Part shown: one piece after another, positions 1-64,000 of the stretch
Numbering within the stretch: the stretch's first letter is position 1
How the letters are laid out: every line of letters starts with the position of its first letter
From: Selaginella moellendorffii
Taxonomy: Eukaryota > Plantae > Lycopodiophyta
Length of the DNA stretch: 64,000 bases
Direction of reading: 5' to 3'
NCBI RefSeq assembly: GCF_000143415.4
Contig: NW_003314358.1
Location: 605,109-669,108 of the forward strand
Program-made: the position numbers and the translations under genes
The notes under the pieces: model-generated
Told to the model about the DNA's origin: nothing
Databases searched by the model: none
What the model saw: only the letters and a program-made list of their open reading frames with translations

Positions 1-299
1 GGTTCTATATGAAGTAGGAAATCCTTAATAAGATTGATAAAATCCTCTTAACCCCTTTAATGTTGCTTTGAACCTCAATAATTTAATGTCCTTATTTCAC
101 AACATCATCAAAAGATTCTTCTTCCTCATCATGGTCATCATCACTAACGCTATACTTCTCATCAGGATTTATATCCCACTTATCTGCCATCCCCAAAAAC
201 TCCAATACTAATGAAACACAAACCCTAGGCCATTAAATCCCATATGCCATATAATATTCTTAAAATATTCCCACAGTTTGTGTCTTTGCTCTTGAGAGA

Positions 300-950
300 G
301 ACTTTCCAGAGGAGTGGAAGGGAGATCCACACTTGGGTTGTGAGGCTCAATAGAGAGGTACACACTTATGTTGCAAATGCTCTGATTGATATGTAAGCAA
401 TGTGCAGGAGCATGGTGGACGTGAGCATTGTTTTCGAGAGAATGGAGGAACTTAGTGTCATCTGGGATATTAGGACTTGCAGACGCCGGGGATGAGGAGC
501 TAGCTCTGGAGTTCCACTAGCGAATGCAACACGAAGGTTGTCCTCCAGACTCAATCACCTTTGTCGCAGTGCTCAAAGCTTGTCAGAGAAGGAAATCGCC
601 TTGGACAAGTCTGTGAAGCCAGAGGCGCTATGAAGAGGAAGAATCCTTCACGCTCAAGCAACAAGAAACGCTCAAGAAATCCAGCTCTTCATTGCAAATG
701 CGCTCTTGGATTTGTACTCCAGGTGTTTGAAGGTATAGTCTCGCTCTGGTCACCTGGAACTCTGTAGTTCTCGGCTATGCAGAGGGTGGAAATGCGAGAA
801 AGCTCTGGAGCTGTTTGCCAGGATTCGAGAAGATCCAAACTACGTAACCTTTCTCGCAGCACTCAAGGCTTGTGTGTGTTCGGCACAGAGCGAAGCAGGC
901 ACTTTTGTCAACGGGAAAGTGTTGAAGGTGGCGAGCTTGTCGAGAAGGTA
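300..950 (+). pseudogene. Degenerate PLS-class PPR gene fragment
   Basis: Manual translation gives SGREIHTWVVRLNREVHTYVANALIDM*AMC and PNYVTFLAALKACVCSAQSEAGTFVNGKVLKV, the same motif type as the intact PPR at 25196-26962. It contains stops and frameshifts. Boundaries are approximate. Confidence 0.75.
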
Positions 951-2209
951 TTACTGTACGTGCTCCTTCACTTCAAACGGCCTCTTGCCGACAATGTAGA
1001 TTTGCACCTTCGAAGGTAAAGGATTTGTTCACTGAAATACTTACACACAGCAGGAAGACTTGATTATATATCTGGGGTCCACTGATCCTGAGCGGCTATT
1101 ACCATGGTGAGGTTATAATGGCAATATCAACTTTATAGAGGAGAGAGAAGTGATGAATTGTCAGTTTTAATTAGCTAAGGTATTACAATGGTGATCTATA
1201 ACTAGGTGCTGGTAAAGTGTCCATTAGATTATTTTTATTTACAGTATATTTGTTATTCGCATTCACATTCGCTACAGGTGCTGAGGTAAACGTTATATTG
1301 CTTCAGACCCTCCTAAACTCTGCTCTTGAGGCTTAGAATAAGGAAGGGAATATGGATTCTCATGCTGGAGTCTTTCTAATTGGCTTGGCAAAACTTTGAA
1401 ACTTTCAGGTACCAGAGCTATCATGATAAGCATTGTAATGTGTCAAAAGTCTGAGACTGATGATTGGGTCATATGTCATAAGAATTCTTCAAGTGAATTT
1501 TGTTTTGCAGAGATTTATGAAAATTTGTGCAATATTTGTCTTAAAAAATGTAACATGTAGAACTCACTTACTTTTAATTATTTTTATCTTGAACTTTGGT
1601 TACAATTACCTCTTATAGTGATAAGTTGGATATTATTATGTTACTAAAAAACTTTAGTTAAGTTTTGGGATTTGTCTTTCATGAAGGATGCAGTCAGGGA
1701 TGGGAAGAGTTCATAACAATATTGGAAAAATTTTCATGTTTTATCCTAATAACATAGTTAATAAAGTATATTATTCAAATTTATTTACAAAAACATTTTA
1801 TTTAGCCAAAATATACTAACAAATGACATTGTCACAACCAAGGCTTATAATATCAAATGTATTTTTTATTATCATAGAAAATTTTAGAGATTTTTGTTTA
1901 ATTAAGAAATATGATTTACTACATAGTTTATATTGTATTACATTCTGATGTAGATAAAAGCACTCGTTGAAATTTCAAATTGCTTCACTATGGCAAGAAA
2001 TATGTGTCTTTACTACCAATTAAAATCTATTTTTTAAAAAAAATTATATTATATCACTTTGAACATGAGAATCTTACTAATGTTTATAGGAAGGTGCCAA
2101 TGCTTAGCCAACATGCTAGAAGGTGTGAAACCCAGATGGGGATCTGAGAATTATAATTTCTTCAATTCACAAAGGCCAAAACAGTTCCAGGGAATTTGTG
2201 ACCTTGCCT

Positions 2210-2389
2210 TTAGTGATGTTTGCCACTGCTGCCGCTGTGTGGAAGCTTGACTCTGTGATCTTGTGACTGGGGCTCTTCGTGGTGATGCCCGTGCCGAAAC
2301 GCTGCTGCAGTGACAGCATTATGATCCAGGCAAGCTAATGCGAGCACGAAAAGGACAAAGAGGTGCCGAAGCAAACTCGCAAGTGCCAT
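2210..2389 (-). CDS. Small secreted peptide precursor (59 aa) with an IDA/CLE-like C-terminal 12-mer
   Basis: MALASLLRHLFVLFVLALACLDHNAVTAAAFRHGHHHEEPQSQDHRVKLPHSGSSGKHH*. Hydrophobic signal peptide; TATATAA about 35 nt upstream (about 2424-2431); C-terminus KLPHSGSSGKHH. Confidence 0.65.
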   Translation of the reverse strand: MALASLLRHLFVLFVLALACLDHNAVTAAAFRHGHHHEEPQSQDHRVKLPHSGSSGKHH

Positions 2390-2800
2390 TCTTGAACTGC
2401 GAATTGCTGAGCCTAGGTTGTGGATTATATAGAGAAACATCGTCTATAGTCACATAAGAAACGTCAAAAGAGGGGTGCTCATGTTATCAACAAACATGCC
2501 CCAGAACTTTTGACATTCATCCATGGACGAATTTTTTTTTATAAAAAACCAAGACAATCACTAGCTTGTTTGCATGCAATAGTGGATAAACACAATGCGT
2601 GGAGTGTTTTGATACCTTGTGTGCAAAGCTGGGGAGCAAAACACACTGTGGGAGATTATATTCCATGGAGAAACGTCAAAAGGCAGAGTGGGGTTCTCTT
2701 AAGTAGATTCTCACAAAAGCAGCACTCTTTTGTTGACAAAAACTTCCAGCATTAAATAATAAAAATTATATTGAACATTATTTAAAAATATCTAGATGAC

Positions 2801-3045
2801 TCAAGCGTGCTTCTCATCAGCCTTAACGACAGCATGGCACCGTAACCACCATGCCCACCTCCTTGGGTCTCAATCGATTCAATACTACCAGTGTGGCTGT
2901 GGCCACCGTGGTGCAATCATGGCCTGATCCACCATACGCCTGTGGGGTCTAGCGATTCATTCTCTTTCTCTGGAACAACTCTAGCAGAGAATGCGAGCTG
3001 GGAGGCACAAAGCAATGCTGCAAGAACTAGAGAGATGCTCTTCAT
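2801..3045 (-). pseudogene. Internally deleted, frameshifted paralogue of the adjacent glycine-rich protein gene
   Basis: The signal peptide MKSISLVLAALLCASQLAFSARVVPEKENESLDP nearly matches 4122-4020, and the tail (ESIETQG...DEKHA*) is retained. The Gly repeats are lost and there is a frameshift and a TGA. Confidence 0.8.
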
Positions 3046-3423
3046 TGTATCCTTCTTTCTAGTTTGGCTATTAGCCTGAAAGAGCTTGGGATATCGAGCA
3101 TTAACAATGTCAAACATCAAGATTTCATAACTCTTAGTGGAGGGAGAATCGTTTGAAAATGCGGAGGGGCCGAATTATGGCATCCCAAGATCACGTCTTT
3201 GTTTCTTATTGGTGCTAAAATCTCAACTTTAAAATACACAGTCTTTCGTCCTGTTCTTGGAATCCATAGGAATGATGTCTAGGAAGCCCTTTTTTGCAAG
3301 CTCTGGGACTCTACAGAAGATGCACAAAAGAAAATTTAATCAGCTAATTTATAGTTGTCAATGGCCATATATTAACTTTAGAGAGCATTTATCATTATAT
3401 GTTTTTTTCAATAGAAGGTCGAT

Positions 3424-4122
3424 TTAAGCATGCTTTTCATCGACCTTAGCTTCAGTAGCAGCGTGGCCACCGTGACCGCCACCGCCACCACGACCGTGAC
3501 CTTGAGTCTCAATCGACTCAGTGGTAGCGCTATGGCCGTGACCGCCACCATACCCACCGCCATATCCACCTTTACCACCGTATCCATATCCCTCCGGCTC
3601 AACCGAGTCAGCATATCCGTGACCACCGCCATATCCACCATGACCATACCCACCATGGTAGCCTCCGCCATAGCCACCGTTGCCATAGCCACCGCCATAA
3701 CCACCGTTGCCATAGCCACCGCCATAACCACCGTGTCCATATCCATATCCTTCCGGCTCAACTGCTGCGTGGCCACGACCACCGCCGTAGCCACCACCAC
3801 GACCACCGCCGTAGCCACCACCATGACCACCACCATAGCCTTCCGGCTCAACTGCTGCGTGGCCACGACCACCGCCGTAGCCACCACCACGACCACCGCC
3901 GTAGCCACCACCATGACCACCACCATAGCCGCCACGAGATCCTTCCAGCTCCGCCGAGTGACCACGCCCACCACCGTAGCCACCGCGACCACCGTATCCT
4001 TCCAGCTCGGCCCCCTGTGGGTCTAGCGATTCATTCTCCTCCTTCTCTGGGACAACTCTAGCAGAGAATGCGAGCTGGGAGGCACAAAGCAATGCAGCGA
4101 GAACTAGAGCGACGCTCTTCAT
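3424..4122 (-). CDS. Secreted glycine-rich protein (GRP), multi-unit Gly/Tyr/His repeats
   Basis: 232-aa ORF with a signal peptide and GGGY/GGGH repeats separated by acidic linkers (ELEG, VEPEG, IETQG). TATA box at about 4173-4180. Confidence 0.9.
   Translation of the reverse strand: MKSVALVLAALLCASQLAFSARVVPEKEENESLDPQGAELEGYGGRGGYGGGRGHSAELEGSRGGYGGGHGGGYGGGRGGGYGGGRGHAAVEPEGYGGGHGGGYGGGRGGGYGGGRGHAAVEPEGYGYGHGGYGGGYGNGGYGGGYGNGGYGGGYHGGYGHGGYGGGHGYADSVEPEGYGYGGKGGYGGGYGGGHGHSATTESIETQGHGRGGGGGHGGHAATEAKVDEKHA
3751..3930. repeat. Perfect 2 x 90-bp tandem duplication inside the GRP gene
   Basis: 3751-3840 is identical to 3841-3930 and encodes two identical 30-aa units. Confidence 0.95.
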
Positions 4123-4495
4123 TGTTGCTACTCAAAGCTTGTTTTGTGTGAGACTGGTGTCGAGGGCTGGGGTTTATATAGAGTCTCAGGGATTGACACT
4201 TCAGCGTTAAATTTTCAGTGGAGGGAGAATCATTCGAAAATGGCGGGACCGGGGGGGGAATATGCCATATCAAAATACAACAAGATCACGGCATTGGGAA
4301 AACAACGATTTCAAAGTCTTTATGATTATCAAACTATAAGAACCCTTATAATTGTTTTTAGAACCATCGGTGGCCATTGCAAATCGCTCCCTTGCTTATG
4401 GCACCTTGGTTCTTTATGCAAAAGACCAACCCTTTTTTATCAGTCTTTGTTTCGTTTGTTTTTTTTTTTTTTCCTTCTTCTTTCTCGTTGTTCTT

Positions 4496-7640
<3,145 letters not shown>

Positions 7641-8119
7641 GGCCGCTGCTGCTGCAATTCAAACCCTAGAAACCCTCACAGCGCCCGCGCACCTGCGATT
7701 CCCCAGCGAAATGGATCAAAATCGAGCGCGCTCTCTCGCGAATCGGCGCGCCGCGTACCTGGAGATCCCAGATCCAGCGCCAAGACCAACGGCATCGCAT
7801 CCAGGCGCTCGCAAACCCTCACCCGCGCGTTCTAGGGTTCCATGCCGTTGCCCCTTCGCTTTCTGGCTTGCTCCAGGAAGGAGCTGGGGGCCGTACGCGA
7901 AAATGCGCAAATCCAATATGGGCCTGTACGGAGCTGCTGACTATTGTTGACTGGAAAGAGCTTTTTGGAAAAAATTTTAGTCGCGAGGCAGGTAAGAAAA
8001 AAATGAGCGCCAAAATGTTTTAACCCAATATTTTTGAGTTGCGAAAGAAGAGTTTCCATCGTTTCTTTCTTCCAAGAAACGCTCCACAGTCTCCAAGAAT
8101 CCATCTTTCTCTCCAGGCG

Positions 8120-8998
8120 ATGGCTCGATTCGCGGCGCCCACACCATCGCCATCGCCATCGCACAAGAAATCATCAAGATCGTGCGCTGCCGCCGAGAAT
8201 TCTCCAGCGGCGGGAAAATCTTCGCCCAGGAGGCGAGGGGGAAGAATGCCGCTCGAGCTCTTGGATCCCCAGGGCGGCGATCGGTTTGTTAGCGGCCCGG
8301 ATTTCGATTTCGAGGGCCGTTTTGCCGCCGCGAAGACGAGGGAATCTTTCCACTCGCGGCGCATGTCCTTGGCGCCGCAGCAGCAGGAGAAAGATCCATC
8401 GATCGAGCGGCGCCGGCAGAGAAGGATGTCTCTCCAGGCCGGATCGATCCACAGGCTTGACAAGAACGGCGCAAAGAAGGCGTCCAAGATCCATCCCAGC
8501 GGCGCCAACGCCAAGAACAAGGGTTCCTCGCCTCCTCCAGTCCTCGTCGAGAAGCTCTACATCGAGAAATCCGCCAGCGTTCTCTGGAGGGATGGCTTGC
8601 TCCAGCAGTGGGATAATCTCCTCGACAACACCTCTGGAGGATTCAAGAGCATCACCGTCGCCTACGAGGAGCACCGGAAGAGCCTGGAGCCAGATCCAAA
8701 GCAAGGCGACGATCAAGCACAGATTTCCTCGCCGTGTTCTTGCGAGGGCGAGACCTCCAGCAGCAAGGACATCCACATGGTGGAAATCTCGTCCGAGGAG
8801 TCCGATGTGCCGCGCATGGACGAGATTTCTCCATTTCCAGAGAAAGAGCTCGATCAAGAACTCAAGAACAAGGGCGAGGAGCGCACCGGATGGACGAGCT
8901 ATGGATTCACGGCGGCGGCAGCGCTCGTAGCGGCCGGCATTGCGATCTTGGGATGCGTCATCCATGGCAAGGTTCGTGCTTGTGTTTCCTCTAGCTAG
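8120..8998 (+). CDS. Uncharacterised protein with a C-terminal transmembrane segment (tail-anchored candidate)
   Basis: ORF of about 292 aa from ATG 8120, Ser/Arg-rich, ending YGFTAAAALVAAGIAILGCVIHGK. A 59-nt intron at 8972-9030 may change the C-terminus. Confidence 0.65.
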   Translation: MARFAAPTPSPSPSHKKSSRSCAAAENSPAAGKSSPRRRGGRMPLELLDPQGGDRFVSGPDFDFEGRFAAAKTRESFHSRRMSLAPQQQEKDPSIERRRQRRMSLQAGSIHRLDKNGAKKASKIHPSGANAKNKGSSPPPVLVEKLYIEKSASVLWRDGLLQQWDNLLDNTSGGFKSITVAYEEHRKSLEPDPKQGDDQAQISSPCSCEGETSSSKDIHMVEISSEESDVPRMDEISPFPEKELDQELKNKGEERTGWTSYGFTAAAALVAAGIAILGCVIHGKVRACVSSS

Positions 8999-10812
8999 GC
9001 GGCAGTGCTTTCTCTCGATCTCCTCGCTAGGTTTCTACCAATCCCACTGTGAAATATCCTTCCCGGATCTCTTGCCGTGCTTGCCAGCAGCACATAGACA
9101 GCGCCATTCTTTGGATCAAGCTCAAGAACACGCCGCGCGGCGTAAGAGCTAGCTTTCAGATCGTCGTGATCGCGGCAAGCTCCAAGAACACACACCCAAT
9201 TCACCGCTTGCGCCTCGAATGGCATCGTTTCCGCGAGCTCCCTCGCGGATTCCAGGCGCCCGGCGCGCCCGAGAGCATCGATCATGCATGAGAAGTGCTG
9301 GTGCGTCGGCGATCGATCGAAATCTAAGCTCATCGACACGAACAGGCACCGCGCGTCATACAGTCGGCTCCCAAGAATCGCCGGGACGAAGGAGATCTCG
9401 TCGGGGAAATCGACGGTCTTCATCGAATGGAAGAGCTGGAGGGCCTCATCGAGCCGTCCGTTTTGGCAGTAGCCAGCCAATAGCACATTCCACGACATGG
9501 TATCGCGCTCGGGGGAGGTATCCAAAAGATTCTTAGCATCAACAAGATGCCCGGCTTGGGCATATGCCACAATCATCGCATTCCAGGACACAAGATTCCG
9601 GCATTGCATCTTATGGAATATCCACTTGGCTACATCGAGATGCCCGGCTCGAGCATATTCTCCCAGCAATGCTGTCCACAACACAACGTCTAGGAGGTTT
9701 GGGTTTTGGAGAATGTTCTCCATCGCTGCATGGAGATTCCCACTGTGGGAATATACTGGGAGCATTGCAGTCCATGAGATGGAATCGTGCTCCGGCATGC
9801 TGTGAAAGATTCTCTCGGATTCTTCAAAGAGGTAGCTGTTTGTATAGGCGGCCAGCAAGCAAGAGTAGGAGACTCTGTCTTTACAGGGAATCTTTTGGAA
9901 AAGATCGGTAACATTTTTTACAAGACCAGATTGAGCATATGCTGCAAAGAGTGAATTCCAGCAGACGAGATCCCAACAGGGCATCTCAAGGAGGAGATTC
10001 TTGGCCTCATCAAGATGCCCAGACTGGGAATAGGCCTTTATCATTAAAGTCACCGAGAGAATATCCCTGGCAGGCATCTTTTCAAACAACTCCCGGGCTT
10101 TGCTGAGCTTCTTCGCTCGTATGTATGATTCGAAAAGAGTTGTCCACGATACCAAGCTCCATTCGGGCATTTGGAAGAAGATTCTCTCGGCATTAGAGAG
10201 ATCCCCAGTTCCGGCATATACTGATAGCATCAAGTTCCAAGTGATGATGTTTCTCTCGGGCATTTGAAATACGAGAATTTGAGCTTCGCTAACAAGATCT
10301 AAAATGCAGTAGCACGTAAGAAACGCATTCCAAGTTACTAGATTATGCTCGGGCATCGATAGAAAGATATGCCTTGACTCCTCTAGATGCCCTTCTTGGG
10401 CATATGCAGTAAGCATGGATGTCCAAAGAACCAGATCTCTTTGCGGGATTTCGTCCAGAACTCGCTTAGCGTGTGCGAGAGAGCCACTCTTCACGTATGC
10501 GACGAGCATAGTCGTCCACAGTATGAGATTCTTCCCTTGGATTTGATCAAAGAGCTTCTGGGCGCTGTTGATCTCGCCGCTCTTGCAGTACCCGGAGAGA
10601 AGGTGGTAGTAGGAAAAAGAGGATGGGTTTTCCATGGAGTCGAGAACCTCCCTCGCGCGCTCGAGGCTCCCCAGCCTCGCGTACATCTCGATGAGCTTGT
10701 CGTGGAGGAATGCATCGTGTCCGAGCAGCGGTTTGATGCGCTGGTGGATTCGCAGCGCGGTGGCGATGGTGGAGCAGTCCTGGATTTGCTGGATGCAAAA
10801 GCTTCTCTCCAT
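8995..10812 (-). CDS. PLS-class PPR protein (SS-repeat array, E domain)
   Basis: Intronless; tandem repeats of about 31 aa (MPE.NLVSWN.ML.AYAQ.G); E-domain signature HFSCMIDALGRAG...YVLLAS. Confidence 0.92.
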   Translation of the reverse strand: MERSFCIQQIQDCSTIATALRIHQRIKPLLGHDAFLHDKLIEMYARLGSLERAREVLDSMENPSSFSYYHLLSGYCKSGEINSAQKLFDQIQGKNLILWTTMLVAYVKSGSLAHAKRVLDEIPQRDLVLWTSMLTAYAQEGHLEESRHIFLSMPEHNLVTWNAFLTCYCILDLVSEAQILVFQMPERNIITWNLMLSVYAGTGDLSNAERIFFQMPEWSLVSWTTLFESYIRAKKLSKARELFEKMPARDILSVTLMIKAYSQSGHLDEAKNLLLEMPCWDLVCWNSLFAAYAQSGLVKNVTDLFQKIPCKDRVSYSCLLAAYTNSYLFEESERIFHSMPEHDSISWTAMLPVYSHSGNLHAAMENILQNPNLLDVVLWTALLGEYARAGHLDVAKWIFHKMQCRNLVSWNAMIVAYAQAGHLVDAKNLLDTSPERDTMSWNVLLAGYCQNGRLDEALQLFHSMKTVDFPDEISFVPAILGSRLYDARCLFVSMSLDFDRSPTHQHFSCMIDALGRAGRLESARELAETMPFEAQAVNWVCVLGACRDHDDLKASSYAARRVLELDPKNGAVYVLLASTARDPGRIFHSGIGRNLARRSRESTAA

Positions 10813-11351
10813 TGAAGACCTTTGGTAGCATTTGCGTAAAAGAGAAGAGAGAATCTTTTGAAACGTATTGTGCGCGAAACTTAGTCGCCCAAAACAGTAA
10901 AAAAGAAAAATGCCACCTTGGTTTCTGGATCGCGCAACCAACCAGATCAAGATAAGACGCCGCGCGAACACCGCCCAGGGTCTCTCGCGAATTAAATTCG
11001 CTGCGCTGCAATCACCTATCCATGCCTTTAAATGTATGCACAGATTTCCTGGGTTCTGGGAGCGCGGCGGTCTCGCTTCCATCGAGGAGAAATGGGAGCA
11101 CCGAACGAATCCCCGAAAGGCCAAGCCAAGCCAAGAAAAAAAAAAGAGAGAAAGAAACGAGGAGAGAGGAGAGGAGAGGAGAGGATCAAATCGTGCTCGT
11201 TGCAATGGAGCTTTCATGTATAGAGCTTTGACAATAGAGTTACAGACAACACCAAAGACATGGAGGAATCAAACTGTACAAAGGGGAAGAACAGTAGCCA
11301 CCGCCGCTGGGCTTTGGAGGCTGTGTTTCTTCGCGGATCGATCTTTCGCCA

Positions 11352-11806
11352 TCAGGGATTGAAATCGTAGATGTAGTCGACGTGGTCCTGCTGCTGATGA
11401 TCCGGATGATCGCGCGGCGACGCGGTGAGCTTCTACGGAAGAAATCAAGCGTTAAAAACAAGTATCTCACTCCACCCCAAGTGAATCTCACCTCAGTTTT
11501 TCCACCGGCCACAGCACTCGCGGACGCTACCGCGTTGACACTCTTGTCATTCGCCACTGAAACAAAACAAAGAGATCTCTACATGAGCGATTTGCAAGAC
11601 AAAGTAGCCATGAAGCAACGAGCGTTCATGCAAAGCCATGCACTTCTTTCTCCATAGCTAAAAACTCATCTCAAAGCTTACACACACGAAGAAACAGATA
11701 GTGTATGGAGTTAGAGCTAGAGCTTGCCTGTGGAGTCCTTGACAGGCCTGGCAGCCATAGCAGCGGCCACTAACAGCACAAAGAAGAAGAAAACGAGGCG
11801 AGACAT
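11352..11806 (-). CDS. Secreted phytosulfokine-like precursor A (74 aa, 3 exons, ends HVDYIYDFNP*)
   Basis: Exons 11806-11728, 11556-11492 and 11432-11352 splice in frame (first intron GC-AG, second 59-nt GT-AG). Signal peptide MSRLVFFFFVLLVAAAMAARP. Paralogue at 50961-51579. Confidence 0.8.
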
Positions 11807-11992
11807 GATACAATCGATCAAAAGCTTGCGAAATCTTTGCAGAGACTCGGAGAAACTCTTTGGAGCTGCGCTAGAGATCTAGAGCAATGAAACAAGTTTG
11901 CCGAGAAAGAAAAAGAGCTTCCAAAGACTAGCTTTCGAGCGAGCAAAGAGGAGAAAAGAGAGATGGAGGACGAAAGACGACGGCGGCGGCGG

Positions 11993-12079
11993 TGTATATA
12001 TACGGCTCCAACAAAGAGACACGGCGTGGACGGATAGGATGCGATCAAGGAAGACAAGGCCTGCAAGCGCGACACGTGG
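11993..12079 (-). promoter_or_regulatory. TATA box and G-box upstream of precursor A
   Basis: TATATATA at about 11995-12002 and CACGTG at 12073-12078, upstream of a CT-rich 5' leader. Confidence 0.45.
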
Positions 12080-12342
12080 ACGGCATTGACCAGACAGAAT
12101 GCTGACTAGGAAGAAGCCACAAATCCAAACTAGATAAAATAGAAACCATGGAAGAACTCTCTCCATTAATTTTGCGGTGTTTCCAAAGAGAGAGCATGTC
12201 CCCCAAAATCTTTTATTTCATTTCATCCAATCTTGGAAGTTCCAACTATAGAGACTGTGATCCTCTCAAGAATGCTTGATATACACAGTGAGTTCTCCCA
12301 GAGATATCCAATCTATAAACTATCTCTACGCAAAGATTTACG

Positions 12343-15300
12343 TTACGCTGCTATGGTACCTTCGTTCTCCTGTGGCATGCCTTTGATGGTTCTTCGCTTC
12401 CATATCGCGGACTTTGGATCGAACGCCAATTCCCATGTTGGCCAGTAGTGCAAATCCTGCTTGAGCGTCAAAACCCGTGGCTTGCCGTTCAAATGGACCA
12501 CTTTGACGCGCACAAAGTCTCCATGGTTGAGTTCCTACAAAAAAAAAACAATATCAAGATCGCTACTATCGCACTAAACCCAAAAGCCAAACCTTGACAA
12601 CTTCGATAAACGTTTGCAAGTCCGGTGTCTTGTTCCCATTCACTTCCACGATCCATTGAAGAGCATAAAGGCCATATCTGTGAGCGGGACTTCCATGGCA
12701 CCACCTGACAATCACGAATATCAACCAAATGAGGCACTGCTAAAAATGAAAGAGTTTTGCCGAGTTACCTGGCAACGTAAACTCCATGGCCCTCTTCCGG
12801 GAGAAAGCCCAGTGCTCTTACAGCCGGATGAGGATCTTGGACGACGCAGCCTGCCCAGTTCACCATTTGCATCGTGCCAAAACCATCGCGGACGTCCGTT
12901 CCAATCACAATCTCTACTTCGACACCCTGATGGTAGCGAGAGATTTACGACAAAAGTAGCAGAGGTTTTTGCGTTACCTGTCGAAAGACGGTCATGTGTA
13001 GTTCGTCAGTTTCGCCCTCTTCAGCACGTTGGCAGGCTTGCTCAACGTCTTGAAAGCAAGTTATAGGCATGTTGTTGATTGCCAGTAACATATCGCTTTG
13101 CTCGAGTGCAGACTCCGCCTTAGAGCCCGCTAAACAGCCTTTCACCCGCAACACTTGACGTCTTATTGGATCTTTTTTAGCTAGAGCCTGCAATTGTTGT
13201 GTCAGTAAACACAACACTGAAAAGAAGTGTTCGCTTACCTGAACCCATTTATCGCTAAGACCAAAGCTCCTTGCTTTTGACAACAACGTCGGATAGAGCT
13301 CAACTTCCAGAACGCGAACCAGGGGCATACGTCTCTCAATGCCGTTGATATGTAAAGGTGGTCCTCTGTGTCCATCGACAATCCCGTCGCGTATTTCACT
13401 GATGTACGATATTGGAATGCCTCGAACGAACTGGTGATCTTCCGGAGAGCTATCGCCGTATTTAACCTGCTTATTGATGGATTATAAACATGAGCCATAA
13501 AGCCTTTGTTCTTACTTGAGTTGAGAAGCTAGCCCAAAGAGCTTGTACTCTCCCTTCGTCGTCGGCAAGAACTCCCGAAAACGTATGGCCAAAATCTGAG
13601 GGATCAAACTCAACGTGAGAAGATTGTGAAGACTACAACATACCAGTATCAATCTCAACAACTTCCATGTTCATTGCTCGATATCGTGGACAATCTGCTG
13701 CCCCCACATTCAGCGAAGCGGCAGGGTTGGTCACTACTGACTTGCGTGACGTAGCCTGCATGCTCCTGCTCAGACCAACTAGGTGAACGGCATCACCTCT
13801 TTTCAGTGGTTCTGCAGATAAACGCGTCTAAGATGCTTAGGTAACGGCAAAAGAAAGCTACAAACCCGGGTGTAAGACAGCAGCTCGGACGGCGGCTGCT
13901 CCAGCTTCTCCTAGAGCCGACGGATTATAAGCAACAACCGCAAAGTCGTGTATTGGATGTAAGAACACCACCTAAGTAGCGGAGTCAGCAGATTGAAAGC
14001 TATTTCAAGATTACCTCAGCAGGAATCTCGATTGGAATTGCGGCAAAAGAAAGCATTATATCGGCAACTGAAATTGCGACAGTGTTTCTGTCCACGGCTA
14101 TAAGGCCCAAGTCGGAGGAGTGATGTATAATGATCCCCGTACCAAAGAAGTGCTGGGCATGCACGCCATCCAGTAGTGAAGACGGTGGAATATGAACCTG
14201 CATCACTAAAAGCATCTCAACAACGCCAAAACGAAAATCCGCTTTCTTACCTCCATCATAACGAGAGTCGGCTCTAAAACCTGCTCAACACCTGAAGCAC
14301 CACCTGTTACTTCTGGAGTTTGAGAATCAACAACTTCCGCAAGAATGTCAGGCTGATTATCTTCCGGAACAGCTAGAAGCTCGTTCACTCGTCTTCTCTT
14401 AGTTTCTCCTTGGTTCAAAGACCCGTCGCTCAGCTGGTTGCCTTCGTCACTTTGCAAGCCATCTTCGGCGCTCATTGAAACCGCAACTCCTCCTCTACAT
14501 TCGATAGCAGAACCGTCTTGTAAAGCACCTGACATCTTGCATGGTCCCTGCTTCTCGTCACTATGAAAAGTTGAAACAGGTTTACTGGATATGGCCGGAC
14601 GAGGATTCCAAAGTCCAGTAGAATCATCACGAACATAGATTTGCGGAGGTGCATACCATTCGTGCCTTTCAATGGTCACCAGCACAGACTAGAGAAAACA
14701 AAATCCTTTAAGACGAGCAGGACGTCAAATATATGTAAAATGCTCACCTTGCCTCTATGCCGATCGCTGTACACATAGAATTCTAGTGGGACACGCGCAC
14801 CAGGGGCAAGTTTACCAAAACCGACAATAAGATCTTCCAGGGTTGAAATGCTTTCTCCAGCAAGCTTTTTGATTATCCCAAACTTTGGAACCCCTGCTCG
14901 CGACAGCATGTACCTTCAAGAGAAAAAAGCTCAGCGATACAACTCTCACATGATCGTGCTTACCCCGGATCTGCGACATATACAAGTCCACAGTTAAAGC
15001 GAAAATTCCGAGCCTGTAAGTCCACGTGCATTATTAACACAACAGTTCAACAAGCCAACGAACCTGCTGATAAGACAGAGGATGGATGATGGCTCCACTC
15101 ATTTCTAAAAAGTAATTAGGCGTGATTGAATGCAAGTCTTGCACCTGCTTTCAACTTCAGCATTTGACAGTTAAAGGAATATTTACACATACCTTCAACG
15201 TGACTTGAACATCTTTTCCACCTCTCTCGAGTTCGAGCTCCACGTCTTTGTCAACGTTGTCGTCAAGGAGTATTTCAAGTCTTAAAAACTGTGTTACTAC

Positions 15301-16788
15301 CTGTCCCATTCCAAGTGTTAGCGAGTTTTCATTACTTCACAAAAACCTTACTTCTTTGTTCACGCGAACAAGCACATCTCCAGGCTCCAGGTGCTTATGA
15401 GAAGGACCACCAGGCACCTGATCTCAAAAACGTCGGACGATATCCTTACATGGTATGTTTAAGAACTTACCACAGAATCTACGACGAGCATGCCGGTTTC
15501 ACTCGGAGGAGAAGCAGATCGAACAGTCTAAGGTGAAGCGAACTTGTTAATCAAGATCAAACAAAGAAGAAAAACTTACTTGCTCAGTGTCATGCCGCAA
15601 GCCCAGACGTCTGGTTTCATCAAATCCTTTGTGCAGCAATGTCATCTTAAGAGAAAAACACATAGTTAATCATGTGGCCTTTTCTCAATGAAGTCATTCA
15701 CCTGCAAAGTCCCCCGAGGTATATCTACTGGTTGCCATCCATCACCAAATCCATCTTTGCTTTCTTGAAGAATACGGAGTGCTCTTACAACCTGACGGAA
15801 TGTAGACAGTAAGACTTAATCAGGAAACAGAAACTCGTTTAGTCTTACACGATCCAGAGGAAGAAAATACGCCGAAGCCCCTGCAACTTTGCTACCAGCA
15901 TTTATAGCGACGGCCCTTCCTTTGCAATCTACAACAGGAGATCCACTAGATCCTCCTTTAGTTCCTGACGCTGCCTGGCAAAATTCACGTTATAAAAACC
16001 TCAGTCAGTTGATTGTCGATCACCAATTACCTGCATATAGAATGTGTTGAAATCGTTGTATCCATCCCTTTAAACATAGAATTAAGAACAACAAAGTTCT
16101 CAGACTGAAGAGTCTTACTTTTTATACGGTGGAGCATCTCGATCAAGCCTGGCAATGGTACCCGCAAGTATGGAGAGCTGAAAGAAAGAAAATGCCAGTT
16201 AGTACCAAGCTAAGGTTTCTAGTATTTGTTTTGTTTTCGCGAAAGTACCTTTTCTCCGCTATCATTCCCCACAACACGAATTTCTAGACCCACAGCCGCG
16301 GCCTCGGGAGCGAGAGGAATCTCCTCGTAGTTCATAAACTCGACGCTCTTCGGATCGAATCGAAAGAACCCAAAGTCGTGTACCTGGATCCAATCCAAAG
16401 ACAACGTAAACCACGCTTTCCAAAAGAGAGGAACCAACTTACAGGATCGCGATACAAAGGATACACCGGAATCTCTTCCCTGTTGAGAAAGATCGCCTCC
16501 GCAACCACGGGACCTATGGCCGGAATCCCTCAAACAAGCTCCCTACATTGAAAATTGGAGATTACCAGGCTTCACGACATGGCGATTGGTGAGAATTATG
16601 CTCCGGGCCTTGTCCACCACGAATCCCGTCGCATAGCCGGAGCTCGCGGTCTCCGTATCGAATGCCCTGCAAGCGGTCGTCCTGAGCACCACGACGCCAC
16701 GGACGACGCGAGCGAGAGATTTCTGCCAATCCTCGGCAGTGGCTCCGCTGCTGCCAGCGCCTTCCACAGGCAAGCCATCGAGCTCCAT
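12343..16788 (-). CDS. DEG7: Protease Do-like 7 (Deg7 / Nma111-like HtrA serine protease), multi-exon
   Basis: ATGFVVDK...[30 protein letters not shown], a second degenerate protease domain, PDZ regions, and the C-terminus [15 protein letters not shown]. Confidence 0.93.
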
Positions 16789-17409
16789 GCCACCAGAGAG
16801 GAGAAAAGGCGCCGCGATCAAGCGCCAGGGATCACCACATTCGCCACAAACCCTAAGACGCCGAGCTTTGCCAAAATCTTGCGAGGAGAAGCCAACACCA
16901 TAGCCACGTTAAATTATTAACCTATATGAATCTGAGCCGTCGGATCGAGTCTATGTTCGATCAAAAAATTCCGTAGCATATGCCATTCGTACAAATGAAT
17001 TTAAAATTGATTAAATACGTATATACAGTATATACAGTTTATAAATTATAACTGTTTGTAGGTATTTATACCTAAAATATATTTGAATATTTTGGGATAT
17101 TTTACTGTTGTTATTCATTTTGATTAATTTTATATTCATGATTTTAAAAATGCTTATAATTTCTAAACTTTCCTAAACACTTCTTAATATATTCTAGCAT
17201 ACTAATATTGTATAAACATCTTTATAATTATTGATCAATTGGAAATAGGAATAAAGGTCTTATTTTCGTTCAACTTGACCCTGTAATACAAGGCAGTCCA
17301 TCCCGGGCAATATAACTGAAGGTACCAGGTCGGCTGTTGAATGTGCTCGATCTTTCGGCATTCTAGTTGACACCTCTCGTCAGCTCTTCTTTCATGGCGC
17401 TCCATTCAG

Positions 17410-19760
17410 ATGATGCTTTGCCCCTGGAGAGGAGCAAAGGAGATGCTTGATCGAGTCACCCGGGGAGTCGTCGTTCTCAATTGTAGTGCTTGCAGGGCAT
17501 TTGATAAGCCGGATATCCACACTGCAACGGCATTTGGTGGACAATAATTCGCACCAATCGCCATGTCGTTAAAGGTTGTTAGATCTGCTTCTCCTCTGAC
17601 TGAAACAGGCATGCTAGTCGTAGAAGCTCTATAAGATTGTATATAACGTATGAAATACAAGGCCAGGTGCCAGGTGGTCTTTCGCATACGCATCTAGAAC
17701 CAGGAAATGTGCTTGTTTGAGTGAACAAACAAGTAAGGGTCGTGCTGAAATCATAGAAATTTAGCCAGTTTTTTGTGAACGCAGGTAGTAACACAATTCT
17801 TACAAGTTGAGATGTATCTCGACGACAATGTTGAAAGATCTGGAGCTCGAGCTAGAGAGAAGTGGAAAACATGTCCATGTCACATTTAAGGTATTTTTAT
17901 ATATACTACGTATAAAAAGTATTAAAGCTGGAAAGATGGAAACAGGTGCAAGACTTGCACTCAATCACGCCATTATTCATCCTCTGTCTTATCCCTGCAA
18001 TATAAACTACATCGTTGTGGAGAAACAGGGCGGGCTTGTTTATGTTGTGGAGCCTAGGTAAACATAGTTACATCAATAGTACCATCAATTAATACTTATC
18101 TTTTATTTTGGAAGCTACGTGCTATCCCGAGCAGGGGTTCCAAGGTTTGGCATAATAAAAAAGCTGGCCGGAGAGCGGAAGACCTTATTCGACACAGATC
18201 CACACAGCAAATGCTTCCGAAGGTGTAATTTTTTCTCTTGACCAGTCCGTGCTGGTAACAATTGAAAGGCACGAAGGGTATGCACCCCCTCAAATCTATA
18301 CTCGTGAGAATTCTACCGGCCTCTGGAATCCTCGTCCAGCGCTACCTCAGAAACCTGAAATTTCAAGCTTGCGTGATGAATCGGGAGCTGCAAGTAAAGT
18401 AGCTGGTCCTGCTGTTTCAATGGGTGGCGATGCAACTGTTTTTCTAGAACTAAGCTAGACGCCTAAAGCAGTTGGGTTATACGAAAGGTAATCTATTTGT
18501 TGATTTAGGTGGGTAAGATTCAGTAGTAAGGAATCTCCACTGGAGTTGTAGAGAATTATATCAGCAACTGCAATCCTGACGGTGTTTCTGTCCACGGCTA
18601 CGAGGTCCAAGTCCAAGGACCTCATGACGTATAACGATCCCCGTACCAACAAAGTGATGGTCATGCTCGCCATCAACTCGTGCAGACTGCGCAATATTCA
18701 TTCAGTCATTCATATTTTGTTTACATGGTCTCGCGGCGCCCCAGACCGAATATGAACCTGCAATGTTTACGGAAAAGCTATGATGTATATTTGTGAAAAA
18801 TGAAGGTGAGCTTCTTTACATACTCCCAGGTTTGTATTCTGTGGAGTAGTCCACAGAAGCATTAAATAGAGGCGATGAGGTTCATCTTGTTGGCCTGAGC
18901 AGGAGCATGTGGACCATATCTCGTAAGTCAATCGTAATCAACCCTGCTGCTTTGCTACTGATGAGCATGGAAGTTATTGAGATTGACAATGGTATAACCT
19001 CTGTCTCATTGATTTACGATTTTCCTTATATGCTGAAATTCTATCAGGCCTTGATAAAATTTTGGGAGTTCTTGCCGATGGTAAAGGGAGAGTTAAAACT
19101 TTCTGGGCCACATTCTTCACTCAAGTAAGTACATTTATTATAAAACAGCGTTTCAAGTAATCTCTGTGGTTTGAACCATGTAAAGTACTGGGACTTCCAA
19201 GAACAAGAGTTTGCGAAAGGAATACTAACTTCATACATTTGTGAGATATGAGATGGAATTGTCGGAGGACACAAGGGAATTGAGAGACATCTGCCTTCCA
19301 TTCGCATTCTCGATGCTGAGCCTTTACCCGACTTTGTTGTCCGAGGCAAGGAATTTTTGTTTGAGTGACAGATGTCTTCATATACTTTTGCTCTTGTATT
19401 TCCATCTCCCTAATGACGTGCTAATCGCAGGCTCTTGCTGAAAAGAATCCATCAAGACGCCAAGTCTTGCAAATGAGGCGCTGTTTTGCAGACTCCAAGT
19501 CGTCCAAGTCTGCACTGGCGCAAAATGATATGCTCTTGGCAATCAATAAAGTGCCTATAACTTGCTTTCAAGATATTGACCAGGCCTGCCAACTTGCTAA
19601 ACAAAACGAGAGTCATTATCTGGCTATGAGATCATCAGGGTGGCGAACAAAAGATAGTCACTAAGAGGCACTCCCGTGATCGTTTTGGGACGACGGTTGA
19701 GGATGTTTTCCACGTCCTATACAACTGTGGGGCATATGACCACCTCCGCCAGCATCTTCC
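17410..19760 (+). pseudogene. Inverted, degraded duplicate of DEG7
   Basis: Exon remnants ([48 protein letters not shown]) with introns retained, many stops and deletions; one internal block is inverted. Confidence 0.85.
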
Positions 19761-19949
19761 AACCATTCCCTGGCGAGATAGGGCCTCTCCAACATTGACA
19801 TTGTCACTGAACTTGCAAGGTATCTCTTGCGAGACTAGAGGGCCACTCTTGGAAGCTACAGCAGTACCAGTTCAAGGAGTGCTAAAGAGCAAATGGGTAG
19901 GCAGGCAAGTACAATGTCTCAGTGGTCTCATGCCTCCAGCTGACCCTCC

Positions 19950-20520
19950 AAAAATAATCTAAAGTTCTCGTCCAGCCATAAGAGCATTGGGGTTTGAATG
20001 AACAACTGTCATAGCACCTGATCAAAAGCTTTGACAAAATCGACATAGCCAATGTGTCTGAACTGTATAGACTATAGTGACACTTAGAGAGTGAGAAGTT
20101 GGTCTACACAAGAATAAAGGTGGCAAAAGCCTGTTAAGCCATTTGCATTAAGATGATGACTTTTTACCAATTCGAGAGCCATTTGTTTTGCAAATATACT
20201 GGCTAGGGTCTGATAATTTGCCACATTAGTCAAGTCACTGACTTATACAAAGGGTTTGTAGTCCATATCCACAAATAATGTTTTCAAAGAATATGTTCTT
20301 AAAAGGTTGAGAGGCTTTATGGTTTAACTTTAGACTGTTCTGGAAACCCTGACCCTGTCTTAAAAGGTGGTTTTGTAGATGAATATTTTACAATGTAGCC
20401 TAATTGACATTGCCCATGGTAGCTTCAGCTGAAAAGCTTTGCAGTCCAATGTATCCAAGAATCAGAGAAACCCAGAAGCTTGAGTTCTTTAAGCGGGTCC
20501 TTCAATGATTGCCACAAGTG
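19950..20520 (-). mobile_element. Non-LTR (LINE) reverse transcriptase relic
   Basis: Minus-strand remnants CVDQLLTL, YVDFVKAFDQV, LKLLGFSDSWIHW and LRQG resemble LINE RT motifs; heavily disrupted. Confidence 0.6.
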
Positions 20521-21153
20521 GCAGCTGTAATTGTACCATGGCTCTAAATGTTTTATAATCCAAAAAAAACCAGTGTGGATGAGGGGATATGCTAAAAAAA
20601 GATGTCCCACTAAATTAGAGTTTTGTATTACAAGCAAAGCAAGTGGTGGTAAATGCACATTTCCTTTTTTTTCTTTGAAGGATTTCAATTTAAAGTTTAT
20701 ATTAAAGATAAGAAAAATTAACATTAAAACACTAAATAAATTAAGGTATAATCTAGCATAAACCTGGATATTTATGGTATATGCCTTACACCCTTTCTAA
20801 ACCAAAAGGACTGATAAAAGTTTAAAATAACTTCGCGCCATTAGCTAAGAGAGGATTTACCAAAAGAACTAGAACCAAAATCACTACTACAAACACCACC
20901 CACATTTGCAAATCTTTTTTTGGAGTTATTTCCCCGACTCCATACCTGAAAGAAAGAAAAATTTAGAAAGAAAAACACGACGCACCATGGAAACTCCGAG
21001 CTCTTGTCTAATCGTCTTTCGGATAGATCAAAGTAGAACTAGTAGCTGCTGGAAACATTTCAAAACCACCTGGTAAGCTAAACGAGCCAATGGAAAACTG
21101 ACGGCTTACCAGGAATCGATAGATACTCCACAAACTTCCATTCCATCTTTCGG

Positions 21154-23158
21154 TCACGAGATCACGGCAACGTCCGCTGGTGTCAGCATCTCCTTCCCGA
21201 CGAGCTTCCCGGATCCTGTCCTAGTTTTGAAGCTCCCACTGCCTTTGCCACGCGCCTCCCTCCTCGAGTTCTTGGATCCCGGCTTCTCAATCGCAGCCTT
21301 GGACTTCGGTGCCTCACCATCGCTCTTCTCCTGTGCCGCCGCGGTAGCAGGCTCCACTACACTATCTAAAGTCGCATTAACAACACTATCCTGGTGATCG
21401 GCGTCTGTAGGAGCGTCAGCTGTCTCCGGAGCGCTTTCCAGACCGAAGTCCTTTCCCGTATCACTATCTGCGTCCCCCCCGGATTCGGTCCCTGCCGATG
21501 CGTTCCTCTCTACCACCCCGTTTCCCTTGGTTTCCTCCAGCACCCCGACGCCTTCAACTGTCCCATTGCCGAGGACCTCGTTGGCTGGCTTCTCCTTGCC
21601 CTTCACCTTCTCACTAGAGATCTTCCCCGAGAACGACTTCCTGATCGCCTTCTTCGACGGGACTACGTTCTCCTTGACTTGTTGCCCGTTGTCTAGCTTC
21701 TTGGCGTCTTCGTTGTCGGTGTGCTTGCCGTTCTCGGACTCCGCACCGCTGATACTCTTTCGCCTGCCCAGCTTTGGAGATCTTGCGCGCGTCGTTGGGA
21801 TCTGCATCCGTTTTAAAAAAAGTTGGTAAGCGCACCAACTATCAGCCATTCCAACCTTTCTCAGCTCAGCCTTAGGAGGAGGAGCCTCCTGGTAAAAGCT
21901 CGGCATTGGAGTTGCCTTGAAAGTGAGGCTCTTGCGAAGCTGTTTGATTTCAGCTTCCATCTCCTCCTAATGATCGATTGTTAGAACGCAGAAGGAAAAG
22001 AAAGGCTTTTCCACGCACCTGTGTTTTGGCTTGAATCTGACACTTCTCCGCTTCTTTGGCGTTTAGCTTTTCCTCCAGCTTTGAATAGAACTGCAGGCAC
22101 AAAACTACATAAGGATTGGAAGACTTGTAACATCACGTACCTCTTTTCGCTTTTCTGCACGTTCATCACATTTGAAGCTGAAAGTGGAGGCAGCGGCATT
22201 TTTCCTGTCTTTTATGCCAAATCCAGGCCTGCAGATTGATGCAAACACTCAACACAAAGCAGAAAGACATAAGGCTTACGATGTGCAAGATCCAACTTCG
22301 CTGTTTGCATCACTCACTTCCTCTTTCTGAGGGGGCCTGCAGCCATAAGTTCCCGTTAGAAAAGATAGGAAAAAACGTAACTAGAAAACTGTACTTTAAG
22401 GCTTCCACACTTAATGGTCTTACAGACGAAGGTTTTGTGGTCACCTTGCTAAGAACCTGCAACTTAAACTGAGCAAAGAAGCAACACGCAGCTTAATACC
22501 TGAGACTTTCGGATTGGCTGGGACGGTATTACGGGAGTTGGCTTAGCAGGTTGTTTAGCAGGAGCTTCAGTAGAAGTTGGCAACAGTCTGCTGCCACCGA
22601 GTGAAGCTCTTTTATCAGTTGCCAGAGCAAATGGTTGCGGAACTGTAACCGACGCCGTCGTTCGAGAGCTCTTTGGAGCTGGGTCAGCAGCCGACTCCTT
22701 TCTAGCTTTTGAAGGAGCCACAGGATTGCTTTTGGGCCTTGCCGTCGTCGCATTAGCAGCAGCCACCGAAGTCTTAAAGCTCGACGAAGACTTCTTTGCC
22801 GGGGCTGTGCCCTTCGGATTCTTGGCATTTTCAGATCTTCTCTCCTGCAAATGCAAACAAAAAACCATCTGTTTCCTCCTCTGTCTCCAAAACAATAAAC
22901 TATCAAGTGGGTCGTACCAACCTTCACAGGCTTCACATGGCAAGCGTTATCCTTTGCAAGGTTTGATTCCTCCGAAACCCCCATACCATCGTGAACTCCA
23001 TTACTGTTCTCCTGACCGCCCGAAACTTCGATAGCTTCTCCTGATCCCTGGAACTCCTCGTCACCATTCTCCTCCTCCAAGTCCATGTCGTCCACATTGC
23101 TGCTCCTTGGAGCGTCCACCACTTCCTTAGGTTCATCACCTGTGCCTGATCCCTCCAT
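21154..23158 (-). CDS. WVD2-like (WDL) microtubule-associated protein, TPX2 C-terminal domain
   Basis: [18 protein letters not shown] motif, [16 protein letters not shown] and [13 protein letters not shown]; multi-exon; the start codon is tentative. Confidence 0.88.
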
Positions 23159-25195
23159 GACGCTGCCGGTTTTCCGATCACCCAAGTCTCGAACTCGCGA
23201 TTGCCCTGATCATTCCCTGCAATCCACAAGAGCCACTGTTAAAGAGGAAAAGAACCGTGGAATCCCCGACTACACCCTCGATAACCCAAGAACCCCACCG
23301 CCGCTGGCAGACAATCCAGGAAAAGCCCATCGCTTCAAGATCAGGATGCAATGTAGCATGCACAACGCATCCCAATGCAAATTTCATGGAAGCCCCTTGA
23401 CGCTCATGCAAGAAAAGAATGAAAGAATCTCGGCGGCATTGCCGCGGAGCGCCACATTGCCGAGCGCCAAGGACCACGACCCCAGGAAGCCACACACAGA
23501 TCTCTCAAGGGCAAGCAAGGAGCCATGGATTCCCTAGCTAGAACCGCAGCGGAATATCCTCGCCAGAGCTCACCTCTCCATCGCGGCGCCGATTCCCTCG
23601 CCACAATGCACCTCGATCCCTGCTGAAAAACCTGGGCGAGAGATCTCGTGACCGCCGGACAGCGCGCTCAACCGCTTGCCGTGCCGGCACCGAAGAACTG
23701 GCAGCGCGCACGGGAGATCGAGGAGGGAAGATCGATAGGCGCGAGAAGACGAGCGCGTGATTCTCCAGTGGCACAATCACTCCACAAAAACCCAGCCTGC
23801 CCCGTTTTCTAAACGGACCCCCACAGAATATCCACGAAACATTCCGTCCATCCCCAACGGGCCGCCGAATATTCCCAGCAGCCCTAATCCGGCGAATATC
23901 CCCCTCGCTGCGTCGTCGTTAGCTTGACGGTCGTCTTCGTGTCGGGTGGCCGGCGGGGCCGCCGCCGGCCTTGGCACATCCGCGCCAATTGTTGTGGGCC
24001 GCGACTGGCAGTTGTCGGTGGCACACCATACGGTACGTTTTTGTGGACCAGTCGCACCGAGATTCCCCGCAAAGATACCGGTCGCTGACTGCTAGGTGTC
24101 TGTGGGGGGCTTGTACCCCAAACAACATTCCCTTCCTCTTTGGGGGCGAGGCGAAGGCTTTAAAATTTTTTACAGGTAGATAGCAGCGCTTTGATGGGCA
24201 TTTTAAATTCTTAAAGGCCATCACGTTTTGGGAAAATGCGATAGCTTAACCATTCCCGCCAAAAAGAAAAGGTATATGCATTCGAACGTGGAAAGATGAT
24301 CTTGGCCACCACCTTGATATTATACACTTCATATCTCAACCACGCCAAACACTTAAGGAATTTTAGAGCTTAATCTTTTCCTCCGCAACCTTGTTAGACG
24401 CTTGATCATTCCAAAACAATCGCTATCGTCCAAAGTTTTTAGCTCACAAATAAATTGATCTCTCCTCCACCTTGATGGGTTCCATCTTCGCCACACGCTT
24501 TACGCAGCACGAGATTGCAAATCGCTTGTGAGGACTGAAATGGACGCCTCGCCCGACTCGCAACATCATACTAGGGTCTTCAAAGTCGTCCATGGAGAAG
24601 GAATTTGGATAGAAAACAAGGAAATAAAAACCATATACCAGAATAATTTAAGTTCCCGCTGCTTGGTTTCGCGAGACAAAATCGACTGCTTGATTGTTGG
24701 CTCCATCCATTGGCTGCCTTTTGCCTAGCTATGGACACAAGAAACAAATAAATACAAACACAAAAGAATCATTCAAGGCTTTTACACTGTTGTCTGCTGG
24801 CCAGCTCTGGAATGAATCCAAAGAAGAAAATGTTAGATCGCTCCAGGAGTCCATAGCCGACGCTGTCCAAAGCGAGCGATACCTTTTCTATGTTCTTCGG
24901 AGGTTATGCTTGCCTCGTCCTGCCATGCCAAAGCTACGCATTCGTTCCATATTAGACGAAGCCGTCCAAAGCGAACGAACCTTTCTGTGCTGCATGGAAG
25001 ACTTTAGATATCTTCTTTGTCTAGAAAGCGGTGATTCTTGCCTTGTCCTGCTATGCCAAATAGACGAGAAAGTTAGCAAGGGCCACATATTCGTTCCATA
25101 CCTTGAAAACGATTTCGCTGTAGCGTTCCAGTGCGATGTCCTCATCAATCGTCCATCCTACTCTTCTCTGTGGGTCTCGAATTGGAGTAGGCCTG

Positions 25196-26962
25196 TCAAA
25201 GTCGAAGTTTTGGGGAATTCTTCAAGTCCCATTCGCTCGAGTGTTGGAGAATGTTGGCCATGAGCACGTACGCAGCTGAGTTGCAAGGATCGAGCTCCAG
25301 TATGCTTCCGTATGCGGCCCGACCAACGTCGACGTTTTTCCACTTGTGACAGGCGCCGAGAACACTCATCCACAAGCTTGGTGTGGGCGAGGCACCGGAC
25401 ATCCCCCTCAGTACTGCCACTGCTTCGTCGAGAAGGTTAGCTCGGCCTAGGAGGTCCACCAAGCAGCTATAGTGCTCGATCCCTGGAGTGATACTGCGCT
25501 GCGTCATAGCTCTAAACACCTCCTTCCCGTTCTCCACATGTCCGGCGTGTGCACACGCTGTGAGAACCGTAAGATAGGTGACCGAGTCCGGAGCTAAACT
25601 CGTCCGACACAGAGCTTCGAATGCTTCCAGCACTTCTGTGATCTCTCCCTGATGGCTATAGCCTGCTAGCAGCGCGTTCCAAGTTACCAAGTCGATGCTT
25701 GCCATGGACTCGAAAACTTGCCGCGCTCGATTCATACTTCCAGACTTCCCGTAGAAATCCACCAGAGAAGTTGCGACTCCCGGCTGGCCTTCTACTCCAG
25801 CAGTGCATATCTTGGCATGAATTCTCCTCCCAGCTCCGGAAAAACCTTGGCTTGCGCAAGCCTTGAGCATGGCCACAAAAGTTGCTGGATTCGGAGCGCA
25901 GCCATCACCCTCCATTTTCTCAAAGAGCTCTAGCGCCATCTCTGCCTGTCCACCTTGTGCATAGCCCAGTATCATCGCCGACCACGAAACCACGTCTCGG
26001 AAAGACCTCTTCATCCTCTGGAAAATGCTCCAAGCCTCTCCCAGGCTTCCGCACTTGCAGTACATATCCACGAGAGAGCTCGCGATCGAAGCATGGAGCT
26101 CGAATCCAGAGCCTCGAATCTGACAGTGCAAAGCTCGCCCGATCTCCAAGCTCTTGAGCTTCACCACCTTTCCATCCACAAGCTCGCCTTCTTCGACCAC
26201 CGCTAGAGCCGCGCAAGCTTTTATCACTGCGAGGTAAGTCACTCGGTTTGGAGCGCAAGGCATCCTCCGGAAAGTTTCTAGCGCCAACTTTGCATCGCCA
26301 GCCTCGGCAAATCCCAAGATCATCGCACTCCACGAGACGACGTTGCGTTCTTCCATTCTTCCAAACAAATCCCGGGCATCCACCGAGCTCCCACACTTCC
26401 AGTACAGATCCACCAGCGTGCTGGCCACGAACAAGTCCGATTCCAATCCGTTCTGGCAAATCTCCAAGTGAAGAGCTCGAGCGGTTTCGAGTGCCTGTTC
26501 TCGAGAGTTCTCGCAAGTCGCGGCACAAGCCTTGAGAGCCGCCAAGTAAGTGACGCGATTTGGAGCGATGGAATCGTCGCTGTCTTGCTTCATTCTCTGG
26601 AAGAGTCCTAGTGCCAAATCCCCTTTCCCATTCTCGGCGTAGCCCAGGATCATCGCACTCCAAGACACCACAGAGCGATCTTCCATGGCATCGAAAACCT
26701 CGCGAGCCTCGTCGATGCTGCGGCATTTCGCATACATAGTGACCAGGGCGCTCGCAATGTCGGCGTCGATGCCATCGTCGCCATGGAAGCCCGGGGATGC
26801 CCGGCGATTCTTGATGATGTAATCGTGGATTCGCTTACCGGACTGGAAATCCCCGACGCGGCCGCACGCCTTGAGCGCTGCCGCGATGATGGATTTCGTC
26901 GGGGAGGAGCCCTCGCTCTGGATCCGGTCGAAGGCGTGGATTGAATCCCTCACGCTGCGCAT
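25196..26962 (-). CDS. PLS-class PPR protein with E domain
   Basis: Intronless P-L-S triplets (VVSWSAMILGYA / PNRVTYLAALKAC / LVDMYCKCG) and E domain HYSCLVDLLGRAN...AYVLMANI; telo-box just upstream. Confidence 0.92.
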   Translation of the reverse strand: MRSVRDSIHAFDRIQSEGSSPTKSIIAAALKACGRVGDFQSGKRIHDYIIKNRRASPGFHGDDGIDADIASALVTMYAKCRSIDEAREVFDAMEDRSVVSWSAMILGYAENGKGDLALGLFQRMKQDSDDSIAPNRVTYLAALKACAATCENSREQALETARALHLEICQNGLESDLFVASTLVDLYWKCGSSVDARDLFGRMEERNVVSWSAMILGFAEAGDAKLALETFRRMPCAPNRVTYLAVIKACAALAVVEEGELVDGKVVKLKSLEIGRALHCQIRGSGFELHASIASSLVDMYCKCGSLGEAWSIFQRMKRSFRDVVSWSAMILGYAQGGQAEMALELFEKMEGDGCAPNPATFVAMLKACASQGFSGAGRRIHAKICTAGVEGQPGVATSLVDFYGKSGSMNRARQVFESMASIDLVTWNALLAGYSHQGEITEVLEAFEALCRTSLAPDSVTYLTVLTACAHAGHVENGKEVFRAMTQRSITPGIEHYSCLVDLLGRANLLDEAVAVLRGMSGASPTPSLWMSVLGACHKWKNVDVGRAAYGSILELDPCNSAAYVLMANILQHSSEWDLKNSPKLRL

Positions 26963-27939
26963 TCCATTAAACAAAAGTTAGGGTTCTTTCAAAGAATTGA
27001 CCGTTCAAACTTGAGATTTTTCATGTGGTTTCAATAGAAGCATTCTTTAACTACCATTGATCAGTTAAGAACTTTTTGCTCTTTTAGTAAATTGGTTCTT
27101 CCAAGCAAACACTAAGAGAATAAGAAATGCTAAAAAAAATTATTTAGTTAAAACATAAAATTTTATTAAAACTTTGTTACTAATTAAAGGTTAAAATAAG
27201 AATTAAATCTAAATTAACAAATTAGTTCATGTTTGATTTTTTATATTTGTTTTTAAGGAGCGTTAATAACTTAGAATGCAATAAATCCCAAATAAAAATC
27301 GTCATCGATGCGGCACTTTGCTCGGAATCTGCAATATAGTCAACAAAAGCAAAGACTATATTGCATAAAAGCGCTTTAAAATTTGCAACACAGCCAACAA
27401 AAATAAAAATTATATCGCGTGAAGGCGCTTCCAGATCTGTATCATAGTTACCAAGTGTAAAAGGGCCTTAACATCCTATATGCAAAAGAGAAAATTAAAT
27501 GTAAATGCGTTCATTCAATATTTAGTGTTTTTTTACAAGAATATTAAAATAAAATTAATTTTTAACTTTAAGATTAATTAATATTTAAAATAAAATGAAA
27601 AACTTTAGTTCAGAAAGATATTAAAATGATGTGTAAGATATCATTAAAAAATATCAATGATATAGCAAATATAAAAATTAACATTCTAGAAACGTTTATT
27701 GTTATAAAATTCAGAAGAAATAAATCTACTACTATAAGGAGCAAACGCCGAACTTTGTGGGCCGCCGGATCTGGCCAATCACAGCCGTCCGATGGAGGGT
27801 AACTGTAAAGGGGTTATTTCTTTAACCACGTGTTAGCGAATAATCGTGCTGATGTTTGCTCCCGGCCAATGGGAGGCGGCCAAGCCGCATGGGGCAGGAG
27901 AGGAAGGCCCAGCAACACGTGGCACATGCAAAGTGTTGA

Positions 27940-28140
27940 CCGGAGATTGCTGCTCCAGGGCGTCACTCCAGGCAGGATCAAGTCCGTTGCGGCCCTTGGA
28001 GCGTGTTGTGGATCGCGATTTCTTCCGGTGGGTAAGCAAATCCACTCCCAAATGGTTGCTGTGGGCTGGGATTCGAGCTTGATCATGTCTACTGCGCTGA
28101 TTGACATGTATGCCGCGTGTGGCAGCTTGCGAGGCGCCAG
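27940..28140 (+). pseudogene. Captured PPR gene fragment inside the Helitron
   Basis: LLQGVTPG...AALGAC...GKQIHSQMVAVGWDSSLIMSTALIDMYAACGSL is a partial L+S motif pair. Confidence 0.75.
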
Positions 28141-28147
28141 TTGTTAA

Positions 28148-29101
28148 CTAGGACTCTTTGTGGCCTGTGACAGGCATTGCAAATGACAGTAGGGATCCCT
28201 GCGTCGACACCTTTCGCACAGCAACACTGCCAATGCTTAAGCACTTTGGTGTTCCAATCGAATTCCTAGAACTCAAGGTTGTTGCCTGCGGAGCTCCGCC
28301 CTTGGGTGGCAGTGAAGTCGTCCTCAAAGTTCCCATTGTTCCCAAGAGCCTCACGGTCAGTTTCTCCAAACTCCTCTTCTTTTCTTTCTCTCCTCGCTAA
28401 GAATCCTTCACCAAGCTGCTACATGGGTGGATGAGGGCATGGTGAAACGTATCTGAGGAGTGAGTTACTCCACACGCATCTCACCTCATATGGCCAATCA
28501 AATGTGGCATGCTAAATCGCTTGCTCCCCGACGTGTACATCTTTACTGATCACTACACTGGTTCGGAGTCTGGGAAGTAAGTTCCATGATTTTGTGCTGC
28601 AAAGTAAACTTTTTTCATCTTGCGTCCTTTGTCATGGCACAGATCTCCGGGCTATGGGATCTCACTGGTGACAAAAATGACCACCGGCTGCATTTTAAGC
28701 TCCGAGTGCGCGGCTACGCATTTAGGAGCATCCGAGCTCCAGCTTCCAGAGGACCTGGGGATGCAAGCAGCCATGTCCTTGCTACAGGAGATAAAGCTGG
28801 GAGGAGTTGTAAATTCAACTCACCAGGTATCTATCTGTGAAGCTGGAAAAGAAAGAAGGCGATCTCACAAACTTTCCTGTTTGCCATACAGGGGTTGCTG
28901 TTCATCCTCTGTGCTCTGTGCCCGGAAGATGTTTCCAAAGTCAGCGTCGGGAAGCTCTCTTCTTACGGTATCAAGACCCTGCAACACATCAAAGAATTCC
29001 TGGGAGTGCAGTTTAGTATCAAGCTTGACCCGGCGACAGGCACGGCTCTACTTACGTGCATTGGAAGTGGCTTCCAAAATCTCTACAGGAAAGTTTCATG
29101 A
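28148..29101 (+). pseudogene. RCL1: Captured 3' part of an RNA 3'-terminal phosphate cyclase-like (RCL1) gene
   Basis: GIANDSRDPCVDTFR, GAPPLGGSEV, SPGYGISLV and CIGSGFQNLYRKVS*; introns kept; 5'-truncated; premature TGA at 28454-28456. Confidence 0.85.
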
Positions 29102-29159
29102 GTCACTGGGGCCATAGCTCTAACAAAAGGAAACCGAATCAGTTACATGGAACTTTTTC

Positions 29160-29550
29160 TTACCACGCTAGAAGCCATCGGTCTTTTCCAGCAGCAGCGC
29201 GTCCACTCTCCTTGATGTGCACAGCGATTTGAGCTGCGGCCTCAAACTCCAACCAGCCATCCACGACGATCATCTGCCTCTCATCATCATCATCTGCTGA
29301 TGCTCCCACTGAAGATAAGAAGCTGGAATACACTTTGGACGCGTTCACTATGTCCGTCACTACCAGCCGGGGGCTCTCGAAGTCCGGATGGCAGTGAGCT
29401 CCCGGAGGAACTTGAGCATGCAGCTGAAGATCGAGAACATTTTCCCATTAGATGTCTCCCGCATCAAACGTTGATGTCTTTTAGTGACTCAAGAACAGTG
29501 TAAGGCGTGGGCATTTTAGACACAATCGGCTGAAAAAGTGTTTTAACCTG
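29160..29550 (-). pseudogene. Captured C-terminal fragment of a DExH-box RNA helicase-like gene
   Basis: DIVNASKVY...ERQMIVVDGWLEFEAAAQIAVHIKE resembles the OB-fold tail of DHX36/DHX57-type helicases; disrupted. Confidence 0.6.
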
Positions 29551-31547
29551 CAAAGAAGTCCAATGAAACCAGTTCCAGGAGACATTTTGTATCTCCCGAA
29601 CTATTTTTTGCTGTATATCCTGATGAAAATGGCAGTAAGAGGTGTGAGAAAAATTCCAAGTTGAACTAACTCACAGTGAAACCCTGCCTCCCCCCCACCG
29701 CAATATAGACTGTAGTTCAAAGTTCGTTACTTGAGAACAAAGAGTGAAAACTAAGTCATGATGAGAACTCCCCAATTCTTATGAACCGCACAAATCTAAC
29801 TTAATTTTTCACAGGCATTTTGCACAGGCATCTGCCTATCCTCACTCAAAAGTAGTCACTTTACTTTTAAACCACATTAGATCAAAAGTGCAAAAGATCA
29901 AAATGTTGAAACCATATTAGAAGTTAAAAAGTAAGGCTTATTACTAGATGATTAGGGTTTCTCTCAAACAGACATCATTTTTTGGCTAAATCACAACTGT
30001 GGGGGGCTTTAACAATAAAAGTACATATTTATATTTTTATATGTAGCCTTAGTTATTTATAATTATCAAAAAAACTACGATAATGTATGTAGTATTTGAT
30101 TAAACAATAATATTTTAAAATATTTTTACTAATTTATTAGTATATAATACTATGGAATATAATATTTGAAATTATTATATATATCTATAAATAATTATTA
30201 GGTTGATTGGATCTGGGTAGTAATATATTAATGTTCATAAAAACTTATTGTTTTATATTTTGAGTAAAACTTATAATTAATTAATGTCTTGCAGTAATTA
30301 TTCTCTTTTATTTGTTTTTAATTTTTTATTTGTCAATTTGTTTTCTAAATATATTCATATTTCCAAATAATAATTTGTATATAATATTTTTATGAATGAA
30401 TATTTTATCTTATTTATGCCTAGGAATATATTTTTTCTAAATAGTTATATTAATCAAGTGTACAAGAATTTATTTATTTATTCATCTAGCATTTTCTAGG
30501 CATAATTCTCTCAATCAAAGTGGAATATAATATTTGTTGTTTAAATACTATTCTAATTTAGTTTTTAATATATTAAAAAATCAAAAAAATATTTTGCTAA
30601 TTACACAGCATATGCTGGGCAAGTGCTAGTATTTACATAACAATGTTATATAATATTTAAAAAAAGGTAAATTTTAAATTGGTTTCTACTTTATTTAACA
30701 TCTTTTTGCTATGGTGGTGTACAGTAAAATCTTATAAGTAAAATTAACTTTTCTTTACACCCAAATAAAAACAATATTTAAAATAAAATGTAAAATTTAG
30801 CTCAAGATGAATTTATAAGGTATTTTCTCAAAAATAAAATTTAAATATTAACATTATTTTCTTATATAAAATGTTTTGGATAAAAAATTATTTTTCTCTC
30901 ATAATTATTTATATTAGTCAATTTTTAACTATTAATATAAAAAATTCAAATTTATATAAAACTTTAAACTAGTTCATTTTTACATTACCTTTGGAGCTCA
31001 CAAGAAGTGTTTTGTCAATTTACTTTTTAAGTAATTTTTAAAGAATATTGAATGAAGTATTAAAATTTATATTTATAATAATATAAATAATATGCAAAAA
31101 TGTGAATATTTTAAATAAGCTTATTTTATCTTCTTGCTAAATTTATATGAGTATAAAAAATTAAAAAAATCAATGTCTATATCATTATAAACTTCAAATA
31201 CAATAATTTTTCTATATTATAAATTGCAAAAAGTTAGTTATATGTCACCATAAATTTAAAATGTATTACTTTTTCACACTATTAAGTTTTTTCTCATGAA
31301 TATTTATATAATTCTAGATGGTCAATAACATATAAATATATATAATAATTTAATTTTTGTTTATATCTTTAAATATATTATATCAATTATAGTAGATAGA
31401 TTTTAATTATTTAAATTTTAAATATTAAAAATATATAAAATATTAAACTAGCTAGTTTTAATTTCTAGTTTTTACTTTACCTTCAGAGTTAATAAAAGTT
31501 ATTTGATCAAATATTTGAATAATATATAAATAATATAATATTTTATA

Positions 31548-31722
31548 TGTGAGGGCCAAGTGTACAACTATGATGCCATATACTAATATTAGCGTAGTGA
31601 GATTTGGTAGCTGTCGGATTGATTTTAATCCGGACCATTCACTCTTGTATATAAGATAGAGTTTTTGGGCTAATTGATATTCACATTTTCTGTATTCTCA
31701 TTTCATATTCCAAACACTTATA
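31548..31722 (+). repeat. 5' LTR (about 175 bp)
   Basis: Starts TGTGAGGGCCAAG; homologous to 48754-48927 and, inverted, to about 37358-37521. Confidence 0.85.
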
Positions 31723-34700
31723 TTGGTGGAGTTGAGGGGCACCTTTGATTGTTCCTGAGGAGTGATTGAATTTGGGATTTTAGTTTAGATCTAACTTTTG
31801 CATTGTCTAAATCTAACTTTTTCCATTTCTTTTTTTTTGTTTTTTCTTTTTAAAATTTTGGTTTAGATCTAGCATTTTGCATTGCCTAGATCTACCATTT
31901 CTTTTTAGCTTTTTGTCATTTCTCTTGTTTTGCTCTTTCTTCGTTCATCTTCATGGTAGATTAGCAATCTCCTCCTTTGACTTTAGAGTAGCAATTGGTA
32001 CAATTGCTTGATGCTATGTGTTTGCAATTGAACAACTAAACTCAATTGATGGCAGCCTTCACGGCACATTCTGCTCTTGGTGCCAATCCTCACGTTCAAC
32101 TGAAGTTCTTTCTCAGGAATCTTGGGGATGATGTGTACCATTGGTTTGATCACTTCACGGTGATTGCCACATATCATTATTGGGATGATGCTCCACGTTT
32201 GCATGAGTTTCCCATGTGTCTTCAAGGGACAGCGTTGTAGTGGTACAATGGTTTGAGCGCAGCCACTCGTGGGGATTGGAGTGTTCTCCTAGATGTTGTC
32301 AAACCCGCCTTCGGACATGCCGACGATTGTGATGATGCCTTCCAACAATTGCATCATCTTTGCCAAAGGCCATCTGAGTCGGTGATGCAATTTAGTGTTT
32401 GTTTCTAAAGTCTTTTGCTTCGTGCGGAGCCAAATATGTCAGAGTTAATCAAGTTAGAAATCTTGTGGCCAGCACTTCATCAAAATCTTGTTGTTGGACT
32501 TGTGCATGCACTTGCTCTCGCCACCCTTGACAATGCTCTTTGCTTGGCACAACGTTATGAGACGTCGTTTCTTTCACTTCTCACTGCACATCCTTTAGCT
32601 CCACTTCCTATGGGTGATGGTCCTATTCCAATGGAGGTTGATGCTGCTGCTGCTCGAGTCCAAGGATAAGGGCGAGGACGTGGTCATGGCCGTGATGGTC
32701 ACTATTAGGCGTGTGATGAAGTTAGTCATACTTAATAGACATTGTTGGCATTTTCCGGATTGGCGACCTCCATTTTCTGGGTGGAGACTTTGGCGTCAGC
32801 AATGTCCTGTTGGTGCTGCTGCAGTGGAAGGTTTAGACACCAAGATGCATCCGGGAAATGAGGAGTCGCGCGAGTAACGGAGGGACCTTACGCAAATAAG
32901 TTAGTGACCCCTCTATCTTTCTTTCGGGAGTATTATCAAAGGGTTCACTCAGCACCGGTTTATCCAGTGTTTACTTTCCAAGCTTGTTTTTATAACAAGA
33001 AGTCTCCTATTATTCTCTCTATGTTGGTTGATACAAATTTGAGTTTATCTTCTATTGCTCAACCTGTTGCCACACATTGCTATCTACACTTGCGTCGTGC
33101 AGTAGAACCAGTTTTCATTCTTTATGGCATCGGCCATACACATGCATGTGCATGGGATGAGGTGGACCTAGTTGTGCATGTAGGTGATTTTGAGCTTGAG
33201 TTGCAGTCATTGTGGGTGGTGCCGAGTCAAGCTTTTGACCTCATTCTTGGTATGGATTGGTTGCAGCGCAATTATGTCAAATGTGACTTTGAAGCTTCTC
33301 CCCCTTGTCTCATACTTCTTTATGTTTTATCCATTCCTCTAATTTCTATACCTCTTCATCCCTCTACTTCTACCTTTGCTTCCATTACTTTTGTTCCCCC
33401 ACTATTTCTTCCTGTATTTCTGTTTTGTTTTGCTCTTCCCTTTTCTGATCCCTCTAACGATCTTTATGTTGCAGTGGTTGACTGGCTCATGAAAGAGTAT
33501 TCTGATCTCTTTGAATTTGACCTATCGTTTTGGGGCCAAGATTGCCACATATCATCCGACTTCAACCGGGAATGCTCATCCAATCAAAGTTCCTGTTCAT
33601 CATCAGTCACCCAAGGAGATCAAGATTTTACATGCAAACATCAAGGAGATGTTGGAGAAGGGTGTTATTCAGAAGTTGCGAAGTCCTTGGGCATGTGAAC
33701 CTCATCTTGTGACGAAGCCTGATGGGAGTATTCGTTTTTGCATTGACTATTGTCTATTAAACGAAGTGATGATCCAAGATGTGTACCCTTTTCCTCACAC
33801 TGCTAATCTCTTAAATCGTCTGGGGCAAAGTCGTTGATTCACTAAGCTAGATCTTACTTCTAGGTATTAGCAAGTACCAATGGCTGAAGAAGATATTCTT
33901 AGCTTTTCGTACACCATTTGGTTTATACGAGTTCTTGGTGATGCAGTTTGGTTTGAATAATGCTCCAGCAACTTTCCAGCGGATGATGGACGAGGTTCTT
34001 TGCAATATAAGTGTTGGATTGGCTACGCAATGTTGGTTTAAAGTTGAAGCAGTTGAAGTGCATGTTTGGGTCCAAGGACACAACTTATCTTAGGTACCGT
34101 ATTTCTCGTGATGGTTTGCAAGTTAATCCTGACAAACTTGTGGCTGTTCTAAAGTTCCATACTCCGAAGTGTGTGAATGATGTGCAATGTTTCCTTGGCA
34201 AGATGCAGTATCTCGGTCATTTTGTGCATTATCTTTCTGATCGCACTGCACCGTTGCGAGCATTGCTGAAGTCATCAACATTATCTTTCATTTGATCTCC
34301 GGATTGTGAGCAGGTGTTCATGGATCTCAAAAAGCTATTGACAACTCCTTTGGGTTTGGCATATCCTAACTACACTCGACTTTTTATTTTGCGCGTGGAT
34401 GCTTTTGACATTGGTCTTGGAGGTGTGTTGATGCAAGAAAGCTCGAGTGTGCCTGGTCAGCGCCATCCCATTGTGTATATAAACTATACATTACAATTAG
34501 CAGAGATGAACTACTCCACGATAAAGAAGGAGTGTTTAGTAGTAGTATGGGGTTTCAAGAAACTTTATGCATATCTACATGGTTCTCAGATGTTATTTGA
34601 AGGTGACCATGCTGCCGTTACTTCATTATTGAAGCGAAAGAACTTGGTTTGTCATACTACTTGGTGGGCTTTGAAGTTTCAGATGGGTTTGAGAATTCTA

Positions 34701-35355
34701 CATCACTTGCTGATGACTTGCCTTTTCAGCATTTACATTCTCAATATCGTCTTGAAGATAACCTTCTTTATTTTGTGGGGACGGATCTTAATGATCATTT
34801 ATGGCTGGTGGTGCCTTCTATCTTTATTCTGCGGTTTCTCCATGCCTACCATGATTCTCTTGTTCTAGGTGGGCATATGGGACATCGTCATATAACCGAG
34901 AAGCTGCGCAGGTCTTTCTATTAGCCAGAGATGCGACGTGATATTATCTGGTATGTGCGTAGCTGCATTTGGTGCAAAGATCGTAATACTCCCCCTCGTG
35001 TTACGGAAGGACAGTTGGACTCAATTGCAGTTTCCCGTCTATTTGAGTTGATGGCATTTGATCTTATGGGACCTTTTCCAAGGTCGACTGCTGGCAATGA
35101 GTATGTTATTATTGTTTTTGACTACTTAACTCGTTGGGTGGAAGATGGTGCTCTTGCTAGCGCCTCTACAACTGCTGTTGGATACTTCCTCCTCAATCAA
35201 GTGGTGTTTTAACATTTTTGTCCAGAGCGGATTCTTTCGGATAATGGTCCTACATTTATGGTTGAGGCATTTCATGTTTTGACGTCTCGGTTGGGGATAC
35301 GCCACACTTTCACGAGTGATTATCATCCACAATCAAACGATCTGGTGAAATGGCT

Positions 35356-36095
35356 CGTTTGGGAGTATCATCTTTCTTTTGGGAGTATCATCAAGGGGTT
35401 CACTTTGCACTGGTTCATCCAATGTTTACTTTCCAAGCTCATTTTTATAACAAGAGGTCTTCTATTCTTCTCTCCATGTTGGTTGATACAGGTTCGAGTT
35501 TATTTTCTATTGCTCGACCTGTTGCCACACGTTGTCGTCTACACTTGCGTCGTGCGGCGGATCCAGTTTTCATTCTTTATGGCAACGGCCGTACACATGC
35601 ATGTGCACGAGATGAGGCGGACCTAGTTGTGCGTGTGGGCGATCTCGAGCTTGAGTTGCAGTCGTTGCGGGTGGTGCCGAGTCAAGCTTTTAACCTCATT
35701 CTTGGTATAGATTGGTTGTAGCGCAATCATGCCAAGTGTAACTTTGAGGCTTCTCCCCCTTGTCTCATACTTCTTTATGTTTCATCAATTCCTCTCACTT
35801 TTGTACCTTTTCGTCCTTTTACTTCTACCTCTACTTCCATTACTTTTGTCCCCCCACTATTTCCTCCTATGTTTCCATCTTGTTCTGCTCTTCCCTTTTT
35901 TGATCCCTTCGGTGATCTTTGTGTTGCAGTTGTTGATCGGCTCATGAAAGAGTGTTCTAATTTCTTTGAATTTGACATATCGTCTAGGGCCAAGATTGCC
36001 ACATGTCATCCAACTTCAACTGGGAATGCTCATCCAATCAAGGTTCCTGTTTGTCGTCGGTCACCCAAGGAGATTAAGATTTTACGTGCAAACAT
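35356..36095 (+). repeat. Internal duplication of the protease region of the gypsy element
   Basis: Closely matches about 32924-33645. This copy keeps LVDTGSS, whereas the first copy reads LVDTNLS. Confidence 0.85.
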
Positions 36096-36099
36096 AATA

Positions 36100-37521
36100 A
36101 AACTTGGCTTTGCCACATGACATAATTATAGATGACAATATATGGCAATAGGTCAAACAATAGAAGATAAACTTGACTTTATATCAACTAATATAAAGAG
36201 GTTAATAAAGGATATTTTGTTATAAAAATGAATTTGGAAAATAAATATTAAATAAATTGGTGTTAAGTGAACTCTTTAATAATACTTTAGAATGAAAAAT
36301 GAAGGGGTCATTGATTTATTCATGCAAAGACCCTTCACTACTTGTATGATTTTTCATTTCCCAAGAAAATCTTTATATCAAGATTTTCCACCACAATAAC
36401 TTTAATAAAACATTATTAATGCCAAGGCCTCCACCCAAAAAAAGAGGATGCTAATTTGGAAAATACTAATAATACCAATATATGTGGCTAACTTTATCAC
36501 ATATCTAGCAGTAAACATTATAGCCATAACCATCATCGCCCTTATCCTTGAATATGGGTAACAACAACATCAACTTTTATGAATAATATCATCTCTAATG
36601 ACACACTTTGATTTACACAATGATATGAAATATTGTATTTCCCATTTGTCGATGTACATACTTTAACTCCACTTCATGTGAAAGGTGGCTAGAGAAAGTA
36701 TATACACAAGTCCCATAAGATCTTGACGAAATGCTAACCACAACATTTTTAATTTGATTTGCTCTAACATATTTAACTCTACATAAAACAAAAGGCTCTA
36801 GAAGTGAATGCTAAATTGCACACTTGGCTCAAATAACATTTAATAGAAATAATGCAATTGTTAAAACACATTATCACAATTATCAATATGTCCAAATATA
36901 TGGTTAATATGTTCAAATGAAGGCTCCAATCCAAATGAATGGCTACCTTTAAACCATTATACCACTATAATGTTATCCTTTGGAAACATATGGGAAACTC
37001 ACACAAATATTAAGTATTGTCCCAAAAATGATAAATAGCAATCATTGTAAAATGAGAAACTAATAATATATATCATCTTTAGAATTTCTATGAAAGAATT
37101 TCTGCTAAACATGAGGATTGGTAGACCGAATAGAAAGAGCTACATCATACATTATAAATGCCACTATCAATTGAGTTTAATTGTTCAATTACAACCATAT
37201 AGTATTGAGTAACTGCATTAATTATTACTCCAAAGTTAAAAAAGAAGGAGGTTACCACTTTATCATGAAAAAAAATAAATTACAAGAATAAAAGAGATCT
37301 AAATAATATAAAATCTAAATCAAAAACATTCCTTGGGCACAATTAAAGTTATCTCTAATGTGAATACATAAAATATGGAAATAGAATACATAAATATGCA
37401 TATTAGATTAGCCCAAAAGCCTTAACTATATATAGGAATAAGTAGTTTAAATTAAAATTAAATCAATATCTATCAAAATCCTACTATGTTAATATTAGTA
37501 TATGCATTACTTGCACCTCAT
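36100..37521 (-). mobile_element. Older inverted copy of the same gypsy family (5' LTR and gag remnant)
   Basis: The reverse complement of about 37358-37521 matches the LTR, and 36900-36990 matches gag at 32220-32300; strongly AT-shifted. Confidence 0.75.
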
Positions 37522-37985
37522 AAACCAAAAAAAGAAAAAAAATTTGAAAGTTCCAAAAACTTAAAATAAATCTGAATTCAGATTTTATTATTTAGCAAGC
37601 ACAAAAGCCCATTTTTACAGCAATTTAAATAATATGGTATAAATTTGATCATCCATTTTAGCACATTTGATAGAAAATAGTTATTAGAAAAATCACTTTT
37701 AAGTCTACCACTTTACTAATTACATAAGATTATATTAACGATTTTTGTTTTGCCCATTTTATAAAAAAAATGTATGGAAAAAATATTTTATTACCCTTAA
37801 TCAGGAAACCAATTGTTCCTTTGTGCCACCTTTGCAAATTACAAAAAAACTGAGGGAGAAATGTGATTCCTACCCGCGGCAGCTGGATCGAATTACAATT
37901 CTCTAGCTCCTCCCATTGATTGAGTTACTTGAGAGAAGAAATATTTTCCCAGTTTTAGGGTTTGTGAGGAGGTAGGGCGAGGGAA

Positions 37986-40587
37986 ATGGCGCCCAAGAGG
38001 CAATCTGCGCGGCTAATGCAGCAGAGGCTGCCAGAGGAGGAGCAAATGAGAATAGCGCTGGCAAATTCCATGAAGACTTTCAAGGAAGAGCAACGCCAAT
38101 GCGCCGATCTCTCTCACTTGGACGACGTCAAGCTGGACGCTACGCAGCGCACGACGCAGGTTTTTCGTCGCAGGAAGCGTCCACGCCAGGTACGCCTCTG
38201 TTTGAGATCTTGTTGTCTAGAGGACAGTTCTTTAGATTTCTCCATTCTCGGTTTTTAGACACTGCCAGGTCCTTTGGAGTAGATTGTTGGCGTGATCGAT
38301 TTCGATGTTTTGCAGGAGGAGGACGAAGAGCCGGCGGTCTCAAACGGTGGAAACGATGAAAATTCTGGCAAAAGCCGGTATGTAGCTACATCTCGCAAGC
38401 ACTTGAGCAAAAACTTATTGTTGTTTACGCAGGACTATGGACGAGATTGTTGAGAGCACTGAGATCTTGAAGGTCGGTCTCATGAATTTTTTCTTTCTTT
38501 CTTTGCTGATGTGCTGCTTACAGGACGCGCCGGCTAAAGCCCGTTCTGCCGGAAAATCCAAGGTGACTCGGTCTTTTTCTTTCCTGGGTGATCCTTGATT
38601 TTTTCTTTTTTTCGCTTGTGTTCTAGCAGTCGAAAACAACTAAGCGCCAGAAATCCCTCAAGCGTCTGATACCCTCAACCAAAAAGTAGTCGGAGTGATG
38701 TTTTGGTGCCAAGCAAGCTGATGCCATTGTGTTGCAGAAAAAAGAAAAAGGACCTCGTTAGGAGTTACTTTGGATTCTCTGCGGTATAGTCAAGCGTTCG
38801 TTGGCTTTCAACTAAATGTTTTATTTGCAGCCTGGAAAACTAGAAGAGCCATCGCCTGAAGGTTCCAATGAGGTGAGCCATTTACATTCTTGTGGTATGT
38901 AACAGCTGCCAGTTCCAGGAAGTTCTTTTAGTTGACGATGAAGACCATCTACAAGATAGCGAACAGCAATTGAAGAGGTAATGTCGGGAAGCTTTGCTAG
39001 TCACGTTTTTCACCCTTTTAAGATCAGATGTGGAGTGAAATTTGCATATCCCTCTCGGTACGTATTTGTTATATAGCCACTTAGCCTTCTGACTTCTCCA
39101 ATCTTTAGTAATGATCCGGAAGCAGTAGAAGTCGAAGAACACCATTTGCAATGTCTAGCGGAACACGAGTATGTCAACGACACAATTATTGATTTGTATA
39201 TCAAGTACGTTTCGCAAAGTTCTTACTGCTAAGCCCCAAGTTTATTTGTCACAGGTACATTCTTGTATCTCAATCCACAGAACTGGAGAGGTTTCACGTT
39301 TTTAACAGCTTTTTCTTCAAACGGCTCGCTCAAGCAGTTTGCGACGAGGTGAGGCTAATTATCCTTTTTCATGTAAGAGATCATCTTTGTAGGACTACGT
39401 TGAAAGCGTTGGCAAGCTACGGAAATGGACGAAGGGCGTTGACATCTATGACAAAGCCTACGTTTTGATGCCTGTCCATCAGCAGTGAGTTTGATTTTTT
39501 CGCTCTGTGGTTTCTTCTTGACACTTTCGCAGGATGCATTGGAGCCTTGTTGTGGTTTGTTTTTCAGGCCCGAAGCCTGGATGCCATATACTTCACCTTG
39601 ATTCTATGCAAACTGGGCACGTTAGTCGTCCTATTTATGAGGTTGTTCGCCGGTACGTGAATTCTCGGGTTTTGTTTGCCATTGCCTGGTTATTTGACAG
39701 GTACTTGGCGGCCGAATGGATTTCTCATGGTGGTGAGAACAAGGACTTTAAGAATGTTCATGAAAGGAAAGTAAAGGTATGCACGAGTCTCTTGCAACTT
39801 TTAAAGAGTCTGTCGTTCTTCTTTCTCTTCTGCAGGTGCCAAAGCAGCAAAACGAGTACGACTGTGGCCTTTTCATGCTTCATTACATTCAGCAGTTTTT
39901 GTCAAAGGCTCCAGCCAGTTTCAGCGACTCCATGGTCAAGGACATGGTAGTAAGTTTTTTGTGAAACACGAGTTCTTATCGTGAGCTCCTTTTGTTTTGC
40001 AGCATGCATGGTTCTCACTAGCCGAAGCATCCAAACTTCGGACCACCATCCGGGACATCACGGACAAGATATTCTTCCCGAAAGAAGGTAAAGAGGAACC
40101 GGCGTTGGATTCGGTCGCTATCGACGGGGCTACGAAGCCAGAGTCAGAACAGGATCCTTCAGCTGCATTCATCAACGAAGCAACTGTTGAAGGCTCGAAT
40201 GGCGATAACACCACCCAGCAAGCAGTGACAAATGATACCACCCAGCAAGCAGTGGCGAATGATAACACCAACCAGCAAGCAGTGACGAATGATCCAGCAA
40301 GTGTTCCCAGCAGTGAGGAGAGACGCGATGATGATCCAGCAAACGTTCCCAGCAATGAGGAGATACGCGATGACCATCCAGCAGGAAATCCTAGCAGCGA
40401 GGAGATACTTCCAGCTAGCACTGGCAACGATCCGGTAAACAATTCCAGCACTGAGGAGATAGTTCCAGCCAGCACTGGCAACGATCCGGCAAACAATCCC
40501 AGCACTGAGGAGATAATCCCCGGAAGAAGTGATCCAGATGGGATGGTTCCGGGAGAAAGTCACGAAGATCATCCAGCGAGCAGCTAG
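37986..40587 (+). CDS. Ubiquitin-like-specific (SUMO) protease, peptidase C48 (ULP), multi-exon
   Basis: YVNDTIIDLYI, FHVFNSFFFKRL, RKWTKGVDI, HWSLVVVC, LHLDS and QQNEYDCGLF (His/Asp/Cys triad); acidic repetitive tail. Confidence 0.9.
40200..40520 (+). repeat. Imperfect coding tandem repeats in the ULP C-terminal tail
   Basis: DNTTQQAVTN x3 followed by about 5 copies of DPAN.PS.EE. Confidence 0.8.
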
Positions 40588-40776
40588 ACTGAGCAAAGCG
40601 ACGTGATCCAGCCACAAATCCGAGCAGCGAGAAGAAATGCGACGAAGATCCACACCAGAGACGACGATGTAGCCGTGACAAGTACATAAAACCATGTATT
40701 ATAAACATTGATCAATTGTACGGAGGGTTTATATAGTACGGATTATCTATTCGTTAAGTTTTTTAGGGTTCTTCAA

Positions 40777-41640
40777 ATGGCGATGTGCTCCTTGAGCGTT
40801 GCGACTGCCGCGAATTTGGCGCCGCAAGCGCCCCAGCAGCAGCAGCAGCTCTGGCGATCGAATGCGCTGGTGTCGTGGAATGGAGGGGCAGGCGGGGGGA
40901 AGAATCCCGTGAATGCGGCGAATCGGTGCTCGCTGAGGTAAAACCCTATCGATTTCTTGCGAGATTCGTGACAGTAGCTGCGGCAGGCAGGGAAATATGA
41001 CGTTTCGAGCTGCCATCGCTCAAGCTTCCACTCCATTGTCTGTAAGTCCGGTAGATCTTTTCAAAGTTTTCTCTTGCTGATGGTCATTCATAGCCAGCAG
41101 TGGTCTGGTAATGGAGAATTTGGAGAGGAGGAATACAACGAAGACGCGGATTCTTTCTCGTATCTCGTCAGCACTGTCCAGTGTATCTTACATTTCAAGT
41201 AAGTTTTTCGTTCTTTCTTTCTCCTCTTTCTCCTCTTTCTCCTCTTACTCTTATCTTTGGCCGTGGTTTATCAGATATCGAGTCGGGCACACGCTCGATG
41301 AATATGACGCCAAGCTAATCCAAGAAGAAGTCTTACGGTTTCATCCAAGAGCGGCTGAGAAGATCGGTTGTGGCGTGGCAAGCATAATGGTATGAAAAAT
41401 CCTCCTTTTTGTCTTTCTGAATACTAGCCTGAGGACTCTTGGCAGATAAACTATCACCCGGATTATAATCGAAGCCGGTGCTTCATGATCAACAGACTAG
41501 ACGAGTCCGTTTGTGACTTCTCGTACAGGAAGTGCATGCTGGAGCGAGCAAGGCTGAAAGGAATTCACTTGGTAGCTGCGAGAAAGCTCTTGAATATGGA
41601 CTATATAAACATTTCCGACCAACGCCGGAGTCCAGAGTGA
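40777..41640 (+). CDS. DCL-like protein (DUF3223), probably plastid-targeted
   Basis: Ala/Ser-rich N-terminus; FHPRAAEKIGCGV...HPDYNRSRCFMINRLDESVCDFSYRKC; last exon 41446-41640. Confidence 0.85.
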
Positions 41641-41942
41641 GAGTTTGTTTGATACATACTGATCCGTGTTTGTATTTTTAACAACCATTGTATGTACTAA
41701 ACATTTTGGAAATTTTTTTTGGTCTATCGATGAGTTATTTCTGGGATCAGCGAGACAGGCTAGTAATTTACGTTTTAGCATCACTGACAGCTTCTCTGTC
41801 ATGCATAGAAAATTGTCCTGGAGATGAAAAGTGAGACTTCGATCTGGAGGTAAATTGCCATGCTTATTCTATTCGAACAAAAATTCATTTACAAATTCAT
41901 GGCAGGTGCTCTTCCTCCACCTTATTTGTTTTTGGACTTCGC

Positions 41943-43300
41943 TCAAGTTGGTGTGGTTGAATTCGGTGGGGCGTTGAAGCTGCTGCAGCTCTGCCTTATT
42001 TCCCCGTCGCTTCCAGTCTTGACGCTTATGTTGCTCATCTTGGTCATCGCCTGTACAAACGCCGCGAAGAAGTCGTCCTGGGAATCAGCCATCTCGTTCA
42101 CCAGCGGCCTGGTGGTGTTATCGGTGAACAGCACTTGGTCCGCAAACAGGAGGCCTCTTCCAATCTGCAAGTTCTTGTAGTAAGAGTTGTCAAAGACGAA
42201 GGGGGAGCTGACATCGAACGGGGTGAATTTTCCAGGTCCAGTTTCGCCGGGTGGACAGCTCGCTTTGAGCGATCCAATGTAAGACGCGTTCACGCTCGGG
42301 TCGCTGCTGCCGTTTACTCCATCAAAACTGTAAAGCCTGCTCCGGAACTGGTTGCAGTGAGAAAATCCAAGAGTATGCGCTCCTGCGAAGAAACAAAGTC
42401 ACTGTCTGTCAAAAGGATTGGTCGAGCTATTCGAAGGATTTGCACCTGAGAGGATCACCATGTCGTCAGCGGTGAGGTTGACAGCAGCAAAGTTTTCTAT
42501 TAGCTCGCTAACGTTGAAGTCTGCTCCAGGTAATCTGCCAGGAACTCTGGAAGCTTGGGATATCAGTCCATCTCTTCGGCCTTTGGTGACTTCCCAGTGC
42601 GGGCCTCCAGCCTTGAACAGGACGAAGTTAGAGGAGTAAGAAAGCTCTTTCCCGGAGGAGAATCACGATGCAGAAAATCAGCAGCGGTAAATCTGAGCCA
42701 GCAACTTACAGAGAATGGTCGGAATTCAGTAACAAATCAGCAAGTTTATGGCAACTACGACCAAGTCCGCAGGCTATGGAACAGGGAATCCTAAAAACAA
42801 AAGCAGGGAGTCATAGCAAGGTGGTGGGAGTTACCAGTACTACGGCGTCTCGCGCAGCCATGACGACTATGTCGGCACAGGAGACCACGCCCGGGCAGGC
42901 AACCTCCACGGCTTTCTTGGCCTGAATTATGGTGTCAAAGGCTTGCTGCGGGATGTTGTTCTCGGTCGCGTCCCTCTCGGCGGTGTTGTTGGTGGTCGAA
43001 GTTATGAGAATTGATGCGTCACACCCCTGAGGAAGAAGAACCAAGGAAGAAGCAGAGTAAACGTCCATTTTCGAGAGCTCGGGGGACTCGACTCACCTCT
43101 ACGAAGCAATCGTGAGCAAGCAGCCGGAGTGTTGACGGCGTGACTACGTTGGACTGATTGGCCATCGCGCTGACCGCGTTGTGAACGAGCTTGTCTACAT
43201 CGGGGCAGGTCCTGTTGTAGAAATCCACCGAGAGCTGCGACGATCCGAGATCCGAAAGGGAGAGCAGGGAAACGAAGAGGAGGAGGAGCGAGCAGCGCAT
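41943..43300 (-). CDS. Class III secretory heme peroxidase
   Basis: Signal peptide, QLSVDFYNRTCP, RLLAHDCFVEGCDAS, VSCADI, GAHTLG, FDNSYYKNL and GEIRQSC; 4 coding exons. Confidence 0.95.
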
Positions 43301-43398
43301 GGTGATGCCTCCTCTGGCTTCCTTCACACAGGAGAAACTAATTGCTGGAACCAAGTAAGCCGAGTCTCTCCACTGCTAGCATTTCTCTTTTCTCACAG

Positions 43399-43449
<51 letters not shown>
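43399..43449. repeat. (CT)n microsatellite
   Basis: About 25 CT units upstream of the peroxidase start codon. Confidence 0.95.
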
Positions 43450-43452
<3 letters not shown>

Positions 43453-44855
43453 CTTGCCAGAAACTGATCGATCGCTCGCTCGCTCGCTCGCTTGCTGCTG
43501 CAGTTTTCTTTCGCTCCCTTTCTTGCAACAGATGCAACAGCTGTGGGAGCAAAGCAGAAAAGTAAAAGAAGAAACGCAGGCCAGAGAAACCCACCGTGGG
43601 AGGAGAGATTTCCCAGCGAGTAAACAGATTTGGAAGAGAAATACACCAAAACAGCCTCAAAACTGGAGCTTCAGGGCACCTGCAGCAACAGCACCTTCAT
43701 CGCTTGGTCACTTCACTACCTTTTCTGAGAAAGTGATGGCTAGCAGCAAGCTTTGGCTATGGCAGGCCTTATTGTTCTTATCAAAGTTCCTGAAGGAGAG
43801 AGTGCCTTGGAGCAGCCACTATCAGGATGCCACAACAAGCCAACAAAACATTGATTGCTTCACAAGAGGAAAACTCTCTCTGGAGATGGCAATTGATGTG
43901 AGATCACAAATGCAGTTAAGTCTGGCCTTTTTTTACATGTCTATCTCTCTCCTTTTCCACTCTTAAGATATTTTTCTTTCTAGCATAGATGGAAAGAGGG
44001 ACACAAAGCCTTTGCCTTGCTTTGTCTAGCACCCTACAAATTAGCTGCCCTTTTTATAGTACACCAAGGCACACCAAATTGAGGGTGGCAGGGTTGCATG
44101 GATTACAATTCATGTCCAGCCAACATGGGAAGCATATCCTATTTTTATGTTCCTTTTCCATTTTTTCCAGAATCTACCTTGTCATGCAGCACTGATCTGC
44201 ATAAAAAGGAAGAGAACACAAGTGCAAAAAGACACCAGGAAAAGGAAGAAAGGAATCTCATTAAACTTTTTTTCTTCTCTTTTTAAATTTTTTACAAAAA
44301 GAGGTGCATACCTTTGACCTCCTTCACTGCCATGCACTGATTGATTGCCTTCCATGACCCAAAGACAAAATCCACCAACACCAAGCAATTAAAGCTTTGG
44401 CCAAAATAGAATTTAAAAGAAGGGAAGCTTCCTTTCTGTCTCACAGAGCTGAGCAGAAGTTGAGTCTCACTTGTTCTTGCTTGTTAACAAAAACAAGTAA
44501 AAAAGATCAAAGAAAGATTTCTCGCACCTTTGCTCCAGCATTCATTGACTTTGCAGCTGAATGAGAAACTCCCACCTGTGTCATGATCCAGCCAAGTGTT
44601 GTCCTGGCTCAGATATTCCCACTTCTTTGCCATTAATGTAGTATTTCATCCATCGTCTTCTTCTTCTTCCCTTCCATCATCACGTCCACGCGGTCTGTTC
44701 AGTCTGTTGCCTGCAAGGGACTCGGTAACGGATTCCCAGAAAGGAGAAAGAAATCCTGCCGCTTACAGGCCATGTAGATCGCTGCTCTGCTGAACTCGAA
44801 CTGGCAGGAGCTGTGCACTGGATCCAGCAAAACTTTGAAAGCTGTAGCCACTCAA

Positions 44856-46545
44856 TCAGGGACTGCTCGTCTTCATCCTCCCCGGAGAGGCGGCAGAGAT
44901 GACGTTCTTGATGACTGCAACCGCTGGAGTATAGTCACTGCTGCTGCTGCCGCCGCCGGTTACGCAAGAGCTCGTGTCTGGAGGAAACGGAAAATGCATA
45001 CTTAACAGCAGTGGAGCTTGCCTTTCCTCCAGCAGCTCGGGAATCCTCTTCTTAAAACCTCTGCTTTTCAAGCTTCGAGCAACTTTGCGCCTGTAAACAC
45101 ACGCACAAACTGAGGAAGATCGAAACGAGAAAGGAGTGAATAGACATACCAGTATCGTATCGTTGCCATGTGAAACCACCACTGCGGGCCACCATTGTGA
45201 GTGCGAGCTAAAGTTTCCAAGTCGTCGAACTCGAGTGACCACGGACAGTATCTAAGCCAGTAGTTCACAGCAGTTCGCTCGGCGTATTCCACGTCGTCGC
45301 ACAGCTCGTACTTGGCACCGCTTGGATCTTTTTGCCACCAAGCATCTTCGTGGTAATCTGTGCTGCATTAGAAATCCACCAAAACCCGCTTCAATTCTCA
45401 CTCTTGCCTGCTAGATCAGTGTCAAATAATATCTATTTAACATCGACTAGCCAACGAAGGAGAGGAGATATTTTACCTGATTTGCAAGGGACCAATGCTT
45501 CGACCACCATCTCCAATCGGCGCAGGAACCATGAAACTCGATTCTATGTCTCGCATCGCGTCCAAGAGAAGCCTGTGCCTTTCACGGTACTCGTCCACAT
45601 CTGCCATGCATGGGTGAGATAAAGCTTTCCGGAAAGTGGCCACTTTCAAGGGAAAAAAAACGAGATTTTTCACTTAAGACCTTGGAAAGCAATGGATGGA
45701 AGTACGAAAGATAAGGTTATCAGAAAATCCAGACAAAAGCTGACCCAGGAAAAATGAAAAGGATGGATTCGCAAGAAAAAGAAAAATCATCGCCTGAAAA
45801 GATCGAGCATTTGCTAGATCTCATGAAAAGAAAAGGAAAATAAAGAGATATCAAACGCAATCCAATGGATGGAAGGCATGAAAGATAAGGCTATCAGGAA
45901 ATCCAGAGAAAAGCCGAGCCAGGAAAAAAAAGGATAGATCCACAAGAGAATGGAATTCATAGGATCGAGCATTCTTAGACCTGATGAAAAGAAAAAGGAG
46001 CAAGCAAAGCAATGAGTGCCAAAAGAATGCATGGAAACTCCCTACCAGGAAGGAAAAGAAAAAACCATGGACAGAGCTATCATACCTCTGGGAGGAGGGA
46101 ACACATCAAAAAAAGTAGCATTGGCACTTCCAAATGCTTTGGTTCTAGCCCTGACCTCGCGAAATACCTGGCGGCGCTGGATCCACTGGGATGGGCAGTG
46201 AGGAACGAAGAGAATGTCGCCAGGGAACAAGAGATCCAGCGTCGCCAGATGCAAATTGAGCTCCTGGAGCTCCTCCACCAGAAGCCCTAGCCCCTGCGCG
46301 ATCTCCCAGGCCGTGTCACCGGCCTCGACGAGCAGCGGCTCCAGGCGCGCGCCGTGGTTCCACACGCGCCGCGGCAGCCAGGGGCGCGGAGGAACTCGCA
46401 GCGTGGCGCCGGCGAGAATGAGATCGCTATCGAGGCCATTGAAGGACTGGAGACGGCGCCAGTCGACCCCTAGCGATTCCCCAAGCTTCCACAGCGTGTC
46501 GCCCTCCTCTACGAGCAGCGCTGCCGATCCATTCGCCATTGCCAT
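44856..46545 (-). CDS. 2xLysM + i-type (destabilase-like) lysozyme domain protein, about 343 aa, 4 exons
   Basis: Exons 46545-46086, 45600-45477, 45362-45150 and 45090-44856 join in frame with GT-AG introns. LysM motifs VEEGDTLWKLG...LRVP and VEAGDTAWEIA...LFVP; lysozyme motifs IES, GPLQI..Y..DA, ARTHNGGP and T..YW.KV. Confidence 0.82.
45690..45975. repeat. Diverged direct repeat (2 x about 120 bp) in the first intron of the LysM-lysozyme gene
   Basis: CAATGGATGGAAG...GATCGAGCATT occurs at about 45690-45812 and about 45863-45973. Confidence 0.75.
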
Positions 46546-46744
46546 GAGATCACGAGAAATTGGAATATCCCTGCGGTTTAAAATTTGGCATCTCGAGGAG
46601 CGCTTGAGAATATCCGGTGTGCTTTAAATATAGTAGATCTTTGAGTATATTCTGAGTTTTACGAAGCTTTCTTTAGCATTAAACTCTTATAACTTTTTGA
46701 ATTACAAAAGTTTTAATACTTTTAATGAGAAATTATTATAGACG

Positions 46745-46770
46745 TGTGAGTGCATGGCTTGGCCCTCACA
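46745..46770 (-). repeat. 26-bp fused LTR termini of the local gypsy family
   Basis: The reverse complement TGTGAGGGCCAAG-CCATGCACTCACA equals the first 13 nt of the LTR at 31548 plus a near match to the last 13 nt of the LTR at 48927. Confidence 0.6.
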
Positions 46771-46884
46771 GAAGATATTTTATATTTCCATTTATCCTTC
46801 TTACTTAAAAAGAATTTATTATTTAAACATGAATAAATAATTACTATTGTATATACTATAAATAAAAAAAATCAAGGTGAAAAC

Positions 46885-46989
46885 ATATATACATACATAC
46901 ATACATACATATATATATGTATATATATATGTATATATATGTATATATATATATATATGTATATATATGTATATATATGTATATATATG

Positions 46990-47020
<31 letters not shown>

Positions 47021-47061
47021 GTATATATATGTATATATATGTATATATATGTATATATATG

Positions 47062-47094
<33 letters not shown>

Positions 47095-47187
47095 GTATAT
47101 ATATATATGTATATATGTGTATATATATGTATATATATATATGTATATATATATGTATATATGTGTATATATATATATATATATATA
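46885..47187. repeat. Compound (TA)n/(TACA)n/(TATATATATG)n microsatellite
   Basis: About 300 bp of TA repeats interrupted periodically by G. Confidence 0.97.
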
Positions 47188-47214
47188 AAATATATAATAT
47201 ATGGTTAATACTAT

Positions 47215-48927
47215 GTCGCCGAAATGGTAAATCATCAATAAATGATATAAGATTCTCAAACTTATTATGAAGCTTTTTAATTTATGACTCAACCTTTTAA
47301 GCCTTAAAAACCTTATCAATAAAAGGTAAATTCTGTTTTGTACCTTATCGACATTGAATGTCAAGTATAACAACCATTAACAGTATAAAATCCTCATCCA
47401 AAAAATCTTAAGATACTAGAACAAGAAATTCGTTAAAACATGAGAAAAGAGCAAAGAAAAAAGAGAAGCTTATTTACATTTTCAATATCACCTTAAAACT
47501 GTCTTTTTTATTGTCTAGGGACGGATCTTGATAATCATTTATGGAAAATGGGAGAATTATGGTACACATAAAGAAAGTGTGGAATAAATATTGAAAGCAC
47601 CACCAGAGATGGGTATATAGGACATTGTCGTATGATTGAGAAGTTGCACTGATCTTTTTATTGGCTAAAAATATGACATGATGTTATTTAATATGTGTAT
47701 AATTGCATTTAGTGCTAAATTTATAATACTCCCCCTTGTGATGCAAAAGGACAATTGAAATCAATTATAATTTCCCGTTCATTTGAGTTGGTGGCATTTT
47801 ATTTAATAGGACCTTTTCCATGATCAATTGCTGATAATGAGTATGTCATTATTGTTTTTGACTACTTGGCTTATTAGGTGAAAATTAGTGCTTTTGCTAA
47901 TGTGTCTGTACCTGCTGTTAAATATTTTTTCCTCAATCAAGTGGTGTTTCAACAATTCTGTCTAAAGTGGATTCTTTCGGATAATGATCCCACATTTATG
48001 GTTGAGGCATTTCATATTTTGACATCTCAATTAGGGATATACCACACTTGCATAAGTGCTTAATATTTATAATCAAACGGTTTAGTGAAATGGCTTGTTA
48101 AGACTTTCAAAAAACTGATCACGAAGTATATAAACTTTCAGCATTCAAATTGAAATGGTTTATATAATGAAACATCAATAGAACTCTACACCCCTATAAC
48201 ATATGCATACTGAAGTAATGGCAAATAACTTTTATATGGTCATGATTTAATACTACCAATGGAATTGAGTTTATCTTTGCAATTGTTGCAGGCTATTGAT
48301 GCTAAGTTGTGGAATCAATATTTGACAAACATTCTTCCATTTGTTCAAGTAGAGTTTGCCAAACATCTGGGCCATATATAAGTGGGACAGTAATAACGTT
48401 ACAACTCCCATCATCATCCACGTATGGAGTACAAAATAGATGACCTAATGTTAGTTCATTTTCCCCATCTTATAATATGTGGTTTATCTAAAAGGCTTCT
48501 TACTTAGTGGAAAGGTCCATATCAAGTGTTGTAACAAGTTAGACTGCAAATTTATGAGGTTCAGCATGACATCCAATAAGCTAATCTTCCAAAAATTATG
48601 CATACAATGGCTAAAATATTTTGTAAAAAGGGATTATAAACAATTAATACCATTTATAAATCCACTGATGCCTCCTCTTAATGTTCTTCAAGATCCCGGC
48701 CCATCCACAAAAGAACCCTAATAGTCTTCTATCATTCCGAGAGAAGGGGATGATGTGAGGTCAAAGTGTATAGCTATAATGCTGTATATTAATATTAGCA
48801 TAGTGGGATTTTGGTAACCATTAGATTAATTTCAATTTAGACCATTCGCTCATATATAAGTTAAGGTTTTTGGGCTAATTAATATGTATATTTGTTGTAT
48901 TTTCTTTCCATATTCCATACACTCACA
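47215..48927 (+). mobile_element. Decayed 3' portion of a gypsy copy (integrase remnant, PPT, 3' LTR)
   Basis: 47500-48100 aligns to 34770-35355; PPT GAGAGAAGGGGA precedes LTR TG...CA at 48754-48927; a short inverted internal fragment lies near 47215-47260. Confidence 0.85.
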
Positions 48928-49619
48928 AGACTATATTATTATTCATAACACAAACATTACATATATAAAGGTAAGTAGAAATTTAAACTAAACAGTTTAA
49001 TAATAGTTATAAATCACTTAGTTATTTAAATTTTATTACCTTGCCCTTATTTTATTACTTATTTATATGATTTAAGGAAGTAGACAAATCATTTAATATA
49101 GTGTTTGATATAAGTTTATAATTTCATAATTAAAAATAAAAATATTTTTCAAAATAAATAATATAAATTTATTATTAAACATTAAATCATTATAGCATGA
49201 ATGTAAGTTTTATTTCTATGTTTAATTGTATGGTTTCTTGTTAGATTTAGCTAAGCAAGTTGGGAACTTCTTCTTAATAATATTTACTCAAAAACTCTTT
49301 AATATATTAACAATGTAATAAGTACAAACAAGCTTTTTGATTAATTTAATATAATTAATTACTACTTATTTAAATTCTGTCTTCAAGTCTCTATATCTTT
49401 TACTAGGAACAAAAAATTTGAATTGGATTTGTTCTTTTTATATATTGAAAACAAAACATGAAACTCATGTAGAATGGTATTCACTACTTCAATTAATTCT
49501 TTATAAGAAACTAACCAGTTGGGAGTCTTAATATGTCATTAGCCCCTAATCTCTTTTGAGGATGGCCAAGAAAAGAAGAAAGCAAGAGAAGAAACTAATT
49601 GGAGAAACGAAAAGAGAGA

Positions 49620-50519
49620 CTAGTAGTCATCGTCGGATTTGTACCTCCCATACTTGTCCCTGTTAAGCATATTCTCCACGAACCCGGGAGGATAATCATC
49701 CTTGTTCCTCTCCGCCTCCTCCAGCGCCAGCTTCTTGGCAAACTTCATCACCGCGCGGCTGTCCACCACAATCCACGTCTCCTTTGGATCCAGCTCGCAC
49801 AAGTTCCTCTTGATGTCGCTGGGAGCCTCCGGGATCATCACTCCATACGCGCTACACTTGTCCAAAAACCTCTCGAAATCCTTCTGGCTGTCCAGCTTGA
49901 ATTGCATCGCTCGCCCCAGCGCGATGAACTTCATCACCTTTCCAATGTTGTCATAGTGTGGCGGCGGCTCCTTGGGCTTCTCCTCCACCGCAGCGGCGGC
50001 GTAGGGGGATTGATCGTAGCTTTGCTGCTGCTGCGATGGATCATACTGGGACTGATCGTATTGCTGGTACTGCTGGGATTGATCGTAGCCTTCGTAGTAC
50101 TGCTGCTCGTCGTACTCCTGGTCGTAGCTCCCTCCATCCATCTCGTACTGAGCTTGGCCTCCATCCATCTCGTATTGAGCTTGGCCTCCATCCATCTGGT
50201 ACTGAGCTTGATCTCCTTGCGGGATTTCTGGATTCGCTACTGGAGGAGGAGCCTCCTCTTCTACCACTGGAGAAAACTCGGCTTCGATTACCTCGCCGGT
50301 GCCATAGCTGCTGCTCCTGGGGCAATGCCGAGCGAGCAATGCTGCCCTCATTCCTCCCAAAGCTCCTCCTCCTCCCATTCTTAGCAGCAGCGGCCTGGAG
50401 CAAGAGAGATTCAACACACCTTTCACGGAATGCGGCATTGTAATCGCCGTGGAGCGCGTGGGAGTGGCAACAGCAGGATTTGTAGTAGCAGCAGGGCTCA
50501 CCGCCAGCGCCATCGCCAT
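49620..50519 (-). CDS. Uncharacterised protein with a transit-peptide-like N-terminus and Gln/Tyr/Asp-rich repeats
   Basis: Single ORF of about 299 aa; Ala/Thr/Ser-rich N-terminus; 3x QAQY(E/Q)MDGG; globular-looking C-terminus; telo-box upstream. Confidence 0.75.
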   Translation of the reverse strand: MAMALAVSPAATTNPAVATPTRSTAITMPHSVKGVLNLSCSRPLLLRMGGGGALGGMRAALLARHCPRSSSYGTGEVIEAEFSPVVEEEAPPPVANPEIPQGDQAQYQMDGGQAQYEMDGGQAQYEMDGGSYDQEYDEQQYYEGYDQSQQYQQYDQSQYDPSQQQQSYDQSPYAAAAVEEKPKEPPPHYDNIGKVMKFIALGRAMQFKLDSQKDFERFLDKCSAYGVMIPEAPSDIKRNLCELDPKETWIVVDSRAVMKFAKKLALEEAERNKDDYPPGFVENMLNRDKYGRYKSDDDY

Positions 50520-50960
50520 CGCCAATTCCAGATAAACCCTAAAACCCCAAAACAAAATATCTGGCTGCTCAAGAGATTCGAACTCGAAAGCTGTTAAACC
50601 TTTAGTTTAGAACTAATGATTGCTCATTTAGGTGTTTGTTAAAACCAACCTGGTGCCGCCAACTTTGTTTTAGTCTAACATTTGATATGTGAGTCTGTGA
50701 TTCATTAAACACATTCGCTGTTACGCCTGCGTTCTTATCTTGATCTCGTTGGTTGCCGCCTCCAAAAACCGAGACGGTGGTGGAAATAGGTTGACCGTAT
50801 CGTATTCGTCCACTCCCAGTACAAAAACATGCCATTGGAGCAGGATCGACTGTAGAGCTTCTTCTCCGTCTCTTTTTCTTTTCGAGAGTACTCTAGCTAG
50901 AGCGAAGTGTATATGTAGTCAGTATAGATAGCGTATTTCCAGCAATCCATCGCTCGATCT

Positions 50961-51579
50961 ATGATGTCTCGCTTCATCGTCTTTGGTTTGGTGCTAGTGT
51001 TTGCAGCCACCGCTATGGCTACTCGACCTCTCAAGGGCTCCACAGGCAAGTCTTAAGGCCATTTGTTTATGATTCTTTTTTATGGCGTTTCTATCTCGTT
51101 TTCCCTCTTTTTTTTTCGATCCATCATGGTTGCTTCGTTTCGTTTCATACTTTTTTGTTGTTGGCTCTCGATATTTGGCTAAATAATGTCGAGAAGTCTT
51201 TTGTTTTGAGTTCACTCTTGAAACTCCCGATTTTCTTTGCCTCTGGCTAAGTCCTCGTCTTGTTTCAGCAGTGACAAGTACCAAGAGTGAAGCCAATGGC
51301 ATGACGAGTGCTGGATCCGTTGCTGAATCCGACGCTGCTGGCAATGATGCAGAAACTGCTGTAAGATTTATCCCGTTAAGTCTTGTGATCACGATTTTTA
51401 AACGCTCTTTTATACTACAGGAGGCGTATGATCGAAAGGAAGAATCGCAGTGTGATGATGAGCAGCAAGAGCAGCCTAATGTCGACTACATTTACGATGG
51501 ATATGATCGGAGGAAGTCACAGCACTGCCACCGCCGCCACCCGTCAGGACCAGATCTCTTCGAAGCGGCAGCCCCGTGA
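50961..51579 (+). CDS. Secreted phytosulfokine-like precursor B (about 111 aa, 3 exons, NVDYIYDGY...RRHPSGPD)
   Basis: Exons 50961-51045, 51269-51360 and 51421-51579 are in frame; GC-AG first intron with a NAGNAG acceptor; signal peptide MMSRFIVFGLVLVFAATAMATRP; paralogue of 11352-11806. Confidence 0.8.
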
Positions 51580-51875
51580 AAAAGCTTCCTAACACATCTC
51601 CATGTTTATAGTGTTGTAACTTTCTTGTAAAGAATTGTAAAGTCTCTTTGAAAAGATCTTTCCTTTTGTATCTTTCTGATCTGATTGTTTGGAAAAACTT
51701 TATATTTGGCTACTCGAAGAAAGCTCGCCACTCTCTGATCTCCCGGATCTATGTGTGCATGCATAAAGGATTTAAGCCGTCATTGGTGACTGCGTTTAAA
51801 GCCCAAAGATCTGAGGATTTAATTGGAAATCTCTCAAGATTCCGATATTCTGTCACTAATGTATAACAACCTGTT

Positions 51876-52290
51876 ATGAAGTCCATAAAACTCTGCTCGA
51901 GAGTATTCGTTCTTGTATCACTCAAACTGATCCAATCCTCTCTACCAATTTTCTTCCAGAGAGATTTTTTCCTCTATAACCAGCTCATCCAGAGCTTTGG
52001 GAGACTCGGCTGCTCCAAAGATGCCCGATCCGCTATTCTTACAATACAGTGTTGGCATTAGAAAAGTCTAAATCTTTGTTTTGTGGAACTCTGTGATTGC
52101 GGCATATACCAATCTTGGTAGCGCAAAGTCTACCTTTGACAACACTCCCTGGTGAAATCTAGTCACGTGTCCTGATCTCAGGTGGGCAAGTCGACGTGGC
52201 AAAATTAATCACTTATATGTATGAATGTATATATGTGAGATATATGAGATGCCAGTGAGAGACAATCCATGGTGTGTGGATATACAAAAT
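51876..52290 (+). pseudogene. Deleted partial copy of the PPR gene at 53883
   Basis: SLKLIQSSLPIFFQRD...QLIQSFGRLGCSKDARS and later patches match 53930-54840 with large deletions. Confidence 0.85.
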
Positions 52291-53882
52291 TTGTCAAAAT
52301 GTTTTCAATCTAAGCTGCTTGGATTAGTCACAGGATGAGATCGTACGTGCTTTATCATTCTGCCCGATGACGTCACGTGGAGCAGTGGCAGCGCAGCATG
52401 AGGAATACGAGCAGAACAATATCTCTCTAAAATTTCTTAATAGCCCTTCACTATTTTCAACAATTAGCGTCTTCGAGAAACTCTACCGTCAAAAGTTGCT
52501 CAGTCAAAACAAAGAGAAAGTGAATAGTGCAATATTCGTCTGCTACCACAAGATTGACACTCCAACCCTCAGCATATCATTCCACGAGAATGCACATCTG
52601 CTACCACAAGATTGACAATCCCAGCATATTAATCCACGAGAATACACATACGCCTTAAATCTACTCATCATATAGCATTCTCATGGCTTGTTATGTACTT
52701 TTCAGACTCTCCACCTTTACAACCAGTTGGATAAATGGACTATAAATAAACTTATATTGATTTCTCTGTGATCTTCACTCTCTTCCAAGCCATCACAAAT
52801 GTTTTGCAGCAGCCTCTAGAATTTCTTACGTGAGTGAAGAGGTTGATCTTAATATTATATTTAAAGGGATAAAGCTACTGTTTACAAATAAAAAATAAAA
52901 AAAATTAATATCGTAAGATTATCCTAGCAATGTTATTCTTTGTTTTCTCATACCCCTATATTAGAGTTTGTTTGCTTCATGAACAAGTAGGTGTTTTCTA
53001 ACTTGCGAGTTTTACAAATGCCAACCAAAAATGTGAATAATAATGAAAATAATGAACAAAAAAATAATGAAAATCATGGAAAAATAAATGTACTGATCCT
53101 GAGCATAGAGAAGTTGCTAAAAAATGTCTTCAAGTTGGAATAGCCAAGAAAGATCATAGAAGCAAGAAGGAGTTTGCCACCTTCTTGGGTAAATTGGGCA
53201 ACAAAATCTTTAGGCAATTGTGAACAGATCTATTTGTCAATGGATTAGCTCACAAACTTTTGGCTTTTTTGAAAGGATCAACTGTGAAAACATGCTTTCT
53301 AGAAAGGGAGAATTCTTCCTAAGTAGCAAGAGTAATCATGGATCTTATGTTTTGAGATGAAGAATTGCATAGAAGTCTTTTGATAAATCTTTGCAACTTT
53401 CAACTGATAAGGAGAACTCACGTATCTGAGTAAATATTCGGAAACATCCTTCAGCTTCTTCCTCTTCATTGTCTAAACCATTCATGGATGAACTTAACTG
53501 AGATATTGCTGCTGGAGGAAGATTTCTGTGAATATTGGAGGGCAGATTTTGGCATTCCAATCTTATAGTGTCATTGAGCACAAGCAACCACCCACGAGCA
53601 ATCCCGTCCGTGAATGTGAGAGATTGCACCACAAGACCATAAGCAGCATATAGATAGATAGATATTTTGCAATATATGAATGCAAGAAATGCAAAGTGTC
53701 TTGAGCACCAAAGGTTCTTGTTTTGAAAAATCTAAAATGCAGTATATTTTAAAATTATAAGATTAATTTTTTTTAAACACTTACATTCTTAATTAATAAG
53801 AATAACCTTAAAATCCTTAAGGTTTAAAACCTTAAAATTCTAAAATATGCTGGGAGCGTCCCAGATTTAAAATGTTGGGCGC

Positions 53883-56171
53883 ATGGATCGCCATTTCCTG
53901 CTAGAGAGCATCCGTTCTTGTAAGAGCTCGGCATCACTCAAAGTGATCCAATCATCTCTACCAATCTACTTCCAGAGGGATTCGTCCCTCTCGAACCAGC
54001 TCATCCAGAGCTTCGGGAGACTTGGGTGCTGCAAAGATGCCCGATCCGTGTTTGACGCCATGGAGTGGCGGGATTGTTTTTCATGGGACTTCATGCTCGC
54101 CGCCTACATTCGCAGTGGGGATTTGGAGGAATCAAAGCGATTCTTTTACTCCATGCCCGATCCAAGCCTCGTGTCGTGGACAGCGATCATCACCGCAACT
54201 GCCCAAAGAGAAAACTTGCGACGCGCGAGGCATTTCTTCGATGCTATGCCGAAACGAGACGTGATCTCCTGCACGGCGATGATCAAGGCGTGTTCCAACG
54301 GCGGAGACCTCGATCAAGCGCTGGAAGTTTTCAATTCTATACTTTACAAAGATCTGGTAGCGTCAAACGCAATGCTAGGCGCGGTTGCCCGTTTGGGGCA
54401 TTTTGAAGAGACTGTCTCATTCTTTCAGTCTTTGCCTTTACACGACCTCTATTCTTACAACACAGTGTTGGCAAAGGCTGATAACGTAAACGAGTCCAAA
54501 TATTTGTTTGACAAACAACCCGAAAAAGATCTTGTGACGTGGAACTCCATGATTGCGGCATATACCAAAGCCGGGGATCTTGGTAGCGCAAAGTCAACGT
54601 TTGACAATGCTCCCTTGTGGAATCTAGTCACTTGGAATTCCATGTTGGTAGGGTATATGCAAGATTGCCAAGTGGATGTGGCAAAGATAATCACTTATGA
54701 GATGCCAGAGTGGGATCTTTTCACTTGGAACGCCACACTAGCGGGATACTTCCAAAATGGGAATCTTTCTAATGCGGCAATGTTGTTCCACCAAATGCCC
54801 AAGAAAGACATTGTGACATGGAACTCCATGGTGTGTGGATATTCCCAGAGCGGGCATTTGCAAGATGCCGAGAAGATACTCCTTGCCATGCCTGAGCATG
54901 CAGTGGTGACGTGGTCGGCAATGCTGGATGCGTACGCACGAAATGGCCACGTGGACCGTGCCAAGCAGATATTTGAGAGATTTCGTACGACTCCGTACAG
55001 CCTAGCATTTGAGAATGGTATGCTAGTAGCGTATGCCCAAACTGGGAATTACATAGAAGCAAAGATTCTTTTTGATAGCATGGTACAGAAAAGCATGGTA
55101 ACCTGGAATGCCATGCTAGATGCGTGTTCCTTGGAAGAAAAGTATGATCACGTAGAAAAAATGTGGGATTCTATGCCGTATTGCGATCTAATATCATGGA
55201 ATATACGTCTGTCTACGTATGCCCAGCAAGGGGATCTGGAGAAGTCAAAGAGGTCTTTTGATTCCATGCCTGTCAAGGACATTGTCTCTTACACTTCAAT
55301 GATCACAGCTTACACCCGAAACCTAGAGCTTGAGAAAGCATGGACGCTCTTTGAATCCCTTCCCTACCACAATCTAGTTTGCTGGAATGCCATTCTTTCA
55401 GCCCATGTACACGGACGAGACATTGTGCGGCTCCAATTGTTGTTTGATCAAGCTCCTCAAAAAGATTTAGTTTCATGGAATCAACTTCTGGCAGCATATT
55501 CCAGATTGGGGGCTCTAGAACACGCAAATGCCATCTTTGAAAAAATGCCGGAGCATGACACTCTGTCTTGGACTGTTTTAAGTACAGCGTTTGGTGTGAG
55601 CGGGTACCTAGAGTACTCCAAACTCTTGTTTTATTTCATGCCAGAACGTAGCATAGTAGCGTACAATTCGATGCTATCGTCGTATTCTAGATTGGGCCAC
55701 GTTGAATTTGCGAAAGCCCTGTTTCTTGCAATGCCAGAATGGAACCTGGTTTCTTGGAGCGCTCTACTCGCGGCATATACCCAAACTGGGCATCATGCGG
55801 ATGCGTCGAGATTATTCTTGGAGCTCTCGCTGTTCGAGATTCCAGACTCTATGTGTTTTGTACTAGCCCTGGTGTCAGCGAGCCGCGTTGGTACCGTCAT
55901 GAATGGACGATGGAGATTCGTTTCGATGTGTGCCGACTTTGGAGTGACTCCGACCAAGCAGCACTACTGCTGCATTGTGGACGCCTTGAGCCGGGCGGGA
56001 TACTTGAAAGATGCCGAAGATGTTCTCAAGGAGATGCCGTTTGAGGCCGAGAATCTGGACTGGAAGTGCTTGCTTTGGAGTCGCAGAAATCACAAGTACA
56101 AGCCAATGACCCCTGTTATAAGCCTAGACTCCATGGATGGGGCTGCATACATGCTAGCCTCAAGGTTGTAA
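53883..56171 (+). CDS. PLS-class PPR protein (SS-repeat array, shortened E domain)
   Basis: 762-aa intronless ORF of repeats of about 31 aa; HYCCIVDALSRAG; short E domain ending AAYMLASRL. Confidence 0.92.
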   Translation: MDRHFLLESIRSCKSSASLKVIQSSLPIYFQRDSSLSNQLIQSFGRLGCCKDARSVFDAMEWRDCFSWDFMLAAYIRSGDLEESKRFFYSMPDPSLVSWTAIITATAQRENLRRARHFFDAMPKRDVISCTAMIKACSNGGDLDQALEVFNSILYKDLVASNAMLGAVARLGHFEETVSFFQSLPLHDLYSYNTVLAKADNVNESKYLFDKQPEKDLVTWNSMIAAYTKAGDLGSAKSTFDNAPLWNLVTWNSMLVGYMQDCQVDVAKIITYEMPEWDLFTWNATLAGYFQNGNLSNAAMLFHQMPKKDIVTWNSMVCGYSQSGHLQDAEKILLAMPEHAVVTWSAMLDAYARNGHVDRAKQIFERFRTTPYSLAFENGMLVAYAQTGNYIEAKILFDSMVQKSMVTWNAMLDACSLEEKYDHVEKMWDSMPYCDLISWNIRLSTYAQQGDLEKSKRSFDSMPVKDIVSYTSMITAYTRNLELEKAWTLFESLPYHNLVCWNAILSAHVHGRDIVRLQLLFDQAPQKDLVSWNQLLAAYSRLGALEHANAIFEKMPEHDTLSWTVLSTAFGVSGYLEYSKLLFYFMPERSIVAYNSMLSSYSRLGHVEFAKALFLAMPEWNLVSWSALLAAYTQTGHHADASRLFLELSLFEIPDSMCFVLALVSASRVGTVMNGRWRFVSMCADFGVTPTKQHYCCIVDALSRAGYLKDAEDVLKEMPFEAENLDWKCLLWSRRNHKYKPMTPVISLDSMDGAAYMLASRL

Positions 56172-56649
56172 CTTTGCGCATCGCTTCTGGAATGTTACAA
56201 ATGATGGAAGGACTTGATGCGCACCGAAACTGAAAGCATAGCAATGTAGCTTTTTGTTGATTCGTGCTTGCTGGCTGTGCTCCAAGAAACTCCCTGTCTA
56301 AATACCAGTCTGCGTTGAGCTATCTTCAATGCTGGGGAAAAATTTCTTTGGCTTGCTGATGAACCAGAGTTTACAGCTCCTAACTAACGAAAATTATAAT
56401 AGTAATGTATTTAGAGTGAAAATCTGAGTTCTATAAACAGAAGATCCCTTGCGCAGGAGGCACGGTAAGTCTTTTGGTTTGTGCTCGTTTCGCGACCTTA
56501 TGTTCCATATTGGCACTGGTAGCTAAAGTAGATTCGGTTCATGAGCAACTTGAATAGGAATTCACACAAATTTTTGAGCTTGCACGAGCTCTGAACAGTG
56601 AGGAATAATCTCTTTCAGAATTACCAAAACTGGCAGTCAGAAACTGTCG

Positions 56650-56840
56650 CAAATGGACGATTGAGATTCGTTTAGATGAGGAGTGATTCCGACCAAGCAG
56701 CACTACATTGTGGACGCCTTGAGCCACGCCAAATACTTGAATCAAGTCTATCAATCGAAGATGTTCTCACTGCAATGCCATTTGACTGGAAGTGCTTGCT
56801 TTTACGTCACAAGTACAAACCAATCTAGGGATGGGGCTGT
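56650..56840 (+). pseudogene. Duplicated 3' fragment of the preceding PPR gene
   Basis: IPTKQHYIVDALSHAKYL matches 55900-56150 with indels. Confidence 0.75.
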
Positions 56841-57011
56841 AAGCTTTCACTTCAGCATCACTTGGCCCCTATAATCCTACAACAAATGGAAGGAATCTGT
56901 ACATATCGAAGTTCAAACAATGAAGGTATCTTATGAGCTTAAAATTGGTTGATCTTGTGCTTAGTGTTCCTCCTGGAGAAATATTCTCCGTAAACCTATT
57001 GAAAAAGAATA

Positions 57012-57942
57012 TTAAACAAACTTACCAGATGATGAAAAAACTGAACAGGTAAAGAACAAAGTGCAGGATGTCAAATATCTGAAAGGTCTTGAGCTTTCCC
57101 AGTGGATTCTTCGAGCTTCTTTTGAGCCTGGGACAAGAATCCAAATCATAAAATCGCTAGTCAGCCTCAAGTTAAACTTTACCAGATAAAGTCGATAAAG
57201 CCGTGCTTGCTTCAAGAGCGTGCCTTCAGCAAGCTCCCTATCCCTTTCATCTGGCAGGAACATAATCAGTCCACCGTGCTTCCAGTGATTACCACGGTCA
57301 GTCTTTGGCACGCAAACGCAGGAACCCGTCCAATCCTCCTCGGATGCTAATCCAATTCGTTCCATCACAAAACGCTTAGCTTCGGCGGGAGTTGTTATTG
57401 GGCTCCATGCGTCTTTGATCCACTTGTTGATGTAAGTCCGAGTGGAGAATTCGCAAAATCCAGCCGCAAACTTGATCCTCTCCTGGAATAAACATTTAGT
57501 CTATGTGCGGGGATGAACAAACGTAAAACACACCTGAGAAGGATCATCCTCCAGCTCGATCTGTACTGCCTTTGGATCTTTGGATTCCATTTGCATTTCA
57601 AGAATTCTCACTTTCTCCAAGAGTCGAAGCTTGCTCCAGAGCTTTGCATCTTCCAGGTTCTCCTGTCCATGCTTTGGAAAGAACAAAACCGTGCAACCTA
57701 AAGCACAAACTCAAGAGATCCCGACAGGAGAAAAAGTTCATACCTCCGATCTTGCACCATTCCGATGCAGACGAACTCTCATATGGTGTGGGGAAGAAAG
57801 AGAAATCTCCAGTGTCACTGTGAATCTCAGCTTGGATTCTCGCCCTGGCCAGTGGAATCAAGGCCTCAACGTAGGCTCCTTTTGGAACACGTCCCGCGAT
57901 TGTTATCAGCACCTCACAGTAAGCCACCGTCACATCCGCCAT
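57012..57942 (-). CDS. Uncharacterised spliced protein (at least 3 exons)
   Basis: Three ORF pieces join in frame across two short GT-AG introns (…KIG|GCTVLFFPKH…DDPSQ|ERIKFAAG…). No family recognised; the 3' end is uncertain. Confidence 0.6.
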
Positions 57943-58022
57943 CGTCAAACCCTAGTTTTAGTACTCAATAGAGATTACTGTATATGACTAACCTTGTTGT
58001 AAAGCCCTAAACCCTGGAAGGC
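57943..58022. promoter_or_regulatory. 80-bp head-to-head spacer with telo-box-like motifs
   Basis: AAACCCTAG at about 57948 and GCCCTAAACCCT at about 58004, between two divergent ATGs. Confidence 0.5.
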
Positions 58023-61000
58023 ATGGCGATCGCGTCTCCTCTTCGCGTGGCTATGGTTGTGGATGGTGGTAGCGGCGGTCGCCGGAATAAGGCGAGGTAT
58101 GTGGACAAGAATGTAGGGAGTAGTAGCAGCAATCGATCGAGCGGTGCCGCCAAGCAGCAGCAGCAGCAGCAGCCCGCGAAATCGAAGGCCGAGCAGAGAT
58201 TTCCGCGGCAGCAGCAGCAGCAGCAGCGCCAGGTCCCAAATCCAGCTGGTTTTGTGAAGAAAGTCGATCGCTCCACGGACAAGCTCGTGAGATTTCTCTA
58301 CCAGCGGTAACGAGTCTATTCCGTTGCTTCCGTTTCTTTGCAGCATCGCTGTTTCTTTGCTTATCGACAGGTTTAAGGCTTTGAAGGATGCGAGGAATTC
58401 TTTGTGTGATCGCGATGGTTTTCTGGAGCAGCATGCTTCTGGGTGAGTTTCTTGTTTTTCTTCTCTTTTTCTTGTGTGTTTTGATGGAAATTAAAACGAA
58501 GTTCTTTCATAGATATGATATACTTGGCATGCGACACCACTTCTTTCATTACGTGGAATACTTCGAATGGGCTCCAGGTAAACTTTCGACACTGGAAAAC
58601 TGCTCTACTTTTGAAGTTTTTTTTTTCACCAAAGTTTTCACGCAGGAGCAACGTCTTGTTCGCTCATTGGAGACTTCAACAATTGGGATTGCACGAAAAA
58701 CCGCGCTGAGAAAGGCTACTTTGGCCGAGACGACTATGGCACCTGGAGAATCACCGTGGAAGACAAGCTGCGAGAGGGCCAAGAGAAAGATCCTCACTGG
58801 CAAGAGTACAACTATTCAGTCGAATACGATCGAGGTGACGGGGATATAGACATCGAGGCACTCTACCAAAAGATGGAGGACGAGTACTGGGAGCCTGGAG
58901 AGGACCAGTACTTGAAAGACACACGGCCTTTCGAGGAGGCTCTTTTCAAGTCGATCTTTGGGGAAAACTTCGGCTGCATCAAAGTTGGAAAGGAGGAGGA
59001 AGTAAACGAACTGGCCTACAACACCGAAGACGAGGAAACCATGGACTACTCCAAGTTTCCACCGGGTTACGAGGAATGGGTGAAGAAAACCGATCAAGCT
59101 CACTTGCCTCCGCTCAAGCAGGATCCAACGCGTTACAGCGAGCCGACAGTGGTCGATGATCCAGTGTGGAGGGAGCGAGTTTTAGCGAAGAAGCCACCAC
59201 TTCCAATCTGGGAGTATACCGTCAAGGGGTTCAAAGCTTGGGAGAAGAAGTACCTTCCTGCGATTCCTCACGGCTCTCGTGTGAGAGTTTACTTCAAAAC
59301 TCCGGAAGGTCCCGTGGAGCGAGTTCCAGCATGGGCAAAGTATGTTCTTCCTGGTAAGCAAAGAAAAACTCTTTCTTACTGGATTTCTTGTGAACTTTTC
59401 CTGGCAGATCCGGATGGAAAGATGTGGAGTGCGGTGTATTGGGAACCGCCTATCCAGGAGAGGCACCAGTGGCAGCACGAGAGACCAAAGCCTCCAAAGT
59501 CGCTTCGAATTTACGAGTGTCACGTTGGTATGAGCAGTGAAGAGGCCGGGATCTCTACATTCAAGCGTTTCAGTCAGGCAAGAAAAGAGTGGCTGGCATT
59601 TTCCAAGTAGCTCGTTTTGCTATCTTCCAACTTGGCTCAGGAGGTTCTTCCACACGTAAAAAAGTGTGGCTACAACGTTGTGCAGCTCATGGGAGTGCAA
59701 GAACATGTCGACTACTCCAGTGTTGGTTACAAGGTTTTCTCGTTCTCACTTAACAAAACATTCAAACTTAAGGCTTTGTTTATATCCAGGTGACGAACCA
59801 ATTTGCTGTGAGTAGTCGGTTTGGAACTCCAGAAGATTTCAAGTTTCTGGTCGATACTGCGCATGGTATGTTTCATTTGGACGAGAAAATATGACTTCTT
59901 TCCTGTGATGTGATGTAGGACTGGGATTGCTCGTTTTTATGGATATTGTCCACTCTCACGTTGCTCCTGACGAAGTATGTGGACTGGCAATGTTTGATGG
60001 CGCAAACGATTGTTTCTTACATGTAGGTGAGTTTCTATCACTTATACTTCCGTTCCTTTGTTAACACTTGCAATGTATCCTCAGGAAAAAGGGGCCACCA
60101 TAAACGCTGGGGAACGCGCTTATTCAAGTATGGAGAGCACGAAGTAAAGCGGTTTTTACTGTCAAACTTGAAGTGGTTAGTAATTGTTTAGTTCCTTCTT
60201 CTTCTTCATCTTTTTTCTGTTTTTGTTTTGACAAGCTCAATGCAGGTGGGTTGAAGAGTATCGCATTGATGGCTTTTACTTCCATTCGGTTGGCTCCATG
60301 CTCTACACACACAATGGCTTCGCAAAATTTACTGGAAGCCTTGACGAGTAATTTTCTTTTCACAAATTCGCTCAAACCATTAAATGTTGTATCTTCAGGT
60401 ATTGCAACCAATATGTCAATGTGGACGCACACATTTACTTGATCCTTGCAAATGAGCTTCTTCACAATCTTACGCCTCGTATTATCACCATTGCTGAAGA
60501 TGTGAGTGACTTTGTTGTAGTTTCACTGACTTCTTCAACTTTTGTTTATATGACTTAGGCAACATTGTTTCCCGGGTTGTGTGCCCCTCATGAGCAAGGT
60601 GGTTTTGGTTTTGACTATTACGTAAGCACAGCTCCTTCCGATATGTGGCTATATCTCATAGAAAAAGTTCCTTTGGAGGAATGGAGTGTTAAGCAGGTTT
60701 GTTGTTCCTTCAAAACTTAAGATTTATTTGTCTTCTTCCTCAGATAGCTGAAAGCCTGCTCAAAATCTCCAATTCAGATGGCAAAGCTCTGGTGTATGTG
60801 GAGAATCACAGCCAGGTAAACAACTAGTTTTCTTTTCACTGGATAAAAACTATTGTGTGATCTCGTGTTATAGTCCATCTCTGGCGGGAAATCTCTCTTC
60901 CAAGCACTTATTGAGAAGAATGTGGAATACCCGGATGCTGTAAACATGCTCAGGAGTGTTTCCATGATAAAAGTATATACGTTTCATACTTTGGTTTTGA

Positions 61001-61920
61001 GAAAGTGAAGTTCTTGTGTTGATCGTTGTAGATGATCAAGCTTCTCACTGCTTCTTTAGGCGGGTCAGCGTATCTCACCTTCATGGGTAACGAGTTTGGC
61101 CATACAGAGGTACTTTTCATCGTTCCTTGGTGGTCTTTAAGAAAAAGTTTTGACACAGCGCGTGGAGTTCCCGAGAGTGACTAATAACTTCTCTTACGAG
61201 TTTGCTCGTCGGAGATGGTCCTTGCTGGATGACAAATGGCACGCAAAGCTTGCAGAGTTTGACAATGTAAGTAGAGACACTCTTGAGACTCTTGTCTTAT
61301 AAGCGATTGATGCAGGCGCTTATGGCAATCGAGCAGAAGTATTTGTTTCTCAGCAGCAATGCACCAGTGACGAACTTGCAAGTCGATGATTTGTCGAAGG
61401 TATCCTCTCGCTTGTTTGATTGTCTGTCCAAACTGAAGCTCCGGTATTTCGTTTAGACCATTGTTTTCACTCAAGATAACTTAATCTTTGCCTACAACTT
61501 CCATCCTCGCAAGTCAGCCGATGAGTATGAGATCCTTGTCGATGAGCCTGGCCGATATGAGGTCTGTCTAAGTTCTGTTTTATCTCATTTTTCTGGTTGG
61601 TAATTTTGCTCTGTAGTTGCTCTTGGATACCGATGATGTTAAATATGGTGGGATGGGTCGGCTTAAAACTAAACAGAAGAGGTTAATAATCCTTTTTGTG
61701 TGTGTGTGTGTTTGTTTTTGAATTTTCTTTTGTGTGTGTGTGTGTTTGTTTTTGAATTTTGGTTTCTCAGGATTAACGTCTTTAGCATGAAGTTGTCCCT
61801 CACGCTACCACAATTGAGTGCACAGGTATGTCGACTGGAAGCTTACGTCTGTCTCATGCATGAATGCTATAGGTTTATAGACTTGCAAAAATCTGGGATG
61901 CTGCAGTCAGTGTGATGTAA
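58023..61920 (+). CDS. SBE3: 1,4-alpha-glucan branching enzyme, class III (SBE3 / Arabidopsis BE1-like), multi-exon
   Basis: [45 protein letters not shown] and FMGNEFGH; long class III-type insertion; stop TAA at 61918-61920. Confidence 0.92.
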
Positions 61921-62005
61921 AAAAGCTGGCATCTATACATATAAAGCGATAGTGGGGAGGCTCGCCGGCCGTTGGATCCCAGGCCCGGGCCAGGGTCGGT
62001 GGCCA

Positions 62006-62856
62006 TGGTTGCGCGAGAAATTTTTCTGATGTTTGCTCCCGGCCAATGGGAGGCGGCCAAGCCGCGTGGGGCGGGAGAAGAAGGCACAGCGACACGTGTG
62101 CCAGTGGTGTCCTGCCCCCGTGCCCGTTCTTCTGAATGCCTCGACTGGCTCGACACGCAGGAGCCAGACTCAGTCCTCTATGTCGCATTCGGCAGCATAG
62201 CGAAGCTTTCGCAGGAGGAATTCGAGGAGCTCGCGCTCGGTTTGGAGGCGAGCAAGGTGCCGTTCTTGCTCACAGTCAGGCCGCCCCAGTTCGTGGACGA
62301 GGGCGACACGACAGTCCTGGTGAAGAACAGTGACTTCTACAAGAACTTCGTCGAGCGGACCAAGGGACGAGGCCTGGTGGTTTCATGGGCGCCGCAGAGA
62401 GAAGTTCTGGCGCACAGGGCACTGGCTGGATTCGTGAGCCACTGCGGATGGAACTCGGTCCTGGAGAGCGTCTCCAGCGGCGTGCCGATCATCTGCTGGC
62501 CTCGGATATACGAGCAGGGGCTCAACCGCAAGATCATGGCGGAGAGGTGCCGCATCGGGGTGGAAGTTTCGGATGGGAGGAGCTCCGACGCGTTTGTGAA
62601 GCGGGAGGAGATTGCTGAGGCCATTGCGAGGATCTTTAGCGACAAAGCTCGAAAGGCGAGAGCGAGGGAATTCAGGGACGCGGCGAAAAAGGCAGCGGCG
62701 TCGGGTGGTGGCTCTCGGAATAACCTGATGCTGTTCACAGACTTGCTGATGTTTGCTCCCGGCCAATGGGAGGCAGCCAAGCCGCGTGGGGCGGGAGAAG
62801 AAGGCACAGCGACACGTGTGCCAGTGGTGTCCTGCCCCCGTGCCCGTTCTTCTTAG
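62006..62856 (+). CDS. Chimeric ORF: captured C-terminal half of a UDP-glycosyltransferase between Helitron-derived direct repeats
   Basis: CLDWLD...VLYVAFGS and PSPG box WAPQREVLAH...HCGWNSVLE...EQ; the N-terminal acceptor domain is absent; the frame is open through both repeats. Confidence 0.7.
62026..62853 (+). repeat. 108-bp direct repeats (62026-62133 and 62746-62853) flanking the UGT fragment
   Basis: The two copies are 720 bp apart with one mismatch seen. Confidence 0.95.
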
Positions 62857-63432
62857 CTCGCCCTGGATGCCCTGCCGCAATTGACCTAACGCTTGCTTGC
62901 TGGATCAGTGGCAATCGCAGCAATTGCGCTTCTTCCCGCAAAGGTCTGTGTTCACCGTCGGCTGGGCAGCCGCTAATTTGGCCCCCAACCCCAACAATCT
63001 GGATTTTTGTGTGCTGTGAAAATTTAAAACGTCTTCATTTGGGTTTGTGGATGCTATCCAGTGGCAGAGCTGAAGCCAGCGCCAGCCTTCACAGCCAGAA
63101 CCATCAGATGTGAGAGAGAACAAGCCCAAGGTGAGTTCTCTAACTTGCAAACCCCACCCACCTCTCACAGTTGCTCACCACACCCTGGAAAAGGTGTGCC
63201 AGTCCTGTGTCTAGGTTTTATTGGTTGCTAGATTAGTCTCTTTTGTTTACAGATTAAGGTGTGTACGGATTGTGCTCTCATTGTATAGTCTTCGTTTTTA
63301 TTTTTTTTAAATTTTTTTTCCAGTGTAAGAAGAAGGCGAGTTCTGGCTTTTACTTAGAATCTCTGAAAATTTTAAGATAAGTGCTTTGACACTAGATAGG
63401 TTGTTTCATCTCATTTATCATCCCTAGCAAAT

Positions 63433-64000
63433 ATGCCTCGGCTTCGCGAAGTATTAAGAGGCATACGTCACCATTTGCCTCCAACTATTGACACTAGCAC
63501 ATATAATCATATTCACAACAACCTTGCATATGGTAATGAAGAAACTAATCTAGACCTTGAACATGCTAATGCAAAAATTACTTCAAATCTTGACAATGCT
63601 AATACAAACATAGCATATGCTGATGAAGGCCATACAAATATAAACCTTGAAAATGCTAATGAAACTAATACAAATACATGTAATCATCACAGTTATACTA
63701 TCTATAAATTAGCACATCAAAAGAATTATAATGACCATACAATACAACTGTTTAATATTGGAAATATGTCATCCATGTGTGTCTTTTGTGGTGCATTACA
63801 TTTTGAAAATGAGTCAAGATCAATGTGCTGCCAGAATGGAAAGGTTTCCCTTCCCCAGCTTTCATCTTTACCTACTATATTGCGTATGCTTTTTAATGAA
63901 AATAGAAACTCCAATTTTAAAATTAACATAAGAAATTTCAACAGTGCTTTGGCTTTTGCATCAATGGGTGCTAATATTGATAATTTAAGTGGTAAAGGCC
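63433..64000 (+). CDS. Helitron RepHel protein, N-terminal part (open to the window end)
   Basis: Manual translation without stops: IGNMSSMCVFCGALHFENE...CCQNGKVSLP...NIRNFNSALAFASMG, typical of Helitron Rep N-termini. It is absent from the ORF track because no stop occurs in the window. Confidence 0.85.
   Translation, partial: MPRLREVLRGIRHHLPPTIDTSTYNHIHNNLAYGNEETNLDLEHANAKITSNLDNANTNIAYADEGHTNINLENANETNTNTCNHHSYTIYKLAHQKNYNDHTIQLFNIGNMSSMCVFCGALHFENESRSMCCQNGKVSLPQLSSLPTILRMLFNENRNSNFKINIRNFNSALAFASMGANIDNLSGKG

Follow-up and report, generated by a model that had tools for sequence, protein, structure and literature searches.

A transcribed Selaginella gene for a putative phytosulfokine-like precursor with a Y-I-Y-D core

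Does a short minus-strand gene of the lycophyte Selaginella moellendorffii, lying at 11806..11352 of the 64,000-nucleotide stretch of DNA analysed here (the window), encode the precursor of a sulfated hormone of the phytosulfokine (PSK) type, given that its core reads Y-I-Y-D? The question is of interest because the time of origin of PSK signalling is unsettled, and the candidate described here hints at a hormone type older than the seed plants. Indeed, an expressed lycophyte gene that combines Asp-Tyr and Y-I-Y with a new fourth residue offers a concrete peptide for testing, and it would add a further case of annotation missing peptide-hormone genes, which are tiny and, here, contain a GC-AG intron.

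A transcribed three-exon gene and its predicted product

The gene (hereafter copy A) is read on the minus strand from an ATG at 11806 and comprises three exons with 26 + 1 + 21 + 26 codons, 74 in all. The coding part of exon 1 (11728..11806; 26 codons plus one base) carries the start codon, the signal peptide, the residues ARPVKDST and the first base of the split codon. It is followed by a phase 1 intron of 171 nt (11557..11727) of the GC-AG type, the donor of which reads CAG/GCAAGC and the ends of which appear as CT..GC on the plus strand. Exon 2 (65 nt, 11492..11556) translates into a variable, Ala/Ser/Val-rich portion of the propeptide, and intron 2 (59 nt, 11433..11491) is of the GT-AG type and in phase 0. 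The coding part of exon 3 (11352..11432) yields, by translation, a His/Asp/Gln-rich stretch, then the motif, ending in ...QQQDHVDYIYDFNP before the TGA stop at 11354-11352.

The RNA evidence consists of assembled transcript contigs and covers 10900-12200, the region of copy A. A 517-nt contig from run X1 (study P1) and a 498-nt contig from run X2 (study P2) match the window from 11215 and 11233, respectively, to 11960 with zero mismatches, and both omit exactly 11433-11491 and 11557-11727, including the intron with the GC donor. Exon 1 is thus joined to exon 2 between 11728 and 11556 in both contigs, which also hold the second junction of exon 2. Of the words sampled from the stretch, no more than roughly half occur in each of the two runs, as expected of an exon-only transcript, and run X8 represents the unspliced genomic form of the copy A locus. 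Of X10, a raw-read RNA run with the same species label, 12% was read; no reads turned up, which is no test of silence. The mRNA of copy A therefore exists, and since the contigs omit exactly both predicted introns, splicing in vivo follows the predicted junctions, even at the GC donor. The preliminary description of this DNA had proposed the same coordinates and the same three-exon, 74-codon reading with a GC-AG intron, and had named the splice junctions as its own check; translation and transcripts agree with this reading, the junctions being present base for base in contigs of two independent public studies.

The contigs also extend the gene on both sides of its coding part. The 5′ UTR measures at least 154 nt (11807..11960, minus strand) and holds no upstream ATG, so that the open reading frame (ORF) starts at the first AUG, while the 3′ UTR measures at least 137 nt (11215..11351, minus strand) and stops at the first ATG of an adjoining PPR ORF. 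A TATATATA box-like element at 11995..12002 on the same strand precedes the contigs, which begin at 11960, by ~35 nt and may belong to the promoter. The gene appears to be unannotated.

The 74-residue product is predicted to be secreted. Its first 18 residues (11753..11806, minus strand) would form a signal peptide with a basic n-region (MSR), a hydrophobic core of 13 residues (LVFFFFVLLVAAA) and A-M-A at -3/-1, which by the -3/-1 rule would place the cut before ARP. This region was delimited by hand and by hydropathy, and the Kyte-Doolittle means over nine residues reach 3.4 there. The propeptide that follows the predicted cut counts 56 residues, without any cysteine and, by its residue composition, with only two tyrosines, both inside the motif. 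A His/Asp-rich segment (DHPDHQQQDH) precedes the motif, and the C-terminus reads D-H-V-D-Y-I-Y-D-F-N-P. The VDYIYD core (11364..11381, minus strand), located by pattern match, contains the Asp-Tyr sulfation signal and the sole two tyrosines past the signal peptide; it lies ~8 residues from the C-terminus, and the motif ends three residues (F-N-P) before the stop.

The paralogue, the conserved motif and the search for relatives

The preliminary description had pointed to a paralogue at 50961, and this second copy (copy B) is real: it occupies 50961..51579 on the plus strand, has a signal peptide of the same type (...AMA/TRP), the GC donor and VDYIYD, and would encode 110 codons. From homology to copy A, its exons and splice sites are expected as follows: exon 1 at 50961-51045, a GC donor at 51046, exon 2 from 51272 (or 51269, NAGNAG) to 51360 and exon 3 at 51421-51579; the CAG/GCAAG donor and homologous borders of exon 2 are common to the two copies. 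The motif of copy B lies at 51481-51498 (plus strand), where exon 3 reads ...QPNVDYIYDGYD, then Arg-Arg-Lys and a tail of 23 residues. The motif is thus followed by GYD and a basic RRK site, and it ends 28 residues before the stop. In copy B the His at -3 is missing, and exon 3 encodes one Cys. A weak alignment links the coding extension of copy B to the 3′ UTR of copy A, and it therefore appears that one of the two copies gained or lost a stop. Taken together, the secreted-precursor anatomy put forward at first is borne out, with a signal peptide in both copies and the motif near the C-terminus.

Two features around copy B deserve a separate mention. Its tail (51499-51579, plus strand) contains HRRHPSGPD, which loosely resembles the P-S-G-P-D/N centre of CLE peptides, without their C-terminal P-x-H-N. 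In addition, a short ORF at 50899-50920 on the minus strand ends in TDYIYTSL and a stop, antisense to a TATA-like region upstream of the copy B ATG. Despite its canonical-looking DYIYT it was rejected as a PSK precursor, since it lacks a signal peptide and overlaps, in antisense, exon 1 of copy B; we take it as a chance occurrence, although an odd coincidence.

The identities between the two loci were obtained from a forced alignment. Over VDYIYD, 17 of the 18 bases are identical, and the lone difference (ATC/ATT) is synonymous. Coding exon 1 reaches 75% identity, and exon 2, the remainder of exon 3, both introns and both UTRs show 45-55%, a background against which the probability of at least 17 matches in 18 is about 1e-5 to 3e-4. 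Moreover, the pattern coding for DYIYD was counted two times in the 64-kb window versus 0.16 expected (with one mismatch allowed), a number that was not attained in any of 100 shuffles. The His/Asp-rich stretch varies between the copies while VDYIYD is kept, and the reading frame, the intron phase and the motif are all retained in copy B despite ~50% identity elsewhere. VDYIYD is the sole strongly conserved piece apart from the signal peptide, and this conservation is purifying. The earlier suggestion that the motif is under selection, because VDYIYD was kept while most of the propeptide diverged, is accordingly sound, since 17 of 18 identical bases are improbable at the background identity and the DYIYD pattern exceeds its expectation.

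A recent segmental duplication of the precursor together with its PPR gene was considered and rejected, as blastn between the flanks gives exon 1 alone, at 74%. Because nothing but exon 1 is detected, copies A and B are, judging from their sequences, old dispersed paralogues, the PPR neighbours of which were not co-duplicated.

The PPR gene next to copy A (8995-11217, minus strand) is an intact ORF of 740 codons that begins 135 nt past the copy A stop, its first ATG (11217) lying at the 3′ end of the contigs. A GA-rich microsatellite (11114-11194) occupies the first codons of this ORF, and the true start is therefore probably further downstream. Its best database relatives show 29-38% identity, and exact look-ups with the neighbouring PPR genes matched no allelic or orthologous locus. 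Two further intact PPR genes, one of them with an E motif, lie at 25196-26974 (minus strand) and 53883-56171 (plus strand), and three PPR genes per 64 kb agree with Selaginella having a very large PPR family. Elsewhere in the window, GC falls to 0.20-0.29 in AT-rich blocks, 30-32 kb and 36-38 kb; between them lie ORFs that encode, at 32904-33695, an aspartyl protease domain of the retroviral type, and the region 30000-38000 is probably a retroelement remnant. An ORF with a UDP-glycosyltransferase domain (61972-62853, plus strand) and one with a TPX2 domain (21154-21957, minus strand) are ordinary plant genes, unlinked to the peptide gene.

Relatives were searched for exon by exon rather than with the joined 74-residue product. 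A protein word search, using copy B exon 3 and the alignment of both exon 3 pieces, gave no candidate sharing three 5-residue words among proteins of ~29-94 residues, so that HVDYIYDF-like words are absent from annotated or predicted proteins of this size. When the exon 3 alignment was run as a profile against 1.84 billion representative proteins, only two repeat proteins (P0001 and P0002) came up, both unrelated; their matches, nine and six in number, are to the basic tail of copy B. Pfam, PF06404 included, had no family to match the exon pieces of copies A and B, even with a cut-off of E<=10, a blank of little weight since these pieces are 26-52 residues long, and in the ESM Atlas the best score for copy B exon 3 (0.79, a plasmid recombination enzyme) is noise.

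A metagenome scan with the HVDYIYDF coding pattern yielded 11 contigs, none of them with a small precursor carrying the motif at its C-terminus. In about nine the motif lies within a long repeated ORF (...LLSIHVDYIYDFGRRALIRR...) and in one within an enzyme-like ORF; L003 and L005 are AT-rich and have in-frame stops near the motif on both sides. The repeated ORF, GC-rich and with ...LLSIHVDYIYDFGRRALIRRTRD..., was seen in L001, L002, L004, L006-L009 and L011, from samples Ga0272449, Ga0079995 and Ga0079992, and probably represents a multicopy element, eukaryotic or bacterial, that has nothing to do with the peptide gene. Overall, the protein word, profile, ESM Atlas and metagenome searches gave no relative outside the S. 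moellendorffii genome, which shows the gene to be absent from the predicted protein sets over the size range covered, and a full-text literature search for DYIYD or YIYD gave no plant example. The novelty that had been guessed at the outset thus holds within the literature and protein databases searched, and a potentially disulfated Y-I-Y-D core in a plant would be new relative to this literature and to the annotation.

The proposed reading and its alternatives

We give somewhat better than an even chance to copy A being the precursor of a tyrosine-sulfated peptide of the PSK type, either YIYD or YIYDF. In terms of function, the features of its sequence suggest that it most likely works as a PSK-like precursor, and in terms of descent, homology of the Selaginella gene with PSK is about evenly balanced, leaning slightly towards a common origin. 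The PSK-like reading had already been advanced in the preliminary description, and part of it stands: H-x-D-Y-I-Y near the C-terminus, Asp at -1 and the secreted anatomy all agree with PSK.

If copy A is a PSK-like precursor, it would enter the secretory pathway and lose its signal peptide after A-M-A, and a Golgi tyrosylprotein sulfotransferase (TPST) would sulfate both tyrosines of D-Y-I-Y through the Asp-Tyr signal, as in PSK. A phytaspase-type, Asp-directed subtilase could then cut past the N-side Asp, as in the tomato and Arabidopsis PSK precursors. On the C-side, either a second cut past the second Asp would produce the tetrapeptide YIYD, or the last residues would be trimmed, by analogy with PSK, to give the pentapeptide YIYDF (copy A) or YIYDG (copy B). 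Since Asp stands both before Y-I-Y and at position 4, one Asp-specific protease could free YIYD in both copies, irrespective of the residues beyond it (F-N-P in copy A, G-Y-D-R-R-K in copy B). The sulfated peptide would finally act extracellularly through an LRR receptor kinase, either PSKR-type or lineage-specific; no receptor gene was found in the 64-kb window. The sulfated N-terminal tripeptide is reported (Matsubayashi et al. 1996) to be the active core of PSK, in which case the change at position 4 need not abolish binding to a PSKR-type receptor.

Several published observations bear on these steps. TPST genes have been reported in S. moellendorffii (PMC8462819), and a survey of 2026 places the sulfotransferase already in early green plants, "the enzyme preceding its substrates" (PMC13074997). 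Every PSK precursor of tomato and Arabidopsis has Asp at -1 (PMC9662189; bioRxiv 10.1101/2020.10.21.349779), a tomato phytaspase cleaves the PSK precursor past the N-side Asp, and Arabidopsis SBT3.8 makes the C-side cut of proPSK1 in dependence on Asp at P1′ (bioRxiv 10.1101/2020.10.21.349779). As for the tetrapeptide length, YIYT (PSK-beta) has been seen as a degradation product (PMC9662189). A stronger proposal would make YIYD(F) the phytosulfokine that lycophytes actually use; it is possible and at this stage doubtful.

Among the alternatives, the one that survives best holds that the two copies form a lineage-specific family of tyrosine-sulfated peptides that came to resemble PSK by convergence on D-Y-I-Y, with its own receptor and without descent from the ancestor gene of seed-plant PSK. 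Indeed, the similarity to PSK is limited to ~6 residues, Pfam is blank (on short exon pieces), the absence of cysteines and core positions 4-5, and perhaps the exon number, are unlike PSK, and DY-initiated peptides arose several times (PSY, RGF, CIF). A survey of 126 species from 2026 also detected PSK solely from gymnosperms onward (PMC13074997); its authors caution, however, that precursors that are short and unannotated could have been missed. Convergence would moreover have to account for many coincidences, namely H-x-D-Y-I-Y, the C-terminal position, the signal peptide and the precursor length, and an ancient origin is plausible given the putative PSK-like genes of moss and liverwort (PMC8462819). 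We therefore regard convergence as rather unlikely.

A different kind of product, a small secreted, acidic and His-rich protein that is no hormone (for instance one that binds metals, associates with the wall or acts against microbes) and keeps the motif for some use other than signalling that depends on sulfation, would fit the His/Asp-rich DHPDHQQQDH segment before the motif and the 28 residues by which copy B runs past it. However, it is precisely the His/Asp-rich stretch that was not kept between the copies, whereas VDYIYD was, and to keep a six-residue island while the rest of the propeptide drifts is characteristic of processed peptide ligands, which makes this explanation improbable. 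That the transcript is real and the ORF is no functional coding sequence (a non-coding or decaying copy), as might be argued from RNA seen as assembled transcripts only and from the blank 12% of X10, is very improbable, since the ORF runs intact from the first AUG over two junctions and its frame, intron phase and motif, with a synonymous change only, are kept in a paralogue diverged by ~50%.

Comparison with phytosulfokine and other sulfated peptides

PSK precursors, 80-120 residues in length, begin with a signal peptide and carry the pentapeptide close to their C-terminus, preceded by Asp at -1 (PMC9662189, PMC7734187); by comparison, copy A is slightly short with 74 residues and copy B is predicted to have 110. 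The PSK cores described are YIYTQ, YVYTQ, YIYTN and YVYTN (PMC9662189), in agreement with those given in the preliminary description, and YIYTH of Arabidopsis PSK6 adds to this list (PMC11211552). Seed-plant PSK-alpha (PF06404; sulfo-Y-I-sulfo-Y-T-Q) has in common with copy A a small precursor with a signal peptide, a motif within the last ~10 residues, Asp-Tyr and Y-I-Y, and both share His at -3 (H-x-D-Y-I-Y) and have few residues after the motif. In contrast, core positions 4-5 are Asp-Phe in copy A and Asp-Gly in copy B, versus Thr-[Gln/Asn/His] in every described plant PSK. PSK genes have two, sometimes three, exons, and copy A has three, with a GC-AG first intron. Upstream of the motif, seed-plant PSK precursors also have paired cysteines and basic residues, with A-H-x before DY, whereas copy A has no cysteine and, of this upstream region, only the His at -3. 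An adjacent conserved motif in PSK precursors is mentioned by Furumizu et al., the details not being spelled out there (PMC8462819).

The variation among known PSKs gives a measure of what the family tolerates. In the legume peptides PSK gamma (YVYTQ), delta (YIYTN) and epsilon (YVYTN), and in Arabidopsis PSK6 (YIYTH), positions 2 and 5 vary while the architecture and Asp at -1 stay. All of them keep Thr at position 4, where copy A has Asp, and they are active as synthetic sulfated peptides, whereas copy A is known here from sequence and transcripts.

Copy A comes from a lycophyte, a group without a described PSK in the literature searched. Putative PSK-like genes have been listed in moss, liverwort and spruce, those of bryophytes lacking the Asp, and none has been reported for Selaginella (Furumizu et al. 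2021, PMC8462819). The bryophyte candidates (Marchantia, with YIYTSQ, and Physcomitrium; PMC8462819) resemble copy A in having Y-I-Y in a small secreted precursor and in being putative; they keep Thr without Asp before Tyr, whereas the Selaginella gene keeps Asp-Tyr without Thr.

Other sulfated peptides of plants (PSY, RGF/GLV/CLEL and CIF/TWS1) are likewise secreted, bear the DY signal and depend on TPST, and Asp-dependent processing by subtilases is documented for RGF/CLEL. The PSY, RGF and CIF peptides are Pro-rich, 13-21 residues long, with a single sulfated Tyr and, after DY, a family motif of 12-20 residues, such as DYxxxxxKPPIHN (RGF; PMC8462819). Copy A, in which only F-N-P follows DYIYD and no such family motif is found, was rejected as a member of these families.

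The closest match to the core itself is found outside plants. Root-knot nematodes have PSK-like effectors, treated as mimics of PSK, in a theta class (DYIYDN) and an omega class (DYVYDN), the core of which has been called nematode-specific (preprint PMC13081851). Like copy A, these effectors have a small secreted precursor with a C-terminal motif, and the theta core D-Y-I-Y-D shows the same Thr-to-Asp change; they differ in being animal genes with unrelated propeptides, and in having Asn after the core, versus Phe (copy A) or Gly (copy B). At the level of sequence, a plant DYIYD contradicts the nematode-specific status of the Thr-to-Asp core (PMC13081851). If YIYD(F) were a true lycophyte PSK, the nematode DYIYD(N) core would copy, or converge on, a type of ligand that plants themselves make.

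What the first reader, a model, noticed from the sequence alone, without database searches (positions are those of the whole stretch)
44856..46545. Intron-containing plant gene fusing two LysM domains to an invertebrate-type lysozyme domain
Seen: four exons splice in frame into LysM-LysM-linker-[LLDAMRDIESSFMVPAPIGDGGRSIGPLQISTDYHEDAW...YELCDDVEYAERTAVNYWLRY...LETLARTHNGGPQWWFHMATIRYWRKV]. Established: i-type lysozymes/destabilases carry a catalytic Glu in an ES motif with an Asp about 12 residues later, then GxxQI, ARxHNGGP and YWxxV; LysM binds peptidoglycan and chitin; plant muramidase activity normally comes from GH18/GH19 chitinases. Here the Glu and a candidate Asp (+11) are present, but the domain has only 2 Cys and no clear signal or transit peptide. 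Inference: a Cys-poor, possibly bacteria-derived peptidoglycan hydrolase that has become a spliced plant gene. It could act in antibacterial defence or in turnover of the plastid peptidoglycan that lycophytes and mosses retain. I cannot confirm novelty or horizontal origin without searches.
Basis: partly seen in the sequence, partly recalled or inferred. Interest (0 to 1): 0.92.

Follow-up and report, generated by a model that had tools for sequence, protein, structure and literature searches.

The report
Spikemoss LysM-fused, cysteine-poor i-type lysozyme gene
This is a real four-exon Selaginella gene that joins two sugar-binding LysM modules to a cysteine-poor lysozyme domain of the "invertebrate" type; it belongs to an old, unstudied green-plant family seen from green algae to lycophytes but not in ferns or seed plants, and databases already auto-label it "lysozyme".

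Summary
Four minus-strand exons with GT..AG borders splice into a 343-aa protein identical to RefSeq XP_024518981.1 (Selaginella moellendorffii LOC9651419). It has two LysM domains (Pfam E 1e-20), a lysozyme-like domain and a disordered tail.

The lysozyme call holds. A family profile hits only i-type lysozymes in the PDB (E 5e-21 to 5e-18), and the catalytic Glu173 and Asp184 align. A pLDDT 94 model matches leech destabilase best (Z 13.3, TM 0.73). The domain has 2 Cys, and no ortholog has a signal peptide, transit peptide or membrane segment.

This is not a recent bacterial import. The LysM-fused family forms one clade whose branching broadly follows the species tree, from chlorophytes through streptophyte algae and bryophytes to lycophytes. 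No fern or seed-plant member was found. The nearest non-plant relatives are over 2000 small exported proteins, 36-48% identical; the named ones come from Planctomycetota. A LysM-less paralog family with IQ motifs also exists.

The best reading is a LysM-targeted, intracellular muramidase. A role in plastid peptidoglycan turnover is attractive but unproven.

UniProt already auto-names these proteins "lysozyme", and I found no paper on them. The scan noted the same architecture on another piece of this genome, probably the other haplotype.

The parts
44856..46545 (-). Whole coding span of Selaginella moellendorffii LOC9651419 (343 aa, 4 exons, 3 introns)
   Evidence: The spliced translation is identical to P0172 / XP_024518981.1.
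46086..46545 (-). Exon 1: start codon, LysM1, LysM2, the linker and the first residues of the lysozyme domain (FFDVFPPPR); it ends in phase 1
   Evidence: The donor is CCAGAG|GTATGA. Pfam LysM gives two stretches, E 1.4e-20. An in-frame TAA lies at 46626-46624 upstream.
46390..46518 (-). LysM domain 1 (residues about 10-52)
   Evidence: The best Pfam PF01476 stretch covers residues 12-52. The AF2 model shows the beta-alpha-alpha-beta pattern at 9-50. Foldseek matches LysM structures 4uz2 and 4b8v.
46201..46344 (-). LysM domain 2 (residues about 68-115)
   Evidence: This is the second Pfam LysM stretch. AF2 places strands at 68-72 and 111-115 and helices at 79-85 and 90-96. G76 and P115 are invariant in the family.
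45601..46085 (-). Intron 1 (485 nt, GT..AG), which contains a two-copy direct repeat with about 170-nt spacing
   Evidence: copies at 45706-45754 and 45880-45928, 90% identical.
45477..45600 (-). Exon 2: N-terminal helix of the lysozyme domain and the catalytic loop (…LLLDAMRDIESSFMVPAPIGDGGRSIGPLQI)
   Evidence: Splice sites are. E173, S175, G183, D184 and SIGPLQI are invariant in 22 family members.
45542..45544 (-). Codon GAA for Glu173, the predicted general-acid catalytic residue
   Evidence: It aligns with the Glu of CKMESG, CKVEGC and CKLESG in i-type lysozymes 3ab6, 8bbu and 2dqa. It is invariant in 66 relatives.
45509..45511 (-). Codon GAT for Asp184, the predicted second catalytic carboxylate
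   Evidence: It aligns with the Asp of KMDMG, GMDVG and RMDVG in 3ab6, 8bbu and 2dqa. It is invariant in the plant family and at least 90% conserved across 66 relatives.
45363..45476 (-). Intron 2 (114 nt, GT..AG)
45150..45362 (-). Exon 3: core of the lysozyme domain (STDYHEDAW … LARTHNGGP … TIRYW)
   Evidence: phmmer with this exon alone hits i-type lysozymes in the PDB (E 0.005) and recovers the family among 1.84 billion representatives.
45091..45149 (-). Intron 3 (59 nt, GT..AG)
44856..45090 (-). Exon 4: last helix of the lysozyme domain (RKVARSLK), then a low-confidence and probably disordered C-terminal tail, then the TGA stop (44858-44856)
   Evidence: pLDDT is below 50 for residues 287-343. 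The tail is only loosely conserved, apart from an H-x-P-F-P motif in land plants.
45051..46110 (-). Genomic span of the i-type lysozyme-like domain (residues 146-279, interrupted by three introns)
   Evidence: The domain model has pLDDT 93.7. Its best structural match is destabilase 8bbu (Foldseek TM 0.73; VIA Z 13.3).

Best explanation
The locus is the nuclear gene LOC9651419 of Selaginella moellendorffii. It encodes a soluble 343-aa protein made without any signal peptide, transit peptide or membrane segment. The protein has two N-terminal LysM modules, a cysteine-poor catalytic domain homologous to i-type (destabilase-family) lysozymes, and a disordered tail.

Shown: the exon structure, the domain identities, the lysozyme fold, conservation of the Glu173/Asp184 pair, and membership of a family inherited vertically from chlorophyte and streptophyte algae to bryophytes and lycophytes.

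Inferred mechanism: the LysM pair holds a GlcNAc-containing glycan strand, either peptidoglycan or possibly a chitin-like oligomer. The catalytic domain then hydrolyses the beta-1,4 MurNAc-GlcNAc bond, with Glu173 as the acid and Asp184 as the second carboxylate, as in animal i-type lysozymes. The lack of disulfides fits an enzyme that folds and works in a reducing intracellular compartment rather than outside the cell.

Inferred role (weakest step): a housekeeping task on an endogenous or regularly met peptidoglycan. The most likely case is breakdown of plastid-envelope peptidoglycan or of the glycan fragments it sheds; the next most likely is clearance of bacterial wall material inside the cell.
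For: - **Gene model:** it is identical to the RefSeq protein, with all splice sites canonical.
- **LysM:** 73 bits against a cut-off of 20.9, in two copies.
- **Sequence homology:** the Selaginella domain alone hits destabilase 8bbu at E 7.6e-7. The plant-family profile reaches 8.7e-9. The 66-sequence profile reaches 5e-21 (3ab6), 4e-20 (8bbu) and 5e-18 (2dqa), with nothing else at E <= 0.01, and the Glu and Asp columns align.
- **Pfam:** 61 of 66 relatives hit Pfam Destabilase.
- **Structure:** the domain model has pLDDT 93.7. The top six Foldseek hits are all i-type lysozymes, TM 0.69-0.73. VIA gives Z 13.3 to 8bbu.
- **Conservation:** E173, S175, G183, D184 and SIGPLQI are invariant in 22 green-lineage members, and catalytic domains are 46-69% identical from Picocystis to mosses. 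This points to strong purifying selection on a working active site.
- **No targeting signal:** orthologs from Mesostigma, Chlorokybus, Picocystis, Riccia and mosses all start directly with LysM, and the Selaginella protein has no presequence or membrane segment.
- **Phylogeny:** the family is one clade (100/96) with roughly species-tree order.
- **Precedent:** DipM (LysM + M23) is a plant LysM-bearing peptidoglycan hydrolase found in glaucophytes, charophytes, moss and Selaginella moellendorffii. Chloroplast division in Selaginella nipponica is sensitive to peptidoglycan-synthesis inhibitors (PMC4015805).
Against: - No enzyme activity has been measured for any member.
- The Selaginella domain itself is below Pfam's Destabilase threshold (16.3 bits against 26.2).
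- Structural similarity to GH23 lytic transglycosylases is nearly as high (MltC Z 11.3, MltE 10.7), so the chemistry (hydrolysis or lytic transglycosylation) is not settled by fold.
- For the plastid role, no ortholog has a transit peptide, yet plastid peptidoglycan lies between the envelope membranes.
- No fern or gymnosperm member of the LysM-fused family was found, although those lineages retain peptidoglycan synthesis (PMC9434261, PMC12681378).
- A published phylogenetic-profile screen for genes that track the peptidoglycan pathway reported a different LysM protein, PPASP, and its text never mentions lysozyme (PMC4815162).
- The trebouxiophyte Myrmecia bisecta has a member, and I could not check whether it has the peptidoglycan pathway.
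Confidence: 0.7

Rival explanations
1. The same protein serves mainly in immunity. On this reading it is an intracellular or unconventionally released antibacterial (or antifungal) lysozyme. It digests the walls of invading or engulfed bacteria, or trims peptidoglycan or chitin fragments that LysM receptors sense.
For: Animal i-type lysozymes are defence and digestive enzymes, and the fold and the catalytic pair are shared with them. LysM binds both peptidoglycan and chitin, and plant LysM proteins are best known from immunity (PMC2728734; PMC9434261). The failure to find a member in ferns despite their plastid peptidoglycan fits a role that does not depend on plastids.
Against: The protein has no signal peptide in any ortholog, so it does not enter the usual secretory route to the apoplast. 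In the named genomes I saw one protein cluster per species and no lineage-specific expansions, and the catalytic domain is 46-69% identical over hundreds of millions of years. Immune effectors usually diversify and change in copy number. Loss from the seed plants, which face the same microbes, is not explained.
Confidence: 0.25
2. The catalytic domain works as a lytic transglycosylase with GH23-like chemistry, producing 1,6-anhydro-MurNAc, rather than as a hydrolytic lysozyme. The protein would then be a functional analogue of bacterial MltD (SLT plus two LysM), with the domains in reverse order.
For: VIA-align gives Z 11.3 to MltC, 10.7 to MltE, 10.1 to Slt and 7.6 to MltD, close behind destabilase at 13.3. 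Two of 66 relatives give weak Pfam SLT hits. MltD combines the same two kinds of module (8rhf).
Against: Sequence profiles hit only i-type lysozymes in the PDB. The second carboxylate (Asp184), which lytic transglycosylases lack, is invariant in the plant family and at least 90% conserved in 66 relatives. Foldseek ranks all six i-type chains above any GH23 enzyme.
Confidence: 0.1
3. The domain is no longer a glycosidase. It would act as a glycan-binding or regulatory module, or as an isopeptidase like that reported for leech destabilase, in a cytosolic process unrelated to peptidoglycan.
For: The location is cytosolic, where no peptidoglycan is known. That points to cytoskeletal or signalling contexts. 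The closest solved structure is destabilase, a protein reported to have two activities.
Against: Both catalytic carboxylates and the substrate-cleft motifs SIGPLQI, HNGGP and YW are invariant or nearly so. That pattern is typical of active enzymes, not pseudoenzymes. Two LysM modules argue for a GlcNAc-type glycan ligand.
Confidence: 0.08
4. The gene is a recent horizontal acquisition by lycophytes, or bacterial contamination of the assembly.
For: The nearest non-plant relatives are bacterial-type proteins, 36-48% identical in the domain.
Against: The gene has three spliceosomal introns and sits among PPR, UDP-glycosyltransferase and TPX2-domain genes in the same window. It is present on both haplotype scaffolds. 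Orthologs occur in chlorophytes, six streptophyte-alga lineages, liverworts, mosses and another lycophyte, and form a clade that broadly follows the species tree and is separated from the bacterial sequences at 99/96.
Confidence: 0.02

Closest known systems
Animal i-type lysozymes and leech destabilase (PDB 8bbu/8bbw, 3ab6, 4pj2_C, 2dqa; Pfam PF05497; CAZy GH22 i-type, the CAZy assignment from my own knowledge)
   Same: These are homologous catalytic domains (profile E 5e-21 to 5e-18) with the same fold (TM 0.69-0.73, Z 13.3). The catalytic Glu and Asp align, as do the GPxQI, HNGGP and YW motifs.
   Different: Identity is only 25-28%. The plant domain has 2 Cys, whereas the animal enzymes are disulfide-rich (many of their Cys are visible in the alignments). 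It has no signal peptide, is fused to two LysM modules and a disordered tail, and is encoded in a plant nucleus.
Small exported Destabilase-family proteins of bacteria (named examples: Phycisphaerae and Planctomycetes MAGs)
   Same: These are the closest non-plant sequences: 36-48% identity over the domain, also Cys-poor, with the same VE(T/S)…GD.G..IGP.QI…LAR.HNGGP…YW motifs.
   Different: They are single-domain proteins of 115-220 aa with N-terminal hydrophobic leader sequences and no LysM. A 99/96 branch separates them from all green-lineage sequences. They are uncharacterised. I labelled the tree rows 'bacterial' from sequence features and from the few named records, not from taxonomy of every sequence.
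MltD-type lytic transglycosylases (SLT/GH23 domain plus two LysM; PDB 8rhf/8rhe)
   Same: They combine a lysozyme-fold glycan-cleaving domain with two LysM modules that dock on peptidoglycan. Structural similarity of the catalytic domain is Z 7.6 to MltD and up to 11.3 to MltC.
   Different: There is no significant sequence match, the domain order is reversed, and they are periplasmic lipoproteins with a single catalytic Glu. The plant protein keeps an additional invariant Asp.
DipM of plastid-bearing eukaryotes (LysM + LytM/M23), PMC4015805
   Same: It is a nucleus-encoded LysM-bearing peptidoglycan hydrolase found in glaucophytes, charophytes, moss and Selaginella moellendorffii. That overlaps the distribution of this family and shows that plants keep such enzymes for plastid division.
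   Different: Its catalytic domain is an M23 peptidase and its origin is cyanobacterial. Cyanophora DipM localises to the envelope intermembrane space at the plastid division site. The protein here is a glycosidase-type domain of non-cyanobacterial type and has no presequence.
Green-lineage paralog family ('family B'): N-terminal lysozyme-like domain with a long C-terminal extension carrying IQ motifs
   Same: It has the same Cys-poor Destabilase-type domain and is the sister clade of the LysM-fused family (99/88). It is also without a signal peptide.
   Different: It has no LysM and carries IQ calmodulin-binding motifs, with a weak DUF3490 hit in Spirogloea. It extends to the ferns Pteridium and Ceratopteris and the conifer Cryptomeria, where no LysM-fused member was seen.

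Membership tests
LysM domain (Pfam PF01476) | Profile match above Pfam's gathering score | tested here: met
   73.4 bits against a cut-off of 20.9, in two stretches. Foldseek matches the N-terminal half to LysM structures 4uz2, 4b8v and 5jcd.
i-type lysozyme / Destabilase superfamily (Pfam PF05497 in the broad sense) | Significant sequence or profile similarity to solved i-type lysozymes | tested here: met
   The single domain hits 8bbu at E 7.6e-7. The plant profile reaches 8.7e-9. The 66-sequence profile reaches 5e-21, with no other PDB family at E <= 0.01.
i-type lysozyme / Destabilase superfamily (Pfam PF05497 in the broad sense) | Match to the Pfam Destabilase model above its gathering score (26.2 bits) | tested here: inconclusive
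   The Selaginella domain scores 16.3 bits, E 0.012. However, 61 of 66 aligned relatives hit the model (best 2.5e-13), the Mesostigma ortholog scores exactly 26.2, and the bacterial relatives carry precomputed PF05497 hits.
i-type lysozyme / Destabilase superfamily (Pfam PF05497 in the broad sense) | Catalytic Glu, and an Asp about 11-12 residues later, ahead of the G-P-x-Q-I strand | tested here: met
   E173 and D184 are invariant in the family. They align with the Glu and Asp of 3ab6, 8bbu and 2dqa.
i-type lysozyme / Destabilase superfamily (Pfam PF05497 in the broad sense) | Lysozyme-like alpha+beta fold closest to i-type structures | tested here: met
   The model has pLDDT 93.7. The top six Foldseek hits are all i-type, TM 0.69-0.73. 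VIA gives Z 13.3, rmsd 3.6 over 115 residues to 8bbu.
Invertebrate i-type lysozymes in the strict sense (secreted, disulfide-rich animal enzymes) | Many conserved cysteines forming multiple disulfides | tested here: not met
   The domain has only C216 and C234. Most Cys columns of the animal enzymes are non-Cys in the plant and bacterial profile (alignments).
Invertebrate i-type lysozymes in the strict sense (secreted, disulfide-rich animal enzymes) | N-terminal signal peptide, giving an extracellular or digestive location | tested here: not met
   LysM1 starts at about residue 10, and no hydrophobic segment is present (maximum KD19 1.38). There is an upstream in-frame stop. Orthologs have the same N-terminus. 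No dedicated signal-peptide predictor was available.
Invertebrate i-type lysozymes in the strict sense (secreted, disulfide-rich animal enzymes) | Measured muramidase (and in some cases isopeptidase) activity | not testable with these tools
   This needs recombinant protein and lysis or zymogram assays.
GH23 lytic transglycosylases (Pfam SLT PF01464; MltD-like) | Profile match to the SLT domain | tested here: not met
   P0172 gives no SLT hit at E <= 10, and only 2 of 66 relatives do at E about 5e-4. The similarity is structural only, Z 7.6-11.3.
Plastid peptidoglycan machinery (functional grouping with Mur enzymes, PBP, DipM and PPASP) | Plastid or envelope targeting signal | tested here: not met
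   No ortholog has an N-terminal extension. No targeting predictor was available and no localisation data exist.
Plastid peptidoglycan machinery (functional grouping with Mur enzymes, PBP, DipM and PPASP) | Occurrence that matches lineages keeping the peptidoglycan pathway | tested here: inconclusive
   Members are present in streptophyte algae, bryophytes, lycophytes and some chlorophytes, and none was seen in seed plants. None was found in ferns or gymnosperms either, although these keep the pathway (PMC9434261, PMC12681378). The searches depend on shared words and on candidate length, and unnamed transcript contigs could not be assigned to taxa.

The most novel reading that the evidence does not exclude
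The green lineage took up a planctomycete-like, disulfide-free i-type lysozyme before chlorophytes and streptophytes split, and has kept it as an intracellular enzyme of organelle biology. On this reading the LysM-fused form, made without a presequence, is a so far unrecognised glycan-strand hydrolase. It would remodel the plastid envelope peptidoglycan, or clear the glycan fragments it sheds, in algae, bryophytes and lycophytes. The paralog with IQ motifs (described in an earlier scan note as carrying a kinesin tail) would link the same chemistry to cell division. Loss of the LysM form in euphyllophytes would then mark a change in how the plastid wall is handled.
Probability: 0.2. Interest if true: 0.75.

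Novelty: new variant of a known kind. Interest (0 to 1): 0.5.

Why it matters
"Invertebrate-type" lysozymes are treated as animal enzymes, and plant muramidase activity is usually credited to GH18 and GH19 chitinases. This work shows a well-conserved green-lineage branch of that family that is disulfide-free, lacks a presequence and is fused to LysM, and its closest relatives outside plants are bacterial-type proteins. It offers a concrete candidate that can be knocked out in Physcomitrium and Marchantia. That bears on an open question: which enzymes cut the glycan strands of plastid peptidoglycan in non-seed plants, and what happens to the fragments. If the role lies elsewhere, the gene is still of interest as a rare cytosolic lysozyme-fold enzyme whose substrate is unknown. 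The practical caveat is that the identification is not new to databases; only the function and the evolutionary picture are unexplored.

Tried and rejected
- **Pfam on single exons:** the lysozyme exons gave nothing. The domain is split by introns, so I recovered a full-length reference by searching protein representatives with exon 3.
- **Bacterial and archaeal genome scan:** only one locus came back (a Candidatus Buchananbacteria MAG, 31% identity), because the automatic peptide patterns were plant-specific. The cap then prevented a second scan, so bacterial taxonomy rests on the few named records.
- **Taxonomy of unnamed plant-like clusters:** looking up encoding contigs for P0156 gave only SRA and JGI sample ids.
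- **Utsunomiya et al. 2021:** this paper on moss peptidoglycan hydrolases is not held. My recollection is that it covers MltB, NagZ, LdcA and VanY homologs and no lysozyme, but this is unverified.
- **Literature searches:** searches for destabilase or i-type lysozyme together with plants, LysM, Planctomycetes or the gene identifiers found nothing relevant.
- **Rooting the tree:** this was not possible because no animal sequence was available as a stored reference, and I did not type sequences from memory.
- **Readings rejected:**
  - contamination or recent HGT (introns, plant neighbour genes, vertical phylogeny);
  - a flagellum-linked distribution (Closterium and Mesotaenium have the gene; that Zygnematophyceae lack flagella is from my own knowledge);
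  - a C-terminal tail anchor (no hydrophobic segment);
  - the 137-aa plus-strand ORF at 46214-46627, which is antisense to the GC-rich exon 1.
Full report
**1. What is in the sequence**

The feature lies on the minus strand. There are four exons: 46545-46086, 45600-45477, 45362-45150 and 45090-44856. All three introns have GT..AG borders, and the exons join into a 1032-nt reading frame.

The 343-aa product is identical to P0172 = XP_024518981.1, [quoted passage not shown]. The copy on the other haplotype scaffold (P0001, XP_024520083.1) differs at seven residues. The surrounding window carries three PPR genes, a UDP-glycosyltransferase fragment and a TPX2-domain ORF, so this is ordinary plant nuclear DNA.

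An in-frame TAA lies 27 codons upstream of the ATG with no start codon between. The protein has no hydrophobic segment (maximum 19-residue Kyte-Doolittle value 1.38). Its cysteines are at 117, 216, 234 and 308.

**2. Domain identities**

- **LysM:** residues about 10-52 and 68-115 are two LysM domains (Pfam 73 bits against a cut-off of 20.9). Foldseek matches them to LysM structures.
- **Sequence evidence for the catalytic domain (residues about 146-279):**
  - One exon alone hits i-type lysozymes in the PDB weakly (E 0.005).
  - The whole domain hits leech destabilase at 7.6e-7.
  - A profile of 17 green-lineage domains reaches 8.7e-9.
  - A profile of 66 green-lineage and bacterial-type domains reaches 5e-21, 4e-20 and 5e-18 against Meretrix lysozyme, destabilase and Tapes lysozyme, with no other PDB family at E <= 0.01.
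- **Catalytic residues:** in those alignments Glu173 and Asp184 fall on the catalytic Glu and Asp of the animal enzymes.
- **Pfam:** the Destabilase model scores the Selaginella domain below threshold (16.3 against 26.2 bits) but hits 61 of 66 relatives.
- **Structure:**
  - An AlphaFold model of the domain built on the 66-sequence alignment has mean pLDDT 93.7.
  - Its six best Foldseek matches are all i-type lysozymes (TM 0.69-0.73).
  - VIA-align, which does not depend on Foldseek, ranks destabilase first (Z 13.3). GH23 lytic transglycosylases follow (MltC 11.3, MltE 10.7, Slt 10.1).
- **C-terminal tail:** the last 57 residues or so are predicted with low confidence.

**3. The family and its history**

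*LysM-fused family.* Searches found LysM-fused orthologs in these groups:
- mosses: Physcomitrium, Ceratodon, Sphagnum
- liverworts: Marchantia, Riccia
- another lycophyte: Diphasiastrum
- streptophyte algae: Coleochaete, Chara, Closterium, Mesotaenium, Chlorokybus, Mesostigma
- chlorophytes: Picocystis, Myrmecia bisecta

UniProt auto-names many of them "lysozyme". No fern or seed-plant member appeared in either search of the 5.8-billion-protein collection. This is suggestive but not proof, because those searches need shared words and a compatible length.

*Paralog family.* A second family lacks LysM, has the lysozyme-like domain at the N-terminus, and carries a long extension with IQ motifs. 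It occurs in Mesostigma, Chlorokybus, Spirogloea, Closterium, the ferns Pteridium and Ceratopteris, and the conifer Cryptomeria.

*Bacterial relatives.* Beyond plants there are over 2000 small (115-220 aa), Cys-poor proteins with hydrophobic N-terminal leaders. The few named ones come from Phycisphaerae and Planctomycetes MAGs. They are 36-48% identical to the Selaginella domain, against 25-28% for the animal structures.

*Tree.* A maximum-likelihood tree of 70 domains gave these results:
- The green-lineage sequences are separated from the bacterial-type ones at 99/96.
- The LysM-fused family is monophyletic (100/96).
- The paralog family is monophyletic (99/88).
- Within the LysM family the order runs from chlorophytes to Mesostigma/Chlorokybus, Coleochaete, Zygnematophyceae and then land plants.

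That is vertical inheritance from an early green ancestor, not a recent transfer. The tree is unrooted, so whether plants received the domain from bacteria cannot be decided. The "bacterial" label on metagenomic rows is my inference.

**4. How it most likely works**

*Shown:* the architecture, the fold, the conserved catalytic pair and cleft motifs (E173, S175, G183, D184 and SIGPLQI invariant; HNGGP and YW nearly so), and the lack of disulfides and of any targeting signal in all orthologs.

*Inferred:* the LysM pair docks on a GlcNAc-containing glycan and the domain hydrolyses the beta-1,4 bond as a muramidase. Its disulfide-free build suits it to a reducing intracellular compartment. I put about 0.7 on this biochemical reading.

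*The biological role is much less certain.*

For a link to plastid peptidoglycan:
- The gene is ancient and strongly conserved, and the named genomes showed one protein cluster per species, which looks like housekeeping.
- Its distribution overlaps lineages where peptidoglycan is needed for chloroplast division, including Selaginella (PMC4015805).
- DipM is a precedent for a LysM-bearing plastid wall hydrolase with a similar distribution.

Against that link:
- The protein has no route into the intermembrane space.
- No member was found in ferns or gymnosperms, which keep the pathway (PMC9434261, PMC12681378).
- A published profile screen reported a different LysM protein, PPASP (PMC4815162).

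An immune or microbe-digesting role is the main rival. A lytic-transglycosylase chemistry and a non-glycosidase role are minor rivals.

**5. Comparison with what is known, and novelty**

The protein belongs to the broad Destabilase / i-type lysozyme superfamily. It fails two hallmarks of the animal enzymes in the strict sense: many disulfides and secretion. I therefore file it as a distinct Cys-poor branch shared by the green lineage and bacteria, here fused to LysM.

The identification is not new to databases (RefSeq model, UniProt "lysozyme"). An earlier survey of plant LysM architectures never mentions lysozyme or destabilase in its text (PMC2728734). My literature searches found no paper on plant members or on the gene identifiers.

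Earlier notes of this scan list three related items on other pieces of this genome:
- the same 2xLysM-lysozyme architecture, which I take to be the other haplotype copy seen;
- a lysozyme fused to a NACK-kinesin tail, which matches my paralog family;
- an intron-containing i-type lysozyme-like domain.

**6. Verdict**

This is a new variant of a known kind, of moderate interest (0.5). What keeps it interesting is the puzzle of an unstudied, presequence-less muramidase candidate in plants that still wall their plastids.

Noticed in passing
outside the window: P0036 (Spirogloea, 1356 aa), P0098 (Ceratopteris, 943 aa), P0099 (Cryptomeria, 589 aa), P0025, P0030, P0044, P0046, P0148: A paralog family in streptophytes has an N-terminal Destabilase-like domain and no LysM. 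It carries IQ calmodulin-binding motifs (Spirogloea E 4e-19, Ceratopteris 6e-6) and gives a weak DUF3490 hit in Spirogloea. It reaches ferns and a conifer. The Cryptomeria copy is on a long branch and appears to lack the catalytic Asp. An earlier scan note (s1-402649) reports a Selaginella gene of this kind with a NACK-kinesin tail.
   Followed up: partly
window 45706-45754 and 45880-45928 (also 45815-45834 and 45976-45995): Intron 1 of the gene contains a two-copy direct repeat with about 170-nt spacing, 90% identical. This looks like a local tandem duplication inside the intron.
   Followed up: partly
window 46883-47203: A long (ACAT)n and (TATATATATG)n microsatellite of about 320 nt lies roughly 340 nt upstream of the start codon, in an AT-rich stretch.
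   Followed up: no
window 8995-11217 (-), 25196-26974 (-), 53883-56171 (+): There are three long intron-less PPR-protein ORFs. The one at 25196-26974 gives a below-threshold hit to the E motif (25.7 bits against a cut-off of 27.3), the motif seen in organelle RNA-editing factors.
   Followed up: no
window 30001-32000 and 36001-38000: Two very AT-rich blocks have GC of 0.20 and 0.29, against about 0.45 elsewhere. They may be simple repeats or transposon remnants.
   Followed up: no
orthologs P0151 (Physcomitrium), P0162 (Closterium), P0014 (metagenomic chlorophyte-like): Some orthologs begin with M-G-x-x-x-S, which fits the N-myristoylation consensus. That would tether them to the cytosolic face of a membrane. 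The Selaginella protein (MAMANGS) and the liverwort proteins do not, so the feature is not conserved.
   Followed up: no
P0001 compared with the window protein, residue 176: The two Selaginella haplotypes differ three residues after the catalytic Glu (ESSF against ESSS). This position also varies between F and N in other species.
   Followed up: no
cluster of P0022: A protein labelled Diacronema (Pavlova) lutheri falls in a cluster at 90% identity or more with Picocystis salinarum. This suggests cross-contamination of one of the two data sets rather than a haptophyte ortholog.
   Followed up: no

Follow-up and report, generated by a model that had tools for sequence, protein, structure and literature searches.

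We have found that the locus at positions 50961-51579 (plus strand) of a 64,000-nucleotide stretch of Selaginella moellendorffii DNA (hereafter the window) is most likely an intact, unannotated paralogue in a family of phytosulfokine (PSK)-like secreted peptides that carry the motif DYIYD. This gene, which we refer to as copy B, has three exons (333 nt in total, 110 codons and a stop), would encode a prepropeptide of 110 residues, is a paralogue of a second gene in the window (copy A), and is retained in both haplotypes. Beyond DYIYD, copy B carries a C-terminal tail that is specific to this copy and that resembles in part a CLE peptide. Our preferred reading, to which we assign a probability of roughly 0.55, is that copy B is an intact member of the DYIYD family with a read-through tail that is either removed or inert, and that this tail resembles the front half of a CLE peptide by coincidence.

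A six-frame motif scan of the window returned one DYIYD besides that of copy B, and this second motif belongs to copy A (Table 1). The two copies have in common a layout of three exons, intron phases 1 and 0, and a first intron of the GC-AG type entered through CACAG/GCAAG (the slash marks the exon-intron boundary), just as the original prediction had it, and the coordinates were re-checked by script. The donor of this intron reads GCAAGC in copy A and GCAAGT in copy B. A GT that follows the GC donor of copy B at a distance of 4 nt was considered as an alternative donor and rejected, since its use shifts the frame into a premature stop, and copy A has no GT near its GC donor; in both copies, therefore, only the GC donor preserves the reading frame as far as DYIYD. 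The gene model and the shared GC-AG intron, as first described, are borne out. The acceptor of intron 1 in copy B is a cagcag NAGNAG site (51266-51271), in which 51269 provides an in-frame alternative. At the nucleotide level, exon 1 of copy B is about 72% identical to exon 1 of copy A.

The product of copy B would comprise, in order, a signal peptide, a variable region, and then ...NVDYIYDGYDRRKSQHCHRRHPSGPDLFEAAAP up to the stop. Judged by its hydropathy and by an AxA cleavage motif, the N-terminus is a putative signal peptide; its core is strongly hydrophobic, with a peak of 3.3 over 9 residues, and AMA occupies positions -3 to -1. The DYIYD motif is unchanged in copy A, where it reads VDYIYD, and in the other haplotype of copy B. 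Copy A contains no Cys and no tail, its DYIYD being followed by 3 residues.

Table 1. Positions of the features discussed, given in window coordinates except for the allele of copy B
Feature	Position	Strand	Remarks
Copy B, exon 1	50961-51045	+	starts ATGATG, ends CTCCACAG/GCAAGT; CACAG before the GC donor; phase 1
Copy B, exon 1 product		+	putative signal peptide MMSRFIVFGLVLVFAATAMA/TRPLKGST, predicted from sequence
Copy B, intron 1	51046-51271	+	GC-AG type, GCAAGT...cagcag; GC donor 51046-47
Copy B, exon 2	51272-51360	+	variable Ser/Ala/Thr-rich propeptide region; ends in phase 0
Copy B, intron 2	51361-51420	+	GT-AG type, GTAAGA...ctacag
Copy B, exon 3	51421-51579	+	EAYDRKEESQCDDEQQEQPNVDYIYDGYDRRKSQHCHRRHPSGPDLFEAAAP, then stop; TGA at 51577-51579
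Copy B, DYIYD motif	51484-51498	+	phytosulfokine-like; DY gives a tyrosine-sulfation context
Copy B, C-terminal tail	51499-51576	+	26 codons, GYDRRKSQHCHRRHPSGPDLFEAAAP; missing from copy A
Copy B, RRK basic site	51508-51516	+	candidate cleavage site
Copy B, CLE-like 12-mer	51532-51567	+	RRHPSGPDLFEA; front half CLE-like, back half not
Copy B, conserved 3'UTR block	51598-51632	+	UGUA-rich; counterpart in copy A at 11265-11226 (-)
Copy A	11806-11728, 11556-11492, 11432-11352	-	three exons; ends ...DHVDYIYDFNP, then stop
Copy B, allele	9875-9264 within the allelic segment of GL377567.1	-	
SELMODRAFT_447687 gene	49620-50555	-	transit-peptide-like start, three GGQAQY[EQ]MD repeats, Gln/Tyr/Asp-rich middle

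Copy B is not called as a gene in GenBank on either haplotype (GL377662.1 and GL377567.1). Pfam searches at E<=10 with each exon of copy B, with exon 3 of copy A and with the neighbouring gene returned nothing relevant and no PSK match. The query for the library searches was the stop-free open reading frame 51271-51576, which takes in exon 2, intron 2 and exon 3, so that the exons were presented unspliced. This query gave no candidate in a word-indexed search of 5.8 billion proteins and 0 matches at E<=0.001 in a full HMMER search of 1.84 billion representatives, and a profile made from it together with exon 3 of copy A gave three word-sharing candidates, none of them at E<=10. Because the profile search recovered no protein for copy A either, the absence of copy B from these libraries says little about its expression. 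The look-alikes of exon 3 in the ESM Atlas were just unnamed bacterial clusters with low recognition and are uninformative, and in the literature searched we found no plant report of DYIYD, DYIYDF, YIYDF or YIYDV.

We present evidence that the tail of copy B occupies DNA that serves as 3'UTR in copy A. Downstream of both genes lies a conserved block with the pattern CTCCATGT..GTGT..TGTAAC..TTGT.AAAG, whose local alignment score between the copies is 29, compared with 16.4 +/- 2.3 for shuffled sequences (p about 0.001). The block lies 19 nt past the stop of copy B and 87 nt past that of copy A, and the distance from the last codon of DYIYD to the block is about 99 nt in copy B and about 98 nt in copy A. 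With the spacing between DYIYD and the block thus unchanged, the tail of B and the 3'UTR of A are positionally equivalent, and no CLE module has been inserted. Since PSK-type precursors bear their peptide near the C-terminus (PMC10796568), the tail is presumably derived and the short end ancestral. Local alignment of the tail of B with the 3'UTR of A is not significant (p=0.94), and for this reason we dropped the notion, suggested by a MAFFT alignment, that a 14-nt deletion removed the stop. In its other two frames the UTR of copy A runs for 40 and 30 codons without a stop, so that long tails rich in Pro, Ser, Gly and Arg would follow from almost any change of frame here; one of these frames reads ...PPKPSGGG..., with Ser codons unrelated to those of copy B. 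We note that the conserved block may have a regulatory role, for instance as a poly(A) upstream element.

The second haplotype carries an allele of copy B on GL377567.1, in an allelic region around 1.585-1.606 Mb. The allele retains both ATGs, the GC donor, the cagcag acceptor, the GT-AG boundaries of intron 2 and the whole frame, and its tail has the same amino-acid sequence, which shows that the C-terminal extension is older than the divergence of the haplotypes. Five coding differences are nonsynonymous: the signal peptide has V>L, exon 2 has T>P, T>A and A>V, and exon 3 has R>Q near its start. Exon 2 also has an in-frame insertion of 3 nt, and of two synonymous changes one (GCC>GCG) falls in the tail; outside exon 3, these counts give no indication of purifying selection. 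Over the 43 codons that run from the Cys to the stop the haplotypes differ only once, and synonymously, whereas intron 2, the most diverged part of copy B, has 5 differences in 60 nt. Exon 3 overall is marginally less diverged than non-coding DNA, with 2 mismatches in 159 positions against 34 in 820 for the pooled 5' flank, introns and first 150 nt of the 3' flank (Fisher p=0.05). The tail taken alone has 1 mismatch in 81 positions against 4.1% for non-coding DNA, a comparison that is underpowered and gives no significant constraint (p=0.16).

These comparisons bear on the possibility that copy B is a decaying paralogue, one that lost its normal C-terminus, reads into the UTR and yields no working hormone, with a frame that is still intact since the change is recent. 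Consistent with decay, Gly follows YIYD in copy B where copy A has Phe, the xP-stop ending of copy A has been lost, the gene is unannotated with no protein on record, and the allelic changes number five nonsynonymous to two synonymous, with the indel described above in addition; moreover, given the open frames in the UTR of copy A, an open tail of 26 codons needs no selection. Against this, the signal peptide, both introns (the rare GC donor included), the reading frame and DYIYD are all intact on both haplotypes, and this integrity has persisted despite a neutral divergence of about 4% between the haplotypes and a deep divergence from copy A. The near-identity of the alleles from the Cys onward and the reduced divergence of exon 3 likewise argue against decay, and we consider it possible but rather unlikely that copy B is on its way to being lost.

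The original prediction offered two accounts of the tail: a two-peptide precursor, PSK-like plus CLE-like, or a coincidental extension. In the first of these, cuts around RRK and before RRH would release a PSK-like sulfopeptide and a CLE-like ligand of a CLE/IDA-type LRR receptor. Several features speak for such a dual-hormone precursor. RRHPSGPD indeed fits the common CLE front half RRVPSGPD at seven of eight positions, and within the 12-mer R-R-H-P-S-G-P-D-L-F-E-A the residues R1, P4, S5, G6, P7 and D8 fit CLE. The basic site RRK is present between DYIYD and the CLE-like motif, as had been claimed, and 3 residues separate the 12-mer from the stop of a 110-residue precursor with a putative signal peptide, a position in the fashion of CLE peptides.

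The back half of the 12-mer tells against a CLE function, however. Six residues are almost invariant among CLE peptides (R, P, G, P, P and H, at R1, P4, G6, P7, P9 and H11; Oelkers et al. 2008, PMC2254619), and two of these six are lacking here, where Leu9 stands for Pro and Glu11 for His. The last residue of every mature CLE peptide is Asn or His, and conserved receptor residues hold Asn12 with its free C-terminus (Zhang et al. 2016, PMC4856767); an N12A substitution or the loss of one C-terminal residue lowers binding or activity (PMC4856767). In copy B position 12 is Ala, followed by AAP and the stop, so that the obligatory terminal Asn or His is absent; the earlier observation that the PxHH/N end is missing was correct. 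Even the sole mismatch in the front half, His for Val at position 3, is at a critical site, since Val3 of TDIF packs against two receptor glycines and a V3H substitution 'greatly compromised' TDIF-PXY binding (PMC4856767). Neither PxHN nor PxH[NH] is found downstream in any frame of copy B, and because the other two downstream frames are without PxHN, no recent frameshift hides a complete CLE motif. The tail therefore matches CLE peptides in its front half and in its place within the precursor, and fails all testable back-half features and one critical front-half feature. Together with the equivalence of the tail to UTR, as opposed to an inserted module, and the lack of Pfam or library relatives, these findings lead us to regard a true dual-hormone precursor as very improbable.

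A partial match of this quality raises the question of chance. From the six-frame composition of the window, the pattern R..PSGP[DN] has a probability of 5e-8 per position, so that 0.006 occurrences are expected per window and about 22 in a six-frame translation of the 212-Mb assembly. In a single tail of 16 positions the chance is about 1e-6 for this strict pattern and rises to about 1e-5 for a looser one; the low figure for one locus is a point in favour of a dual hormone. The half-motif is thus unlikely to arise by chance at one given locus, but it is not implausible genome-wide. Indeed, because partial matches to any of about ten peptide-hormone motifs would be flagged in the tail of any secreted peptide, over thousands of windows, one such coincidence genome-wide is unsurprising. 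The local sequence also favours a chance resemblance, the tail being GC-rich (63%, compared with 44% for the window). Most likely, then, the CLE resemblance is a coincidence and the tail would not act on CLE receptors, and of the two accounts first offered the coincidental extension is the one favoured by the failures at CLE residues and by the position of the tail.

One variant of the two-peptide account accommodates the UTR origin of the tail. A stop-loss into the 3'UTR could have made, alongside a sulfated PSK-like peptide, a second secreted peptide (RRHPSGPD...), processed at basic sites, that serves as a new, truncated or antagonistic ligand of the CLE/IDA type. If true, such a natural hybrid precursor would show UTR sequence caught in the act of giving rise to a new peptide signal, but we regard it as a long shot.

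It is also conceivable that the tail is functional in a way unrelated to CLE peptides, for example by closing a disulfide loop (C-x24-C) around DYIYDGYD, by forming part of a longer multi-sulfated peptide, or by regulating processing. Exon 3 contains exactly two Cys, which flank the motif and are both kept in the other haplotype, DYIYDGYD is an acidic Tyr cluster with three tyrosines next to Asp, and the tail is identical across haplotypes; the CIF, PSY and TWS1 peptides, of 18-27 residues, could serve as a model for a longer multi-sulfated peptide from copy B. In contrast, copy A manages without either Cys or tail, constraint on the tail is not demonstrable by the allelic comparison above, and by inspection copy B has neither the spacing of the RGF, CIF or PSY peptides (those of Table 1 in PMC8462819) nor the C-terminal Asn used by the GSO/RGI class of receptors. 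A functional tail of this kind seems to us doubtful. Readings of DY...HPSGPD as an RGF, CIF or PSY peptide were also considered and rejected, the spacing being a misfit and the terminal Asn being absent.

If copy B is an intact family member with a read-through tail, as we favour, its product would lose the signal peptide by cleavage after AMA, the tyrosines of DYIYD would be sulfated by TPST in the Golgi, and subtilases would free a short sulfopeptide containing YIYD. The frame of copy B would at some point have been extended into sequence that serves copy A as 3'UTR, presumably in that direction, giving the tail of 26 residues. This tail would probably be cut off as a propeptide, with RRK or its vicinity as a possible cleavage site, or else be inert.

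The surroundings of copy B include several other features. The neighbouring open reading frame 49623-50519 (minus strand) matches SELMODRAFT_447687 at 100% identity and SELMODRAFT_438182 at 92%. The loci of these two genes place the window on scaffold GL377662.1 of the S. moellendorffii assembly GCA_000143415.2, of which it forms the final 64 kb, record coordinates being window coordinates plus 605108. For SELMODRAFT_447687 we found no Pfam domain, and the only relatives that a homology search gave were the two alleles of S. moellendorffii, which are 92% identical. When two open reading frames next to copy B were looked up by exact sequence, nothing was on record. Just downstream of copy B, the open reading frame 51876-52058 (plus strand) is a duplicated N-terminal fragment of a 762-aa PPR gene (53883-56171, plus strand), the similarity running SLK.IQSSLPI.FQRD...NQLIQSFGRLGC.KDARS, and the collinearity of the two haplotypes stops near 52012. 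We also note a long imperfect (TA/TG)-rich simple repeat at 46819-47373, which gives rise to spurious YIYIYI open reading frames on both strands and is unrelated to the DYIYD genes.

Copy B can be compared with several known systems, the first of which is PSK of seed plants (YIYTQ; Pfam PF06404). PSK precursors are 80-120 residues long, begin with a signal peptide, have a conserved Asp in front of YIYTQ and carry the peptide near the C-terminus, and the known variants of the YIYTQ pentapeptide are YVYTQ, YIYTN and YVYTN (PMC10796568). Copy B is alike in its length of 110 residues, its putative signal peptide, the Asp before Tyr and the Y-I-Y core, and copy A in addition has its motif 3 residues from the C-terminus. 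The differences are that positions 4-5 are D-G in copy B and D-F in copy A, not T-Q, that the motif of copy B is followed by 26 residues, that the Pfam search brought no PSK match, and that the host is a lycophyte. A review reports no PSK in basal plants and describes it as confined to seed plants (PMC10796568), while the PSK candidates named by Furumizu et al. 2021 come from moss, liverwort and spruce, with none for Selaginella. We call copy B PSK-like and do not file it as a member of the PSK family; its sulfation, processing and receptor action are putative. The occurrence of a Y-I-Y-D core in a lycophyte family would bear on when sulfated PSK-type signals arose, although copy B itself adds little to the significance of the DYIYD family, its CLE-like tail failing at the residues that CLE receptors read.

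Compared with CLE peptides of the CLV3/TDIF type (12-13-mers), copy B shares the front-half residues and the location near the C-terminus of a secreted precursor. It differs in having His3 for Val or Ser, Leu9 for Pro, Glu11 for His or Ser and Ala12 for Asn or His, in the three residues that follow its 12-mer, and in that the rest of its precursor is unrelated to CLE. Multi-CLE proteins (PMC2254619) embody the same idea of a single secreted precursor with two or more signalling motifs, but the motifs of such multi-peptide precursors are complete and end in HN or HH, whereas the second motif of copy B is half-complete and is seen only in copy B and, unchanged, in its allele, being missing from copy A. 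Copy B is of modest value as an example of how a peptide precursor can gain a C-terminal tail from UTR sequence, and it warns against taking a half-motif such as PSGPD as evidence for a second hormone.

Lastly, the DYIYD core has a parallel in the PSK-like theta class of nematodes (DYIYDN), as described in a 2026 preprint (PMC13081851), which calls the T->D substitution absent from plant PSKs and whose authors see a need for receptor-binding assays that use sulfated synthetic peptides. The theta class and the Selaginella genes are alike in carrying T->D after Y-I-Y within a C-terminal motif of a secreted precursor, and unlike in that the nematode protein is an animal effector with Asn as its sixth residue, compared with Gly in copy B and Phe in copy A. 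If proven to be PSK relatives, the Selaginella DYIYD genes would provide a plant counter-example to the stated absence of this substitution.
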